A stretch of DNA of 64,000 nucleotides from Candidatus Methylomirabilota bacterium (GTDB lineage: Bacteria; Desulfobacterota; Binatia; Bin18), in contig DATLYA010000005.1 of NCBI GenBank assembly GCA_035575235.1, positions 369-64,368 on the forward strand, written 5' to 3'. Position 1 is the first letter of the stretch. Each line of letters opens with the position of its first letter. The translations under genes were made by a program, and so were the position numbers. Shown one piece after another: positions 1 to 64,000 of the stretch. The notes below the pieces were generated by a model. The model had not been told where the DNA came from and made no database searches. It saw nothing but the letters and a program-made list of their open reading frames with translations.

Positions 1-71
1 GCGGCTTTCGGACCGGCGTTGTCCCCCTCGCGCTCAGGCGCCACCTTCGGCGGTATCAGAGGAGGCAGAAC

Positions 72-308
72 ATGGAAAAACGAGTAGAGATCTATACAAG
101 CCTGACCTGAGCCCCGTGCCGGGCAGCGAAAGAGTTCCTTTCGCAAAAGGGCGTGCCATTTGTCGACTATAACGTGGTGGAGGACACTGAGGCCCGGGAG
201 CGACTGAAGCAATTGACCGGTCGCATGGCGACGCCAGTAATCACAGTTGACGATGAGATCATCGTGGGCTTCGATCGCGGCAAGCTGCAGCGCCTGCTTG
301 GTGTGTAG
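72..308 (+). CDS. Glutaredoxin-like (YruB/NrdH-type) selenoprotein; in-frame UGA 108-110 gives redox motif U-A-P-C
   Basis: ATG 72 after GAGGAGG RBS. Translation MEKRVEIYTSLT[U]APCRAAKEFLSQKGVPFVDYNV...TPVITVDDEIIVGFDRGKLQRLLGV, TAG stop 306-308. The UGA sits where the first Cys of the Grx CPxC motif belongs. Hairpin 126-144 downstream. Confidence 0.85.
126..144 (+). promoter_or_regulatory. Candidate SECIS hairpin for UGA 108-110
   Basis: Perfect 7-bp stem GCGAAAG/CTTTCGC with loop AGUUC, starting 15 nt after the UGA. Confidence 0.6.
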
Positions 309-318
309 GAGAGAGGCG

Positions 319-594
319 ATGCCATCCCTAAGCTGCCTTGGTTGCGGAGAAGAAGTTGATATCAGCGGCCTGAAAGAAGGTGACCGCTTTGAGTGCGCTC
401 ATTGTGCCGGCCTCATTCTTGAGCTTGTGCGCCAGGAGGGCGAACTCACCTTGCGGCAGGTCCATCAGGTGAGCTGTCCCCTGTGCAGCCATATGCTTGA
501 AGTACCAGAGTACGCCAAAGCAGGGGACGCCATGACCTGCTGCGGTCGGACATTCCGGCTCACATACGAGTTTGGCACCTACGCGCTGGAGTAA
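319..594 (+). CDS. Double zinc-ribbon protein (LysW-like CxxC...CxxC, twice)
   Basis: MPSLSCLGCGEEVD...FECAHCAGLILEL...VSCPLCSHMLEV...MTCCGRTF. ATG 319 lies 10 nt after the Grx stop. The longer track ORF (247..594) overlaps the Grx gene. Confidence 0.6.
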   Translation: MPSLSCLGCGEEVDISGLKEGDRFECAHCAGLILELVRQEGELTLRQVHQVSCPLCSHMLEVPEYAKAGDAMTCCGRTFRLTYEFGTYALE

Positions 595-781
595 ACAACC
601 TGACCACGGCGTGGGATACCTTTGCTTCCGCTCTTTTCATCGAAAAAGGGACGCCGGAGCTATTCTAGACCGCTTTGACGTTAGCGGCGCGACCAGCAGT
701 TTCCTCGGAGTCTCCGTCATCATGCCTTGGCCCCAGTGACCTCCTGCCTTTCCCGGCCGCTTTGCTTTCCCACCTCCCCTC

Positions 782-813
782 TTGACCTTCTCCTATACTG
801 GAAGGTGTAGCTT
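782..813 (+). promoter_or_regulatory. MerR/CueR-type promoter-operator (long-spacer promoter with dyad)
   Basis: TTGACC (782-787), about 20-bp spacer, TAGCTT (808-813). Dyad ACCTTC-N10-GAAGGT at 785-806 inside the spacer. It resembles the CueR box of E. coli PcopA as I recall it. Confidence 0.6.
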
Positions 814-834
814 AACGTTGTGGAGGTCGTACCT

Positions 835-1299
835 ATGGCCGAGATGTTCATTGGAGAACTGGCTGCCCAGCTCGGGCTCAATCCGCGCACGCTGCGCTAC
901 TATGAAAATCTCGGCTTGCTTCCAGCGCCCGGTCGCACCGTGCACGGCTATCGCGTGTACGGCGAGGAGACCGCTCAGCGGCTGGCCTTTATTGCCAAGG
1001 CCAAAAGCCTCGGGCTCACTCTGAAGGAGATCCGGCAGATTCTCGCTCTGCGCGACAGTGGGCGGCTCCCCTGCGCCTCGGTACAGCGGCTCCTGCAGGA
1101 GCATGTCGCCCGCATCGACCGCCAACTCGCCCACTTGCAGGCGCTGAAGGCAGACCTGACCACCCTGCTCGACGGCTGGCGGCCGGAGAGGCAGCGCAAC
1201 GGGCAGGTTGTGCCCGGCGCCATCTGCCCCCGTATCGAGGCCAGCGGTGCGACCCCAAGAAAGTGCAACGCCACCAGGAAAGGAGATGAACGTCCATGA
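835..1299 (+). CDS. MerR-family heavy-metal-responsive transcriptional regulator
   Basis: MAEMFIGELAAQLGLNPRTLRYYENLGLLPAP...GYRVYGEE HTH, then a coiled-coil dimerisation helix. Cys80 is at the position used by divalent-metal MerR sensors; C-terminal Cys residues are present. TGA stop overlaps the next ATG. Confidence 0.9.
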   Translation: MAEMFIGELAAQLGLNPRTLRYYENLGLLPAPGRTVHGYRVYGEETAQRLAFIAKAKSLGLTLKEIRQILALRDSGRLPCASVQRLLQEHVARIDRQLAHLQALKADLTTLLDGWRPERQRNGQVVPGAICPRIEASGATPRKCNATRKGDERP

Positions 1300-1463
1300 C
1301 CAAGACTGTCTCGCTCTGCCCAAACTGTGACGCCTGTCCGATGGTCGAAATCGACGATCAGGAGGTACGTATCGGTGAGGAAGGGAACCTCGTGAAGTTA
1401 ACTCTGGCCGAGTGGAACGTCCTCGTGCAGGCGATTAAAGCCGGCGAGCTCGACGAACTGTAA
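1296..1463 (+). CDS. Small Cys-rich protein (55 aa, CPNCDACP motif), translationally coupled to merR-like gene
   Basis: ATGA overlap with the regulator stop, AGGAG RBS at 1281-1285. MTKTVSLCPNCDACPMVEIDDQEVRIGEEGNLVKLTLAEWNVLVQAIKAGELDEL. Below the ORF-track size cutoff. Confidence 0.5.
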   Translation: MTKTVSLCPNCDACPMVEIDDQEVRIGEEGNLVKLTLAEWNVLVQAIKAGELDEL

Positions 1464-1530
1464 CCCCCAGTACCAGGTTAAATCGAACCACATGACATTC
1501 GTACACTTGACGATGTGACCATCCATGGTT

Positions 1531-1590
1531 GTCATTCTGAGCGTAGCGAAGAATCTGACTGTGAGACCCTTCGCTTCACTCAGGGTGACA
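1531..1590. repeat. Palindromic intergenic repeat (GTCATTCTGAGCG..GAAGAATC / ..CTCAGGGTGAC family)
   Basis: Imperfect inverted repeat. A related copy lies at 62306-62397, with cousins at 47794-47870 and 53178-53247. Confidence 0.6.
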
Positions 1591-1754
1591 TAGCTAGTGA
1601 GCCAATCTCCTGTGGACTAATTTAGACCTCACTACCCTGGCTCTTTCTGCAAAGAGGAAAGAACGCTCTTCCTCGCAATGGAGAAGGTCTGGGTGAGGGT
1701 TGTGCAAAGGAGAACGAAGGCGGGCGAACCCTCTTCAGGAAAAGAAGTGAAGCG

Positions 1755-2054
1755 ATGGCACTGAAAGTCGTAGGTGCAAAAATCTCCTGCATGATCGGGA
1801 CGCTGTTCGCCCTCCCCTGGTGATGACTGCTACCATGGATCTTCTCCCTGCTCGGGTCAGCAGGGGTCGGAGTCGCAGCAGTATGGGTCGGGAAATTCAC
1901 GCCGGTGTTTCTCGTGATTTCCCTCGCCTTCCTTGGGCGAGCCCACTACCTGCTCTACCGGCGGCAACACGGAAACCGGCTGAGCAGGACATTGGTGTGG
2001 TTCTCAACGGTTACCGCAGTAGCTCTGTGGGCCTATCGGTTTGGAGTCATGTAA
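1755..2054 (+). CDS. MerT-like small membrane protein with tandem selenocysteines (UGA-UGA 1821-1826) replacing the CC pair
   Basis: MALKVVGAKISCMIGTLFALPW[UU]LLPWIFSLLGSAGVGVAAVWVGKFTPVFLVISLAFLGRAHYLLYRR...; single open frame apart from the two TGA. Aligns to the Cys paralogue 25764-26103 (LLSTCCRGPTLYVLFGVSVGG...GLLGYAFHHLYIR) and to the MerT ACCLGPLVL motif. Confidence 0.75.
1846..1865 (+). promoter_or_regulatory. Candidate SECIS hairpin for UGA-UGA 1821-1826
   Basis: CCCTGC/GCAGGG 6-bp stem with loop UCGGGUCA, 19 nt after the second UGA. Confidence 0.45.
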
Positions 2055-2070
2055 CAAGGAGGCGTCACCC

Positions 2071-2421
2071 ATGGAAAAAACAAAGAGAGTGATAGGGCTG
2101 ATCGCGTGTCTGCTCCTCCTGTCAGGTTTGCCGCATCCCTTTGTGGCGCAGGCCGCAGCAGGAGAGCGGGTGAAAGTCCAAGTAGCGGGGATGGTGTGAC
2201 AGTTCTGAGCGTATAACGTCAAGGCGGCCGTGAGCCGCTTGGATTTTGCTCCCTCCATTAACGAGATGAAAGTGGACTTGGAGGCGGGGACGCTAGAGTT
2301 CACTGCCCGTGCAGGCACGCGCATTGATCAGGAAAAGTTGAAGAAGGCCATTGAGGATGCGGGGTATAAGGTGGAAGGGATAGAGATGACCACCACGAGA
2401 AACAACGAAGGCACGCCATGA
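2071..2421 (+). CDS. MerP-like periplasmic heavy-metal-associated (HMA) protein with UxxU metal site (UGA 2197-2199 and 2206-2208)
   Basis: AAGGAGG RBS and signal peptide MEKTKRVIGLIACLLLLSGL...AQA. ERVKVQVAGMV[U]QF[U]AYNVKAAVSRL...KLKKAIEDAGYKVEG matches the HMA GMxCxxC fold. The Cys paralogue at 26141-26419 has GMSCAMC. Confidence 0.85.
2222..2240 (+). promoter_or_regulatory. Candidate SECIS hairpin for UGA 2197/2206
   Basis: 7-bp stem AAGGCGG.C/GCCGCUU (one G-U pair) with loop CGUGA, 13 nt after the second UGA. Confidence 0.5.
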
Positions 2422-3383
2422 CTGCAGGAGCCTTCGTGACCACAGCGTTCGGGATGGCCTGGGCGACCTTGCACTATATCGTCTTTTACCGCTTTGCTAT
2501 CGGGTTTGCCTTCTTCTTCTCTGTGCTCCTCCAGTTCTTCTTCCCCGCTGAGAGGTGGCTGCAAGTTATCCGTAAACATTCAGGGCCTATACCGATTCTG
2601 GCTGCGGCCGGCTTGGGGCTCACAACGTCGCCGGGCCGTCAGGCAATAGAGAACAACTTTTTCCAGCTGGTAGCTGTGAAAGCTCCGCTGACCGCGCTGG
2701 TGGCATACTTGATCTGCAGCCACAATTTGACGGTCTACTATCTCCTAATGCTGGGGCCGCTGCTCGGCAAGGACGTGCTCTTCTCACACGTGCTTGGGGG
2801 CGTGATGGTTTTCATCACCGCCAGTCTCGGCCTCAGCCTTGTTTTTGGCAAGACTCATAAGCCTGGCAAGCTTGAGGCGAACGAGGACGCTGCCGTTGCC
2901 CAACCCACTGTGCGGCTGGAGAGGCTCGTTCGGGCAGTGGGCTCGGAGCTGTGGGCAACAGGTCCCCTAGTCCTTTACGGCCTGCTGCTCGGTGGTCTCA
3001 TTGCCGCGTGGGGACTTTCTCCCTGGCACGTTGTCCCAGTGACCCTTTTGGGGAGCGGTCTGACCGCGCAAGTCACCAACGCCGTCCTTGGGCTTGGAGT
3101 ATCTTTTCTGACCTGGATGAGCCCCGTCGCAAACCTCTTTGTTGGCACCTATATCTGGAAGGTGGGCATCGCTCATGCGGGGCTCGTGAGTTTTTTCTTT
3201 GCCAGCCTCGTCTCCTGGCCGCGGGTACGCCTGTACCAAAGAACCCTGGGAGATAGACAGGGTGCAGTTTTCGCCATTGTACTGGCTCTAGCGGCTCTCG
3301 CAGCGGGGCTCCTCGTGGCGCTCTTCTTTCACGTCACCGGCCTGTCTATCCACTACAAGCTCATTGCTCAGCAGATGCTGTAG
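2418..3383 (+). CDS. Polytopic inner-membrane permease (possibly COG0701/ArsP_1-like)
   Basis: ATGA overlap with the MerP-like stop. 321 aa, about 8-10 hydrophobic spans. The family call is from general resemblance only. Confidence 0.7.
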   Translation: MTAGAFVTTAFGMAWATLHYIVFYRFAIGFAFFFSVLLQFFFPAERWLQVIRKHSGPIPILAAAGLGLTTSPGRQAIENNFFQLVAVKAPLTALVAYLICSHNLTVYYLLMLGPLLGKDVLFSHVLGGVMVFITASLGLSLVFGKTHKPGKLEANEDAAVAQPTVRLERLVRAVGSELWATGPLVLYGLLLGGLIAAWGLSPWHVVPVTLLGSGLTAQVTNAVLGLGVSFLTWMSPVANLFVGTYIWKVGIAHAGLVSFFFASLVSWPRVRLYQRTLGDRQGAVFAIVLALAALAAGLLVALFFHVTGLSIHYKLIAQQML

Positions 3384-3394
3384 GAGGAGCGGTC

Positions 3395-4288
3395 ATGGCA
3401 AAGCGGCAGTTTGGCGTCACAGTGGTTGTTGCAATCCTCTTGCTCCTGGGTGGGAAAGAGAGCCCGGCCCTGCCTATCCGTACGACTGATCCGAATGTCG
3501 GCATCTTCTCTGGCTCAGCCGCTCTGGGTCGAGTGGAGTTCGCAGAGGCGTCGAGGCCAGGGGTAGACGTCTCCGCTACGATCGTGCCCACCATGTTCCT
3601 CTATAGTCCCACGACTTACAGCGCGTTTGGCATTGTCGCCCCCTACGTAGAAAAACGCCTGAATCTCAAAGGCAAGGGAGACGAATTCACCCAGGGGATT
3701 TCTGATATCATGCTTCTCGGTCGGTACAAATTCTTTAGCCTGCCACAGAAGCAGGCGTGGAATCAGGCAGCGTTTCAGCTCACGCTCAAGCTCCCCACAG
3801 GTCCGACCGACAGACGTATCAACCTTCCCGTGCCTCCATCGGTAAAGCGGGCGTTGCAGCCTGGAACGGGCTCGACCGATTTCATCTTTGAGTTCGCCGG
3901 TGGCAGGTTCACCACCCGTTACAACCTGCTGGCCAACATCGGCTATCGGCTGAACACCGAAGATGATGAGATCTCCTTTGGCGACCAATTTTTTGTGAAG
4001 ACGGACCTTGAATACTTCCTTTTTCCGTGGCTGACACGAAAACATGGCCAAGAAGTCATTAGCCTGCTCGAGTTCAGCTTTGTCCATGCTGAACGAGATC
4101 AATTCAAGGACAGAGGCGTGCCCAACAGCGGTGGCAACAGCTTCTTCCTTGCCCCCGGTCTTCAATGGATTGTGAGTGAGCGGTTCCTGGTGGAAACCTC
4201 GATCCAGCTTCCCCTATCTCAAGACTTGGCGGGTAAACAGCCTATGCTCGACCAGAGTGTGCTGGTTGGAGTTCGCTTTGTGTACTGA
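3395..4288 (+). CDS. Outer-membrane beta-barrel protein (MetA-pathway/transporter-like)
   Basis: AGGAGGAG RBS, signal peptide, alternating beta-strand pattern, C-terminal ...VGVRFVY aromatic terminus. Confidence 0.7.
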   Translation: MAKRQFGVTVVVAILLLLGGKESPALPIRTTDPNVGIFSGSAALGRVEFAEASRPGVDVSATIVPTMFLYSPTTYSAFGIVAPYVEKRLNLKGKGDEFTQGISDIMLLGRYKFFSLPQKQAWNQAAFQLTLKLPTGPTDRRINLPVPPSVKRALQPGTGSTDFIFEFAGGRFTTRYNLLANIGYRLNTEDDEISFGDQFFVKTDLEYFLFPWLTRKHGQEVISLLEFSFVHAERDQFKDRGVPNSGGNSFFLAPGLQWIVSERFLVETSIQLPLSQDLAGKQPMLDQSVLVGVRFVY

Positions 4289-4363
4289 CAGAAAGGACAC
4301 CCAACGGCTCTGCCGCACGCTACACGGTTTCGTGTTCACCCCCACAGATCGCGCCCTCGGTTA

Positions 4364-4660
4364 TCACTCCACTAACTCCGCCCACATGGCGCTATGGGCT
4401 GTCGCCTCACCAATCACCGCCGCCGCCAGGACGCCTTCATTTAGCAACGCGCGTGCAAGCGCCTCCGCCTCGCGTTCAGGCACGGCGATCAAAAGTCCAC
4501 CTGACGTTTGTGGATCAAACGCCACTTCGTTCAGATCCTGGGGGACGCGCGGATCGACGCGCACTTTATCCGCCACATACGTACGATTGCGCTTGCTACC
4601 TCCGGTGACGTACCCTTCCAACGCGAGCCGCAGAGCGCCAGGCAATAGAGGCAGCGCGGC
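4364..4660 (-). pseudogene. selD: 3' remnant of selenophosphate synthetase gene (about 98 C-terminal codons only)
   Basis: ...LPLLPGALRLALEGYVTGGSKRN...AFDPQTSGGLLIAVPEREAEALARALLNEGVLAAAVIGE matches the SelD C-terminus (LPG..GG..RN...DPQTSGGLL). Homology stops near 4660, where the opposite-strand AhpD-like ORF begins. Confidence 0.7.
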
Positions 4661-4663
4661 AGC

Positions 4664-5548
4664 ATGCTGCCAGATGCGGCGATAGATGCCATTCACCGAG
4701 TAGTGACAGATTCCGGCCGGCTCACGCAGTCCTGGTTTCAGCAGACGATGGCGTCTGGAGAAATCACTGATGCGCAGTATGTGGAGATTATCGATGTAGT
4801 GGTGACGGTGGTCAGCATCGACAGCTTTTGTCGCGGCATTGGGGTTCCGCTGCATCCACTCCCTGAACCACAAGAGGGAGAACCGTCGCGCTATCGCCCT
4901 GCGACAGCTCAACTACAGGAAGCCTGGGTGCCTATGATTCCGGTAGAGGGAGCGACCGGGGCCGAAGCTGACCTGTGGAATCCCACAGGGCGGGTCGGCA
5001 ACGTGATCCGCGCCTTAAGTTTGATTCCTGACGCGGTGCGTCAGCTCATGGACCTGAGCAACGCCCACTACGTGCCTCGTGATCGCTTGATGGATTTCAC
5101 GTGGAGCCGGTCGTTGTCGCGTGCGCAAATGGAACTGATCGCGGGTCGCGTCTCAGCGCTCCGGGGGTGTTTCTATTGAACGACCGCGCACGCAATGCTG
5201 CTCCGGGCGAGCGGCCAGGCGACCGGTCAAGCCTTCGACCTCCACGCAGTGACTGAGGGAACGACCACAGTGAGAAGCGGAGTAGCCCATGAAGAAACCC
5301 TCGTAGCATCGGCGGAAGCAATGGTTAGTGACGACGAGCAGGCGCTGGCAACCGCTCGTACACGCGTCCTCGAAGAATTGGGACCTGAGGCGCTGGTTGA
5401 TGCGGCTGGGGTAGCGTCGAACTTCGAGCGGATGGTCCGCATTGCCGATGCTACGGGCATTCCCTTGGACAGCTTTCTCGATGAGATGACTGTCGACCTG
5501 AGAACGGAGCTGCACTTGACCCGGTTTGAGTCCGTCACGAACGTCTAG
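4664..5548 (+). CDS. AhpD/CMD-family (alkylhydroperoxidase-like) selenoprotein, motif C-F-Y-U (UGA 5177-5179)
   Basis: Track ORFs 4664..5179 and 5195..5548 are in the same frame, separated only by TGA. ...RVSALRGCFY[U]TTAHAMLL matches the AhpD-family N-x-C-x-Y-C-x-x-x-H signature. The 5' end may be truncated at the selD junction. Confidence 0.8.
5197..5215 (+). promoter_or_regulatory. Candidate SECIS hairpin for UGA 5177-5179
   Basis: GCUGCUC/GAGCGGC 7-bp stem (one G-U) with loop CGGGC, 17 nt after the UGA. Confidence 0.5.
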
Positions 5549-5738
5549 GAGAGCAACTCTCCGCTGTGGCGCCTCCTCGTCATTGCATTTGCACGGTCGG
5601 AAGCATGGCTTGTGTTCGGATTGCACAGTGGTGACGGGGACGTTCCAAGAGGACTTCCAGACGGGAGGAGCAACTCGTCACCAGCAGCCTACCCACGAGG
5701 AGCATCGTGAAGAAGTATCAAGAAGAGAGGAGGAAGTG

Positions 5739-6116
5739 ATGCAGAAACGGGGAGTGAGCTTTTTTCTGACCATCGGCGCAATAACTGTGGTCTCTCTTGC
5801 CGGAGGAACTTGGGTCCACGCGCAACAACACGCGGTCGCCAGAGCGGCGATTTCGGAGTCGCCGCCGATTCCGCCTGATCAGATTCCACAGCATATCCGG
5901 GATGCAGTGAATGCAGCCGACCGTCCCGCAGCGGACAAGAGTCTCGACGCCGGACGCAAACCTGAGCAGATGCTGGCGTTTTTCGGGATTCAGTCAGGAA
6001 TGAACGTTGCGGACCTTTCCGCCGGCGGTGGATACACCACTGAGCTGCTCTCGCGCGCCGTCGGGCCGACCGGTACCGTGTATTCACAGAATCCTCCCTT
6101 TCCGCGTTCTTGTTAA
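5739..6116 (+). pseudogene. Exported class I SAM-dependent methyltransferase, apparently 3'-truncated
   Basis: GAGAGGAGGA RBS. MQKRGVSFFLTIGAITVV... signal, then DRPAADKSLDAGRKPEQMLAFFGIQSGMNVADLSAGGGYTTELLSRAVGPTGTVYSQNP. It stops about 125 aa in, and no continuation appears in any frame. Confidence 0.5.
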
Positions 6117-6592
6117 CAAGTAGGGGCAGTAGTGATCGTGCTATGGAGCAGAAGTGGAGACAAGGCCTGTTGCGGTTGCTCCTGCTAGGGCTGGTGATGT
6201 TCCACTCTGTTCTGGGAACAGGGAGTACGTCTATTCCGTCCTGTTCCACATGCGTACATACGCGCCATCGTGCCGGTGGCTGTGCGGGTCATCATCCCGG
6301 AGCCCATTGTCCGCTCACACTGCGCGAGCAGAAGAGAATTCCTGCTCTTTCGTGTGCGCTGAGTTGTCGCCATCATCATCGCTCTGCTGGCGTGCCTGCA
6401 GCAGGCGAATGGTTTCTGCTGTCCGGCAATATCAGGTTACCCCTTCCTCTTTTCTTGCGTTTTACAGGACCATTTTTCCACCCCGCCTCTCCTGATGGTT
6501 ATCCCACTTTGCTCTTCAGACCCCCTCCTCTCTTTCGTGTCTGATCCCAAATTTTTGCTTTTTTACTGACAGACCCCAGAGGATCATCCTCC

Positions 6593-7510
6593 GTGGAGGA
6601 AATGAGGAGGACTCGTATGCGTCACGCATGGATGTATGTCTTCGCCAGTATAAGTACGTGTTTCGCCACTGCGGCTGCCCACGCCCACGGCGCGGTAGGA
6701 AAGCGAGTATTTATTGAACCTTTTGTGACAGAAGACGCCAACCCTAAAAATGAGTTTGTCATTGCGAAACCTGGATTTTTTAACACTGACGAGGGCAACG
6801 TATTTTCGCTTGGTTTTGCGCTGGAAAAGAAGCTGTCAAACAACTTCAGCCTCACCTTGGAAGGCGAGTGGACCTCTGAACGGGCTGGCGGCCAGCCGCA
6901 TGTAGAGGGATTTCAAAACCCGGGAATCCTGCTCAAGTACAGTGTGTGGAAAGATCTGGCGCGAGAGTTCATCCTCTCGCCGGCTCTGGAAATTGAGTTC
7001 CCACTTGGTGATCGGGAAGTGGGGGCAGCAAGGGAGCTGATCGTCGCCCCCCTCCTCCTTTTTGCCCGGGGATTGGGCGACCTGCCGCAAAGTCTGTCGT
7101 ACCTCCACCCTCTCGCGCTGATGGGAGACATCGGGTTTGAGATCCTGACGAATGCGGAGACCGAAACCGTCCTCAAATATGACATCCTGCTGATGTACAG
7201 CCTTCCCTATCTTCGCGCTCACGTTCGTGAGCTTGACGCTCCGTGGCCGTTCACTCGGCTTATCCCCTTGGTGGAGTTCAACTTTGAAACCGGGGTGAAT
7301 GGAGAAGCTCGCCTAACCAAGGCTCGGCTGACTCCCGGCGTGGTATACCAGGGGCAGTTCGTGCAACTTGGTGTAGCTGGGCAATTTCCCCTCAATCGTA
7401 CGACCGCTCGAGAGTTAGATCCCAGCCTCCTGTTCCTGGTAGATCTCTTCTACGACGATCTCTTTCCCGCACTCGCCCAAACGTCGTGGGGCACGGGGAG
7501 TAAGGAGTAA
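6593..7510 (+). CDS. Putative outer-membrane/exported beta-rich protein
   Basis: Signal-like N-terminus (MRHAWMYVFASISTCFATAAAHA) and amphipathic beta pattern. Start is uncertain (6593, 6602 or 6617). Confidence 0.55.
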   Translation: MEEMRRTRMRHAWMYVFASISTCFATAAAHAHGAVGKRVFIEPFVTEDANPKNEFVIAKPGFFNTDEGNVFSLGFALEKKLSNNFSLTLEGEWTSERAGGQPHVEGFQNPGILLKYSVWKDLAREFILSPALEIEFPLGDREVGAARELIVAPLLLFARGLGDLPQSLSYLHPLALMGDIGFEILTNAETETVLKYDILLMYSLPYLRAHVRELDAPWPFTRLIPLVEFNFETGVNGEARLTKARLTPGVVYQGQFVQLGVAGQFPLNRTTARELDPSLLFLVDLFYDDLFPALAQTSWGTGSKE

Positions 7511-7662
7511 CAAAAAAGAAGAACAGCACGTGCGCGTGCTCCCCCAAGGGTTCGCGTTGTACGCAGGGGTGCTCCGTATCTGCCGGCTCAATCTATAACT
7601 CTTGAGAAGAGAGGCGGTAACCTTTCTCATGGCGATTCCGTCTGTATTCTGGAGGAGGCGTC

Positions 7663-8259
7663 ATGGAGACGAAAGACGAGCTGACCCCTTTGTATGCAGA
7701 GTTTGGCCCTCGCATCTACAGCTACCTGCGACGCCTCACGCAAGATGCCGCGTTAGCGGAAGAGCTGACGCAAGACACGTTTCTCCGCGCGCTCGAACAT
7801 CTCCAGACCTTTCGCGGTGACGGGTCGGTGTCCAATTGGCTCTACCGCATCGCGACCAATCTCTTCCGTGACTATTTGCGCGCCCACAAAGGCAAAGGAC
7901 AACCATCGTGGGAAAACGGAGAAGACGCTGAAGGAACAGAAGATATGCTTGCGCGAATTCCTGACCCTGCCCCTCCGCTTCCTCAAGTTCTTGAACAGCA
8001 AGCGGTCACCCAGTGTGTCCGCGACTGTATTGCTTCGCTGCCCGCACCCTATCGGGCTGCGCTGTTACTGTATGCCGTCGAAGGGAAAACCGTAGAAGAG
8101 AGCGTCGCCATCCTCGGCTGCAGCAAAGAGGCGATTAAGGTTCGCCTCCATCGTGCTCGTCAGTTGTTCAAGGCGTTAGCATCGGAACGCTGTGAGATCT
8201 CCGCGGAGCGTGGCGGCGAGGTGAGTTGTGTACTCAAAGGGCCAGGCAAGGAGGTATGA
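7663..8259 (+). CDS. ECF (sigma-70 group 4) RNA polymerase sigma factor
   Basis: Region 2 (ELTQDTFLRALEHLQTFRGDGSVSNWLYRIATNLFRDYLR) and region 4 (YRAALLLYAVEGKTVEESVAILGCSKEAIKVRLHRARQ). Confidence 0.9.
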   Translation: METKDELTPLYAEFGPRIYSYLRRLTQDAALAEELTQDTFLRALEHLQTFRGDGSVSNWLYRIATNLFRDYLRAHKGKGQPSWENGEDAEGTEDMLARIPDPAPPLPQVLEQQAVTQCVRDCIASLPAPYRAALLLYAVEGKTVEESVAILGCSKEAIKVRLHRARQLFKALASERCEISAERGGEVSCVLKGPGKEV

Positions 8260-8261
8260 TC

Positions 8262-8500
8262 ATGAACTGCCGAGTATTTGTCGAATCGATGTTTGAGTTT
8301 GCCGGGGAGAGCTAGGACCCAATGACATGGCGCTACGCCGCGCTCATTTGGCCAGTTGCGTTAAGTGCCAACAGGAGTTGACTGAGACGGAAGCCTGTTT
8401 TGCCATGATGAAGTCGTGCTGTGGGACAGAAAAAATGCCTGAAGGACTGGACCAGAAGCTGCGGGAGCTAATGGCGAGTTGTTGTGGTTCGAGCAAGTAA
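8262..8500 (+). pseudogene. Soluble ZAS-type (RsrA-like, HxxxCxxC) anti-sigma factor with two CC pairs; 1-nt frameshift near 8305-8313
   Basis: MNCRVFVESMFEFAGE / LGPNDMALRRAHLASCVKCQQELTETEACFAMMKSCCGTEKMPEGLDQKLRELMASCCGSSK. The two parts are in different frames and join at a G4 run. This may be a sequencing error. Confidence 0.65.
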
Positions 8501-8506
8501 AGGTGG

Positions 8507-8695
8507 ATGATGTATCTCATCGGCTCTTGGTGGCTCTTTCCTCTCCTGGGGCTTCTGGTGATGGTAGGCATGAGGGTGTTGTGTATGCGGATGATGCACA
8601 CGGGCTGTTGCCACAGAGCCAGCCGCAGCCCAGGGCGTCAGGGGCCTGTAACCTTTTCTTCTGCACCTCCGTCTGTACCTGGTGAACGCGACTAA
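8507..8695 (+). CDS. Possible small membrane protein with HTGCCH motif
   Basis: MMYLIGSWWLFPLLGLLVMVGMRVLCMRMMHTGCCH... One TM span. RBS spacing is poor. Confidence 0.35.
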   Translation: MMYLIGSWWLFPLLGLLVMVGMRVLCMRMMHTGCCHRASRSPGRQGPVTFSSAPPSVPGERD

Positions 8696-8727
8696 AAGCG
8701 TATCTTCAACAGCAGGAGGAAAATCGA

Positions 8728-9330
8728 ATGGAAGCACGGCTCTCACAGAAAGAGAAAGAACTCGTCGCAGTCGGCGCCTCCGTGGCAGCGGGGTGTATCC
8801 CGTGTACCGAGTATCACCTGAAGGAAGTGAAGGGAGCTGGAGCCACGACCCAGGAAATTACGGCGGCCATTGATGCTGCTCTCTGTGTGAAAGGCAGCAC
8901 GCGCGGCATCATGGAGCAGGTGGCATACCAGGCGCTGGGCGTGCCCAGAGAAGAGCAGCCGTCCTGCTGCGCGGGGCCAACTGATCGCATGAAAGAGCTC
9001 GTCTCGATTGCGGCCGCAGTGGCGGTCAACTGTCCAACAAACCTGCGCAAGCATGGGGATGCCGGTCGCAGCGTGGGCGTGCGCACAGAAGAGATTCAGC
9101 TTGTCGTTGGATTGGCCAAAATGATTCGCAGCAAAGCGATGGAAAAGACTGATGAGGTGGCAAAGGAGTTAGCCGCTCCCACCTGTGCTCCGCTTCAGGC
9201 GTCTTGTGGCCCGACAGTGCAGATTGCACCCCAACCCCAGACGGCGATGGGAAGTTGTTGCGGTCCCAGCGTCAGCGTCCGACCCGGCGTACAGCCTGTG
9301 CAGGCATCGGCAAAGGGGTCATGCTGCTAA
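8728..9330 (+). CDS. Carboxymuconolactone decarboxylase (CMD/AhpD-like) family protein with Cys-pair-rich tail
   Basis: LSQKEKELVAVGASVAAGCIPCTEYHLKEVKGAGATTQEI. A second degenerate CMD repeat follows. Tail carries SCCAGP, GSCCGP and terminal GSCC. Good RBS. Confidence 0.85.
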   Translation: MEARLSQKEKELVAVGASVAAGCIPCTEYHLKEVKGAGATTQEITAAIDAALCVKGSTRGIMEQVAYQALGVPREEQPSCCAGPTDRMKELVSIAAAVAVNCPTNLRKHGDAGRSVGVRTEEIQLVVGLAKMIRSKAMEKTDEVAKELAAPTCAPLQASCGPTVQIAPQPQTAMGSCCGPSVSVRPGVQPVQASAKGSCC

Positions 9331-9416
9331 CGTGAGACAGAAAGGCGAGAGAGTATCCCGGGGATATTCTCTCGTGCCGCTACGCTCTTCAAGAGCCGGC
9401 CAATTTGTATGTTGCG

Positions 9417-9445
9417 TTGACATATCAAAAAAATTTGATACAAAG
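9417..9445 (+). promoter_or_regulatory. Putative promoter plus palindromic operator upstream of acr3
   Basis: TTGACA (9417-9422) followed by the perfect palindrome TATCAAAAAAATTTGATA (9423-9440). ArsR/SmtB-like operator is inferred; no arsR gene is seen in the window. Confidence 0.35.
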
Positions 9446-9598
9446 AAAGCGAAGAAGAAGGCGTCATTGCCTCTCACATGTCGGGCCGTACTGAACTGAA
9501 CAAGCACCGGAGTCCCATTCGCCAACGAAAATTCTTCGAATTGTATCTTGTCATCCTGCTGCGATATTCTCATGACTGATAAGGAGAGTCGAGGATTC

Positions 9599-10660
9599 AT
9601 GAACAACCACTTGTCGTTTCTCGATCGGTTTCTCACCCTGTGGATTTTTCTGGCGATGGCCGTTGGAGTCTCCGCGGGCCATCTCATCCCCAACGTGGAA
9701 TCCTTCATCAACCGCTTCCAGGTCGGCACGACTAACATTCCGATCGCCATTGGCCTCATCCTGATGATGTATCCACCGTTGGCGAAGGTGCGCTACGAAG
9801 AGCTGGGGCAGGTGTATCGCAACTGGAAAATCCTAGGCCTCTCGCTGGTGCAAAACTGGGTCATCGGCCCGATTCTCATGTTTGTCCTCGCCCTGTTGTT
9901 TCTGCGAGACTACCCTGAGTACATGGTCGGCTTGATCATGGTCGGCTTGGCTCGCTGTATCGCCATGGTCATTGTGTGGAATGAACTGGCCCGAGGAGAT
10001 ACCGAATACTGCGCCGGGCTGGTAGCGTTCAACAGTGTGTTTCAGGTGCTGTTTTACAGCGTCTATGCCTGGGTGTTCATTACGGTGTTGCCGCCGCTGT
10101 TTGGTCTGCAGGGCAGCATCGTCGATATCAGCATCGGGCAGATTGCCGAGAGTGTGTTTATTTACCTTGGGATTCCCTTCCTTGCAGGAATGGCTACCCG
10201 GTTCGTGTTAGTCAAAGCAAAAGGCAAGGAATGGTACCATACCGTCTTCATCCCGCATATTAGTCCCATTACCCTGATTGCGCTCCTCTTCACGATTGTG
10301 GTGATGTTCAGTCTCAAGGGCAATCTGATCGTTCAACTGCCGTTTGACGTCATTCGTATTGCCATCCCCCTCTTTTTCTACTTCGTGGCGATGTTTTTAG
10401 TGAGCTTTTATATGGGTCGGAAAGTTGGGGCGGATTACTCGCAGACAGCGACGCTCTCCTTTACGGCGGCCAGCAACAACTTTGAGCTCGCCATCGCCGT
10501 GGCGGTGGCGGTGTTTGGCATCAATTCCGGCACGGCCTTTGCCGCGGTGATCGGGCCGTTGGTGGAAGTGCCGGTGTTGGTTAGTTTAGTGAACGTGGCC
10601 TTGTGGTTTCAGCGGCAATATTTTGGGGGTAGTGCCCGGCCTTTCTTGGTGCGCTCCTAA
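9599..10660 (+). CDS. acr3: ACR3-family arsenite efflux transporter
   Basis: [24 protein letters not shown]...[26 protein letters not shown]...[24 protein letters not shown] 10 nt upstream of ATG 9599. Confidence 0.95.
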
Positions 10661-10807
10661 CACCAAATAAGGCAACGTACAAAAACCCCCTGGCGGTGAG
10701 CGCTGAGAGGAGGTTAAACAACAGAGCCCGTGTCCAGCTGAAACCGCCGTCGACCAGCACCCCGCAGGCGCCGTGTTTCTGGAGAATCGCGTGAAGGATA
10801 CAGAGAT

Positions 10808-10924
10808 TTATTTCTTTTGCATTTCCTCACCGCAGCATTTGAGCGTGCCCGCGCCGCCTTTGGTGACAATAACCTGGGCGCCGCATTTCGTACAGACATA
10901 CATTTTGCCAAGTTGATTGGGCAT
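10808..10924 (-). CDS. Desulforedoxin-like small FeS4/zinc-ribbon protein (38 aa)
   Basis: MPNQLGKMYVCTKCGAQVIVTKGGAGTLKCCGEEMQKK matches the desulforedoxin pattern YxCxxCG...G.L.CCG..M. AAGGAG RBS. Below the track cutoff. Confidence 0.75.
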   Translation of the reverse strand: MPNQLGKMYVCTKCGAQVIVTKGGAGTLKCCGEEMQKK

Positions 10925-11128
10925 ACTCGTATTTACTCCTTACCAGGAACGCGAGATCTCTATCACCATTAGCATGCTGATCTCGTTGGCAACAGGGGAA
11001 GAATGTTGTCATTGACGAGAGAGGAGACCTGACGACGCTGAACAGCCGCGAGCTGGTAACCTTTTCCCGGACTGAGTGGGGTAATCGCGACGATCTTCCC
11101 ATTGAACGGTAGGAAGGAAGAACATCTT

Positions 11129-11986
11129 GTGAAGAGTTTGTTGTTTCTCTGTGTGGCGAATTCGGCGCGTAGTCAAATGGCTGAGGGACTGGCGCGCCGT
11201 CTCTTCAGTGACACCGTGCAGGTGCAAAGTGCGGGATCGAACCCTACGCAGGTAAATCCACTGGCGATCGAGGTGATGGCGGAAATTGGTATAGATATTT
11301 CTGGCCACACCGCAAAGTCGATTGACGCACTTGACCTGGCGGCGGTGGATACGGTGATCACCCTGTGCGCCGAGGAAGTGTGTCCGGTTTTTCTCGGTCA
11401 AGCGGAACGACTACATTGGCCGATCCCCGATCCGGCAGGGCATGAGGGCGAATCGCCTGAGCAGCAACTGCACCGCTTTCGCGCCGCCCGCGAGCAGCTT
11501 CGCGGGCGGCTGGAAGTGCTCGCGGCGCTGCGCGAGGTCCCTACGGCGCCAACTTTTGACGAATTCCATTGTAGTGTGCGGGTTACTGATCTGCCGCGGA
11601 GCGCGCACTTTTACGCCTGGCTACTGGGAACCCGTCCTAAGGAGTGGACTCACCGATATGTGACGTTTCATCTGCCCCAGCGGCATACCAACTTCGTGCT
11701 GGTGGTGTCAGACGGCAAAGAGTTGCATCACGATACGTTGTATCATCTGGGGATCGGCGTGCCGGACAAGCAAGCCGTACTCGATTGGTATGAACGGGCG
11801 GTGAGGGCAGGATGGCCGATTGCCAAGCCGCCGCGCACCACCTGGCGCGGGACGCCCTTGCATGAACTGTGGCTCACCGACCCAGATGGAAACCTGATCG
11901 AGATCTACGCCCGGCTGACGGAGGCGGAGCTCGCTATGAAACCGGCAGACGAGGAACCGGTGTTCCTCGTCCCACGCACTCCCTAG
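11129..11986 (+). CDS. arsC: Arsenate reductase (LMW-PTP type) fused to a VOC/glyoxalase-fold domain
   Basis: [20 protein letters not shown] (CX5R-S P-loop), TLCAEEVCP Cys pair, DPAG. The C-terminal about 150 aa is VOC-like ([10 protein letters not shown]...[17 protein letters not shown]). GTG 11129 is taken by analogy with the paralogue at 30949. Confidence 0.85.
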
Positions 11987-12006
11987 GATGAATGCCGAGC
12001 ATGCCC

Positions 12007-13574
12007 TCAACGGGTCCAGGCGAGCCATTTGCTGAACAGCCGCTTCACAAACGGTGTCAGCCGTGTGCGGTTGAATTGATCGCCTAGTTTACGGATGGCC
12101 TCGGCGTGGGTCGGATAGGGGTGAATCGTGCCGCCAATCTTCTTCAGCCCGAGGCCGTGTGTGATCGCCAACGACAGTTCAGAGATCATATCGCCCGCGT
12201 GACGCGCGACAATGGTTGCACCCACGATAGTGTCTGTTCCTTTCTTCACGTGCACTTTGACGAAACCGTCCTCATCGCCGTCTAACACCGCGCGGTCGAC
12301 ATCGCGGAACTCCTGGACGAACGTGTCAACGTCGATCCCCTTTTCTTTCGCTTGGCCTTCGTACAGCCCCACATGGGCGATTTCGGGCGAGGTGTAGGTA
12401 CACCAGGGCATCCCAGCGAGGTGGACTTCTTGCGGCCTTTGAAGAGGGCATTGTGAATCACGATGCGCGCCATAAAATCGGCGGCATGGGTAAACTGGTA
12501 GGGTGAACAAATATCGCCCGCGGCGTAAATCCGGGGGTTTGTCGTCTGCAGGCGGTCGTTGACCTTCACGCCTTTCTTGTCGTACTCCACCCCCACCGCT
12601 GCCAGATTCAGATGTTCGACATTTGGCGCTCGGCCAACAGATACCAACAGTTGGTCGAGCGGCTCATCGTAGCTCTGCCCATGCGAGTCAACCGTGAGTC
12701 GAATGCCGCGCTCGTTTTTGATCGTCAAGTTTTGCCCGCAACAGAGGAGCGTGACGCCGTCTCGTGTGATCGCCCGTTGCACGACCTCCGCTGCGTCACG
12801 GTCTTCGCGCGGCAGGATGCCGTGTTCCGCCTCGACCAGAAACACTTCAGACCCCAGCTGCGCGAACGCCTGCGCCATCTCGCAACCGATCGGCCCGGCG
12901 CCAATGACGCCGAGTCGTCGGGGAAGCTCGGTCAGCGAGAATATTGTTTCGTTGGTCAGATAGTCCACTGAGTCCAAACCAGGAATCGGCGGCGCCGCGG
13001 CGCGCGCGCCGGTCGCGATCACGGCCTGCTTGAAGTTGAGCCGCGTCCCGTCCACCTCAACGGTGCTGGAATCTACAAACTGCGCCTGCCCGAAATAGAC
13101 GTCAACGCCAAGATCGCGGAATCGTTGCGCCGCATCATTCCGGCTGATACGGGCTCGCAACCGTCGCATCCGTTGCATGACGGCGGCAAAGTCCACCTTC
13201 ACCCCGGTTGACACTTCGACACCGAACTCGCGAGCAATGCCCACGGCTGCCGCGACGCGGGCGGCACTAATAACACCCTTCGACGGTACGCAGCCAACGT
13301 TCAGGCAGTCGCCGCCCATCAGGCTGTGCTCGATCAGCGCGACCTTGGCGCCCAGGCCAGCGGCTCCGGCTGCCGTCACCAACCCAGCAGTGCCAGCGCC
13401 GATGACAACCAGATTGTAGCGCCCACTTGGTTGCGGATTCACCCAGTCCAAGGGATGAATGTTACGAACCAGTTCCTGATTGAACTCGTCCGCCGGACTG
13501 GTTTGCGGTAAGTGCTCAATCACCGGCTGATCGACAAGATGCAGGCGTTTTTTCTGAATCACGGACTCCCCCAT
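12007..13574 (-). pseudogene. FAD-dependent pyridine nucleotide-disulfide oxidoreductase (mercuric-reductase/dihydrolipoamide-dehydrogenase family), frameshifted near 12408-12420
   Basis: GAGTAGLVTAAGAAGLGAKVALIE, redox-active CLNVGCVPSK, second GxGxxG. The C-terminal interface domain (IPWCTYTSPEIAHVGL...THPYPTHAE) continues in another frame (track ORFs 12282..13574 and 12007..12510). Confidence 0.85.
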
Positions 13575-13741
13575 TCTTCTTTCTCTTGGAGGAAATACAC
13601 GTGTGGGTCAACATACGGTGGGCGCACTCGCTCGCATTCAGTCTCGGCCGGCCTCGGTGTCCGCTCTTTCGCTCTCTTTGGCTACAAGAGCAGGCCGCGC
13701 CGATCGGCAGCCGGCTGCAGGCGCCCAGGGGCACGGCACGC

Positions 13742-13835
13742 AATCTGCCCGTTTGCCACGCCTGACTCCTCCACCTCGAGTGGTCTGGGAACTCTTTGTA
13801 GTAAACCAGTCTCGAGAAGCGATCGTTCCCGTTAT
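13742..13835 (-). repeat. Copy 1 of a 95-nt conserved leader/5'-end element (degenerate)
   Basis: About 92% identical to 40312-40406. Contains the CTCGAG...CTCGAG hairpin, the GGAGGAG RBS and the first codons (V)ANGQI of a Tat-signal ORF that decays after about 25 codons. Confidence 0.6.
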
Positions 13836-14133
13836 GTCCACGCTCCATACTTCTGAGAGCAGCAACTAGCGCAAGAGTTCCCCGAACCTGTCTTTAGCTC
13901 TCTTCTCTTTTTCCCACCTACCGACGTTCGCCCCAGCAATGATCAACTGCCCGGCGCTCTACGTGCATCGCGGCGCGTGTACGCGTGTCGGCAGACTTTT
14001 TCAGGGGAACCTTTGGGCGCCCGTGAGCGTTTATTCTCAAGCTCAAGGGGGGAAATGTGTTTGTGGGAACTTCTGCAGGCGATGAAGAGTTTTCTCTACA
14101 AAAGCCAAGCAGCCCGAGAGAAAGGAGGAGACT

Positions 14134-14715
14134 ATGACCTGGGTAAAAACTTTTGCTGAGCATGAGGCCAGCGGACGACTGGCCGAGGTATATGCCGAGT
14201 TAATGAAACACCCACTCGGTGGGGGTCGGGTACCCAACATCATGAAGTGCATGAGCCTGCGACCGGAAGCCCTCCTCGGCGTCTGGCGCCTCAACATGGG
14301 CATCACCTTTGGCGCCTCAACCCTTGGACGGGTGCGGGAGGAGATGATCGCTACTGCGGTCTCTGCCCTCAACCACTGCCATTATTGAACGAATTCCCAC
14401 GCAGAGTTTCTGCGTATGGAGACCGGAAACCACACTTTAGTGAAACATCTCAAGACCGACCCCACTAATGCTCCACTGGCGCCGCCAGACAAGGCCATGA
14501 TCGACTTCGCCCTCAAGCTCACACGCGAGCCCTGGACCGTCAAACAGGCAGATGTCGAGGGTCTCCAGCAGCACGGCTTCAGCGAAGAGCAGGTAGTAGA
14601 TATCGTGCTGATCACCTGCACCTTTAACTTTATGGATCGCCTGGCCGATGGCCTGGGGGTGGAGCTCGATCCTAGGATGCAACGGCTAGTAGAAATGAAT
14701 GCAGACAAGAGCTAG
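14134..14715 (+). CDS. AhpD/CMD-family peroxidase-related selenoprotein, motif C-H-Y-U (UGA 14386-14388)
   Basis: Track ORFs 14134..14388 and 14416..14715 share a frame. ...TAVSALNHCHY[U]TNSHAEFLR... matches S..N.C.YC...H. Strong RBS (AAAGGAGGAG). Confidence 0.85.
14399..14415 (+). promoter_or_regulatory. Candidate SECIS hairpin for UGA 14386-14388
   Basis: ACGCAG/CUGCGU perfect 6-bp stem with loop AGUUU, 10 nt after the UGA. Confidence 0.55.
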
Positions 14716-14929
14716 CAGGTGTCGGAGCGTGCTGCGGAGTAGAGCTGAGGGTGCGGAGGAAAAGCGAACCAAGGGGAGTAAAGAAAAACCGCACTTCCTC
14801 TCCTCCCAGCTGTTCCGGGGAACTTTCCGTAACACTTCTCTGTTCATCAAACTGCCGGGAAAGTGGACGAAGAGAAAGAAATTCCACGTACCCAGTTAGC
14901 TCTGGGGAGTAACCACGGAGAGGTACAGG

Positions 14930-15295
14930 ATGATGAAAAAATTTGTCATCGCGAGCCTGGGGTTGTTCCTTCTGGCAGGCGTATCACCTCTGGTGAGAGC
15001 GGCAGATGAAGGAGCAAAGACCGTTACGGGTGAGGTTATTGACTCTTTTTGTTATGTCGGCATGGGCGCCAGAGGCGCAAGTCATAAGCAGTGCGGCGTT
15101 GACTGTGCCAAAAAGGGCATGTCGGTGGGGCTTCTGGAGAACGGGACGGATAAGATTTATGTCTTGCTTCCGGACAAAGACAAGACACCTCTTCCTGACG
15201 GCGTTATCAATAAAATGGGGAGCACGGCCACGGTCACCGGCAAGTCGTATACGAGTGGCGGCGTCTCATTTCTGATGGTCAGCTCAGTCAGGTGA
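14930..15295 (+). CDS. Exported Cys-containing hypothetical protein
   Basis: Signal peptide MMKKFVIASLGLFLLAGVSPLVRA; four Cys (FCYVG...KQCGVDCAKKG). Confidence 0.6.
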   Translation: MMKKFVIASLGLFLLAGVSPLVRAADEGAKTVTGEVIDSFCYVGMGARGASHKQCGVDCAKKGMSVGLLENGTDKIYVLLPDKDKTPLPDGVINKMGSTATVTGKSYTSGGVSFLMVSSVR

Positions 15296-15299
15296 TCCT

Positions 15300-15785
15300 G
15301 TGCTAGACTCGGTCCTTCCGACAGGGGTGCAGCACCTCCAGAACGTCCATCCATTGGTGGTTCACTTTCCCCTAGCGTTTCTGACAGGCGCCGCGCTTCT
15401 CTATCTTCTTGCCGGGCTCGCCGGGCGGGAATCCTGGGCGTGGACGGCATTGTGGCTTCTCGGATTGGGGACCATGTCGGCAGCCGTCGCGGTGGCGACC
15501 GGCCTCTATGCTGAGCCCGGCGTGATGATTGCGCGCTCTGTGCGCGCCGAGTTGCTCGAGCCCCATAAGCGCTTGATGCTCGCCACCTTTGCGCTCAGTA
15601 CGGTACTGAGCCTGTGGGCCGTGGCTGACCGGCCTATTCCTACCAAGGGCAGGCTCATCTTTCTGCTGCTGCTCCTCCTCTTCCTTGCCGGGATGACCTG
15701 GGGCGCCGACTATGGCGGCCGACTCGTCTACGATAATAACGCTGGCGGTAACGCCTGCCACCAACCGATTGAATTCACCCAGTAG
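15300..15785 (+). CDS. DUF2231-like integral membrane protein
   Basis: HPLVVHFPLAFLTGAALLYLL motif and four TM spans. Confidence 0.7.
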   Translation: MLDSVLPTGVQHLQNVHPLVVHFPLAFLTGAALLYLLAGLAGRESWAWTALWLLGLGTMSAAVAVATGLYAEPGVMIARSVRAELLEPHKRLMLATFALSTVLSLWAVADRPIPTKGRLIFLLLLLLFLAGMTWGADYGGRLVYDNNAGGNACHQPIEFTQ

Positions 15786-15895
15786 TATCGGGCCACTCCG
15801 TTCAATAACGTATAAGTCAGCTTTGGGACTCTTTCCCGACTTTCGAAGCTGCGCACGCCCGGCGGATCGGTGCGAAGTCTGAAGTGATACGATCG

Positions 15896-17155
15896 CTACT
15901 CTGGTGACATGCCATGCAAGACTCGCAGCTCTTCAATCACTAACCGTTCATCCCCTTTCCAAATGCCCTCGTTCCCGAGATAGATATCAGCCAAAGCGCT
16001 ACGTCCCATAACCCGGCGGATGAAGTTTAAGATGGTGTCCGCCACAAAGAGCGGCTGATCCGTATGGGCAAAGTGCCCGGCTCGAGGAATGTAGGTAATT
16101 TGCACGTCATCCGTCCCCAACACATTGGCAAAGCGTTGCGTTTGCGCCGCCGGCATCATGTTGTCGAATTCTCCCCAGGCTATGAGCGTGGGAACGGTAA
16201 TCTTTTGGTAGTCCACGCCGCGAGGATTGTGCTCAGGATGATAGGGCAACAACAGCGCCGGACTTAAAATTGCCGCGCGTTCAGCCAACACGCGCAGGTT
16301 ATGGAGATGCAGCCGTAGCGTCGTGGCTTTCGCCACATCAGTGACGCCATCTCGCGCGGTATTGCGTTCGTAGTCCACATCGACATACGGAAAAATCAGT
16401 TTTCTCAGGTTGTACTGGTTATAGACGCCGGGGTTGTACACCATGGTCTTGAGAATCTGGACCAACGTCTGATCAAACGCACCAAAGGCGGCGGCAAACA
16501 TGGCGTCGCCTTCAGGAGTATCCGGAATCTGCGATGCCCGGCCAATAGCTTGGATTTCATTGACGGGATAGCCGTCGAAGGCAATGGCGTCCAGCTGGAT
16601 CAGGGCGTTGAGACGGTCATTGTGCGCAGCGGCATAATGCGACGCGATGCCGCTGCCCCAGTCAGCGGCAATAAAGATAAACTTGCGGCCTGGGTATTCG
16701 TGTTGCATGAGTTGCTCGACATACTCCACGTCGTTCACCCAGTGCCATTGCGCATCATTGGACGGGTTGTCTTTCTTGCCATAAAGACGCGGCTGCGTGC
16801 TCTCTCCCATGCCCAACATATCGATGGCGATGGTCTCACAGAAGCGACCAAGAAAGCGTTGGACTTCTTCCCACTGGGCGCGGTTGCATGGTACGCCATG
16901 GAGAAGCAACACCAGCGGCCCTCGGTTGCCGACTTTGGTGTAGGCAATTTCGAAATCGTCAGTCCAAGCTGTTTCGGCGTTGTGCGGCCCGCCCACCTGA
17001 ACTAATCCTTCAACTGGAGCTTTATACCGAAACGCACCATAGCGTGTCTCCCCGGCGTCGCGGTAAATAGACAAATCAACCTGATTCCCAGCCGAACGGA
17101 CCGGCGCATGACTCAACGCGGAGTAAAAGGTTGGATTGTTTGTTTCTCCCATCAT
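15896..17155 (-). CDS. Alpha/beta-fold hydrolase (419 aa)
   Basis: LLLHGVPCNRAQWEEV...IAIDMLGMGES; nucleophile-elbow region IAADWGSG; C-terminal IPRAGHFAHTDQP. Confidence 0.85.
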   Translation of the reverse strand: MMGETNNPTFYSALSHAPVRSAGNQVDLSIYRDAGETRYGAFRYKAPVEGLVQVGGPHNAETAWTDDFEIAYTKVGNRGPLVLLLHGVPCNRAQWEEVQRFLGRFCETIAIDMLGMGESTQPRLYGKKDNPSNDAQWHWVNDVEYVEQLMQHEYPGRKFIFIAADWGSGIASHYAAAHNDRLNALIQLDAIAFDGYPVNEIQAIGRASQIPDTPEGDAMFAAAFGAFDQTLVQILKTMVYNPGVYNQYNLRKLIFPYVDVDYERNTARDGVTDVAKATTLRLHLHNLRVLAERAAILSPALLLPYHPEHNPRGVDYQKITVPTLIAWGEFDNMMPAAQTQRFANVLGTDDVQITYIPRAGHFAHTDQPLFVADTILNFIRRVMGRSALADIYLGNEGIWKGDERLVIEELRVLHGMSPE

Positions 17156-17179
17156 GGTGTCTCCTTAGCAACCTCTGAT

Positions 17180-18103
17180 CTACGAACTGCTCGCAGGTTG
17201 TTGGTCCTCGACTGGAGGCGGTGCTCCTCGCGTCTTCTCTAACCACCGCACGATCGCGTTGCCGATCGCGTCAGGTTGATCTTCCTGGATGTAATGGAGT
17301 CCTTGGCCGACATCGACAACTGTCAGCTCGGGAAGGCGCTCACGAAACCACTGGACGCGCTCCGCGCTGTCAATGACGGCTCCAGGGTGCGCCCAGAGGA
17401 GGAGCGTCGGCATTGTTAAAGTTGATAACCCATCCTCGATCCTCTTGACCTCCTGATAGGCGTCGTGCGATTGGTCGCCGAACGGCAAGAGATTCGGCAT
17501 ACGCCACACTGGTTTGCGAGACTCCACGGTCGGAAAGGGTGTTCGATAGGCGTCATGTTCTGCTTGTGTGAGTGTACGGAGAATGAGCCCTGGTATGAGT
17601 TGCTCGATAAAGACGTTCTCTTCGCCGATCATCTTCCACCCGACCTCCGGCGTACGGAACGCCTTGAAGGTATCCCGCGCCCCTTCCAGGAAGTGCTCCC
17701 AACGAAAGGTAAAGGCGAGCGCCTCCATGAAGGCGATGCCCGTGACATTGTTTCGATGGCGCAACGCATAATCAAAGCCAAACGCGCCGCCCCAGTCATG
17801 CAGTACAAGCGTCAGGTTCTTGAGCCCCAACGCGGCGATGAAACCATCGACATACTTCACGTGGTCCGCATAGCCGTAGTCGATAGGCGGCTTGTCAGAC
17901 TTGCCAAAACCGATGAGGTCCATAGCGATGCAGCGACCCTGGGAGGCAACAATGGGAATGATGTTCCGCCAGAGATAGGACCAGGTGGGATTCCCATGGA
18001 GAAAGAGAATCGGGTCGCCGCTGCCTTGCTCAATATAGTGGATGCGTGATCCCTCTACGCTGACATAGTGCGATGCAAATGGAAATGCCGCGGAAATAGG
18101 CAT
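17180..18103 (-). CDS. Haloalkane dehalogenase-family alpha/beta hydrolase
   Basis: RIHYIEQGSGDPILFLHGNPTWSYLWRNIIP...DLIGFGKSDKP...LVLHDWGGAFGF (nucleophile Asp-Trp) ...GLHYIQEDQP. Start ATG 18103 (MPISAAFPF). Confidence 0.9.
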   Translation of the reverse strand: MPISAAFPFASHYVSVEGSRIHYIEQGSGDPILFLHGNPTWSYLWRNIIPIVASQGRCIAMDLIGFGKSDKPPIDYGYADHVKYVDGFIAALGLKNLTLVLHDWGGAFGFDYALRHRNNVTGIAFMEALAFTFRWEHFLEGARDTFKAFRTPEVGWKMIGEENVFIEQLIPGLILRTLTQAEHDAYRTPFPTVESRKPVWRMPNLLPFGDQSHDAYQEVKRIEDGLSTLTMPTLLLWAHPGAVIDSAERVQWFRERLPELTVVDVGQGLHYIQEDQPDAIGNAIVRWLEKTRGAPPPVEDQQPASSS

Positions 18104-18125
18104 AGTGGCCGTCCCTTCCCAGAAA

Positions 18126-18764
18126 TTAGGCCGACATTTCTGTCCTGGCGGCATCGTCAGCTGTTAAGGCTGCCAGCGCCTGGTCAATTTTCTCGGCCAT
18201 AGTCCATGTAGCGCTATACGCGATCACGCCTTGGCGATCGATGACATACACCATGTTGGGTAACGAACCGAAGCGCTCTGATATGTCATCATTCATGGTG
18301 TCCACCACAATCGTCGCTTTCATCTGCCGGGTTGTTGCTAACTCTTGCGCGTATTGTCGGCGTTGTTCCAACGTCTGAGGCTGCTGGTATTTGCGGTACG
18401 CGGGTTCTCCCGGATGGGGTTCGCGTACGTACACAACTACGAATTCCACGCCATAATGCTCATACTTGGCTTTCAGCTGTTCCATTGGGGCAACCTGCCC
18501 CAAGAAGGGTGGTCAAGTGATGGCGCCAAACTCCAGCACGACGATTTTCCCTCGTAGTCCAGCCAACGAGAAAGGCTCGCCGGTGCTCGTTTCTAAGACC
18601 AACTCCGGCGCTTGCGAGCCGATCGGTCGATAGGTAGCAAAGTTCGCAAAGGCGTGGCGCATGGCGGCGCCAAATTTCTTCTTCATCGTTTTCACGAGGT
18701 TGATTTTGAACATGTCTCTGAGCATCCCTGGGGGATTGCTCGGATAGTCGCCAGTCAATCGCAT
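18126..18764 (-). CDS. Iodothyronine-deiodinase-like thioredoxin-fold selenoprotein (UGA at 18513-18515)
   Basis: Track ORFs 18513..18875 and 18126..18503 share a frame. ...GKIVVLEFGAIT[U]PPFLGQVAPMEQLKAKY...EFVVVYVREPHPGE...IVVDTMNDDISERFGSLPNMVYVIDRQGVIAY matches the deiodinase FGS(A/C)T-U-PPF core. Start ATG 18764 after GGAGGAAAG. Confidence 0.85.
18485..18503 (-). promoter_or_regulatory. Candidate SECIS hairpin for UGA 18513-18515
   Basis: UUGGGGC/GCCCCAA perfect 7-bp stem with loop AGGUU, 9 nt after the UGA. Confidence 0.6.
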
Positions 18765-18817
18765 GGTCTTTCCTCCTGCAGTTCGTATGTTGTGTTCTCT
18801 CTCACCCACTTGCGCGG

Positions 18818-19768
18818 CTATTGCATTGCAGCCCGCCTCCGGCCTTTCCGTAAGATAGCGTCTATATCGCCCCATCCCCCTTGTCCCAGCACAGCAACGG
18901 GATTGGCAACCTTTCCTTGCCCGATAAGTTTGGCGATCGGAGACGGTTCAGGCGGATGGATATCAACCACGGTCGGGTCCTCCGGCCACTCAAAGGGGAG
19001 ATGCACGACGCCGCCGGGCTCTTGAATGTCGATCAACGCCTGCAGTGCGGCGCGAATCACTTGTAGTTGCCCTTCTCGATCGCCTGGCCGCCCGAGAGTG
19101 AGACCGAAGGGGTATTCCAGCGCCGCCACGCGGGGAAAACCATAGGCGCGGCTGTAATCCGGGATCATGTTGACGCAGATCGTCGATATTCCTGCTTCTT
19201 CGATCACACGTTGCACCAGTCCAACGGACCGGCAGCAGATGGGTCACACTGGCACAAGAAACGCCACCTCCACGCCTTCCGCATTCATCTGGGTGGCAAT
19301 CCGTGGAGCAGTGGCGCATACCAGATCCGTGGGATCGGTGTTGTACCCCATAATGGAGTAATGGGTGGGAGCCAGTTCACCGATTTCGCCTGACTGCGCC
19401 AACTCCTGAAAGCGTTGGAGCGGAAGCGCAACATCCAGGTCTTGATAGATGTACTCCGTCTTAATGTGGATGTGATTGACCGCGATATCCTTCTCCGTCG
19501 CCCAGCTGGGGAGCCTGCGGAAACTGGGATCGCCCCAGTACGGGTTCTGGCGTTCCCGCTCCATATTGAACGGCGGATCTGAGGTGAGTGAAATCCCCGC
19601 CGTGGTCAGGAGCGCCACACGACACGTCGAGAGTGGCTTCTTCAGAGGGGTCCAGGGAATCCAGTCATATTGCGGCTCTTGGGGAATAGCCTGGCGCATG
19701 ATCTTCGCTGCTGGTCCGGAAAACCGGTAGCTGTCCACCACCTTTCCTTCGACAATGATTGCCGGCAT
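18818..19768 (-). CDS. GrdB/PrdB-family (glycine/sarcosine/betaine reductase component B-like) selenoprotein, U-P-I-C (UGA at 19244-19246)
   Basis: Track ORFs 19244..19768 and 18818..19216 share a frame. ...VALLTTAG...ALPLQRFQELAQSGEIGELAPTHYSIMG...VEVAFLVPV[U]PICCRSVGLVQRVIEEAGISTICV parallels GrdB ...TST-U-GTCTRCGATMVKEIE.AGIP. Confidence 0.8.
19216..19232 (-). promoter_or_regulatory. Candidate SECIS hairpin for UGA 19244-19246
   Basis: CCGGUCC-GUU-GGACUGG (7 bp, one G-U), 11 nt after the UGA. The identical 17-mer at identical spacing occurs in the paralogue at 57704-57720. Confidence 0.55.
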
Positions 19769-19977
19769 TGTGTTCCTCCTTCCTCTCTTGCCTGCTCATG
19801 GCGCCTCTGTACCACAGGAACTTCTTTCCATTGCGGCGAGTTTATGCATACTGAGCTGCGGATAATTATGAGTCAGAACCATTTCCTGCGCAGAAAAGTT
19901 CCCTCGGCCATAGAGCAAGTGACAGATGTGGCCCTCTGCCATTGCCCCATGAACCAATACAGAAGGAGGACATTAAC

Positions 19978-20514
19978 ATGCCGCGTATTTCTCTTATGCC
20001 AGTAGAGTCCATGCAGGGACAGGTCAAAGAAGCCGCGCAGATACTTGAAGCCGCCTTGGGCGTCGTGCCGCACAGTTTCCGCACCTACGCCCACCGACCG
20101 GAGATCGCCCTCGCGTTCGCCAACCTCGCGCGCGCGGTGCTCGGAACCGGCACGGTCGACCGCAAGCTCAAAGTCATGGTCGCCTATAAAGTTTCCACCA
20201 CCAACGGTTGTCCTTACTGTATCGGTCATACCAGCGGCATGCTGCACGAAATTGGCTGTAGCACAACCGAACTCGAAGGCATCAAAACGCTGGCGATCAA
20301 CCTGTTCTCCGAACCGGAACAACTCGCGCTTCGGTTTGCCGAGCAGGCGACGCGCGACCCGGCGCGGGTGAGTGATGAATTGGTCGCGCAGTTGCGCCAG
20401 CATTTCACTGAAGGGGAAGTGGTGGAGATCGCCGCAGTGGTCGGCCTCATGAACTTCACCAACAAAGTGCATGAGGCCCTCGCTTTACCGTTAGAAGAAA
20501 AGTTTCTCCACTGA
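19978..20514 (+). CDS. AhpD/CMD-family protein (Cys form, CPYC)
   Basis: ...KVSTTNGCPYCIGHTSGML...; GAAGGAGGA RBS before ATG 19978. Confidence 0.85.
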   Translation: MPRISLMPVESMQGQVKEAAQILEAALGVVPHSFRTYAHRPEIALAFANLARAVLGTGTVDRKLKVMVAYKVSTTNGCPYCIGHTSGMLHEIGCSTTELEGIKTLAINLFSEPEQLALRFAEQATRDPARVSDELVAQLRQHFTEGEVVEIAAVVGLMNFTNKVHEALALPLEEKFLH

Positions 20515-20586
20515 CGTTGTGTTACACGGGTGGTGACCAACATCTACCCGTGATCCATATCACAATGAGTGTAGCATATCGAGTAT

Positions 20587-21348
20587 GTGAGGATGCCGGT
20601 GAAACATCTCACCATTGGAATGTTGGTTATAGCTACTGTCCTGGCGCCCCTTTCGAGTGAGGCCGCAGTGAATCATGAACCGTGGACCACACTATTGACA
20701 CGTTATGTCGATGCCCAGGGGCGTGTCGCATATCGCGACCTGCAGACACACGATCGTGCGGCCTTCGACGCCTATCTGGCAACGTTGGCGCACGCGCAAA
20801 CGGACGGCATGACCGACGCCGAGGAGAAGGCGTTGTGGATCAACGCCTACAATGCACTCATTATCAGCGGGGTCTTACAGGGCTATACGGCAGAATCGCT
20901 GCTGGCGCGGCAGCGGCTCTTTCGTTGGTTCACGGTGCGGATCGCCGGGAAGGATCGCACCGCCGATGAGATCGAACATCAGATTTTACGGAAGAAATTT
21001 CAGGATCCGCGCGTACATTTCGCCATCGTATGTGCGTCGAGCAGTTGTCCCCAATTGCGTCGCGAGGCGTATACTCCAGAGCGCCTGGATGCGCAGCTTG
21101 ATGAGGCGACCCAAGCATTTCTCCTCGACCCTACCCGCAACCATCTCGATGCGCAGCCCGTTGCGCTGTCACGAATCTTTGAGTGGTTTGCCGCCGATTT
21201 TATTAACAATGCGGGGTCGGTGGCGGCGTTCGTGCGTCGTTTTGTCCCTGAGAACAAGCGAGTACGGTTGAACCTCACCGATAGCGAGCTGCGCTATCTT
21301 GAATACGATTGGACTCTCAACGCGCAAGAGGGACAGCGGGTCTCATGA
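20587..21348 (+). CDS. DUF547 domain protein (exported)
   Basis: Signal peptide. ...EEKALWINAYNALIISGVL...HFAIVCASSSCPQLRREAYTPERLDAQLDEA... Confidence 0.85.
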   Translation: MRMPVKHLTIGMLVIATVLAPLSSEAAVNHEPWTTLLTRYVDAQGRVAYRDLQTHDRAAFDAYLATLAHAQTDGMTDAEEKALWINAYNALIISGVLQGYTAESLLARQRLFRWFTVRIAGKDRTADEIEHQILRKKFQDPRVHFAIVCASSSCPQLRREAYTPERLDAQLDEATQAFLLDPTRNHLDAQPVALSRIFEWFAADFINNAGSVAAFVRRFVPENKRVRLNLTDSELRYLEYDWTLNAQEGQRVS

Positions 21349-22538
21349 GGGAGGAGGTCCCGAGAGAGTGTGCGGGCTCCATGTTGAATGAGGGGCGCGG
21401 CGTTGAACCGCCGACGCTGCCGACCGATCGCCGCACGCACTGCCTGGATATCGTCGGCGTCGTTGTCATGCAAATAGGATGCGGTTAAGAGCGCACCCAG
21501 CGGCATCAGTTCTGGAAGGGCGTAGTAATCCGCCCCGGGCGGACCATTGCGTCCAATCTCGAGGCCAAAGAAGGGACGATATTGACCTAACATGCACCGC
21601 GAGGTGTAAAAGGGATCGCATGGCTCCAGGAAAGCCAGCTCGTAGTCGACCTCCTCACCGCCTGCCGCTCTACCATAGACGATATCGTCCGCGGTAAACC
21701 AGGGTTTATGCTTCCCGCTCAGAAGGTATTCCAGATACCCCGCCCAGGGAATGGTGCGATGGCGCTGCGGCGTTGTCTCTCCGCGATCCGGATAGAGTTC
21801 ATTCGATCGCTGCGCCGCGGCAAAAACCAGCCGTTTATCCGCAGGCAGTGGGAGATCACGACCGATAAGGTAAGCGCGATGATGGTTATGTTGCGCGAGA
21901 AGGACGGCAATCGGTGATTCGTGCTCATCAAGAACAATATGTACGGCGCAGAAATTATCCAGCTGATGCCAATCGTCAGGATCAAGGCGCATCAATCTGA
22001 GCGCCTGCTCGTAGATCCACGGGAGTCCCGCTGGTAAGCCGCTGCGGGCGAACACAACGTTGTACTTCAGGAACGTCCAGCGTCGACTCATGGAGGCGCC
22101 TTCTGCATCGAACAAGGCTACCGATTCGTGGTAGAGCCTTCCATACACGACTGGAGTTTTTCCGTCGCGACGGAGGTCTGGAACTTGCAGGAGGTCAAGA
22201 TACGCGTGCAAGCGTTCGTCCTCTTGCTGCAAGATCTCGCGGGTCACCTGCGTCGCAATAACCTTCCCTGCCTGATCGGCATCACGAAGGACCGTATTGG
22301 GGAGATAGTCCCGGTAGAAATCTATCGGCCACGGCGCCCCCGGAGCAACTACGATCCGAGGGCGAAATCGGTGGAGCAGGTATTGTGCTGCTTCATCCGA
22401 GTGGTCGCTCGCGGTTGGGCGGCAGCGATACTCGCGGAAACGTGGGAAGTCGGCGAAGGTCCACGGTGATGATGGCCTATAGCATCCAGCCGCCACTACC
22501 AGAATGAATATCCAGGTCCACAACACAAAACTCAGCAC
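21294..22538 (-). CDS. Hypothetical protein (N-terminal TM anchor)
   Basis: 414-aa ORF, MLSFVLWTWIFILVVAAGC anchor. No family recognised. Convergent 55-nt overlap with the DUF547 gene. Confidence 0.6.
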   Translation of the reverse strand: MLSFVLWTWIFILVVAAGCYRPSSPWTFADFPRFREYRCRPTASDHSDEAAQYLLHRFRPRIVVAPGAPWPIDFYRDYLPNTVLRDADQAGKVIATQVTREILQQEDERLHAYLDLLQVPDLRRDGKTPVVYGRLYHESVALFDAEGASMSRRWTFLKYNVVFARSGLPAGLPWIYEQALRLMRLDPDDWHQLDNFCAVHIVLDEHESPIAVLLAQHNHHRAYLIGRDLPLPADKRLVFAAAQRSNELYPDRGETTPQRHRTIPWAGYLEYLLSGKHKPWFTADDIVYGRAAGGEEVDYELAFLEPCDPFYTSRCMLGQYRPFFGLEIGRNGPPGADYYALPELMPLGALLTASYLHDNDADDIQAVRAAIGRQRRRFNAAPLIQHGARTLSRDLLPHETRCPSCALRVQSYSR

Positions 22539-22739
22539 GGTTCTGTACCCGCTTCGCGATCCTTTTTAGGTATCACGGCGGTCAGCCAAGATGACTTGAG
22601 CCAAAAGTGAACAACCGCCGCAGGGGAAAAGTTCCCAATCGCTCGGTTGATAGGAAAGAAACGGGAACTTTGTGACTCGGTGGTTGGTTTTCATACTGGA
22701 TAGACATGGCACTGCTGACACGGAGGAAAGGAGCTGACG

Positions 22740-23207
22740 ATGACGTTTCGCGGCGTGAATCATCTTGCACTCGTGTCCGCCAACATGGACCGCACCGTGC
22801 GTTTCTACACCCAGGTGCTCGGCTTACGGCTGGTCAGGACGCAACGGAATGATGACGATCCGAATTCTCGCCATTACTTCTTCGATCTCGGGGGAGGCAA
22901 TCTCCTGGCCTTTTTCGACTTTCCTGGATCCCAGCAAGGTCATGTCGGCACAGGGACGATGCACCATGTCGCTTTCTCCGTCGAGGATGTGGCGCAGCTG
23001 GAAGAATTGCAACGGCGCTTACGCGCTCAGGATGTTGAAGTGAGTCCGATCGTTGACCATGATTTCATCATGTCCATCTATTTCCGCGACCCCGACGGGA
23101 TTCTGCTGGAAGCGTCGGCCTACACTCGTCCGTTGACCGAAGCGGATAGATGGGCCGATCCTGATCCCGTTCCGGCTGTCACTGAGTTGCGTCGTGGGCA
23201 GCGATAA
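22740..23207 (+). CDS. VOC/glyoxalase-family protein
   Basis: GVNHLALVSANMDRTVRFYTQVLGLRLV...HHVAFSV...IYFRDPDGILLE; AAGGAG RBS. Confidence 0.85.
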   Translation: MTFRGVNHLALVSANMDRTVRFYTQVLGLRLVRTQRNDDDPNSRHYFFDLGGGNLLAFFDFPGSQQGHVGTGTMHHVAFSVEDVAQLEELQRRLRAQDVEVSPIVDHDFIMSIYFRDPDGILLEASAYTRPLTEADRWADPDPVPAVTELRRGQR

Positions 23208-23266
23208 AAACAGAGACAAGATGCCGGCCTTTTATTTTCTCACAGACCGTGCAGTAGGGGTAAGCA

Positions 23267-23782
23267 ATGAGCATGACAAGATCACGGTTCATGATGGTGC
23301 TGGGGTTGTGTGGCGTATTAGTGAGCAGCCTCTGGCTGGAAAGCGCGCTCGCGAAGAGCAAAGCGCCCCAACGTCCGCCCCTGACACAAGACAAGATCAA
23401 TACGTTTCTCAACAGGAAACATAACGCGATCCTGGCCACGATTAAGAAAGACGGCAGCCCGCAACTGACGCCGGTGATCTACCGCTGGGACGGTGAGCAG
23501 TTTTGGATCTCCACGACCAAAGACCGCGCGAAATACCTCAACATTCGGCGGGATCCGCGCATCAGCCTGTGCATTGATGAGACGACTACCAGCACGACCG
23601 TCATCGCGACGGGAAGAGCACAACTGACTGAGGACAACCTCTGGAACGAGACGCTCAAAATTGTGGAACGGTATCAAGGCCACGAGCGGGGCGCTGCCTA
23701 TGTGAAAAGTATGCAGGACAAAAAAGAACCACGCGTCCTCATCGTGCTGAAACCCGAGCACGTCATCTCATGGGGGCAATAA
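23267..23782 (+). CDS. PPOX-class (pyridoxamine-5'-phosphate oxidase / F420-dependent) family protein with signal peptide
   Basis: NAILATIKKDGSPQLTPVIYRWDGEQFWISTTKDRAKYLNIRRDPRISLCIDE; N-terminal MSMTRSRFMMVLGLCGVLVSSLWLESALA. Confidence 0.8.
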   Translation: MSMTRSRFMMVLGLCGVLVSSLWLESALAKSKAPQRPPLTQDKINTFLNRKHNAILATIKKDGSPQLTPVIYRWDGEQFWISTTKDRAKYLNIRRDPRISLCIDETTTSTTVIATGRAQLTEDNLWNETLKIVERYQGHERGAAYVKSMQDKKEPRVLIVLKPEHVISWGQ

Positions 23783-23806
23783 AGGCAAGAGCGACAGGAG
23801 CCACGC

Positions 23807-24523
23807 ATGATCGTTGTCATGGCAGTGATGTGCATCCTCACAACAAGTCGCCTCGTTCAGGCTGACGATGCTCTTCTCTCCCAATATTTCCCGCTGGCAA
23901 TTGGGAACCGCTGGGTCTACGAAGTGCAAGACCGCACCGATGGCGCACCTCCCACCGAGGAGTATTGGGAGGTGACCCGCGAAGAACAGGGAGCGTTTGT
24001 CCTGCGCATTCACCCAAGTGATCTGACTACCGGCGGCTTTGAAGAGTCCTTCATCCCGACCACGGACGGCATCAAGCGTATGGCTGCTGAAACAAAGGAC
24101 AAAGAGCAGCCCCCGTTTTATCTGAAAGGACCCTTGCAGGTGGGAACCACGTGGCAAGACGAAGATGGCGAGTACGAGATCACCGCGTTGCACAAAACTG
24201 TCACCGTGCCTGCGGGTAAGTTTTCCCACTGCGTGGAGGTGACCAATCGCCGCAAAGGCGGCAAAGCCACGGTCGTGACGCTCTATGCGCCCGGCGTCGG
24301 GGTAGTGCAACGAGAAGAAACGTTTCCCATCATCGAAGGGAGCGGCTCCTTTCATCCGCAACGGCAAGACAAGGCGCTGATGCGCTTGCGGGAATGGAAG
24401 CTGAGCGCCACCGTCTCTATGTGCCGGCTCTCGCTGCACGGCGCAGACGGCCAGGAGGCCCCTACTATTCCTACTGCGGCAGCTACAGTTACAGAGGGTC
24501 AAGAAAACTGCCGCCCACAGTAA
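23807..24523 (+). CDS. Exported hypothetical protein
   Basis: Signal peptide, then YFPLAIGNRWVYEV... The antisense ORF 23768..24502 was judged spurious. Confidence 0.6.
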   Translation: MIVVMAVMCILTTSRLVQADDALLSQYFPLAIGNRWVYEVQDRTDGAPPTEEYWEVTREEQGAFVLRIHPSDLTTGGFEESFIPTTDGIKRMAAETKDKEQPPFYLKGPLQVGTTWQDEDGEYEITALHKTVTVPAGKFSHCVEVTNRRKGGKATVVTLYAPGVGVVQREETFPIIEGSGSFHPQRQDKALMRLREWKLSATVSMCRLSLHGADGQEAPTIPTAAATVTEGQENCRPQ

Positions 24524-24637
24524 AGAGCAAAAGTCGCCACTGCAGGAAGCTTTTTCCTAATAATACAATCAGACGAAGGGCTTCACCCGACCTCTGCCCT
24601 TCTTCGCGCCTTCCTCTCTCTTTGTAGTAAACAGCTC

Positions 24638-24668
24638 TTGACTCTGCACTAAGGTACAGGGTTTATCT
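24638..24668 (+). promoter_or_regulatory. MerR-type promoter-operator (19-bp spacer, imperfect dyad)
   Basis: TTGACT (24638-24643), 19 bp, TTATCT (24663-24668). Imperfect dyad CTCTGCAC..GTACAGGG in the spacer, reminiscent of Tn501 merO. Confidence 0.5.
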
Positions 24669-24690
24669 TGCAGCAAGAAAGGAATGCCAG

Positions 24691-25101
24691 ATGAATGGAC
24701 AGACCATTGGCGCTGTCGCGAAGCAAGCGAGCGTGCATGTGGAAACACCGCGCTACTACGAGCGGCGCGGTCTCGTGGCGCGCCCCCTGCGCAGTGTGGC
24801 AAACTACCGCCTGTATCCTGAGGAGACGGCACAGCGCGTGCGTTTTATCAAACACGCACAGGCCCTCGGCTTCTCCTTAAAAGAAATCAAGGAACTCCTT
24901 GCTCTGCGAGCGGCGCCGCGCGCCCAGTGCGCAGACGTTCGTGTCCGCGCTGAAACGAAAATCATAGCTATCGAGGCAAAAATCCGCGCCCTGCTAGCAA
25001 TGAAAAAAGCGCTCACCCGGTTGGTGGTCGAGTGTGCAGGGCGTGGTCCCATTACCGACTGCCCCATTCTTGAGGCGTTGGATACGGAGGAGGAGACATG
25101 A
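24691..25101 (+). CDS. merR: MerR-family regulator, Hg(II)-sensor-like Cys triad
   Basis: HTH ...TIGAVAKQASVHVETPRYYERRGLV; Cys in QCADV (about residue 80) and in ECAGRGPITDCPILEAL (C-x8-CP), as in MerR. Confidence 0.85.
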   Translation: MNGQTIGAVAKQASVHVETPRYYERRGLVARPLRSVANYRLYPEETAQRVRFIKHAQALGFSLKEIKELLALRAAPRAQCADVRVRAETKIIAIEAKIRALLAMKKALTRLVVECAGRGPITDCPILEALDTEEET

Positions 25102-25421
25102 CGTACCGTGTGGAACTTGTGTACGACCGCGACTGTCCCAACGTCGACGCAGCGCGGGCAGCCTTGCGTTGCGCCTGTGCCGTGATGGGAATTGCTCCGA
25201 CCTGGGAGGAATGGGACCGCAATGCTCGAGACAGTCCAGGCCACGTCCGCGGATATGGTTCACCCACCATCCTGGTGAACGGGCAGGATGTGGCCGGTGT
25301 TGAACCAAATGCAAGCGCGGAGTGCTGTCGTCTGTACCGCGGCGACGACGGCGGGTTGCGCGGCGTCCCGCCGGTTGAACAGATCGTCGCAGCTATGAAG
25401 AAGAGCGCCCTTGAACACTAA
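25098..25421 (+). CDS. Thioredoxin-fold-like small protein (mer-cluster associated)
   Basis: ATGA-coupled to merR. MTYRVELVYDRDCPNVDAARAAL...GSPTILVNGQDV. Confidence 0.55.
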   Translation: MTYRVELVYDRDCPNVDAARAALRCACAVMGIAPTWEEWDRNARDSPGHVRGYGSPTILVNGQDVAGVEPNASAECCRLYRGDDGGLRGVPPVEQIVAAMKKSALEH

Positions 25422-25444
25422 GTCCTGCGGAAGGAGACCAAACT

Positions 25445-25714
25445 ATGACTACGAAACGACACATTGAAATCTTCAGCGCCGGATGCCCAGCCTGCGAGGA
25501 GACCATCACGCTCGTCAAGCGTGTAGCGTGTTCATCGTGCGAAGTCACCGTTCTCGATATGACAGACCCAGCAGTGTCGAGCCGAGCGAAGAACTTAGAC
25601 ATTCGTTCAGTACCAGCCGTGGTTATTGACGGGCGCCTGGCGGACTGCTGTGTCGCACGAGGACCGGATGAGGCAACACTCCGCGCCGCCGGATTAGGGC
25701 GACCACTACCGTGA
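25445..25714 (+). CDS. Thioredoxin_3/glutaredoxin-like small redox protein (CPAC)
   Basis: HIEIFSAGCPACEETITLVKRV...VPAVVIDGRL. Confidence 0.8.
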   Translation: MTTKRHIEIFSAGCPACEETITLVKRVACSSCEVTVLDMTDPAVSSRAKNLDIRSVPAVVIDGRLADCCVARGPDEATLRAAGLGRPLP

Positions 25715-25763
25715 TCATGTGTGATTCACACAAGAACGGCCATGCCCGGGAAGGAAAAATCAT

Positions 25764-26103
25764 ATGCGTAAAGAAGCCATTAGCAGTTTAAGCTCACTGG
25801 TTCCAGCGTTTTTGCTCAGCACTTGTTGCCGAGGGCCAACGCTGTACGTGCTGTTCGGGGTCAGCGTGGGGGGGGCTCAGCCTCTTTACTCCGCTCGAAC
25901 CGTACCGCCCGGCGTTTATGCTGGCGGCGGTGGGGCTGCTTGGCTACGCCTTTCATCATCTGTATATCCGCCCGCCGCAGTTTGACTGCGTAGAGAATGG
26001 GCGCTCGGCCCTGCGAACCAGCCGCATCGTGTTCTGGATCGCCAGCCTGGTCTTTGTCGTGGCCGCGCTTTACCCGGTGGTGTTGCCTCATTTCGTGTCC
26101 TGA
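25764..26103 (+). pseudogene. merT: MerT mercuric-ion transport protein (Cys form), frameshifted in a G8 tract (25868-25875)
   Basis: MRKEAISSLSSLVPAFLLSTCCRGPTLYVLFGVSVGG / LSLFTPLEPYRPAFMLAAVGLLGY...IVFWIASLVFVVAALYPVVLPHF. LEPYRP and the C-terminal helix match Tn501 MerT. With G7 the frame would be continuous. Confidence 0.75.
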
Positions 26104-26140
26104 AAAAGTCCGAAAGAAAGCTCAGAAAAGAGAATCGTCG

Positions 26141-26419
26141 ATGCAGAAGCAACAGTGGATGACACTCATAGGAGCTCTTGCCCTCGCTTTAAGCACGACA
26201 GCGTGGGCCGGGGAACGGACGGTGAATCTCAAAGTAGACGGCATGTCGTGCGCCATGTGTGCGCCAGCCGCCCGCAAAGCGCTAGAGAAAGTTGATGGCG
26301 TGCAGGCGGCGAAGGTGGAAGGTGACCGGGCGACGGTGGTGGCTGACGAAAAGGTGCAGGACACTGACCTCGTCAAAGCGATTGAAGGGGCAGGCTTCTC
26401 AGCAACCGTGGAGAATTGA
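26141..26419 (+). CDS. merP: MerP-like periplasmic HMA metal-binding protein (Cys form, GMSCAMC)
   Basis: Signal peptide, then TVNLKVDGMSCAMCAPAARKALEKVDGV...AIEGAGFSATVEN. Confidence 0.85.
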   Translation: MQKQQWMTLIGALALALSTTAWAGERTVNLKVDGMSCAMCAPAARKALEKVDGVQAAKVEGDRATVVADEKVQDTDLVKAIEGAGFSATVEN

Positions 26420-26519
26420 ATGACTGGCGTATGGGACAGCGCCCTTATGCTCCGCTCTTCCTTGTCCCCTCCCACACGGGAGACAGGAGACGTAGGATAC
26501 TACTCTATCGCCTTCTCCA

Positions 26520-27227
26520 TCAGGCTGGCTTCCATGCATAACGAAACACCGTCCAAAGGATCTTGCACCCAGCGAGGACCGTGCCCTTGATCGTGCCGCT
26601 TACTTTCGATTCTCCTCCAGCCCGTTTACGATAACGCACGGGCACTTCGGCAATCCGTAGTTTTTGTCGTATCGCCTTAATCTGCATCTCCACGGTCCAG
26701 CCATAAGTGCGGTCGATCATTCCCAACTCAAGAAGTGAAGAGAAACGGATGGCGCGAAACGGACCAAGGTCACTGTATGAAAAACCATAGAGCAGACGGA
26801 TCAGGAGCGTCGCCAAAGCGTTGCCAAAGCGAGCTTGCAGGAGCAGTGCGCCTGGTTCGGCTTTCCCTTTTGTCCGCGAGCCGATGACGAGATCACACTC
26901 CCCCGCCACGATCGGCCGCACGATCGTAGGAAGTTCGTCTGGGTGATCGCTATAATCCGCATCAAGGAACACAACGATATCGGGTCTCTTCGCCCTCAAA
27001 TACTCAATGCCGGCCAGGCATGCTGACCCATACCCACGCCGCGGTTCGCTCAGCACGGTAGCGCCACTCGCATGTGCGACCTGTACGGTGTGGTCAGAGG
27101 AGCCATTATCTATCACCACCACTTCGTCAATGACCTCGGTAGGAAGATCCGCCAGCACTGTAGGCAAAGTTGCCTCCTCATTGAGGGCAGGGATGAGAAC
27201 GGCAATGCGAGGCAAAAAGTTAGCCAT
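26520..27227 (-). CDS. Family 2 glycosyltransferase (dolichyl-phosphate mannosyltransferase-like)
   Basis: IAVLIPALNEEATLPTVL...VVVIDNGSSDHT...RRGYGSACLAGI...FLDADYSD. Confidence 0.85.
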   Translation of the reverse strand: MANFLPRIAVLIPALNEEATLPTVLADLPTEVIDEVVVIDNGSSDHTVQVAHASGATVLSEPRRGYGSACLAGIEYLRAKRPDIVVFLDADYSDHPDELPTIVRPIVAGECDLVIGSRTKGKAEPGALLLQARFGNALATLLIRLLYGFSYSDLGPFRAIRFSSLLELGMIDRTYGWTVEMQIKAIRQKLRIAEVPVRYRKRAGGESKVSGTIKGTVLAGCKILWTVFRYAWKPA

Positions 27228-27323
27228 ACAGCAGCGGACAGCTAGGCCACGCAGGCTTCGACAGCATCTGTCTTGAGCGCGATCGAAGGGTCAAAAGGCG
27301 AACGCGATCTTCTCTGGAGTTGT

Positions 27324-28022
27324 TCACGGGATTACCCGAAACGTCACGACGACTGGGGTCCCATCGGGCGGTAGCATATCGCTATTGGCCAGGAAACGCG
27401 AGGGAGCAGTAACATAATCAGAAATACTGAACGTTCCGTTGCTCACTTTGCCGCTTGGACAACTGTAGAGACACGCTAAACAGCCGGGTCGCGGAGCAAG
27501 AGGGACCCGGTTAAACCAGCGGTCGCGGTTGCCGCCAAAACGCCATGCGATCGCGGATTGCGGGTCATCACTGGCAACCTGACGGAACGTTCGATCAACA
27601 GAGATGCCTCTTGGATTCCCTTCCCAGGCAATCCACACGTCAAGAGCACTCCCGAGCACTTTTTCTTGCGGCGCGGCGCTTTGCGGATCGTGTCGCTTAC
27701 TCCAGGAATCCATTGTCAGGTTGTCCCCAGGCTGTACCCCCAGGGCAACCAGTGCCTCGTGAAAGACGAGATCATCGACTGGGGTTTCAATCAAGGCGGC
27801 TCTTGAGGTTCCGCCTTGCCACACGAGAAGATGATAATGGGCTTCGTCTCCCTGAGCAGCATTGAACCGTGCCGGATAGATACTGCCGAAAACCTGCATT
27901 TCTTTCGCTTCGGCGACAACCACCAAGGGAGTTGTAACGGTTGGCTGTCCTAAGCTCTGGCAATACCCCGGCGTATGCCGGAACAGCGCCACAACAAAGG
28001 TGACAGTAAACAAAACCTTCAC
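27324..28022 (-). CDS. Exported hypothetical protein
   Basis: 232-aa ORF with signal peptide MKVLFTVTFVVALF. No confident family. Confidence 0.55.
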   Translation of the reverse strand: MKVLFTVTFVVALFRHTPGYCQSLGQPTVTTPLVVVAEAKEMQVFGSIYPARFNAAQGDEAHYHLLVWQGGTSRAALIETPVDDLVFHEALVALGVQPGDNLTMDSWSKRHDPQSAAPQEKVLGSALDVWIAWEGNPRGISVDRTFRQVASDDPQSAIAWRFGGNRDRWFNRVPLAPRPGCLACLYSCPSGKVSNGTFSISDYVTAPSRFLANSDMLPPDGTPVVVTFRVIP

Positions 28023-28347
28023 TGTTCTTAGTCTCCGGCTCCCCCACTAAAAGGATAGAGAGACGCTTTTTTTATTTGATTTCGTCATCTGCAAAAGTAC
28101 CCAACGACAATGACGCCACCCGCTTCCGCGGCCTTGTCCGTACCGCTCGCAACTCGTGGTGTTCTCGTGTCATAGCTCTCTCCATAAAATCCTCTCGACT
28201 CCAAAAAGTTCCCAATCCATACACGGCGCTGTAACAATCTTGGGTTACCACGGGAACCACACGCAACCATCAATGGTTACAACATACAAAGCAGCACGCG
28301 CTGCTTGCGCGACAGCGGCAAACCGTCGTCACGGGAAAGGCTTCAAG

Positions 28348-29097
28348 ATGTATCGTGTCGTCGTTGGTGTCATACTTGTGGTGGTTCTTGCGGTAGGGGC
28401 GTTCATGCTGCCCGTGGAAGCATATCTCTCCCGCTTTCTGGCCTGGGTGCAAACCGTCGGCCCCTGGGGCACGTTCGTTCTTGGAGCAGGATATATCCCT
28501 GCGGCGCTTCTCTTCGTTCCTGGCTCTCTCTTAACACTCGGCGCGGGGTTTGTGTTTGGCGTGGGAGTCGGCACGGTCGCGGTTTCTCTCGGCAGTACTC
28601 TGGGCGCAGCCGCAGCGTTCCTGTTGGGTCGTACGTTCGCCAGGCGCGCGATCGAAGCCAAGGTTGCCGGAAACCCTCGATTCCACGCGCTTGACCAGGC
28701 CGTGAAACGTGAAGGGTTCAAGATCGTGTTGTTGATGCGGCTCTCGCCAGTCTTTCCCTTCAATCTGCTCAACTACGCCTTTGGCCTGACGCAAGTCTCC
28801 TTTGGCGACTATGTCCTGGCGTCGTGGATTGGCATGCTCCCTGGGACGCTCATGTACGTCTATCTTGGCTCTGCCGCGCAGAATCTGGCGGCATTGTCCA
28901 CTGGACAGGCGGCGGGAGGCGCTGGCCGCCACGTGCTGTTCGGTCTTGGACTCCTCGCCACTGTCGTGGTCACCGTGTTTGTCACCAGACTGGCGCGGAG
29001 AGCGCTTGACGAATTAGCACCGACAACGGTGAACGCACGGTCTCAACCGCCAGCCAACAAACTTACGCGGGATGAACAGCATCCTGTTCTTTCCTAA
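28348..29097 (+). CDS. TVP38/TMEM64 (DedA-related, VTT domain) membrane protein
   Basis: ...GYIPAALLFVPGSLLTLGAGFVFG...LGRTFAR...LLMRLSPVFPFNLLNYAFGLT. Start ATG 28348. Confidence 0.85.
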   Translation: MYRVVVGVILVVVLAVGAFMLPVEAYLSRFLAWVQTVGPWGTFVLGAGYIPAALLFVPGSLLTLGAGFVFGVGVGTVAVSLGSTLGAAAAFLLGRTFARRAIEAKVAGNPRFHALDQAVKREGFKIVLLMRLSPVFPFNLLNYAFGLTQVSFGDYVLASWIGMLPGTLMYVYLGSAAQNLAALSTGQAAGGAGRHVLFGLGLLATVVVTVFVTRLARRALDELAPTTVNARSQPPANKLTRDEQHPVLS

Positions 29098-29340
29098 CGA
29101 TTCCTATCTCTCTTGATCGACCATGAAGACTCCTGTTGAAACACCTTTGTGGCTGTGTCCATCGCAAAGAGAAGAGAGAGCGTCGAAATCGTGGAACAAA
29201 AGTCTCTGGAACTTTAGCCGGTACAGTAAGGTTACTGAAAAAATGACGTAGGCGTGCTGTCCGCAAGAGAGCTGTGAACGTGCCAACGTTTTCGGACAGA
29301 CCACACGTACGGAACTCAGTACAGTATTGAGGAGACAAAC

Positions 29341-30585
29341 ATGGAACCTTTCGCTATCGGATTGTATCTCGTCGGCGTTCTCCTGCTCGCGCTAACCTTT
29401 TTCCCTTTCTCCCCTATGACGCTCAAGTTCTGGATGCCGAAGCGCGAGACCATGCTCTTTGCTCATCAGCATCGCGTACTGCTCCGCGGACTTGGGAGCC
29501 TGAGCGTAGCAATCACTTTTTTTCTCGCCATGACGGGGGATGTCGCAACCGAGTGGGGTTGGGTTGCTGGGCTGACTGGAGTGTTTTTCCTCGCTTTTTG
29601 GTGGGGGGGCTATGTCCCGGTCATCATGGGCTCTCCCCAGGACCAGCAACTGCTCAGCGCTGAACAAGCTGAGACCATTCTGAAACCCCAAGACGATGTG
29701 TTAGGCGTGGTGCTGGATGGTGAGGCGCATGCGTATCCGCGGATGGCCATCACTAGGCCACATCTTTATCATGACACGATCGGCGGCATTCCCATCACCG
29801 TAACATATTGCATCCTGTGTAACTCGGGGGTTGCCTTACGGGCAGAGCTTGAAGGACAACCACTCTCTCTCCACCCTATCACCGCCTTCAATAACAACAT
29901 TATCTACTACGATGCTCAGAGTGGAAATTACATCCAACAGTTGGAAGGAGACGTTATTGCTGGCCCAGCAAAGGGAAAACGGCTCGCGACGCTGCCCACC
30001 ACCTTGACCACATGGCGGACCTGGAAAGAACTGTACCCACGGACTCGGGTGCTTTTTGCCCCAGAAACAAAACTGCGCGATCGTATGTTGACGAACATGC
30101 TGCACTGGATGATGCCGCTTGCTGGACTGATGCAACGTCGCACCCCTTGGCATCCATTAAATGTAAATGGTAATCGAGACGAACGGCTGCCAGCGATGAC
30201 TCCGATCTTTGGCGTAGAGGTGAAAAGGGAAAGAAAAGCCTATCCCCTCTCGTTGTTGCGCAACCGCAAGGTTGTAAACGATGCACTGGATGGTGTTCCT
30301 ATCGTGATACTCTACGATCCGGCGCGTGATACGGGAGGTGTCTTTACACGGGAAGTCGATGGCCGAGTCCTCACATTCCGCGCCTTTGCGAACGGGGTCT
30401 CTCAGATCGTAGCGATGGATGAAGAAACACGAAGCTTGTGGGATGTGAGAGGAAAAGCCTGCGAAGGAGTCTCAGCAGGCACAGGCTTGTCCCCGGTTCC
30501 TCACTTTGGGAAAGTATTTTGGTTTAGTTGGGCCACATTTCGACCGGGGACGAGACTCGAAACAGAGGTCGCCGGTGGACATTAA
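29341..30585 (+). CDS. DUF3179 domain protein (Cys form, TYCILCNSG) with N-terminal TM region
   Basis: ...GEAHAYPRMAITRPHLYHDTIGGIPITVTYCILCNSGVAL...TLTTWRTWKELYP. Serves as the Cys reference for the two Sec paralogues. Confidence 0.85.
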   Translation: MEPFAIGLYLVGVLLLALTFFPFSPMTLKFWMPKRETMLFAHQHRVLLRGLGSLSVAITFFLAMTGDVATEWGWVAGLTGVFFLAFWWGGYVPVIMGSPQDQQLLSAEQAETILKPQDDVLGVVLDGEAHAYPRMAITRPHLYHDTIGGIPITVTYCILCNSGVALRAELEGQPLSLHPITAFNNNIIYYDAQSGNYIQQLEGDVIAGPAKGKRLATLPTTLTTWRTWKELYPRTRVLFAPETKLRDRMLTNMLHWMMPLAGLMQRRTPWHPLNVNGNRDERLPAMTPIFGVEVKRERKAYPLSLLRNRKVVNDALDGVPIVILYDPARDTGGVFTREVDGRVLTFRAFANGVSQIVAMDEETRSLWDVRGKACEGVSAGTGLSPVPHFGKVFWFSWATFRPGTRLETEVAGGH

Positions 30586-30706
30586 AACTGAGCAAGAAGC
30601 CCACCCACGAGCGGCGTTGTGAAGAAGTAACGAGGAGCGAGCGTTGCTTTGACAATATACTCGCCGCGAGATCAAGCGCGCTGCGCCACCCTGAAGATGA
30701 TCGTAC

Positions 30707-30952
30707 GTGGGTTGCCTCACCTCGTGTGGCCGGGGAGCGACGCGGCACGACCGACCGTTTCATGCTTCTATTCAGGAAACCATAACCCAAACGGATAATG
30801 ACGGCTCCATGCTTAACACCCTGACAGAGCCTCCCGGCAATCTGCCAGCGGAGAGGGCGCATACGGTCGGCGACGGCGAAATGTTTTGGCGCATCTCTAC
30901 AGGAGCTGAGGGCATGCACGGCTTCGCGAGCGCTAGAAAGGAGCGTGAGTGA
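30707..30952 (+). pseudogene. Possible c-type-cytochrome-domain remnant
   Basis: Only the tail ...HTVGDGEMFWRISTGAEGMHGFA resembles the class I cytochrome c C-terminal helix region. No intact CxxCH. Confidence 0.25.
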
Positions 30953-31431
30953 AGAGTCTCTTGTTTCTCTGTGTAGCGAATTCGGCGCGCAGTCAAATGG
31001 CGGAAGGGTTGGCGCGTCGTCTTTTCGCCGAGACTGTCCGGGTGCAAAGCGCCGGCTCGCATCCGACTCACGTGCATCCGCTTGCCATTGCGGTTATGGC
31101 TGAAGTGGGGATCGACATCGCTGGACACACCTCGAAGTCTGTTGACACCATCGATCTAGCTGCCGTGGACACCGTGATTACCCTCTGCGCCGAGGAAGTA
31201 TGTCCGGTCTTTCTTGGTCAAGCGGAACGCTTACATTGGCCGACCCCTGATCCAGCCGGTCATGAAGACGAGTCGCACGCGCAGCAGTTGGAGCGATTTC
31301 GCGCGGCGCGAGAGCAGATTCGCGGGCGACTGAACATCCTGGCGGCGCGTCATGATGTCCTCGCCGCGCCGACCATGGCCGATTTTCATTGCAGGGTACG
31401 AGTGGCGGACTTGCTGCCTCGTGGAGTGTAA
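30949..31431 (+). CDS. arsC: Arsenate reductase (LMW-PTP type), paralogue of 11129-11986 with the VOC domain truncated
   Basis: About 80% nt identity to 11129-11600 by eye. [20 protein letters not shown]...TLCAEEVCP. It ends after the first VOC strand ([10 protein letters not shown]). Confidence 0.8.
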
Positions 31432-31544
31432 TTGGGAACTTGGGCGTTCATACGGCTGTTTCTGAGAAAAGATTCCACGCCAAGGGGAGACGAGCACCCA
31501 GGCTAAGAACCGGAAATGTATGATTATCGGACATAGACCCCCAT

Positions 31545-31764
31545 AGCGTGCAGCGCAAACTCACCGCTCTCTTCAGCGCCGATGTCCAGGGCTACAGCCG
31601 CCTGATGGGTGACGATGAGATTGCAATTATCCGCACCTTAACCGAGTATCGACAGCCCTTGATTGCTTTCATCCAGAGGTGTTTAGGGGCGTGATAGTGG
31701 ACTCGCCTGGCGATAACCTGCTCGCGGAGTTTGCCAGCGCCATCGACGCGGTTCAATATAGGTA
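31545..31764 (+). pseudogene. Class III adenylate/guanylate cyclase fragment (frameshifted, truncated)
   Basis: RKLTALFSADVQGYSRLMGDDEIAIIRTLTEYRQPLIAFI / VIVDSPGDNLLAEFASAIDAVQ in two frames, with no N- or C-terminal remainder. Confidence 0.6.
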
Positions 31765-32828
31765 GTGTGCGCAAAGCGGCTGACACGGTGTGAATCACAG
31801 CGCAGTTAGTGGCGGTGTCTCGAAGCGGAAACCAGGACATGAAAGGTTGGTGTCAAACACGGAAACGTTGGAATGTGCTCGCGGTCGCCGCGGTTGTGCT
31901 CCTTGCGTTTTTACCGCTCGTCTTCACCACAAAACATTTGCACTTTTCTCACACCACCGAAACAGCTTTCGCGCAATCCAACAGCCTCTCCCCGGCGACA
32001 CTCACGCTGGCGAACGCCACCATTGACATCGCCTTCGCTCCCGGGGCGCTGGAGTTGTCGCGTGACCACGTGCTGAAGTGGACCATGGCATCGGCTCAGG
32101 CCGTGGCTTCCTATTATGGCCAGTTTCCCGTGCCGCATGTGCGCCTGTTCCTAACCCCCTTCAAGGGGACAGGCGTCCGTTCTGGAACAACGTATGGCGG
32201 CCAGGACCCGTTGATCAAAGTCTCGCTCGGCGAATTCACCTCAGCAGCGATGCTGCAACGAGACTGGGTCCTGACACATGAGATGGTTCATCTGGCCTTT
32301 CCGTCCGTGCCGCGGGCACACCACTGGATTGAGGAAGGTCTTGCCACCTATGTTGAACCCTTAGCGCGCCACGCGGCGGGCCAACTCAGTGCAGAGGTCG
32401 TCTGGCGCGACCTGGTGGAAAGTTTGCCGAAAGGGTTGCCGAGGTCAGGAGATCAAGGACTGGATCATACGCCAACCTGGGGACGGACTTATTGGGGCGG
32501 CGCCTTATTCTGCTTGCTTGCGGATATTGAGATCCGCCAAAGGACAGCCAACCGCTATGGATTACGGGACGCCCTGCGCGCCATTATAGCGGCGGGCGGC
32601 TCAATGCAGGTGAGGTGGCCGCTGGTCCGTGCGTTGGAAATCGGCGATCAAGCAATTGAGGTCCCGGTGTTGATGGAACTGTACGCCCGGATGAAAGCCG
32701 CCCCTGCCGATATCGACTTGGCTGACCTGTGGCGACGCCTTGGGGTCAAAGTCCAGGAGGATGTCGTGCTCTTCCGGGATGATGCTCCACTCGCCTCGAT
32801 ACGCCGCGCCATCACTCCTGGGGAGTCT

Positions 32829-35237
<2,409 letters not shown>

Positions 35238-35242
35238 AGTGA

Positions 35243-35646
35243 TTATTCTCCAAGTGAACGAAAAAGATTCGGAGCGATCTCCTCCATCTCCGGCCCTTCT
35301 GTGACAATTGCTAATATCACTCTGTCCGAGCGGAAGAAACAGAGAGCATACTGCTCAAAGCTCTTGAGACAGCGTGGAGTGTCCCAGTTTGCCGCCTGTC
35401 TCTTCTCTTCAGAGAGGATCGCCTCGCCCGCGCGAGTGAACTCACATACCTGTACAAGGTCCGGGGAACAGCAGAGCCCTCGGCGCTCCGCATCACTGCT
35501 TCCTCAAGCGCGGACAGAACTTTCACCTTTTCCTGGCAGGAGGGGCAGGTAGTCAGGTGGCGTTGGATGGCACGCTCTTCCTCGGGGCTCAGCTCGCCAT
35601 CGAGGTGCGCGCTCAATTCTTCTAAAGGTTTATCACAGGACGTCAC
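35243..35646 (-). pseudogene. zf-HC2 anti-sigma-like protein, frameshifted near 35461-35466
   Basis: LSAHLDGELSPEEERAIQRHLTTCPSCQEKV... then, in another frame, ...PDLVQVCEFTRAGEAILSEEK...[25 protein letters not shown], ending 5 nt before the yyaL-like start. Confidence 0.5.
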
Positions 35647-35883
35647 AGGCTAGGTTATGCAACGGCAGGACGGATACCCATTTTCGACATTGTATATTAA
35701 CATGGGCATTTTACAGGGATGTTACAGAATTATGACTTATCTATGAAAAATGACGACGATAGAAGACTGTCTTCTCCCCTTTCCGTCTTCTTTGGTAGAG
35801 AGAGGTGCGCGCGCACTGTCAAGAATGCTCTGCCTGGTCACAAGTTCTCTACACGGCCAGAGGAAGGAAAGGAGGATCTCAGC

Positions 35884-37281
35884 ATGCGGAAGATCGGAAT
35901 GATATTTGGGGGAGGGCTGCTCGTGGTGAGCCTGTGGTCGACTAACCCAGCAGGAGCTCAGTCACAAGCGGCTGAAGTTTCAGAACTTGAGCAGCTTAAA
36001 CAAAAGATTGAAGAACTGGAGCAACTCAAACAGAGAGTTGAGCAGTTGGAAAAACACCAGGTAGCAGCGACCGTCAGTCCAGCACAGCCGCAGACAAAAT
36101 ACATCCCGGCGGATGTGCAGGCAGCGGTGGACAATGCGGTGCCGTCTTTTTTAAAGCACTTCAAGCTGTCCACTCTGATCTATGGTGACTGGGCTGCTTA
36201 TCCGCAGACCGGTTGGGGACCTCAGTTCCTCACCCAAATCAATCCACCCGGTCCTGGGAACGACAATGTCAACTCGTTCGATATCACCCGCACGTATCTC
36301 AACCTCTTGTGGACCCCGAGTGAGCGGTACACGATTCGCATTACCCCGAATATTTTCCGAGAAGTAGGCACGCCTGGGGCATTCAAAAACTCCAGCAACT
36401 CCAGCGTGGGGAGCAACTTGAATGGCAACCTCACGTTCCGTCTCAAGTACGGCTGGTTCCAGATGAACGATGTGCTCTATAAAGGGCAGAATGTCCGGAT
36501 CGGACAGATAGAGAACCCGCTCGTTCCTTGGGAAGAGGATCTGTACGGCTTTCGCTTCGTCAACCTCGTGCCGCTCAACTTCTTCGCTTACTCCTCCACG
36601 GATCTCGGCATTGCCGCCTTGGGTCCAATCAGGCTCAGCGATACCACGTATGGGGATTACTGGCTCGGCCTCTACAATGGCTCCTCGTTTCATGCCGCTG
36701 AGTTCAATGAAAAACGCTCCCCACAGGGACGGATCACCCTCTATCCTTTTGCCAAAACTCTTGCACTCGCCGGCTTAGGGTTCACGGGGTTTGGCAGTTA
36801 GGGGTACACCAATGTGGCGCCGGATACCAAAGACGCGGTGATCCGACGATTTGCCGGACTCGTGCACTACAGCAGTGAGCACTTTGGGCTCGCGTTTGAG
36901 TTTGATGCCACGCGCAACAACAACAGCTTCGGCAACTTCTTCTCAGGCTCGGGTCCACTTGACCAGACTCCAGCTCAACAATTGTACAGCAGCATTCTCA
37001 ATCCTAAGGCGCAAGCGCGAGGGTACTCCATGTTTGGCCATCGGGATATTGGCCATACCCCGTTTACGCTGTTTGGCATGTGGACCCGCTGGTATCCCAA
37101 TATCGATGTCCCCAACGATCCGCTCGATAGCGATCGGGTCATTGTCGGGGTCGCCTACCGCGCTAACTCTTGGTTACGAGTTGCGCTTGACACTCAGAAT
37201 TTCCTCTATCTCCATCACGGACCAGAAGGGCAGAGTGATATCCATGCGGTCTTTGCCAACTTTGAGATCAACTACAATTAA
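35884..37281 (+). pseudogene. Phosphate-selective-porin (OprO/P)-like outer-membrane porin interrupted by in-frame TAG 36799-36801
   Basis: Signal peptide, coiled-coil ELEQLKQKIEELEQLKQRVEQLEK, then a beta-barrel. Track ORFs 35719..36801 and 36814..37281 share a frame (...GLGFTGFGS*GYTNVAPD...). Confidence 0.7.
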
Positions 37282-37519
37282 GGAGCGCGTTCGGCGCGGT
37301 CAGGTCGCTCTGCCACCGGAGCGATTCCAGAAGGTCGGGCCCCCCTCTCTCGTCTCATCAGCTTGGAATCGCTCGGGCTATATGAGGTTGCATCAGTTTC
37401 TTGGAGGAAACGAGTGGACGCGATACGTCTCATCAACCCAGCGGTCATGGTCAACACGAGTATCAGTCCATACTGTTTCCCGTTCATCCTCAGTCCTCCT
37501 CCTGTGACTCCTGACACAC

Positions 37520-38899
37520 TCAGGGGGTTCCTCCCAGGGCTGTCACAGACATCTCCCCGATGGCCCACAGCAAACCTGCCTCCTCCTTGTTGTATTGAGC
37601 GATCACACTGACCAAAGCGGTACGGGTAGCGGTCAGCGTCGTTTGCGCTTCCAGGACTTCTAACGTCAGCCCGACTCCACCCTCAAGACGGACTTGGCTT
37701 AACGTGAGCGAGGCCTCAGCGGCTTGCACTCCGCGGTGCGCCGCTTCGATTTGCTCTTGCGCCGTGAGGACGGCTTCCCGAGCTTGAATGACCTCGGCCT
37801 TTACTGATTCGAGGATTCGTTCGGCTTGGACCTTCGTCTGATCAGCACGAGCCCTTGCGGCTTGGATCTCCCCGATGGAAGAGGGGGAAAGCGTCCACCC
37901 GATAAACCCGCCATAAATGTGGCGATTCCCCAAGTCAAAGCTGCGGCCGATTGCACTTTCCTCCACGGTCCCAACGACTTTAGGCCCCAGGGCTTTCCAC
38001 CACAGAGCCGTGTGTTGATCCTCCGCCGCTTCCGCCCGCAGCGCGAGTTCTCTCACTTCTGGGCGCTGGACAGCAGCCCGATTCGGGAGGTCGTCTAACG
38101 GGGTCGCGCTGGGAATCACTGTTAACTGCTTCACGGCAGGTTCGAGAGGAAACAACGTCACACTGGGGTCCACTTTGAGAGTCAGTGCAAGCTTGACAGA
38201 CGCATCGCGGAATTCCTTTTGGGCCTGAAACAGGAGCCCTTCATCCTGTGCGAGCCGGGCCTCGGCCCGCACGACATCGACCTTGAGTCCAACTCCTAAA
38301 CTCTCCCGCTCGCGGCTGAGGCGCACGAGCTCCTGCGAGGCGCGGACCGCCTGTTCGGCAATAGCTACGCGTGCTTGGGCCTGTTCCAAATCAAAGTACT
38401 GTTGAGCCACCGTGAGGAGCGTCTGTTGGGTGACTCTTGTTTCTTGCTAAGTGGCCGCGTCGAGCAGCTTATACGCAGCCAGCGTATCAAACAGAGCTCG
38501 GCCAGGGTCAATCGAAAGCACGACCACACCCGCAGGATTGAGTGTGCTGAAGGTACGATCTCCTAAGTCGCCAAACGAGGCCTGGATACGGCCGTCGATC
38601 TTACGGGCCGAGAAAGAATAGGCGGTGACGGGAAGGAAGGCTGCCAGAGCTTGAGTTTTCTCTCCACCTGCCTCACGCACACGAGCGCGGGCTTCGAGAA
38701 TCTCCAGGTTATTCGCCGTCGCCAGACGCAAAGCCGTCGAGAGATCAAGAGGGAGCCTCTCCCCGGCACGGACGAGGCGCAGATCAGTGGACGTCAAAGG
38801 CACGGCGATGGGAGAGGCTTGATCCTCCGCGCCCCACGCCCAGGTGATAATCGTAAAGGTTGCGACGATCACAGCGACCCAGCAAACCCACCGCCGCAT
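37520..38899 (-). pseudogene. TolC-family outer-membrane efflux protein interrupted by in-frame TAG 38447-38449
   Basis: Track ORFs 38447..38899 and 37520..38410 share a frame (...AAYKLLDAAT*QETRVTQQTLLTVAQQYFDLEQA...). Typical duplicated TolC repeat. Confidence 0.75.
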
Positions 38900-38916
38900 G
38901 ATACCACCTCCCCCCT

Positions 38917-39180
38917 TCAGTGAAGCACCGCTTGTGAGTTAGTCGCCAAAGCATCGGCGCGTACCGCGCGTACAGCGCCGCCGTTGTTCACCGCGCCGGC
39001 GCTCGTGCCCACATAGAAATCGAAGACCATCGCGGAGAAACTATTCCCAAATGAGTCGTCAAGCGCGGTCAGCACACCGATCTCGTACAAGGCCCCAGGC
39101 GCCCCTCCTCCATCCAGGACCAAAGCCGCCTTGGGCAGAGAGGTTTCAAACATTTTGGCCTCCGCGACCTTTACCGCCAT
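38917..39180 (-). pseudogene. Patatin-like phospholipase N-terminal fragment
   Basis: ALVLDGGGAPGALYEIGVL...FDFYVGTSAGAV (GGGxxG and GxSxG), but it stops after about 87 aa. Confidence 0.5.
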
Positions 39181-39345
39181 TCTTTCGCTCTCCTTTGCCA
39201 CAGTTGGTGACCATCGCCAACCGTCAACCACGTGAGGTTTTCCGGGAACACGCCTCTGTCCAGCAACGGGAAAAGCAAGAACGAGAGAGCAGAACGGTGG
39301 AAACGAATAGCCGCTCCCTGGCGCATATCAACCAACAGCTTCACC

Positions 39346-40329
39346 TCAAGTTTCGCGAAACGCCGGCATCACCTCCTTAGCGAAACGACGCAGCATCTCG
39401 CGATCATACGGAGGCGGCAGCCACACAATAAAATAGCGTACGCCAGCGTCGGCATAGGCTTGCACCTGTTGACGCACTTCCGCAGACGGTTGATTCAGCA
39501 GGGGAGGACGCAAAGTGAATGACTTCTCGATCTCAGCAGGATTCCGGCCTACTTGACGACACAGTGCGTCAAATTTGTCTCCAATCTGCTTCACCGCCTC
39601 GGGTCCTCCCTCGCGCACAACGAAATTCCAAATGTCGGCATGACGAGCGGCAAGGGGTTGAATCACTTTCGGTCCCATGCCCCCAATCAAGATGGGCGGG
39701 TGAGGTTTTTGCAGAGGTTTGGGCGCAAAGGGCGCGTCTTGCAGTTTATAGTATTTGCCGTTGTAGGTCGTCTTCTCTTGAGTGAACAACATTTTCACAA
39801 TTTCCACGGCTTCGACCAGCCGCCGAGCTCGTTCTCCTGGCGAGTAGAACGGGACGCCATACGCCGCATGTTCGCGTTCAAACCAACCTGCGCCCATTCC
39901 CAAGATCAACCGTCCCCCGCTGATATGATCGACGGTCGCCGCCATTTTGGCCAGTATCGCGGGATTCCTATAGGTGTTCCCCGTCACCAGCAATCCGACA
40001 CGAACATTTCGTGTCTGCGCCGCGAGGGCGGACAACAGCGTCCAGCCCTCAAGACACGGGCCGGTCGGTTCCGTATAGATGGGCAGGAAATGATCGTAGA
40101 GAAACACACTATCAAAGCCGAGCGTATCCGCTTCCTGCCATACGCGCTGAATGTCTTGGTAGCTTACTTCCTGAGGGAGCGTCTGTACGCCGAACCGCAG
40201 TCGTCGTGGCGCGGGCGACTCTGCACGCGCCGTCGTGAGCCGAGGCAGTTGTCCCGCCAGTGCGGCTGCCGCCGTGAACGCGCCAACATTTCTCAGAAAC
40301 CCACGCCGCGAAATCTGCCCGTTTGCCAT
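39346..40329 (-). CDS. LLM-class (luciferase-like, F420-dependent type) oxidoreductase with twin-arginine signal
   Basis: MANGQISRRGFLRNVGAFTAAAALAG...; FDSVFLYDHF...RVGLLVTGNTYRNPAILAKMAATVDHISGGRLILGMGAGW. Confidence 0.9.
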   Translation of the reverse strand: MANGQISRRGFLRNVGAFTAAAALAGQLPRLTTARAESPAPRRLRFGVQTLPQEVSYQDIQRVWQEADTLGFDSVFLYDHFLPIYTEPTGPCLEGWTLLSALAAQTRNVRVGLLVTGNTYRNPAILAKMAATVDHISGGRLILGMGAGWFEREHAAYGVPFYSPGERARRLVEAVEIVKMLFTQEKTTYNGKYYKLQDAPFAPKPLQKPHPPILIGGMGPKVIQPLAARHADIWNFVVREGGPEAVKQIGDKFDALCRQVGRNPAEIEKSFTLRPPLLNQPSAEVRQQVQAYADAGVRYFIVWLPPPYDREMLRRFAKEVMPAFRET

Positions 40330-40406
40330 GCCTAACTCCTCCACCTCGAGTGATCTGGGAACTCTCTGGAATAAACCAGACTCAAGAAGCGATCGTTCCC
40401 GTTATG
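40312..40406 (-). repeat. Copy 2 of the 95-nt conserved leader (functional context: 5' UTR and start of the LLM gene)
   Basis: See 13742-13835. CTTGAG..CTGG / CCAG..CTCGAG hairpin immediately upstream of the GGAGGAG RBS. Confidence 0.6.
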
Positions 40407-40629
40407 GCTGAGAAAATTGAGTTCCTGAGTTGTATCCTTCGCTCACAATGAATTGACCGCCATCCGCTCCTATCGTATTGCTGAACTCTTCCGCTGTTTC
40501 GTTCCCCATCCTCACGATGCTTCGACGGTAGCCGGGGTTTTAACCCACAGCGAGCTTTGAAAATGCTGGGTTTCGCAGAGCCTGTCCTGAGCACAGCGGA
40601 GCGGGGTCGAAGAGCTCAACCCAGTCTAC

Positions 40630-40655
40630 GGCCCTGCTGGCAAGCCAGCAGGGCC
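40630..40655. repeat. Perfect 11-bp-stem intergenic hairpin within a REP-like element
   Basis: GGCCCTGCTGG-CAAG-CCAGCAGGGCC. The neighbouring sequence (40575-40620) resembles the dispersed palindromic repeat families. Confidence 0.4.
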
Positions 40656-40726
40656 GCCAGGCTCCTGGGGCGAATCTGACTCCTTCACTTTGAGATCTGC
40701 CTAATGGTCGGATACGTTATCTGACC

Positions 40727-40990
40727 ATGCACACAAAGAGGAAAGTCTCTGTGACGGTAGAAGCCGCGCTCCTAGACGAAATTGATCGAGTCGCCGGATC
40801 GCTGAGTCGGAGCACCGTTTTTGAGCTAGCGCTTCTGTATTGGCTCCGGCAGCAGAGGCAGATCAACCTCGATCAGGCGATCGAACGGTATTACCGATCT
40901 CTCGGAAAGATCGAGCAATCAGAGGATGCCGAATGGGCGGCCTTAGGGGATGAGACTGTCCGGGAACGTTGGGCAGAAGCGGATGAGTGA
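40727..40990 (+). CDS. Ribbon-helix-helix (CopG/MazE-like) antitoxin
   Basis: KVSVTVEAALLDEIDRVAG..SRSTVFELALLYWL; stop overlaps the toxin start. Confidence 0.75.
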   Translation: MHTKRKVSVTVEAALLDEIDRVAGSLSRSTVFELALLYWLRQQRQINLDQAIERYYRSLGKIEQSEDAEWAALGDETVRERWAEADE

Positions 40991-41342
40991 GGATCCTCTC
41001 TCTTACCCACGACGCGGTCATCTGTATTGGGTGCGGATACTTGATGAACCAGGAGGCAAGCGTCGGCCAGCGCTCGTGGTGTCTTCTGATGTTCGCAACC
41101 GGCTTGCCAACGATGTCATCGTCGTCCCTCTCTCAACGGTTCTTCATGAGGCTCCGCCCCATGTGCGACTGCGTGCAGGAGAGGGCGGACTTCGCCAACC
41201 CTCGATGGTCAAGTGTGAGCAGATCACCACACTGCGTCGCGACCGATTGCTGACTCGTGCCTTGGGCGGGTCGCTCTCAAAGGCTCGGATGGTTGAGATC
41301 GAAAAAGCAATTTTACGCGCTATCGGCGTACCGGTGGAGTAA
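40983..41342 (+). CDS. PemK/MazF-family endoribonuclease toxin
   Basis: RRGHLYWVRILDEPGGKRRPALVVSSDVRNRLANDVIVVPLST...VKCEQITTLRRDRL. Confidence 0.85.
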   Translation: MSEDPLSYPRRGHLYWVRILDEPGGKRRPALVVSSDVRNRLANDVIVVPLSTVLHEAPPHVRLRAGEGGLRQPSMVKCEQITTLRRDRLLTRALGGSLSKARMVEIEKAILRAIGVPVE

Positions 41343-41656
41343 ACAGAGGTCTTGTCTCCATTTCCAGGCTACTCACCGCCCAGAAGACTGTTGCAAACCA
41401 TCAACCATACGCCATGAACCAGAAAGCGAGTAGAGCGAGCGGGCCATACAATACATAGTGAACAAGTCACCAGTGACTCCCTGTGCGTGCGATGACAATT
41501 CGTTCTAGGGCAGCAGAATGATCCCGTCATTCTGCTCGGTAAAGGTCACTTCCGCCGGATCAAAAGTTGTCAGAGCTGAGAAATCGACCACGCTATCAGT
41601 TCCATCGGCCAGCACCCTCACTGTCCCCCTTGGAATACTCGTCACTCCGCTCAAAT

Positions 41657-42877
41657 CTACCCGGTCCCCTTTTGCGTACGGGCTGCCAAACCAGGCCGTC
41701 GCACCTCGACGCGGACGCTGCGGTGCACGTCGCCTCTGAGCGGCGATTTATAGCCTACGGTGTATTGTTGCCGCAGCTCATCGGAAATTGTTTGCACTGC
41801 GAGATCAAGCACCGCCTGGTTACTGGCCACATCGCTGGTGTTCAACACGAAATGCCTGCCGCCAGTCTCGCTGCTCAACGTTTGCAACACACGCACATCC
41901 ACGGAGTCGTCAGAACCTCCGCCGCGTCTGCCCATTAGCGGCGGCATGGGCAGCCCCATCCCTGGCATGCCCAGTCCAGGCCATCCAAGCCCCCCATGGC
42001 GTCTTCCTCCACCAGGAAAAGGCCTTTGGTGCGATCCCATGCCAGGAGCCTGTCCGCCTCTAATAGGAGTGCCAATGCCAATAGTGTACATGGTCACCCC
42101 GCCACGGCGTACGGCGCTAAGCGCGTCATCCAACGAGGCTGCGCTCGCGGTATCAAGACCATCGGTCAGCAAGACAAGCGCACGTTTCTGCCGTCGCCCT
42201 TGCTTGACGCGCCGGAGTCCATCCAGGATGGCGTCATACAGAGCTGTATCGCCAAAGGGTTCTAAGAGAGAAGCGCCATGTTCCAATAGCGCACGATTGT
42301 CGGTGAAATCCTGCAGCGCAACAGGCCGCCGGTTAAATGCCTCCAAAAACACCTCATCGCGAGGGCGAATCGATTGAAAAAATCGGATAAGCGCATGGCG
42401 CGCGCGGCCAATTTTGTTCAGCATGCTGCCGCTCGTGTCAACGAGGAAGCCCAGGCTGACCGGTTCTTCCTGACCGGTGGCGAAATAGGTGATCTGCTGC
42501 GGCAGATCTTCCTCGTACACAAGAAAATCGTCGGGCTGGAGGCCAGGAACGTACCGCCCCTGGGCGTCGGTTACTGTCACGGTCAGAAGTTGCGTTGGCC
42601 GAGGAGATTCGGGTTGCAGGCGGGAGGGAATTTCAAGTTGCTGTCGCGCTGGCGGCAGGTTCGACTGCTGCATCTGCGGTGGAATCTCCAAGATTTGCTG
42701 ACCTGCCGGAGAGGGAGGTTGCGGCGCCGGTTTTGGCGGAGCTTTTTGTGGAGTCGGCCAGGGTCCTTGCCACCCTTCGGGCGGGCCCGTTCGTTCCTGC
42801 GCCTCGACATATGGTAATCCGCCCAACGCAAGCAACAGCATACAAACGAGCTTCATATACGTGTTCGCGTACATCAT
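41657..42877 (-). CDS. VWA-domain protein (Acidobacteria-type VWFA-related family)
   Basis: Signal peptide, Pro/Gln-rich linker, then LLTVTVTDAQGRYVPGL..., MIDAS LVDTSGSM and ...LLTDGLDTAS. Confidence 0.85.
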   Translation of the reverse strand: MMYANTYMKLVCMLLLALGGLPYVEAQERTGPPEGWQGPWPTPQKAPPKPAPQPPSPAGQQILEIPPQMQQSNLPPARQQLEIPSRLQPESPRPTQLLTVTVTDAQGRYVPGLQPDDFLVYEEDLPQQITYFATGQEEPVSLGFLVDTSGSMLNKIGRARHALIRFFQSIRPRDEVFLEAFNRRPVALQDFTDNRALLEHGASLLEPFGDTALYDAILDGLRRVKQGRRQKRALVLLTDGLDTASAASLDDALSAVRRGGVTMYTIGIGTPIRGGQAPGMGSHQRPFPGGGRRHGGLGWPGLGMPGMGLPMPPLMGRRGGGSDDSVDVRVLQTLSSETGGRHFVLNTSDVASNQAVLDLAVQTISDELRQQYTVGYKSPLRGDVHRSVRVEVRRPGLAARTQKGTG

Positions 42878-42970
42878 TAATCCTCTAGGGCTCGTCAGGA
42901 AAAAGACATTTCCGGGTATGGGTGATCGGGGTCAGTTGAAATAGTATAAGTCCTCGCTCCGCCCTTGACG

Positions 42971-44338
42971 TCAGTCACCATCAGACGGCGAGACGAGAAG
43001 ATCATAGTCTTCGACCTTCCGGTACAGATTGCGCAGACTCACCCCCAACACTTTGGCGGCTCGCGTTTTATTCCCTTGTTCTTCTCGCAATACCTGCTCG
43101 ATATAGGCCCGCTCCACCTCTTCCAGGGAGGGCCGTCGTCCCGGAGTGCGCCACAACTCTGCATGCGCCGGAGGCGCGGCACGCGCCACATCCTCGGGAG
43201 TAATACACCTCTCGCCGCAGAGAATCACCGCGCGCTCAAGCACGTTGGCGAGTTCCCGCACGTTGCCAGGCCACGCATACTGCATCAACACCGCCATCGC
43301 CTCTTTGGTCACGGTCACGGCCGGTCCCCCTCGCCGCGCGATGTTCTCAAGAAAGTAATGGACGAATAATGGAATATCTTCGCGCCGCTCGCGGAGGGGC
43401 GGCAAGACGACCGTCACGACATTCAGGCGATAGAACAGGTCCTCACGAAAGAGATCCTGGGCGATCCGTTGTCGCAGGTCTTTATTGGTGGCGCTGATTA
43501 TGCGGACGTTGGTGTGGATGGTCTTCGTGCTACCGACGCGCGTAAACTCTCCGAGGTCGAGGACGCGCAAGAGTTTGGCTTGCAAAACCAGCGGCATATC
43601 GCCGATTTCGTCCAAGAATAAGGTGGCCCCATCCGCGGCTTCAAACAAGCCAGTGGCGCGCTCCGTCGCGCCCGTGAACGCCCCTTTTTCATGGCCAAAG
43701 AGTTCATTTTCGAGGAGCGATTCCGGCAGCGCCGCACAGTTGACGGCGAAGAACGGCTTCGCCGCGCGCCGACTCATTTTGTGCAGCGTCCGGGCGATCA
43801 CCTCTTTCCCGGTCCCACTCTCTCCCAGGATCAAGACCGAGGCGTCGGTCGACGCAACCTTCTCGACGACGCATCGCACGGCCTGCATTGCCGCACTATG
43901 ACCAAAGACAGGAGTTTCTATTTCATGGCGGCGCAGTTCAATTTTGAGCAGACGGTTCTCTCGTTCCAGCGCCACCCGGTCACCCGCGTTGCGGATCGCC
44001 AGTTCGAGCTCCGCTAGTTTGCACGGTTTTGCCAGGTAGTCGAGCGCGCCGAGTTTCATCGCTTCAATCGCGGTGTCCATGGTCGCCTGCCCGGTCAGGA
44101 TCAAGATCGCCAGTGAGGGAAGCGTCTCCTTGAATTTCTTGAGCAACTCGATCCCGTTCATACCGGGCAGCCGGAGATCAATGAGGGCAATATCCCATTC
44201 CTCTCCCGCCGCCAACGCCTCTTCTCCGGAGCGAAAATCGCTCACCGTGTAGCCTCGCTCCGCCAGACGGGTGCGGAGCAGATGGCGATAGGGATCTTCA
44301 TCTTCTACAATGACGAGCCGCAACGGCGCTGCAATCAT
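42971..44338 (-). CDS. Sigma-54-dependent response regulator (NtrC family)
   Basis: REC domain, AAA+ (GESGTGKEVIARTLH, GAFTGA), C-terminal Fis-type HTH. Confidence 0.92.
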   Translation of the reverse strand: MIAAPLRLVIVEDEDPYRHLLRTRLAERGYTVSDFRSGEEALAAGEEWDIALIDLRLPGMNGIELLKKFKETLPSLAILILTGQATMDTAIEAMKLGALDYLAKPCKLAELELAIRNAGDRVALERENRLLKIELRRHEIETPVFGHSAAMQAVRCVVEKVASTDASVLILGESGTGKEVIARTLHKMSRRAAKPFFAVNCAALPESLLENELFGHEKGAFTGATERATGLFEAADGATLFLDEIGDMPLVLQAKLLRVLDLGEFTRVGSTKTIHTNVRIISATNKDLRQRIAQDLFREDLFYRLNVVTVVLPPLRERREDIPLFVHYFLENIARRGGPAVTVTKEAMAVLMQYAWPGNVRELANVLERAVILCGERCITPEDVARAAPPAHAELWRTPGRRPSLEEVERAYIEQVLREEQGNKTRAAKVLGVSLRNLYRKVEDYDLLVSPSDGD

Positions 44339-44811
44339 ACGCCCACTCCATTCTGAGGCGCCGGGAGCAGAACGGTAAAGGTCGTGCCGCGCCCAACATG
44401 ACTGGTGAAGCGCAGGGTCCCCCCGAGTCCCTCAATCAACAGACACGAGATCGGCAGACCCAAGCCCGTCCCCTGTCCAGGCGGTTTAGTGGTAAAGAAG
44501 GGATCAAAGATCTTCCGTTCCCATTCAGGGGGAATACCCGTCCCAGTGTCTGTCACCGTCACTTCGACGTGTGGACCGACACGTCGCGCGGCGATGCTCA
44601 CCTCCCCTTCCCCCACGATCGCCTCAATACCGTTTTTCACGAGATTAAAAAACACTTGTTGCAGGCTCGCGGTATCGCTCTCGAGGAGAGGGAGGTCAGA
44701 GGCAAGCTGGCAATGCAGGCGCACCCCACATTGACGCGCTTGTGGTTCGAGCAGCGCCACGACCTCCTCAAGAAGGGGACCAAGCTCCAGCGGCTCCAGG
44801 TGAGTATTACA
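44335..44811 (-). pseudogene. Sensor histidine kinase, 5'-truncated (HATPase_c domain only)
   Basis: N, G1 and G2 boxes (FFNLVKNGIEAI, DTGTGIP, GQGTGLGLPIS), but no HisKA/H-box. The open frame closes at the TGA at 44812-44814. Confidence 0.7.
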
Positions 44812-44838
44812 TCACCGATCAAGGAAAAGGCACCAACT

Positions 44839-45363
44839 ATGAAGCTAAGGAATGCCTACCTCTGCCACAACTGCCGCGAAGTATTCGCAGGCGCGCCGTA
44901 CGGTCACTGCCCGACGTGTCGCTCAGGCTCAATCTATCCACTCGGGTGGCTCGCCCTTGCAGAAGAAGACAGAACCCAATGGCTGGCTCGCATCTACGGC
45001 CATGGACGAGGGGCTACCCTTCATCACCGGAGGCCAACTGCAGTCGTGCGGCAGGCGCCGGCTGATCGGCGGCTCCTATCCGCCCGGCGGACGCGCCCGA
45101 AGACGGTCGGACACCTCACACTCATCAAGAACGGAGGCGTGGTCGAACAACCATCTCACAGCGAGCACGGTGAAAAGCGTCGTTCTCCCGTAGGCCGACA
45201 AGGAACGACACTCGTCGCCATTGGGAAAGAAACGGCTTGGGAGGAGTTGGCCGTGGAAAACAGCGGGAGTGCGTTTCATGCGCTGCCGCTCTTGCTGATT
45301 CTCCTGTGCGCTCACTTGCTTATCCCCTTTTTCCTGCCGACGGCTCACGCGCATGGAGGTTGA
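44839..45363 (+). CDS. Possible zinc-ribbon protein (only the N-terminal about 45 aa is convincing)
   Basis: MKLRNAYLCHNCREVFAGAPYGHCPTCRSGSIYPLGWL. The rest is Arg-rich and low complexity. Confidence 0.3.
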   Translation: MKLRNAYLCHNCREVFAGAPYGHCPTCRSGSIYPLGWLALAEEDRTQWLARIYGHGRGATLHHRRPTAVVRQAPADRRLLSARRTRPKTVGHLTLIKNGGVVEQPSHSEHGEKRRSPVGRQGTTLVAIGKETAWEELAVENSGSAFHALPLLLILLCAHLLIPFFLPTAHAHGG

Positions 45364-45366
45364 TAT

Positions 45367-45798
45367 ATGTCTCGGACTGGCACTATAACAACTCTGCTGC
45401 GTCACGCTCTAATGGCGGAAGAATATCCTCAAGGACTCCTCAAACCTAATATTTTGCTTCCCGCACAGTTTTTTTCTTTCTCAAGGGAGGCAACAAGAGG
45501 AGGGGTGGAACGAGCGCTCATGTGCGCCGTGCTTGAAGACGCAGTGTACTGTTTCCAGAAATATTTCGCCGGGACGCGGCGTTCACATCCGCGCCTGGCT
45601 CGGGAAACCGAGTGGTGGTTTTGGGCTAACGATTATCACTGGCCGTTTTCGTTCGTGAATATCTGCGCCGTGCTGGATCTCGATCCAGAGACGATTCGCG
45701 AGGCCCTGCAACGTTGGCGACGCACCGCCCAACGTCCACGCTACCGCTCTCCTCGGTGCGCCAGCGTTTTTCGCAACCGGACGCCACTCGCGATATAA
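45367..45798 (+). CDS. Hypothetical protein
   Basis: 143-aa ORF, ...ERALMCAVLEDAVYCFQKY...WPFSFVNICAVLDLDPETIREAL. No family named. Confidence 0.5.
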   Translation: MSRTGTITTLLRHALMAEEYPQGLLKPNILLPAQFFSFSREATRGGVERALMCAVLEDAVYCFQKYFAGTRRSHPRLARETEWWFWANDYHWPFSFVNICAVLDLDPETIREALQRWRRTAQRPRYRSPRCASVFRNRTPLAI

Positions 45799-46049
45799 CT
45801 TCAGCTCGCAAGGTAAATGTGACACGCGGCACGGAAGGCAAGGCGGCAATGCCCTCCCGGCTTCCCTTCGTGTCGGGAACTTTCTTCTTCCGCGGTTGGT
45901 TATGCTTATGATGAGAAGATCTACGACGAGGCGCCGTGATCAGCGGGGATGGGCGGCAGGGATTTCTCTCGCATGTCCTTCGCCGTGGGAACTTCCACCC
46001 CCCGGCGAGAGTTCATCCTTAAGACTTTGATCTCCAGAGGAGGAAGGGT

Positions 46050-46322
46050 ATGAAACTACAAAGCACAGGCGGGGCGCTGCTTTTGGCTGCGAGTCTGATC
46101 AGTTTTCCCTCTATATCCTTCACTGAAGAAGAGGGCTCCATGAGCGGCCAGGAGGCGCATGGCGGTCAGGCGCATCACGCCAAAGACAGTATGAAGAAAC
46201 AAACCGGCGCGGCAGAACACCCGCAAGCGGGGAGCAGCGCCGCCCCACAAGCCGCCACCGCTCAGGATGGTCATGGGAAGCGCGCTGCACAGCAGGAGCA
46301 GGCGGATGAAGGTTCTCATTGA
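46050..46322 (+). CDS. Small secreted His/Gln/Ala-rich protein
   Basis: GGAGGAAGGG RBS, signal peptide MKLQSTGGALLLAASLISF. Confidence 0.45.
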   Translation: MKLQSTGGALLLAASLISFPSISFTEEEGSMSGQEAHGGQAHHAKDSMKKQTGAAEHPQAGSSAAPQAATAQDGHGKRAAQQEQADEGSH

Positions 46323-46672
46323 ACGCGGCTTTCCGTTCCTTGCGCGCGTCGTTCCTGCTCCATATACGCCCGTGCCGAGGAGAATGAAGAGACGCAATAC
46401 GGCACCGAGAAGGTCAACAATACTTTCATCCAAAAGCGAGGGGAAAACTCCAGACGGAGCAAGACATCATATTGGTTAATCAGAGTTAAGATGGGCCCGA
46501 CGACGCCGGCTATCTTGAGCGCCCGGGTCACGGTGTCGCGGCGAAACCATTGCACGAGAAAACGGCGTGCACTGCTCTGCTGAGATCCCGTATTCACAAC
46601 CCCTCCATTCTTCTCAGAAGAAAACTCCCATTGATGACCAAACGTTCCCGAAAGAATTGGGGACCAGCGCAT
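46316..46672 (-). CDS. NrtS-like small membrane protein (start uncertain)
   Basis: ...VTRALKIAGVVGPILTLINQYDVLL...KVLLTFSVPYCVSSFS resembles the NrtS family pattern from memory. Confidence 0.5.
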   Translation of the reverse strand: MRWSPILSGTFGHQWEFSSEKNGGVVNTGSQQSSARRFLVQWFRRDTVTRALKIAGVVGPILTLINQYDVLLRLEFSPRFWMKVLLTFSVPYCVSSFSSARAYMEQERRAQGTESRVQ

Positions 46673-46694
46673 ATACTAAGGAATTGAGGTTGTC

Positions 46695-47582
46695 TTGGGC
46701 AGAGATCGCGTGTTTCCGAAAAACATATGGCGCTGGGCGCTCGGGTTGTTCCTCGTCGGAGCTGCTGCGGGTGGGGGGCGCTGGTGGCTTGGTCCAGCGC
46801 CCCCCGTGCAGGAGATTCGCCTGAGATCGTCCTCTTTTTTTCCGACTCAGTTCCCCATCTCCATTCATCGGCCAGGCCAGTATCGGCTTATGAGCGACCT
46901 GGTGGTGACCGATCCCGATGCCGACGCCATCCAAATTCTCACGTACGGCGTTGTCGTGGATTTGCAAGGCTTCACGATTAGTGGCCCCCGGCGCGGAGGA
47001 CACGGACGCGGTATTTCGACCGGGGGAGTGGATCGGAATTATATCACCATTCGCAATGGCGCCATCTCAGGCTTTGGCGGCGCCGGTGTAGCATTGCCAG
47101 GTCTGTATCAACGAGTCGAACACGTTCACGTACATCACAATGGCGGGGATGGCATTGCCGTGGGACCGCACAGCGCGATCGTGGATAATCGGATTATCAG
47201 CAATGGCGGCGGCTTGAACGTCAGTCGTGGAGAAAGCCTCATCTGGCGGAACACTATCCAGCGGAACGCGGGGCATGGGATCGACGGCGGCGGCGTCAGT
47301 TGGATAGAAAGGAATACGATCGAAGACAATGGCGGAGAAGGGATTTTTGTCACCGTGGGTTCTTTACTCCGGGCAAATATCGTGCGTCGCAGCGGCCGCA
47401 ATGGGCTGCTTCTAGGCACGTTTAGCACAGTGGAAGACAACGAGATCCACGGCAGCCGAGAAGCCGGCGTCATGACCTATGGCAAATCGAATCGCATCAT
47501 CGGTAACCGTATTACGGACAATCTCGGCAGCGGCGCTAAACTTGGCGGGCCGGAGAACTACCTTGCGCGCAACACGTTTTAG
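46695..47582 (+). CDS. Right-handed parallel beta-helix repeat protein (NosD/pectate-lyase-fold)
   Basis: Repeated ...N.I..N.G.GI... units (HHNGGDGIAV, ISNGGGLNV, QRNAGHGIDG, EDNGGEGIFV, RRSGRNGLLL). Confidence 0.75.
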   Translation: MGRDRVFPKNIWRWALGLFLVGAAAGGGRWWLGPAPPVQEIRLRSSSFFPTQFPISIHRPGQYRLMSDLVVTDPDADAIQILTYGVVVDLQGFTISGPRRGGHGRGISTGGVDRNYITIRNGAISGFGGAGVALPGLYQRVEHVHVHHNGGDGIAVGPHSAIVDNRIISNGGGLNVSRGESLIWRNTIQRNAGHGIDGGGVSWIERNTIEDNGGEGIFVTVGSLLRANIVRRSGRNGLLLGTFSTVEDNEIHGSREAGVMTYGKSNRIIGNRITDNLGSGAKLGGPENYLARNTF

Positions 47583-47793
47583 AATAATGCGGCAGGAGCG
47601 TTGACGGCGGCAGCAGATGACACGATCGCACGGAACGAATACGCCAATATTTTCCTGCTTGATTCTGGTGAAATTGATGTCGCGGGTGTGACACGCGGCG
47701 CGACCCGCCAAATCGAAGGGTGGGGACAGTGAGTGTTTCGACGCAACCTTAGGACATTGAGACAGAACCTATAGGCGTCAGCTGGAGAAGGTT

Positions 47794-47870
47794 GTCCTTG
47801 CGAAGAACCGTAGGCGATGAAGCAATCTCAGAGAGAGGCAAAGAGCGCTGCGCTCCGCTCGCAAGGACAG
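47794..47870. repeat. Palindromic intergenic repeat (GTCCTTGCGA...GAAGCAATCT...CGCTCCGCTCGCAAGGAC)
   Basis: Terminal inverted arms GTCCTTGCGA/TCGCAAGGAC. Shares core motifs with 53178-53247. Confidence 0.6.
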
Positions 47871-47934
47871 CGTGCCAATACGACGGCCAAGGCGTTTTGT
47901 TCCATAGTCCTTACGTACACTATTGTCCCTGGTC

Positions 47935-48399
47935 TTAGGCCGACTGATCGGGCACGTTCCCTGGCCAGTAGCGACACATAAATATCCGTAGCCGGGCGGA
48001 GAGATGCGTCAGAAAAAACGGCTTGGCGAGAAAGTCATCCGCCGCCAGCGCGAAGGCTTTCTCCTGCTGGTCCCCTGAGGAGAGACGAGACATAGCAATG
48101 ACGTGGGGGAATGGCCCTCTCCGCTCATCCCGCACGTGGCGTAGCACGGTAAATCCATCCAGTTCTGGCAGCTGTAAATCGAGGAGCAACACATGGACTT
48201 CTTCCTTCGCCAAGATAGCAAGGGCGGCTTTTCCATCACCGGCAGTTCGTACACGATAGCCCTGGTGGTGCAGGTGCTGCACGAGGATCTCCCGAAGCCT
48301 ATCGTTGTCGTCGGCGATCAAAACCGTGGGATGCTTCGGCAATGCCACCGCCGATCGTGTCTTCCGCTGTTGAGCGGCAAACTTTATCACCTGTCCCAT
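47935..48399 (-). CDS. Stand-alone response-regulator receiver protein
   Basis: VLIADDNDRLREIL...LLLDLQLPELDGFTVLRHVR...DFLAKPF. Confidence 0.85.
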   Translation of the reverse strand: MGQVIKFAAQQRKTRSAVALPKHPTVLIADDNDRLREILVQHLHHQGYRVRTAGDGKAALAILAKEEVHVLLLDLQLPELDGFTVLRHVRDERRGPFPHVIAMSRLSSGDQQEKAFALAADDFLAKPFFLTHLSARLRIFMCRYWPGNVPDQSA

Positions 48400-48445
48400 G
48401 GCAGCATGCCATTCTCCTTGGACTATTCTCTACACATTGATTTGC

Positions 48446-49360
48446 CTACTTCGTCACCATGTATACGGGTGCATCGGGATGAAACGTCGCCCACGCAAAC
48501 CAATAAGCAATAACGGAGGGAATGAGCTTGCCGGAGACAGTCTCCCTCACTTGGGCGCTGTCGGCGGCGGCATCGTAGGTAATGGTGATTTGCACCTTGC
48601 CAATCTGATCGTCGAGCGGCGCCTGTTGTTCGCGCAGAAGTTTCAACGGATAGGCTTTGTGGGCGTCGCCAATCGTGACCCCCACCACCTTCTCTTTCGG
48701 CGAGAGTCGTGAGTCTTCATTCTTCACCGGAAACATGGGATTAGGACTCTTGGCGTACGCCAGATAGGGCAAACGATTATAATCCCGATGAAAGCCGGTC
48801 TGAGTCGAAAGCACCAGGGTCTTCGGGTGCTGCTCGCGCCACGCCCTCCAGGTCGTGGTCACCGACGGCATGGGAGAAAGACGAGCCCCGGTCTGCGGAC
48901 CGGTAACCGCTTCTTCTTTGAGCTGTGACCACAGACTTTCCGTCTGGTGGTCGTAAAACAACACGTTGCTCTCGTAGAGCAATCCAGAGACGCCGAAGGT
49001 CAGCTCTTTATCCTTGACTTTGCGGTCGTACACGACGCCGCTGGCCGTCAACGGTCAATAGGTAACGGCAATTGGTTTCTCCCCCAGTCGATCATTGACC
49101 ACCTCATGCCACGTCAGAATGCGCAGCGGGTAAGCCTTGGCTACACCTTTATCTACGATGCCAATGACTTCATCAGCATCCTCCAGGAAGGTCGCTTCCG
49201 CGGCTGGAACAAACTGCGGATCAAGAATAGCGGGAATGCCGTCTTTGGGGGGGCCGCCGCCGCGAATCTCTTCCGGGGGAATACTATGCTTCGAGTAGTC
49301 AAAACCGCTCAGGCACCCAACCATTGCCAGCAAGCCAATAGTGCGAAGACCTTTCTGCAT
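48446..49360 (-). CDS. DUF3179-family selenoprotein (lipoprotein/exported), TY-U-PLT (UGA at 49055-49057)
   Basis: Track ORFs 49055..49360 and 48446..49051 share a frame. ...KAYPLRILTWHEVVNDRLGEKPIAVTY[U]PLTASGVVYDRKV...TTTWRAWREQHP aligns with TVTYCILCNSGVAL of 29341-30585. Confidence 0.8.
49022..49039 (-). promoter_or_regulatory. Candidate SECIS hairpin for UGA 49055-49057 (weak)
   Basis: GGCGUCG-UGUA-CGAC(C)GC, 15 nt after the UGA. An alternative 5-bp hairpin CCGUU-N7-AGCGG starts directly after the UGA. Confidence 0.35.
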
Positions 49361-49392
49361 AACACCTCCAAGGCAACGACTGTGAGACTCTC

Positions 49393-49902
49393 CTACTGCG
49401 CTTCGAGCACACGAATGCGATACGCCCGAAACTCAGGCACGTCATTCTTAAAGAAGATGAAGCGAAAATCGTCCTGCGCGCCGGCCGCGATGCGCTCCAC
49501 CCCCATGTCGGCCGGCGCCTTGTTCCCAACTTCATAGGCTTCTTCACGCAACGCTTCGGCTTTGCGGTTGTAGCCATAGTCACGGAAGACGACAATGTCG
49601 TTTTCACCGAGGAGTTCGAACTGGAGCTTGACATAGGTCAGGGGCTTCTCGGCAGCATTCTCCAGTCGGCCATTGATCAAGAGGATCGGTTCGGACCCAC
49701 CACTCATGCTGAAGAATGAGGTCCATTCTCCACGGTGGGAGAGCAAGCGTACGCCCAGCCCGTCCGTCGGAACCAGACTGCCTGGCACGGCGGTCGGGGC
49801 GTCGGGAATGCCCGTAGCGTCGGGCGGCGCAGCATAGGCGTGAGATGAACCGAGGATGGCTATGCAGAGGAGGATAAGGAAAAGTACATTGTGGGTCACC
49901 AT
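49393..49902 (-). CDS. Exported hypothetical protein
   Basis: Start taken at MVTHNVLFLILLCIAILGSSHAYA (internal Met of track ORF 49393..49995). Lies 32 nt upstream of the DUF3179 Sec gene. Confidence 0.55.
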   Translation of the reverse strand: MVTHNVLFLILLCIAILGSSHAYAAPPDATGIPDAPTAVPGSLVPTDGLGVRLLSHRGEWTSFFSMSGGSEPILLINGRLENAAEKPLTYVKLQFELLGENDIVVFRDYGYNRKAEALREEAYEVGNKAPADMGVERIAAGAQDDFRFIFFKNDVPEFRAYRIRVLEAQ

Positions 49903-50077
49903 AATAAGCCTCCACAGGCGCGAAGCTGCACGCGCAACGTGCAGCTTTCTCTGTTCCATTGTTTTCAACCACGGGCGCGTTCCGGAAGTTCCCACGGTCG
50001 TGTCGGGGTGCTCCCTTCCGGGAACTTTCAGGCTTCTTCATTGGTTTTTCTTTCCATGACTATAGGGAGGGAATGCT

Positions 50078-51235
50078 ATGGCGGCAGTCACAAACATGGA
50101 ACGAACGGTACAGGAGCAATATACAGCGGGCGCCCGAGTGGCGGAGGCGGCGCTGTGTTGTCCGGTGGACTATAATCCGGAGTATCTTACCATCTTGCCT
50201 CAAGAAATCATCGACAAGGACTATGGCTGCGGTGATCCGTCTCGCTATCTGCGAGCCGGTGAAACCGTACTCGATCTGGGCTGCGGCGCGGGCAAGATCT
50301 GCTATATCGCCGCGCAGGTGGTGGGTCCCACCGGCCTCGTCATTGGCGTTGATATGACGCCTGAGATGCTCGCCGTCGCTGAAAAATACCGTCAACAGAT
50401 CGGCGAGCGCCTGGGTTTCCACAATGTGGAGTTTCGTCGCGGCCGTATTCAGGACCTGCGTACAAATCTCGACGCCGTCGAGCAGTACCTGCAACGTCAC
50501 CCCATCGCTTCGGTCGCGGACTTGCAGGCCTTCTCTACCTTTCAGGCCGAACAGCGCGTGGAGCGACCGTTGATTGTTGATGAATCCGTTGATGTCGTGG
50601 TGTCCAACTGCGTCCTCAACCTGGTCGATGACGCGGACAAACGACAGCTCTTCGGCGAGATTTTCCGTGTCCTGCGCAAAGGTGGCCGAGCGGTCATTTC
50701 GGACATTGTCGCGGATGAGCCCGTTCCCCTCCATCTCAAGAGCGATCCAGACCTCTGGAGCGGCTGCATCTCTGGCGCACTGCAAGAGCACGACTTTCTC
50801 CGGGCGTTTGCTGAAGCCGGGTTCCACGGGATCGAAATCCTCAAACGCGACCAACAACCGTGGCGTACAGTGGAAGGGATAGAATTCCGCTCCGTGACCG
50901 TGGCCGCCTATAAAGGCAAGCAAGGCCCATGCTGGGATTGTAATCACGCCGTCATCTACAAAGGCCCCTGGAGTGCAGTGACAGATGATGATGGCCACAC
51001 GCTCATCCGTGGGGTGCCAATGGCGGTGTGTGAGAAAACGTTTCGCTTGTACACGCGCGAACCCTATGCACATCACATTATCCCTGTGCAACCGCTGACG
51101 CCGATCGCGCTGGAAGATGCTCAGCCATTCGATTGCAGTCGCGATACGGTGCGCAGCCCACGAGAAACGAAGGGCTTGGAGTATCGCGCGACAACCGAGT
51201 CGACCGCCTGCTGTGAGCCGGGAAAATGTTGTTAA
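50078..51235 (+). CDS. arsM: Arsenite S-adenosylmethionine methyltransferase-like (ArsM family)
   Basis: ALCCPVDY, DYGCGDP, VLDLGCGAGK SAM motif, VVSNCVLNLV, LWSGCISGAL. This is the conserved ArsM Cys pattern. Confidence 0.85.
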   Translation: MAAVTNMERTVQEQYTAGARVAEAALCCPVDYNPEYLTILPQEIIDKDYGCGDPSRYLRAGETVLDLGCGAGKICYIAAQVVGPTGLVIGVDMTPEMLAVAEKYRQQIGERLGFHNVEFRRGRIQDLRTNLDAVEQYLQRHPIASVADLQAFSTFQAEQRVERPLIVDESVDVVVSNCVLNLVDDADKRQLFGEIFRVLRKGGRAVISDIVADEPVPLHLKSDPDLWSGCISGALQEHDFLRAFAEAGFHGIEILKRDQQPWRTVEGIEFRSVTVAAYKGKQGPCWDCNHAVIYKGPWSAVTDDDGHTLIRGVPMAVCEKTFRLYTREPYAHHIIPVQPLTPIALEDAQPFDCSRDTVRSPRETKGLEYRATTESTACCEPGKCC

Positions 51236-51258
51236 CAGGAGAGGAACAAGCAGGATTT

Positions 51259-52230
51259 ATGCAACCGATGCCATTTGCCGCACGACTCCGCCGCGAGGGC
51301 GTCTCTTTAACACGCTCCGGTATTGGCGCCGTCCAACTCAATGTCGGCAAACGCTGTAATCAAGCCTGTCTCCATTGTCACGTGGATGCCGGCCCTAAGC
51401 GCACGGAAATTATGGATCGGCGGACTGCCGAACTCGCGCTCGAGTTCATCCGGGCCGCCGGGGTGTGGACAGTAGATATCACCGGCGGCGCGCCAGAATT
51501 GAATCCCTCGTTTCGCTTTCTGGTGGAACAGGCGCGGTGCGACGGCCGTCAGGTGCTGGATCGCTGTAACCTCACGGTGCTCCTGGAGCCCGGACAAGAG
51601 GACCTGCCACCCTTCCTCGCGGCGATGGGCGTCGAAGTGATCGCCAGCCTGCCCTGTTACCTGCTGGAGAATGTCGAAAGACAACGCGGGCGCGGGGTGT
51701 ACGACAAATCCATCGAGGCGCTGCGCCGTCTGAACGCCGAAGGGTACGGACAGGAACGCTCTGGTCTTGTGCTGAATCTCGTCTACAACCCGATTGGCGC
51801 GCACTTGCCGCCGCAGGATAACCTTGAGGCGGATTATAAACGGGAGCCCGGCACGAGATTCGGCATCCGCTTCAATCACCTGTACACGCTCACCAACATG
51901 CCGATCGCGCGTTTCGCCCACACACTCCAGCGGGAAGGCCAATTCGACGCGTACCTTGAGCTGCTCGCCACTGCATTCAACCCGGCGACGCTGAACAATC
52001 TTATGTGCCGGAATCTGGTGAGTATTTCCTGGGATGGGTTTTTCTACGACTGTGATTTCAACCAGATGCTCGATTTGCGTCTCGGTAATGGCAAACCACT
52101 GCGCTTGGGCGAGCAGTCCGGCGCTGAGCTTGTGCGCCAGGTAGTGCGGCGGGAAATTCTCACAGACTCGCACTGCTACGGGTGCACGGCTGGGACCGGG
52201 AGTTCGTGTGGTGGAGCGTTAGCTGCCTGA
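51259..52230 (+). CDS. arsS: Radical SAM/Cys-rich protein of the arsenosugar-biosynthesis ArsS family
   Basis: LNVGKRCNQACLHCH radical-SAM CxxxCxxC, ...ITGGAPELNP..., C-terminal HCYGCTAGTGSSCGG. Confidence 0.9.
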   Translation: MQPMPFAARLRREGVSLTRSGIGAVQLNVGKRCNQACLHCHVDAGPKRTEIMDRRTAELALEFIRAAGVWTVDITGGAPELNPSFRFLVEQARCDGRQVLDRCNLTVLLEPGQEDLPPFLAAMGVEVIASLPCYLLENVERQRGRGVYDKSIEALRRLNAEGYGQERSGLVLNLVYNPIGAHLPPQDNLEADYKREPGTRFGIRFNHLYTLTNMPIARFAHTLQREGQFDAYLELLATAFNPATLNNLMCRNLVSISWDGFFYDCDFNQMLDLRLGNGKPLRLGEQSGAELVRQVVRREILTDSHCYGCTAGTGSSCGGALAA

Positions 52231-52276
52231 AACCTGTCCCTCGTGGGAACAGCAATCGCCAGCAAACGCAGGGGTT

Positions 52277-53125
52277 ATGCTCGTGCGCAGAACAACAACG
52301 CTCTCTTTTCCTTCTTTCGTGCTGACGATCATTTGCTTGGGGCGCTTTTTGAGTGTGAACGCGCATGCCGAGCAGTTGACACTCGCCGGGTCGAGCACGA
52401 TACAGCCGGTTGCCGAAGTGCTGGGGCAAAAATTTGAACAGCTGCATCCTGAATCCCAAATCAATGTCCAGGGTGGAGGCTCGTCCGTTGGCATCACCGC
52501 ACCACAGAGCGGCCTGGCTGATATCGGCATGGTCTCCCGCGCGCTCCATGCTGAGGAAGCGCAGAAACTCGTGCCAACGACCTTCGCGCTGGACGGCATC
52601 GCCCTGATCGCGCACGCCAGTAACCCGGTCTCAGGTCTCAGCCGCCAGCAGGTCATCGACATTTATACGGGGAAAGTTTCGAACTGGGGGGCGCTCGGCT
52701 GGCGTGACGCCCGTATTGTCGTGGTCAACAAAGAAGAAGGGCGCGCCACGCTCGAGCTGTTTGCCCAGTACTTCGAGCTCACGGGCACCTTCGTGCGCGG
52801 CGCCATCATCATAGGTCCCAATGGGCAAGCGATTGCGACGGTCGCCGGGAATCCACAGGCGATCGCCTATGTGTCGATCGGCTCTGCCGAGGTAGCGGTG
52901 GAACAAGGGACCTCGATCAAACTGCTCGCCCTGGATGGCGTGGCCGCGACGAGCATCAATGTCAAAAGTGGAGCCTATGGACTGACCCGCCCGCTCAACT
53001 TCGTCACAATGGGACCGCCACACGGGCTGGCCAAAGCATTCTTGGATTTCGTACTGACACCCATGGGGCAACAGATCGTCACGGAGCAAGGGTTCGTACC
53101 CGTGCGAAAGATCATCACACGGTAG
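52277..53125 (+). CDS. pstS: PstS-family phosphate(-like oxyanion) ABC substrate-binding protein
   Basis: LTLAGSSTIQPVAEVL...VQGGGSSVGI...IGMVSR...ALDGIALI...TGKVSNW. Confidence 0.85.
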   Translation: MLVRRTTTLSFPSFVLTIICLGRFLSVNAHAEQLTLAGSSTIQPVAEVLGQKFEQLHPESQINVQGGGSSVGITAPQSGLADIGMVSRALHAEEAQKLVPTTFALDGIALIAHASNPVSGLSRQQVIDIYTGKVSNWGALGWRDARIVVVNKEEGRATLELFAQYFELTGTFVRGAIIIGPNGQAIATVAGNPQAIAYVSIGSAEVAVEQGTSIKLLALDGVAATSINVKSGAYGLTRPLNFVTMGPPHGLAKAFLDFVLTPMGQQIVTEQGFVPVRKIITR

Positions 53126-53177
53126 TAGTGGCTCATCGCAGTAATTGTGAGGGGCGAAGGAGACTCAAGAGAGACAG

Positions 53178-53247
53178 AGATTGCTTCGCTCCGCTCGCAA
53201 TGACCCCTCGCTCTGTCATTGCGAGGAGCAGAGCGACGAAGCAATCT
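53178..53247. repeat. Palindromic intergenic repeat (AGATTGCTTCGCTCCGCTCGCAATGAC / GTCATTGCGAGGAGC..GACGAAGCAATCT) between pstS and pstC
   Basis: About 30-nt inverted arms around a 10-nt centre. Confidence 0.65.
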
Positions 53248-53283
53248 TTGCCTGGCAAAATCATTGAGAGGAAGTAGTAGCAC

Positions 53284-54216
53284 ATGGCCAATTCCCATTC
53301 CCTTGACAATCAGTTTCTCACTCATGACCTCGCGCTTCCAGATATCGATGCGACGGGACAGGGAAGCGCGTGGAGGGAGCGGCTGTTCGTGTGGGGCCTG
53401 CGGGGGTGCGCCGGGTTGGCGGGCGTCATCACTCTCCTCATCGTGGTGTATCTGTGCGCCCAAAGCTTCCCCCTGTTGCACCAGATCGGGATGACACGTT
53501 TCTTCACCGATCAGAGGTGGGCCCCGACGCGTGGTCAGTTCAACCTCGTACCGATGTTTGTTGGTACGCTTTACGCCACGCTTGGAGCCGTGACGGTAGC
53601 AGCCCCCTGCGGTATCGCCCTGGCAGTGTTTGCCGCCTTTTACGCACCGTCACCAATCGCCCGTGTCGTACACGGTGTATTGGGACTCCTCGCCGGCATT
53701 CCGTCCGTGGTGTTTGGTCTCTGGGGACTGGTGACGCTTGTGCCGCTTCTCAATCGGGTACATCCTCCGGGGCTTTCGCTGTTGATGGGCATTGTCATCT
53801 TAACATTGATGATCCTCCCCACCATCGCGCTGATCGCGGAGGCGGCGCTGCGCGCCGTGCCACGGGAATATGTGCTTGGTGGAGCGGCGCTGGGCTGCGG
53901 TCGGTGGCAGATCGTGCGAAACATTGCGTTGCCGACCGCTCGCGCGGGTTTGCTCACGGCAGTGCTGCTCGGCGTCGGGCGCGCGCTCGGCGAGACCATG
54001 GCCGTCAGCATGGTCATGGGCAATACCATCCAGATTCCAGATACCGTGTGGGTTCCTGCGCGGACGTTGACCGCGCATATCGGTCTGGAAATGGCCTATG
54101 CCATGGGGAGCCATCGCGCAGCGCTCTTTGTCGCCGGGTTATGGTTACTGAGCGCCGTCATCGGCTTGGTGTTCGTCGTCGAGTGGATCAATCGGGATCG
54201 TATACATGGAGCCTAA
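53284..54216 (+). CDS. pstC: Phosphate ABC transporter permease PstC
   Basis: 6-TM ABC permease with EAA-like loop (...AAPREYVLGGAALGCGRWQIV...). Confidence 0.9.
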   Translation: MANSHSLDNQFLTHDLALPDIDATGQGSAWRERLFVWGLRGCAGLAGVITLLIVVYLCAQSFPLLHQIGMTRFFTDQRWAPTRGQFNLVPMFVGTLYATLGAVTVAAPCGIALAVFAAFYAPSPIARVVHGVLGLLAGIPSVVFGLWGLVTLVPLLNRVHPPGLSLLMGIVILTLMILPTIALIAEAALRAVPREYVLGGAALGCGRWQIVRNIALPTARAGLLTAVLLGVGRALGETMAVSMVMGNTIQIPDTVWVPARTLTAHIGLEMAYAMGSHRAALFVAGLWLLSAVIGLVFVVEWINRDRIHGA

Positions 54217-55096
54217 CCGCGCGTCGATCACGCGTCCTGGTCTGCTGCCTCTGTTTGTTCATCCTGCGTCGGCGTGGCCAGAACACTTCGTCACAGGTGG
54301 ACTCTGGCTCGTGACCTTGGGGGTAATTGGCGTGTTCGCCTGGATTCTGGGGGATCTGCTGTACCACGGCGCCACCGCGCTCTCTCTTGACTTTGTGCTC
54401 CAACCGCCCCTGCAGGCTGGACGAGCAGGCGGCATCTCAACGGTCATCATCGGGACGCTCCTCATCGTTGGCGTCGCCCTTGGCAGCGCCGTGCCGATCA
54501 GTCTGGGAACGGCGATCCTCCTGGCCGAGGCGAGCAACGCGGAGACATCCTTTGGTCGTGTCGTACGACGCAGCTTGGACGTGTTGGCTGGCGTCCCCTC
54601 CATTGTTTTTGGGCTGTTTGGTCTGGCGTTGTTCGGACAGTTTTTGGGCTGGTCGATTCTCTCGGGCGGCTTGACCCTGGCGTGTATGATTCTCCCGGTG
54701 TTGATCCGCTCCACCGAAGAGAGTGTGCGCGCCGTACCGGCCAGCCTTCGGCATGGCGCTGCAGCGTTGGGACTCTCGCCACGGGCAATCTTGTGTCATC
54801 TGACGCTCCCGGCAGCCACTCCTGGCATCCTCGCGGGACTGGTCTTGAGCGTGGGGCGGGCGCTGGCGGAAACGGCCGCTCTGCTCTTTACCGCAGGAGC
54901 GGCGATCCGCATGCCGACCTCCCTGTTTGATTCGGCCCGATCGCTTTCCTACCACATTTACTTATTGGCCATCGAAGTGCCGGGAGGGCAGGAGCGCGCG
55001 TACGCCTCAGCGGTCGTCCTGGTCGGCATGCTCTTGCTGCTTAACGGCGCGGCGGTGCTGCTGGCGCGACGCTTTCAACGAAGGCTGGCGCCGTAA
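54206..55096 (+). CDS. pstA: Phosphate ABC transporter permease PstA
   Basis: Overlaps the pstC end. ...ESVRAVPASLRHGAAALGLSPRAILCHLTLPAA... Confidence 0.9.
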   Translation: MEPNRASITRPGLLPLFVHPASAWPEHFVTGGLWLVTLGVIGVFAWILGDLLYHGATALSLDFVLQPPLQAGRAGGISTVIIGTLLIVGVALGSAVPISLGTAILLAEASNAETSFGRVVRRSLDVLAGVPSIVFGLFGLALFGQFLGWSILSGGLTLACMILPVLIRSTEESVRAVPASLRHGAAALGLSPRAILCHLTLPAATPGILAGLVLSVGRALAETAALLFTAGAAIRMPTSLFDSARSLSYHIYLLAIEVPGGQERAYASAVVLVGMLLLLNGAAVLLARRFQRRLAP

Positions 55097-55110
55097 CGAG
55101 AGGAATTTTC

Positions 55111-55926
55111 ATGAACGCAACGCAGGTCATCCGGCGGGAAAAGTCAGGCTGTTGTATTCCGGTCACGAAATTAGAAACGCGCCGTCTGTCCGTCAGGTAC
55201 GGCAGACGGACGGTGCTCCGCAAGGTGTCGCTGCCGATGCATAAGTGTTGTGCAACCGCCATCATTGGACCCTCAGGCTGTGGCAAGTCCAGTTTTCTTA
55301 TGGCGCTGAATCGTCTGACGGATCTTATTCCAGGCGCCAGCGTCACGGGAGAGGTGCTGCTGGACGGTGACAATCTCCTGGCTGATGACGTCAACGTCAC
55401 CATGGTGCGTCGCCGCATCGGCATGATCTTTCAGAAACCCAATCCCTTCCCGCTGTCGATCGAACGCAACCTCACACTGGCGCTTGAACATCACGGGGTC
55501 AAAGAGCGGACAAGACAAGCGGAGATCGTGGAAACGAGCCTCCAAGCGGTCGGATTATGGCAGGAGGTCAAAGACAAGCTCCGCACGTCCGGTCTCGCAC
55601 TCTCCGGCGGCCAGCAGCAGCGTCTGTGCATTGCCCGCGCTATTGCCCTGCAGCCGGAAGTGTTGCTCATGGACGAGCCGTGCAGCGCGCTGGACCCGCG
55701 CGCCAGCGCCCAGGTGGAAGAGTTGATCCGCGCGCTCGCCAGGCGCTTTACTGTCGTTGTCGTCACCCACAACCTCCACCAAGCCCGGCGCGTGAGCGAT
55801 TACGCCGCGCTATTTTGGCAAGAGGAGGGGTACGGTGCGCTTGTAGAAGCTGGCCCCACTGAGGCGCTCTTTGACGACCCCCAACATGTCAAAACCCGGG
55901 CGTATGTCCAGGGCGTGATTGGCTGA
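55111..55926 (+). CDS. pstB: Phosphate ABC transporter ATP-binding protein PstB
   Basis: Walker A GPSGCGKSS, signature LSGGQQQR, Walker B LLMDEP. PstB-typical ...FQKPNPFP.SI..N. Confidence 0.95.
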   Translation: MNATQVIRREKSGCCIPVTKLETRRLSVRYGRRTVLRKVSLPMHKCCATAIIGPSGCGKSSFLMALNRLTDLIPGASVTGEVLLDGDNLLADDVNVTMVRRRIGMIFQKPNPFPLSIERNLTLALEHHGVKERTRQAEIVETSLQAVGLWQEVKDKLRTSGLALSGGQQQRLCIARAIALQPEVLLMDEPCSALDPRASAQVEELIRALARRFTVVVVTHNLHQARRVSDYAALFWQEEGYGALVEAGPTEALFDDPQHVKTRAYVQGVIG

Positions 55927-55973
55927 GAGAAAAAAATACAGCTGAAGAACGTACGCAAAGAAAAGAGCGGTGC

Positions 55974-56078
55974 ATGGTCTGGATCAAAACGTTTGAGGAG
56001 AAAGAGGCCAGCGGACAGCTGGCTGAAGTGCTCGCTCGCACCCAGCGGTTGGTCGAACAAAACGCCGACAAGGGATGA
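55974..56078 (+). pseudogene. N-terminal fragment (34 codons) of an AhpD/peroxidase-related paralogue
   Basis: MVWIKTFEEKEASGQLAEVLARTQ... parallels MTWVKTFAEHEASGRLAEVYAEL of 14134. It stops 4 nt before the convergent DUF3179 gene end. Confidence 0.45.
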
Positions 56079-56081
56079 CCT

Positions 56082-57020
56082 TCAAGACGGGTCTGCCTTG
56101 TAGAACAGGGAGTGCGGATAAAACGTGTTCCAGGTCGCGCGGTACGTGACTACGGAAGACAGACGTTCGCCAGTGATCTTTTCGGCATACGCGAATGCAC
56201 TCTCCGGCACAAAGACGATCCGCACTTCTGTTCCTTCGATTATGTCGGTCAGAGACGCCGTGCGCGCCAATATAGCGAGCGGATACGCTTTCTGTACTTC
56301 ACCCATAGTCACCCCAAGCACAAGCTCATCGAGCGCTATCTGCGGACGCGCACTGAGCGGCCAGTGGATACCGCCGAGTGGAGAGAGCAATGTTTGCAGG
56401 GTTTTCCCTAAAGCGGAAAAGACAGCCGGAACACGCCGTTCGACCACGACGCGGCTATGCGGGTGTTGCTGTCGCCATTCGCGCCACGTCGTCATCATAA
56501 AGGGAACCGTGCGCAATTTCGCGCCGGTCATCCGTCCCGCCACCGCCTCGGCGGTGATCTGTGACCAGAGGCTGTCCGTCTGACGATCATACAGCAAGAG
56601 GTTGCTATGATAGAGCCGTCCGGAAACGCCAAAGCTGAGCGTCTGTTCTCCGACATTGCGGTCGTACACGACGCCGCTGACCGTAAGCGGTCACCACGTG
56701 ACGGCGATCGGCCGGCCTCCGATGTCGTCATTGACGATCTCGTGACCATGAAGGATGCGGATCGGATAGGCGCGCGCTTCCTCACCGATAACCACGCCGA
56801 TGACCTGCTCTTCAGGAACCAGGTCGTCGACCGCGCTGGCCGGAACCACTTCCGGATTATCGATTGCGGGGATGGCGTCCTTCGGCACGACTTGAATTGA
56901 TAGCGCGGGAACCGGCGCACTGTGGCGCGTGAGATCAAAGCCCCAGGCTGGGGTGGTCAGCGACAAGAGGAAAAAACAGGAAACGTAACGCTTCAACGAG
57001 CTGAGAAGGATGCGTATCAT
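56082..57020 (-). CDS. DUF3179-family selenoprotein (exported), TW-U-PLT (UGA at 56691-56693)
   Basis: Track ORFs 56691..57020 and 56082..56669 share a frame. ...RAYPIRILHGHEIVNDDIGGRPIAVTW[U]PLTVSGVVYDRNV...MTTWREWRQQHP. Confidence 0.8.
56658..56675 (-). promoter_or_regulatory. Candidate SECIS hairpin for UGA 56691-56693 (weak)
   Basis: Same 18-mer GGCGUCGUGUACGACCGC as at 49022-49039, at the same 15-nt spacing. An alternative CCGCU-N7-AGCGG hairpin lies directly after the UGA. Confidence 0.35.
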
Positions 57021-57176
57021 GAGCTCTGCTCCTCTCTAGAGAAACCGCCCTACCGTAAGAAAAGTTTCCTCTCGCGTTTTCTCACAGAATGGAAACTTTT
57101 CGCTGGGTCCTCTGGTTAGAGTATGTACCTTTCTATAGTCTGCTGTTCTGGGAATGGCGTATACACCGGAGGACCC

Positions 57177-57983
57177 ATGGAGCTGCATCGCTGGCGGACT
57201 CAACTCATCGCGTTGTTCTTTAGCCGGTTTCCGACATTAACCGCGCGCTGGGTGAAAAAACAACAACTCGATGAGTATGGACCTCCCCCCTGGAGCCCAG
57301 TAACGAAACCGGTGACGCAATGTCGAGTGGCTTTGGTCACCACCGCCGGTGTGCATCGCAAAGAGGACACCCCGTTCAATATGGAGGATAGACAGGGAGA
57401 TCCTACGTATCGCGTCATCCCGCGAGATATCCCCCGCGAAGATTTATGCATCACGCATGATTACTATGATCATCGTGATGCTGACAAAGACTTGAACATC
57501 GTCCTCCCGTTAGATCGTCTACAGGAGCTCGTGCAAGAGCGCATCGTCGGTGAAGTGGCGCCGTTTCACTATAGTTTTATGGGTCATATCGACGGACCGC
57601 ATGTGTCGCGCCTGCTGGCCGACACCGCGCCATCCGTGGCCCGGCGCCTCAAGCGCGAACAGGTTGATGCGGTTGTGTTGACCCCTGCATGAGGGCTGTG
57701 TAACCGGTCCGTTGGACTGGTCGCACGGACAATCGAGCAGCATGGCGTTCCCACGGTAGCGCTTAGTATTCAACGGGAATTGACGGAAAAGACCCGTCCA
57801 CCGCGCGCGCTCTTTGTGCGCTGGCCGTATGGGCATCCGTTAGGAGAACCTTTCAATGTGGCGCAACAGCGCTGGGTGTTGCGCGACGCCTTAAAAGCGC
57901 TGGAAGAGATTCACACACCCGGCGTCATCATCGACCTGCCCTATCTCTGGCGTCGTCCGGGGCCGTGGGCTACAAAAAAATGA
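57177..57983 (+). CDS. GrdB/PrdB-family selenoprotein paralogue, U-G-L-C (UGA 57690-57692)
   Basis: Track ORFs 57123..57692 and 57780..57983 share a frame. ...RVALVTTAG...LPLDRLQELVQERIVGEVAPFHYSFMG...VDAVVLTPA[U]GLCNRSVGLVARTIEQHGVPTVAL. Start ATG 57177 after CGGAGGA. Confidence 0.8.
57704..57720 (+). promoter_or_regulatory. Candidate SECIS hairpin for UGA 57690-57692
   Basis: CCGGUCC-GUU-GGACUGG, 11 nt after the UGA. Identical to the element at 19216-19232. Confidence 0.55.
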
Positions 57984-58164
57984 AGAAGGGAGGTACTCAA
58001 CGACACCGGAGAGCGAGGGGATTAGAGCATTTCCCGGCTGAGACCAGCATTGACAATCACACCAGGCTGTCCCCATCCTGCCTTTCTTGTCAATCTCGCC
58101 CTCGGGTTCGTCATCTCTGCCTGTCTATTGCTGCACTCACTTAACGCCAGAAAAAGTCTACAGG

Positions 58165-58380
58165 TCAGACATTCCGAGTACGCCGGCGCTCAAAGGTTTC
58201 CGCCAGACGCATGAGGGCAATACCGGGCAACACCAGGAGTCCACCATTCAACAGGAGGCCTCGCAGGGTAAAATCATTCGAGGCGAAGGCCCAGGGCAGC
58301 CCGATCATGTTACTCATCCCGGCGAAACCGAGCACAAACCCGACAGTACGGAGAAACCCAGGTCGTTGTAGGAAGTGCAT
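58165..58380 (-). CDS. Small two-TM membrane protein
   Basis: AAGGAGAC RBS. MHFLQRPGFLRTVGFVLGFAGMSNMIGLPWAF...GGLLVLPGIALMRLAE. Confidence 0.5.
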   Translation of the reverse strand: MHFLQRPGFLRTVGFVLGFAGMSNMIGLPWAFASNDFTLRGLLLNGGLLVLPGIALMRLAETFERRRTRNV

Positions 58381-58583
58381 ACCGTCTCCTTTGGCACAAT
58401 CAGCTTGCGCTCAGTGTTGAATGGTTTAGCGTCCTGCCTTTTAGAGAACCACTGACCCAGCGCAAAAGTTCCCTTGCGCCCGTCGTGCGCTGGAGTCGCC
58501 ATGCCGGGAACTTTTACGCTGTTCCCCTGGTTTACTGCTGCATGGAGCTGTGTTGGAGCGACGGTCGTGGTATTAGTGTGTCC

Positions 58584-59216
58584 ATGGCTGCACGGGACGC
58601 CGAGGAACAGAAACACGCGTTGTTTGCCCAGTGGGCGCTGCCTCATAAAGATTACCTCTATATAGCCTGTCTCTACCTGACCCGGCAGCGGGACGACGCG
58701 GAGGACTTGTTTCAAGAAACCTACCTGCACGCCTTTCGCTTTTTTCATCAGTTCACCCCGGGAACCAATTGCCGTGCATGGTTACTGACGATCATGCACA
58801 ATGTGTTCAAGAATCGCTATCGACACTACCAGCGCACCAATCAGACCTTGGAGTTCGATCTGGCGGCCCATGAGTACGAGAAAAAACGGCTGGCGGATGG
58901 CGAGGCAGGCCGGGACGATCCAGCTGACCTCCTGTTCTCACAACTTGTTGACAATGAAATCACCGACGCGCTGCAGACCTTACCGGAGGAATATCGCTCC
59001 ACGCTCGTGCTGGTCGACATCGAAGAGTTAACGTATGAAGAGGCGGCCGCAATCTTGGGTTGTCCGATCGGCACCGTACGCTCGCGGCTGTCACGCGCAC
59101 GGCGGTTACTCCGCACCGCCTTGACCGCCTATGCTCGAGGCCGCGGGTATGTGCGAGAAAAGAAGCCACGCAGTGAATCTACTGAGGCGTTACCGAAAAC
59201 AGAGAGCAAATTATGA
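58584..59216 (+). CDS. ECF RNA polymerase sigma factor
   Basis: DAEDLFQETYLHAFRFFHQF..GTNCRAWLLTIMHNVFKNRYR; region 4 YRSTLVLVDIEELTYEEAAAILGCPIGTVRSRLSRARR. Start is uncertain (58485 to 58584). Confidence 0.85.
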   Translation: MAARDAEEQKHALFAQWALPHKDYLYIACLYLTRQRDDAEDLFQETYLHAFRFFHQFTPGTNCRAWLLTIMHNVFKNRYRHYQRTNQTLEFDLAAHEYEKKRLADGEAGRDDPADLLFSQLVDNEITDALQTLPEEYRSTLVLVDIEELTYEEAAAILGCPIGTVRSRLSRARRLLRTALTAYARGRGYVREKKPRSESTEALPKTESKL

Positions 59217-60019
59217 ACTGTGACCTGTATGAGGATCTGGTTGCCGCGCACGTTGATGATGCGCTGACGGAAGCGGAGGCGGTGGCAGTGCAGGCGCATC
59301 TTTACGCTTGTGACCGCTGCCGCCGTGTATTTGAGGAAGAGGCGCGGTTTCACGCCGCTTTCTCCGCGCGTGAGCTCGTTGTTCCTGTCCCCATTGATGT
59401 GGAGCGACGCCTGCGCCAGAGTTTGGCGGACGAAAGCGAGGCGGGTCGTTCGTTCTGGGCGCGTCTGGGCGCGGGGTTCGGCTCTCTGCCTATGATCCCC
59501 CGTGTGGCGTTCGGACTCGCCGCGGCGGGGATTTTCCTCGTCCTGCTGCTTCCCCACCTGTTCCGCTCGACTCCAACCAGGGATGTCTTTGCCCAGGCCG
59601 TGTACTACTATCAAACCATGAGCGCCGGCGCCTTCCCGATTGAGTACGCCACGGAGGACCCCCAGGGTTTACAGTCCCAGTTGAATACCTCTGGTCGTCT
59701 CGATTTTGCTACTCAAGTCTCCGACCTCCGGCCGGCAGGGTACCGCCTCCGCGGTGGAAGGGTGATAGAAACGGAGGGTCGTCTCCTGGCCGTGGCGCTC
59801 TACGAAGAAGAGGGGGAGGAGCCGATCGTGTGTCTGCGCCAACGCGGATCACTTCCCCCTCTACCCCAGGGTGCGGTAGGAGGAAAGAATCACTACTGGT
59901 ATACGGCGGGTGGGTATACCGCCCTGTTTACGCAATTCCCCGATCATTTTTGCATTATGATCTCGCGCCAACCTCCCGAGATCTTTCTCCAACGCCTGGC
60001 CAGGGCGGCGGAGCCTTGA
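59213..60019 (+). CDS. Membrane-anchored zf-HC2 anti-sigma factor
   Basis: ATGA-coupled. MNCDLYEDLVAAHVDDALTEAEAVAVQAHLYACDRCRRV, one TM span (VAFGLAAAGIFLVLLLPHLF), periplasmic domain. Confidence 0.8.
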   Translation: MNCDLYEDLVAAHVDDALTEAEAVAVQAHLYACDRCRRVFEEEARFHAAFSARELVVPVPIDVERRLRQSLADESEAGRSFWARLGAGFGSLPMIPRVAFGLAAAGIFLVLLLPHLFRSTPTRDVFAQAVYYYQTMSAGAFPIEYATEDPQGLQSQLNTSGRLDFATQVSDLRPAGYRLRGGRVIETEGRLLAVALYEEEGEEPIVCLRQRGSLPPLPQGAVGGKNHYWYTAGGYTALFTQFPDHFCIMISRQPPEIFLQRLARAAEP

Positions 60020-60051
60020 CTTCTGCCGCCGTACCAACCGGCGGCCCCTCT

Positions 60052-60462
60052 TCATGACCGTGAACCGACCACCCAGCGGGTGTCACACTCTCGAAGAATA
60101 TAGAGCGCATAACACGCCGCCAGGGCGGGCCACGCGGCGAAAAAAAGCAGATTCGGCCCATCGAAGGGGTGAAGATATTGGCGAAAGGCTGAAACTGTAG
60201 AGATCCCGTGCAGGATCAACACGGCGCCGTAGGTCAGTGATTTCTGTACGCCGAGCACAAAGCCAACGATAATCACTAATTCGATGAGGCCGACGAGATA
60301 CATCGCGGCGGCTCCCAGGCCACCGAGGAAATAGAAATTGGCGTACACCCGAGCCGCATGCTCAGGGTTAAGGAATTTATCGATTGTCCACATGAACAGC
60401 AAGAGAAACACGCTCAGCCGCAAGCAGGCGAGCGCGAGCGGCAAACGCTCTTCCAGTCGCAT
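60052..60462 (-). CDS. DoxX-family membrane protein
   Basis: Four TM spans, ...LRLSVFLLLFMWTIDKFLNPEHAA...LIELVIIVGFVLG... Start taken at MRLEERL. Confidence 0.75.
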   Translation of the reverse strand: MRLEERLPLALACLRLSVFLLLFMWTIDKFLNPEHAARVYANFYFLGGLGAAAMYLVGLIELVIIVGFVLGVQKSLTYGAVLILHGISTVSAFRQYLHPFDGPNLLFFAAWPALAACYALYILRECDTRWVVGSRS

Positions 60463-60484
60463 AGTGTTCTCCTCCCAGGTCTCG

Positions 60485-60946
60485 TTATTGCGGCGGCGCC
60501 GGCAGGGGTGAGACATGATACAGCACTAACCGCCACTGTCCATCCGATTTCACATACGTCCGTGTAAAGCGCACCGTGCTTGTCGTCGGGGGTTTATCTT
60601 TTGGTTTCGTCGTGACCGTGTACTCGCCCCACACTATGCCGGTGTTGTCGACGACGCGGAATTGTGGATGCTGCGGTGTAACCGTAACGCTCTCAGTCGC
60701 GGCAAAGGCGGTTTGATAGGCGTGCCGCCGGGCGGCTTTGCCGTCGACTGGCGTTGGCGACGTTGGATTGAGCGCCACAACGTGTTCATGTTGATTGCTC
60801 ATGAGCGTCTCCAGGTCACGTGCATTAAAAGCCGCGATTTCGCGTTCGAACGAAGCGCGCAGACGATCAACTTCATCACCGTGGACGGATGACCGGCCCG
60901 TCGCCATAAACAACAGAACCAGCAGGAAGACCCTGGGACGTCGCAT
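60485..60946 (-). CDS. NTF2-like (SnoaL/DUF4440) exported protein
   Basis: AAGGAG RBS, signal peptide MRRPRVFLLVLLFMATG. ...AFNARDLETLMSNQHEHVV...VRFTRTYVKSDGQWRLVLYH. Confidence 0.75.
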   Translation of the reverse strand: MRRPRVFLLVLLFMATGRSSVHGDEVDRLRASFEREIAAFNARDLETLMSNQHEHVVALNPTSPTPVDGKAARRHAYQTAFAATESVTVTPQHPQFRVVDNTGIVWGEYTVTTKPKDKPPTTSTVRFTRTYVKSDGQWRLVLYHVSPLPAPPQ

Positions 60947-61224
60947 ATAGGAATGTCTCCTTTCCTTCTCCCACACAATGCGGTGTCGTGTACTGATTGC
61001 ACAACATTCTTCTTGCAGCGAGAGTTCCCATGGCTGCCGCAGGAACTTCGCTGCCGGCTTGGCGTGTGGCATGTCGGGCAACGATCTTTTTGTTGAAATT
61101 GTACCCCTTACCCGTTGCAACTAGAAATTGAGCGCGTTATCGACGCCACCCCAGTTAGCGTTGATGTCTATGAAGCCGGAGAATTTGCGTTGTACCGGAA
61201 TGCAAAAAGAGACGGACTTGCCAC

Positions 61225-61626
61225 ATGAAAACAGAGGCCTCTGACCTCTGGGCTCGGGCGTTACAAGCGTTGCGCACTGCCCAATTCATTTTGCCTTCAG
61301 ACCCAGACGCTTCTGCCTCACGGGCCTACTACGCGGCTTTCTACGCAGTGTCCGCTTTATTCGCACTGGAAAGAAAATCATTCTCCAAACATGCTGCGGT
61401 GAGATCAGCTGTTCATCGAGATTTGGTTAAAGCTGGCTCCTGGCCTAAAGAGCGAGGAGAGGACTATTCACTCCTCTTCAAGCTTCGTGACACTGGCGAC
61501 TACGGTGGAGGTGCTCATGTATCCGATGAAGATGCTGCCGAAGCGCTGGAGGCTGCCCGCCGCATACCTCAAGCCGTGTACAACGCTAGCCCACAGGACT
61601 CTCCGAAGCCGGACGATACCCCTTAG
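61225..61626 (+). CDS. HEPN-domain protein (MNT-HEPN-type toxin-like)
   Basis: ...ASASRAYYAAFYAVSALFALE...AVHRDLV...FKLRDTGDYG (R-x4-6-H-like region). About 85 nt upstream encodes only a C-terminal scrap of a nucleotidyltransferase-like partner. Confidence 0.75.
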   Translation: MKTEASDLWARALQALRTAQFILPSDPDASASRAYYAAFYAVSALFALERKSFSKHAAVRSAVHRDLVKAGSWPKERGEDYSLLFKLRDTGDYGGGAHVSDEDAAEALEAARRIPQAVYNASPQDSPKPDDTP

Positions 61627-62287
61627 GGTTCGCCGCCAGCATGGGCTGCCGAAATTTCCGCAGTTGGAGGAACGGCTCTGTGAGCAGGAGCGGGACGGCC
61701 CAGGAGAGCCATACCGTCGCCTTTTCCACATCGCTGAAGTCGCTGACGCCCAGATAAACCGCCACTTCTTCAAACAAGCGTCCGAAGACAAACGCGAGGG
61801 TCACGACATAACTGCGGATCATCCATTCCCGATGCTGATCGATGAGTCGGCGGCGAATCGCCCAATAAGCCATTCCTGTCGTGATCGTCCACGCAACCGC
61901 CAAGCCAAAGAGGCCAGAGGCATACACCCATCCATAGTCCCGCGTCGTGAGCGCCAGATAATACCCACCGAGACAGCCCACCGTCACCCCTAACAAGTAC
62001 GCCGCGCCCAACGTCCGGTGCCACGCAAGCGCCCAACGGGTCTCGCCCAGCCACAGTTGCACGGGGCCGGTCACAATCGCCACGGAACTACCTGCTATGT
62101 GTATGAGCAAGCCGTACCGTCGCGGCCAAAACGTGTCACCATAGACTTGCGGGTCCCACGACACATACCGCGCCGCGTAGACGAGTAGAAACCGGATCAC
62201 CAGCGGCACGGCGATAATTAGCAACAAAAAAAACATCCAGGACATCCCCAGTATCGCTTGCTGTTTCACCGGAACGGTGTGGTTCAT
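61586..62287 (-). CDS. DUF2306-like integral membrane protein
   Basis: Six TM spans, ...YGLLIHIAGSSVAIVTGPVQLW...HRTLGAAYLLGV... Start at MNHTVPV. Confidence 0.7.
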   Translation of the reverse strand: MNHTVPVKQQAILGMSWMFFLLLIIAVPLVIRFLLVYAARYVSWDPQVYGDTFWPRRYGLLIHIAGSSVAIVTGPVQLWLGETRWALAWHRTLGAAYLLGVTVGCLGGYYLALTTRDYGWVYASGLFGLAVAWTITTGMAYWAIRRRLIDQHREWMIRSYVVTLAFVFGRLFEEVAVYLGVSDFSDVEKATVWLSWAVPLLLTEPFLQLRKFRQPMLAANPKGYRPASESPVG

Positions 62288-62305
62288 GATGCCTCCTTTC
62301 GATGC

Positions 62306-62397
62306 TGTCATTCTGAGCCGCAGGCGAAGAATCTCATGAAAAGACGAAACCCTTCGCGGAGTTTCTCCTGAGCGTAGCCGAAGGGCTCAAGGTGACA
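62306..62397. repeat. Palindromic intergenic repeat (same family as 1531-1590)
   Basis: TGTCATTCTGAGCCGCAGGCGAAGAATCTC ... CTCCTGAGCGTAGCCGAAGGGCTCAAGGTGACA. Confidence 0.6.
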
Positions 62398-62460
62398 TTA
62401 CTGTCACGGAAATGACTGAATGAATTGCAACCCGGTATCGGGAATCACCCTGGGAGACCA

Positions 62461-62886
62461 TTACATCGTGTCATCCTTCTCCTGGATCTCTACCCCAGGC
62501 GGATATACCATCCAGTGCTGGGCCGACCGCGTCCACATGTGCACGGGCAGCGCGAACCAGTTCGGATCATCAAAGGTTCCTCCAGCAACTGCACGCATCC
62601 CCGGCACGGCTTCTGCTGTCCAGGTCACCCTCGTCCCGCAGGTCGGACAAAATTCTGTCTTGACCCATCGGTGACTTTCATCGGAGCGGTACTCATACGT
62701 CTTGAGGGCGCCCCGCGTGATTGCGATGTTCGCATCGTCAAAATACACCGAGATGCCAAAGGCGCTGCCGGTGCGTCGCTGACATGAGGTACAATGACAC
62801 ACCCCAGTCAGGGCAGGATTCGGAGCCCCGACGACACGATACCGCACCGCGCCACAATGACACCCACCTGCATGGATTTCCGCCAT
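62461..62886 (-). CDS. GFA-family (glutathione-dependent formaldehyde-activating/CENP-V-like) zinc protein
   Basis: GGCHCGAVRY...GVCHCTSCQRRTGSAF...FCPTCGT. Confidence 0.85.
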   Translation of the reverse strand: MAEIHAGGCHCGAVRYRVVGAPNPALTGVCHCTSCQRRTGSAFGISVYFDDANIAITRGALKTYEYRSDESHRWVKTEFCPTCGTRVTWTAEAVPGMRAVAGGTFDDPNWFALPVHMWTRSAQHWMVYPPGVEIQEKDDTM

Positions 62887-63005
62887 TTCGACCCCCTATT
62901 TCTTTGCTCCTTGCGTATCTTGTGAGACAGTGAGGTTAACACAGCATCAGCAAGAACGTATGTGAGATTGGTGAAAATTTGGTGTGAGTGTGGTAAAAGT
63001 TGGCT

Positions 63006-64000
63006 GTGAAAACACAGACGTGCTTCGTCTTTCCCCCCTTCCGGCTCGACGTGAGCAACGAGCAACTATGGCGCCATGCGCTAGCGATTGCGCTCCGTCC
63101 CAAGACGTTCGCGGTGCTACGCTACCTGGTCGAGCATCGCGGCGTGTTAGTGACCAAGGATGCCGTGCTTGACGCCGTCTGGTCTGGGATAGTGGTGTCT
63201 GACGCCGCCCTTAAGACGTGTATCCGTGAACTGCGTCACGCCCTGGGGGATAATGAGAAGGCTCCACGGTTTATCGAAACCGTGCACGGGCGGGGCTACC
63301 GTTTCCTCCCCACCATCACCACCCAGCCAGTTCCAGGTGCAAAGTTGAAGGTTCAAAGTGCCCAATCCCTACCACCGAGCACCCAACATCCAGCACCGAT
63401 TTTAGTAGGGCGTGAATCCGAACTCACACAACTCCACCGCTGGTTCGGTAAAACTTTGAACGGTGAACACCAGATAGTCTTCGTCACCGGTGAGCCGGGA
63501 ATTGGGAAAACAACCGTGGTGGAAACGTTCCTCTCTCAGATTGCTCCATCAGGAAAAATCTGGATTGGCCGCGGCCAGTGCGTCGAACAGTACGGAGCTG
63601 GGGAAGCGTATATGCCGATCCTGGAGGCGTTGGGACGTTTGTGCCGTGAACCGGAAGGAGGGCGTCTTCTTGCCTTACTCCACCGCTATGCACCGACATG
63701 GCTGGTGCAGATGCCGGCGGTACTGGACCCCATGGAGATGGAAACGCTCCAACGAAGGACTCAACACGCCACACGAGAACGCATGCTGCGAGAGCTAGCC
63801 GAGGCGGTTGTCGCCCTAACGGCTGAACAGCCTCTCGTGTTGCGACTCGAAGACTTACACTGGAGCGATAGTTCAACTCTCGAATTGTTATCAGTCTTAG
63901 CTCGCTGGCAAGAACCGGCTCGGCTCTTCGTGCTTGGCACCTATCGACCGGTGGAAATGCTCCAGAATGGCAATCCCCTTCGTGCAGTCACCCAAGAGCT
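63006..64000 (+). CDS. Large regulator: OmpR/PhoB-type winged-helix DNA-binding domain fused to AAA/NTPase domain (partial; runs off the window)
   Basis: Absent from the ORF track because it has no stop. FRLDVSNEQLWRHALAIALRPKTFAVLRYLVEHRGVLVTKDAVLDAVW...ETVHGRGYRF, then P-loop VTGEPGIGKTT and Walker B LVLRLEDLHWSD. Open to nt 64000. Confidence 0.8.
   Translation, partial: MKTQTCFVFPPFRLDVSNEQLWRHALAIALRPKTFAVLRYLVEHRGVLVTKDAVLDAVWSGIVVSDAALKTCIRELRHALGDNEKAPRFIETVHGRGYRFLPTITTQPVPGAKLKVQSAQSLPPSTQHPAPILVGRESELTQLHRWFGKTLNGEHQIVFVTGEPGIGKTTVVETFLSQIAPSGKIWIGRGQCVEQYGAGEAYMPILEALGRLCREPEGGRLLALLHRYAPTWLVQMPAVLDPMEMETLQRRTQHATRERMLRELAEAVVALTAEQPLVLRLEDLHWSDSSTLELLSVLARWQEPARLFVLGTYRPVEMLQNGNPLRAVTQE

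Follow-up and report, generated by a model that had tools for sequence, protein, structure and literature searches.

Why should two paralogous genes whose coding sequences have diverged share one run of identical bases, and why should that run lie shortly behind an in-frame UGA? The question was raised by a DUF3179 gene (hereafter G2) and its paralogue G1, both located in the window, that is, the whole stretch of 64,000 nucleotides that was analysed (table 1). A sequence-only reading had described G2 as the second DUF3179 selenoprotein paralogue of the window, with the motif PIAVTW-U, and had suggested that the conservation behind the UGA reflects a SECIS constraint at the RNA level in addition to that on the protein. 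Considering the evidence from sequence comparison and predicted folding together, we hold it highly probable that G2 encodes a DUF3179 selenoprotein that is probably exported, that its UGA would be translated as selenocysteine (Sec) by means of an intragenic SECIS, and that the gene would be transcribed from an ECF-type promoter.

Translation of the minus strand gave a single reading frame broken by one TGA, ...GGRPIAVTW-*-PLTVSGVVYDRNV, and the predicted product comprised 312 residues including Sec110, with the motif U-P-L-T. When Cys was placed at the stop, the product matched Pfam DUF3179 (PF11376) with E = 5.5e-69 (233 bits; cut-off 27), and G1 matched the same profile with E = 6e-94 (315 bits; cut-off 27). 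Translation and Pfam thus agreed with the identity and the UGA position that had been proposed for G2. The best Pfam stretch in G2 spanned only the first half of the DUF3179 profile; the C-terminal half was divergent and was without the TGFxRDY...PY segment. In the alignment, the UGA column corresponded to the first Cys of the CPLC motif in the Cys homologues, and Cys stood in this column in every Cys form among the fetched loci (69 + 40 motif matches). A bacterial selenoprotein is recognised by Cys at the UGA position of its homologues and by coding sequence conserved on both sides of the UGA, and both were found for G2. Since the N-terminus of G2 resembled a signal peptide (MIRILLSSLKRYVSCFFLLSLTTPAWG), that of G1 carried a lipoprotein-like signal (LAMVGC), and the third DUF3179 paralogue of the window had membrane segments, an extracytoplasmic role of these proteins is likely.

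Table 1. Features of the window discussed in the text, with positions counted from its first nucleotide.
Feature	Position	Strand	Basis or remark
G2, DUF3179 selenoprotein gene (predicted)	56082..57020	-	Translation and Pfam PF11376
In-frame UGA of G2, probably read as selenocysteine	56691..56693	-	Aligned to first Cys of CPLC
Predicted SECIS hairpin of G2	56658..56677	-	Fold, pair counts, covariance model 64 bits, E = 5e-13
ECF-type promoter motif GAAACTT-N16-GTT	57043..57068	-	Ends 22 nt before G2 start codon
ECF-type promoter motif GAAACTT-N16-GTT	57092..57117	+	Ends 59 nt before GrdB-like start codon
PrdB/GrdB-like selenoprotein gene (predicted), motif U-G-L-C	57177..57983	+	TGA at 57690-57692
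G1, DUF3179 selenoprotein paralogue (predicted)	48446..49360	-	Pfam, translation, covariance model 59.9 bits
In-frame UGA of G1	49055-49057	-	Reading frame ...PIAVTY-*-PLTASGVVYDRKV; G1 is one of the five further in-frame-TGA genes
Predicted SECIS hairpin of G1	49022-49041	-	Inside identical run 49020-49043
ECF-type promoter motif	49967..49992	-	Upstream of 169-aa gene 49393-49902(-)
Promoter motif (58507-58532), SigH/SigE-like ECF sigma (~58542-59216) and zf-HC2 anti-sigma (59213-60019)	58507..60019	+	Pfam, NCBIfam, motif
Two PrdB/GrdB-like genes	TGA at 57690 and 19246		In-frame TGA and hairpin
Deiodinase/thioredoxin-fold-like gene	TGA at 18515		In-frame TGA and hairpin
AhpD/CMD-like CxxU gene	TGA at 14386		In-frame TGA and hairpin
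Third DUF3179 paralogue, Cys form, membrane-anchored	29341-30585		N-terminal membrane segments

About 25 orthologues of G2 (59-90% identity) came out of a protein search, all of them called as fragments of ~195 residues that start after the UGA; the search also gave full-length homologues at about 40% identity that had Cys in the CPLC motif. Altogether, 166 loci were gathered by genome and metagenome contig scans and by exact-protein look-ups (L081 is the window's own contig). They contained 41 distinct TGA-containing DUF3179 genes, with the motifs UPLT, UPLC, UPLS, UPLA, and UPVC, and about 110 Cys forms, all CPLC. The Sec orthologues came from the metagenome scan and the look-ups. The genome-contig scan gave almost only Cys (CPLC) forms, with TGA only in L001, L014, L036, and L042, because split tblastn matches rank low.

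We found that the bases behind the UGA of G2 can form a hairpin of 7 base pairs in which one A is bulged, GCGGCGU[CGUGU]ACG(A)CCGC. Its stem begins 13 nt and its loop 20 nt after the UGA; alignment columns 17-23 pair with columns 29-36, corresponding to 56658-56677. In the 19 sequences of class I, 98.5% of the hairpin cells were paired (21-50% in slid controls), and three pairs showed compensatory changes, namely exchanges between G-C and C-G at two outer pairs and between G-C and A-U at one inner pair. The outer-pair change couples a Ser codon switch (AGC to UCG) with an Arg-to-Pro replacement 18 nt away, and the inner-pair change couples GTC/TAC with ATC/TAT, with G-U intermediates present. 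In class II (15 sequences with the motif VYSR and no bulge), 97% of the cells were paired and the exchange between G-C and A-U recurred independently, so the 34 Sec-containing homologues of both classes retained 97-98% of the hairpin pairs. The independent compensatory events are few (at least 2-3, plus the differently built stems in two further classes), since the outer pairs may trace to one UPLT/UPLC event.

A hairpin was found in every Sec form, starting 13-15 nt after the UGA. In G1, G2, and the UPLT/UPLC clades it had the form (G/C)(C/G)GGC(G/A)U[CGUGU]A(C/U)G-A-CC(G/C)(C/G). Two more classes carried other sequences at the same place, CCGG(U/G)C[AGGUCUWU]G(A/C)CCGG and GGAGUCG[GGUU]CGACUCC, and four stem versions occurred in total across the DUF3179 sub-clades. 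The Cys homologues were without the hairpin: the folding energy of positions +14 to +38 was -9.5 +/- 2.0 kcal/mol in 40 Sec forms versus -4.5 +/- 2.7 in 111 Cys forms of similar GC. A covariance model of the 19 class-I sequences scored held-out Sec orthologues at 58-65 bits, G2 at 64, and G1 at 60; these two genes were its only matches in the window, the best other score being below 11 bits. No match to the hairpin was found in Rfam at gathering thresholds (whole window) or at E <= 10 (48300-58100). As expected of a SECIS, the stem-loop follows the UGA at a short distance, is conserved and covarying, and was lost in a Cys orthologue. Together these results identify the run shared by G1 and G2 as a predicted SECIS hairpin. 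Pairing, covariation, and loss in Cys forms all agreed with the RNA-level constraint that the sequence-only reading had proposed.

That reading had pointed to another structure, a short hairpin directly after the UGA in which CCGCU pairs with AGCGG. The possibility that this hairpin, or the helix UGACCG/CGGUCA in G2, serves as a functional lower part of the SECIS is improbable. RNAfold did put the 6-bp UGACCG/CGGUCA helix into the minimum-energy fold of G2, and the C-to-U difference between G1 and G2 (CCGCU vs CCGUU), present as had been described, retains a G-U pair. However, the proximal hairpin was only 67% paired across the 19 homologues, showed no compensatory changes, and did no better than slid controls, and it was broken in the close orthologues L085-L088, which have C, not G, at the third position. 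The proximal hairpin was rejected; its CCGCU/AGCGG version would also compete for AGCGG bases that the supported distal stem requires.

In the codon alignment, G1 and G2 shared 44% amino-acid and 53% nucleotide identity, confirming that the coding sequence around the run has diverged. The longest identical run was 24 nt, CAGCGGCGTCGTGTACGACCGCAA (56656-56679 and 49020-49043), which begins at the 12th nucleotide after the UGA in both genes and encloses the hairpin of G2; the second-longest was 9 nt. The position of the run had been read correctly; its length had been given as 25 nt, and the string typed for it had 23. The codon-by-codon comparison of synonymous sites suggested with the original observation was carried out on the codons for identical, degenerate amino acids: the same codon was used at 10 of 11 positions in UGA+1 to UGA+13 and at 45 of 112 elsewhere (Fisher p = 0.0014). 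A position-blind sliding-window permutation (11-codon window) was weaker (p = 0.07), so the G1/G2 pair alone is not conclusive; the homologues are.

Two origins of the identical run that involve no selection on RNA, recent duplication and the conversion of a short tract between the paralogues, have a very low probability. From the codon usage of 14 long genes of the window, 39.7 of the 112 codons in the rest of the gene were expected to match, close to the 45 observed, and the uniformly low synonymous divergence that was to betray a recent duplication was not seen. The synonymous sites outside the identical block are saturated, and a recent duplication is therefore excluded. Conversion accords with the shape of the pattern, a lone identical block of 24 nt in a diverged pair, and with the arrangement of the genes, which lie on the same strand 7.6 kb apart (2.2 kb in relatives), where conversion is possible. 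Nevertheless, a 21-nt core varied little or not at all in the lineages of both paralogues, on at least 8 other contigs and at 65-90% protein identity; distant homologues preserved the pairing with other bases; and in one Cys orthologue the core decayed at an ordinary rate.

Just as slight is the chance that the run reflects only protein constraint on S-G-V-V-Y-D-R, combined with the strong codon bias of a GC-rich genome. This motif is indeed highly conserved as protein, and the codons GGC, GTC, GTG, TAC, GAC, and CGC are common here (within-family frequency 0.34-0.58). However, codon usage predicted only 3.6 same codons among the 11 after the UGA where 10 were observed (P(>=10) = 7e-5), and for the Asp codon within the stem GAC:GAT was 24:0 in Sec forms but 24:24 in Cys homologues. 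Protein constraint would not lead one to expect the Ser codon switch that is linked to the Arg-to-Pro replacement. Moreover, the Cys orthologue in locus L162 keeps S-G-I-V-Y-D-R, yet three of its synonymous sites have changed.

L162 comes from a relative, and its gene order is as in the window: G1, a 170-residue gene, ArsM, ArsS, pstSCAB, and then G2. Its G2 orthologue retained the TGA. Its G1 orthologue (L162:7293-8219) has TGC, not TGA, at this position (CPLT) and was called at full length. The window's G1 has its closest relative in this Cys gene (83-84% amino-acid identity), which nests among Sec forms (L166 at 80%, L087 at 78%), so a change from Sec to Cys is the simplest direction. Its 21-nt core carried four substitutions (GGC>GGG, GTC>ATC, GAC>GAT, and CGC>CGG), against a gene-wide mean of 3.9 per 21 nt; they destroy the stem, and the covariance model gave the gene 20 bits. 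All 14 Sec genes of the UPLT clade had 0 or 1 core change, and 2 of the 3 single changes led to G-U pairs. Read as a natural experiment, the sequence of L162 shows that the hairpin constraint apparently lifts once Sec has been lost. According to a 2026 review, Sec-to-Cys conversions in bacteria are rare and have been documented mainly for FdhA and SelD.

It is hardly credible that the UGA is a real stop (in a pseudogene or between two short genes) or is read as an ordinary amino acid, as the splitting of every orthologue at the UGA by gene callers and the lack of Sec machinery among the genes found in the window might suggest: both halves of G2 are kept as protein in the orthologues and jointly make up one Pfam domain, the UGA stands exactly in the column of an invariant Cys and has a conserved, covarying hairpin behind it, and UGA is not generally reassigned here because TGA is the ordinary stop of G2 itself, pstB, and ArsS in the same window. 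The search for selA, selB, selD, and tRNA-Sec found none of them within the 64-kb window (the tRNA search found no tRNA there), and we infer the Sec-decoding machinery from the several selenoprotein genes present.

The reading that we prefer, Sec decoding through the distal hairpin, can be set out as follows. The UGA of G2 would be decoded as selenocysteine, directed by the intragenic hairpin GCGGCGU[CGUGU]ACG-A-CCGC 13 nt downstream. By analogy with the established bacterial mechanism (PMC9312934), SelB with Sec-tRNA(Sec) would bind this hairpin while the ribosome is on the UGA. The synonymous sites would be frozen because the same bases encode S-G-V-V-Y-D-R and form the hairpin, and this freezing would in turn account for 24 identical nucleotides in otherwise saturated paralogues. 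Transcription of G2 would most likely start from GAAACTT-N16-GTT, which stands back to back with an identical motif facing the PrdB/GrdB-like gene.

Besides G2, five genes of the window had an in-frame TGA and belonged to families in which selenoproteins are known; each showed, at 12-14 nt behind its UGA, a hairpin whose loop contains G and U. In the GrdB-like gene next to G2, the hairpin was CCGGUCC[GUU]GGACUGG. The product of this gene scored 197 bits with TIGR04483 (cut-off 300) and 64.9 with TIGR01918 (cut-off 65.45), and because these equivalog cut-offs were not reached we call it PrdB/GrdB-like only. The divergent arrangement of G2 and this second GrdB-like Sec gene around a shared region of 156 bp (57021-57176), noticed earlier, is real. 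The core AGGRAACTTTTCTT occurs twice in the region, once per strand, with GGTT at equal spacing after each copy. The whole region was conserved in L082, and the core was also found upstream of the DUF3179 gene in L161 and L164, despite a different upstream neighbour. A scan for sigma-70 promoters in 55900-58200 found none.

In the more general form GRAACTT-N16-GTT, the motif had 16 copies in the window where 0.22 were expected, a number that none of 100 shuffles reached. All but one of the 16 copies were followed on their own strand by a start codon 20-150 nt downstream, and divergent pairs were frequent. The motif headed the units of all six selenoprotein genes of the window and of the adjacent ECF sigma gene. 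These units were G2; the second GrdB-like gene; the 169-residue gene directly followed by G1, a putative operon; the first GrdB-like gene followed by the deiodinase-like gene; and the CMD-like selenoprotein gene. Further copies headed ArsM/ArsS, a second CMD gene, a glyoxalase gene, the third DUF3179 gene, and the ECF sigma gene itself. In nine related loci the motif was kept upstream of both DUF3179 paralogues, and 924 kb of unrelated DUF3179 loci held one copy. It was present upstream of the G2 orthologues in L082, L083, L085, L086, L087, L161, L163, and L166, and upstream of the unit of the 169-aa gene and G1 in L085, L086, L087, L162, and L166. The GrdB-like orthologue in L161 and L163 retained the motif although another gene had been inserted. 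In L164 the -10 element was ATT, not GTT, and the full motif was absent from that locus.

The consensus of SigE/SigH promoters is GGAAC-N18-19-GTT (PMC10012870), and the motif of the window agreed with it in its -35 and -10 elements, their spacing, and its position upstream of genes. SigH and SigE were also the best NCBIfam models of the sigma protein encoded nearby (best match TIGR02947 SigH_actino, 9.5e-45, below its cut-off; all equivalog cut-offs were missed), and we regard this SigH/SigE-like factor as the candidate for regulation through the motif. G2 and the GrdB-like gene are plausibly co-regulated, since matching ECF-type motifs face both genes. The linkage of DUF3179 and GrdB-like genes occurred only in the closest relatives, in L082, in L161 and L163 (with a gene inserted), and in L164 (on the same strand), and was not seen in L085-L088 or L166. 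On its own, therefore, adjacency says little about a functional link. More tentatively, and with a probability that we put somewhat short of even, the two DUF3179, two PrdB/GrdB-like, AhpD/CMD-like, and deiodinase-like selenoproteins, together with the third DUF3179 protein, ArsM/ArsS, and the glyoxalase, may belong to one regulon of the adjacent, autoregulated SigH/SigE-like sigma and zinc-finger anti-sigma pair. If this is true, a stress regulon in a selenoprotein-rich uncultured lineage would be built largely of selenoproteins, several of them apparently exported.

What the DUF3179 proteins do can be approached from their motif, their export signals, and their promoter context. The U/C-x-x-C/T/S/A motif, taken with the other two, points tentatively to redox chemistry or metal(loid) handling outside the cytoplasm. 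The AlphaFold model of the Cys homologue P0033 was confident (pLDDT 94). When this model was compared with the PDB by Foldseek, nothing matched at E <= 0.001; a Rieske-type ferredoxin, over 86 columns, came closest as a partial match, and a profile search of PDB sequences gave no relative.

The finding on G2 itself confirms textbook behaviour, in that an intragenic bacterial SECIS freezes synonymous sites, in a family that has already been catalogued. Its practical value lies in annotation, because these DUF3179 genes are cut in two at the UGA by every gene caller. Of greater worth are two by-products. One is the switch to Cys within a Sec clade in L162, where decay has brought the SECIS core to the background rate of substitution. 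The other is the candidate regulon, in which an over-represented ECF-type motif ties six selenoprotein genes to one sigma/anti-sigma pair and which makes it possible to test when these proteins, so far uncharacterised, are produced.

The type example of the bacterial SECIS is that of E. coli fdhF. In general, SelB binds the bacterial SECIS, a stem-loop found immediately 3' of the Sec UGA (PMC9312934), and the synonymous constraint that such an element imposes is expected behaviour. The hairpin of G2 is likewise intragenic and near the UGA, has guanosine and uridine in its apical loop, and belongs to a constraint that is likewise gone where Cys replaces Sec. In contrast to the curated bacterial SECIS elements, it fits no Rfam family, and its sequence is specific to DUF3179 and varies by sub-clade.

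Two reviews tabulate DUF3179 itself among the selenoproteins, with the motif UxxC/T and with Zhang & Gladyshev 2007 (PMC1976440) cited as the source (PMC9312934, PMC13188914), and its status as a selenoprotein family is not new, since both tables already include it. G2 shares with the known members the Pfam domain, Sec in place of the first Cys of CPLC, the UxxT form, and a predicted SECIS directly downstream. It differs from them in that two Sec paralogues and a third, membrane-anchored paralogue with Cys lie together in one 64-kb stretch and in that the sub-clade of G2 has a divergent C-terminal half. Moreover, its metagenomic relatives include UxxS and UxxA forms, which neither review lists.

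Among regulatory systems, the closest comparison is with the SigE/SigH/SigR ECF regulons (PMC10012870). The motif of the window shares their -35/-10 core and spacing, and the sigma gene likewise carries the motif upstream and is followed by a zf-HC2 anti-sigma gene. Unlike those systems, the sigma protein of the window falls below the NCBIfam cut-offs, and the putative regulon is unusually rich in selenoproteins.

The window was searched for GRAACTT-N16-GTT, an ECF-type promoter motif, and we found 16 copies against 0.22 expected, mainly in divergent pairs 5' of start codons (12 sites are itemised as examples in the table). For each of the window's six selenoprotein genes, the motif stood at the head of its transcription unit, and it also headed a SigH/SigE-like sigma gene accompanied by a zf-HC2 anti-sigma gene. 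It preceded the AhpD/CMD-like "peroxidase-related" gene, which scored above the cut-off of NCBIfam TIGR01926 and whose in-frame TGA sits in a C-H-Y-U (CxxU) motif. Further copies lay 5' of a 121-residue ORF whose frame runs on for 72 more codons past the terminal TGA, and 5' of a third DUF3179 paralogue, a Cys form with the motif CILC and N-terminal membrane segments.

Features of the window and of two related contigs (L161, L163)
Feature	Location	TGA	Strand
AhpD/CMD-like gene	14134-14715	14386-14388	+
ORF, 121 residues, no family match	14930-15295	15293-15295	+
Deiodinase/thioredoxin-fold-like gene	18126-18875	18513-18515	-
SECIS core (18 nt), first GrdB-like gene	about 19214-19231		-
SECIS core (18 nt), second GrdB-like gene	57705-57722		+
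Third DUF3179 paralogue, 414 residues	29341-30585		+
Promoter motif	14066-14091		+
Promoter motif	19817-19842		+
Promoter motif	19877-19902		-
Promoter motif	22610-22635		-
Promoter motif	22664-22689		+
Promoter motif	29208-29233		+
Promoter motif	49967-49992		-
Promoter motif	50021-50046		+
Promoter motif	57043-57068		-
Promoter motif	57092-57117		+
Promoter motif	58447-58472		-
Promoter motif	58507-58532		+
MptA_B family gene, 470 residues	L161:8075-9487 and L163:147-1559		

The deiodinase-like gene carries its in-frame TGA within GAIT-U-PPF and has the hairpin UUGGGGCA[GGU]UGCCCCAA. An overlap with the end of the first GrdB-like gene makes it probable that both belong to one operon. Both PrdB/GrdB-like paralogues have an identical SECIS core 3' of the UGA (CCGGUCCGUUGGACUGGU), despite a protein identity of just 40%, which is the same phenomenon as in G1 and G2, the two DUF3179 selenoprotein (Sec) genes. 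In an 87%-identical relative (L161, L163), an MptA_B family gene separates the DUF3179 gene from the GrdB-like gene, and the latter retains its own promoter motif copy, now within the end of the inserted gene.

Between G1 and G2 in the window (49393-56081), and likewise in the related contig L162, the interval is occupied by a 169-residue gene followed by ArsM-like, ArsS (above the TIGR04167 cut-off) and pstSCAB genes; the spacing of the paralogues was just 2.2 kb in L085, L087 and L166. ArsP, MerR, MerT and HMA genes also lie nearby in L166, which makes this a metal(loid)-related neighbourhood.

In L162:7293-8219, which is more closely related to G1 than any other gene seen, TGC (Cys, motif CPLT) replaces TGA and the SECIS has decayed. 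Judged from its sequence and its nested placement within the Sec forms, this gene looks like a Sec-to-Cys conversion, an event described as rare in bacteria by a 2026 review. All DUF3179 Cys forms seen had CPLC except two with CPLT, both near the Sec clade. Metagenomic DUF3179 selenoproteins with UPLS or UPLA motifs, having neither a second Cys nor Thr, were also observed (L089-L093, L098, L103, L110, L129, L136 and L154); the reviews of selenoprotein families give the DUF3179 motif as UxxC/T only (PMC9312934, PMC13188914).
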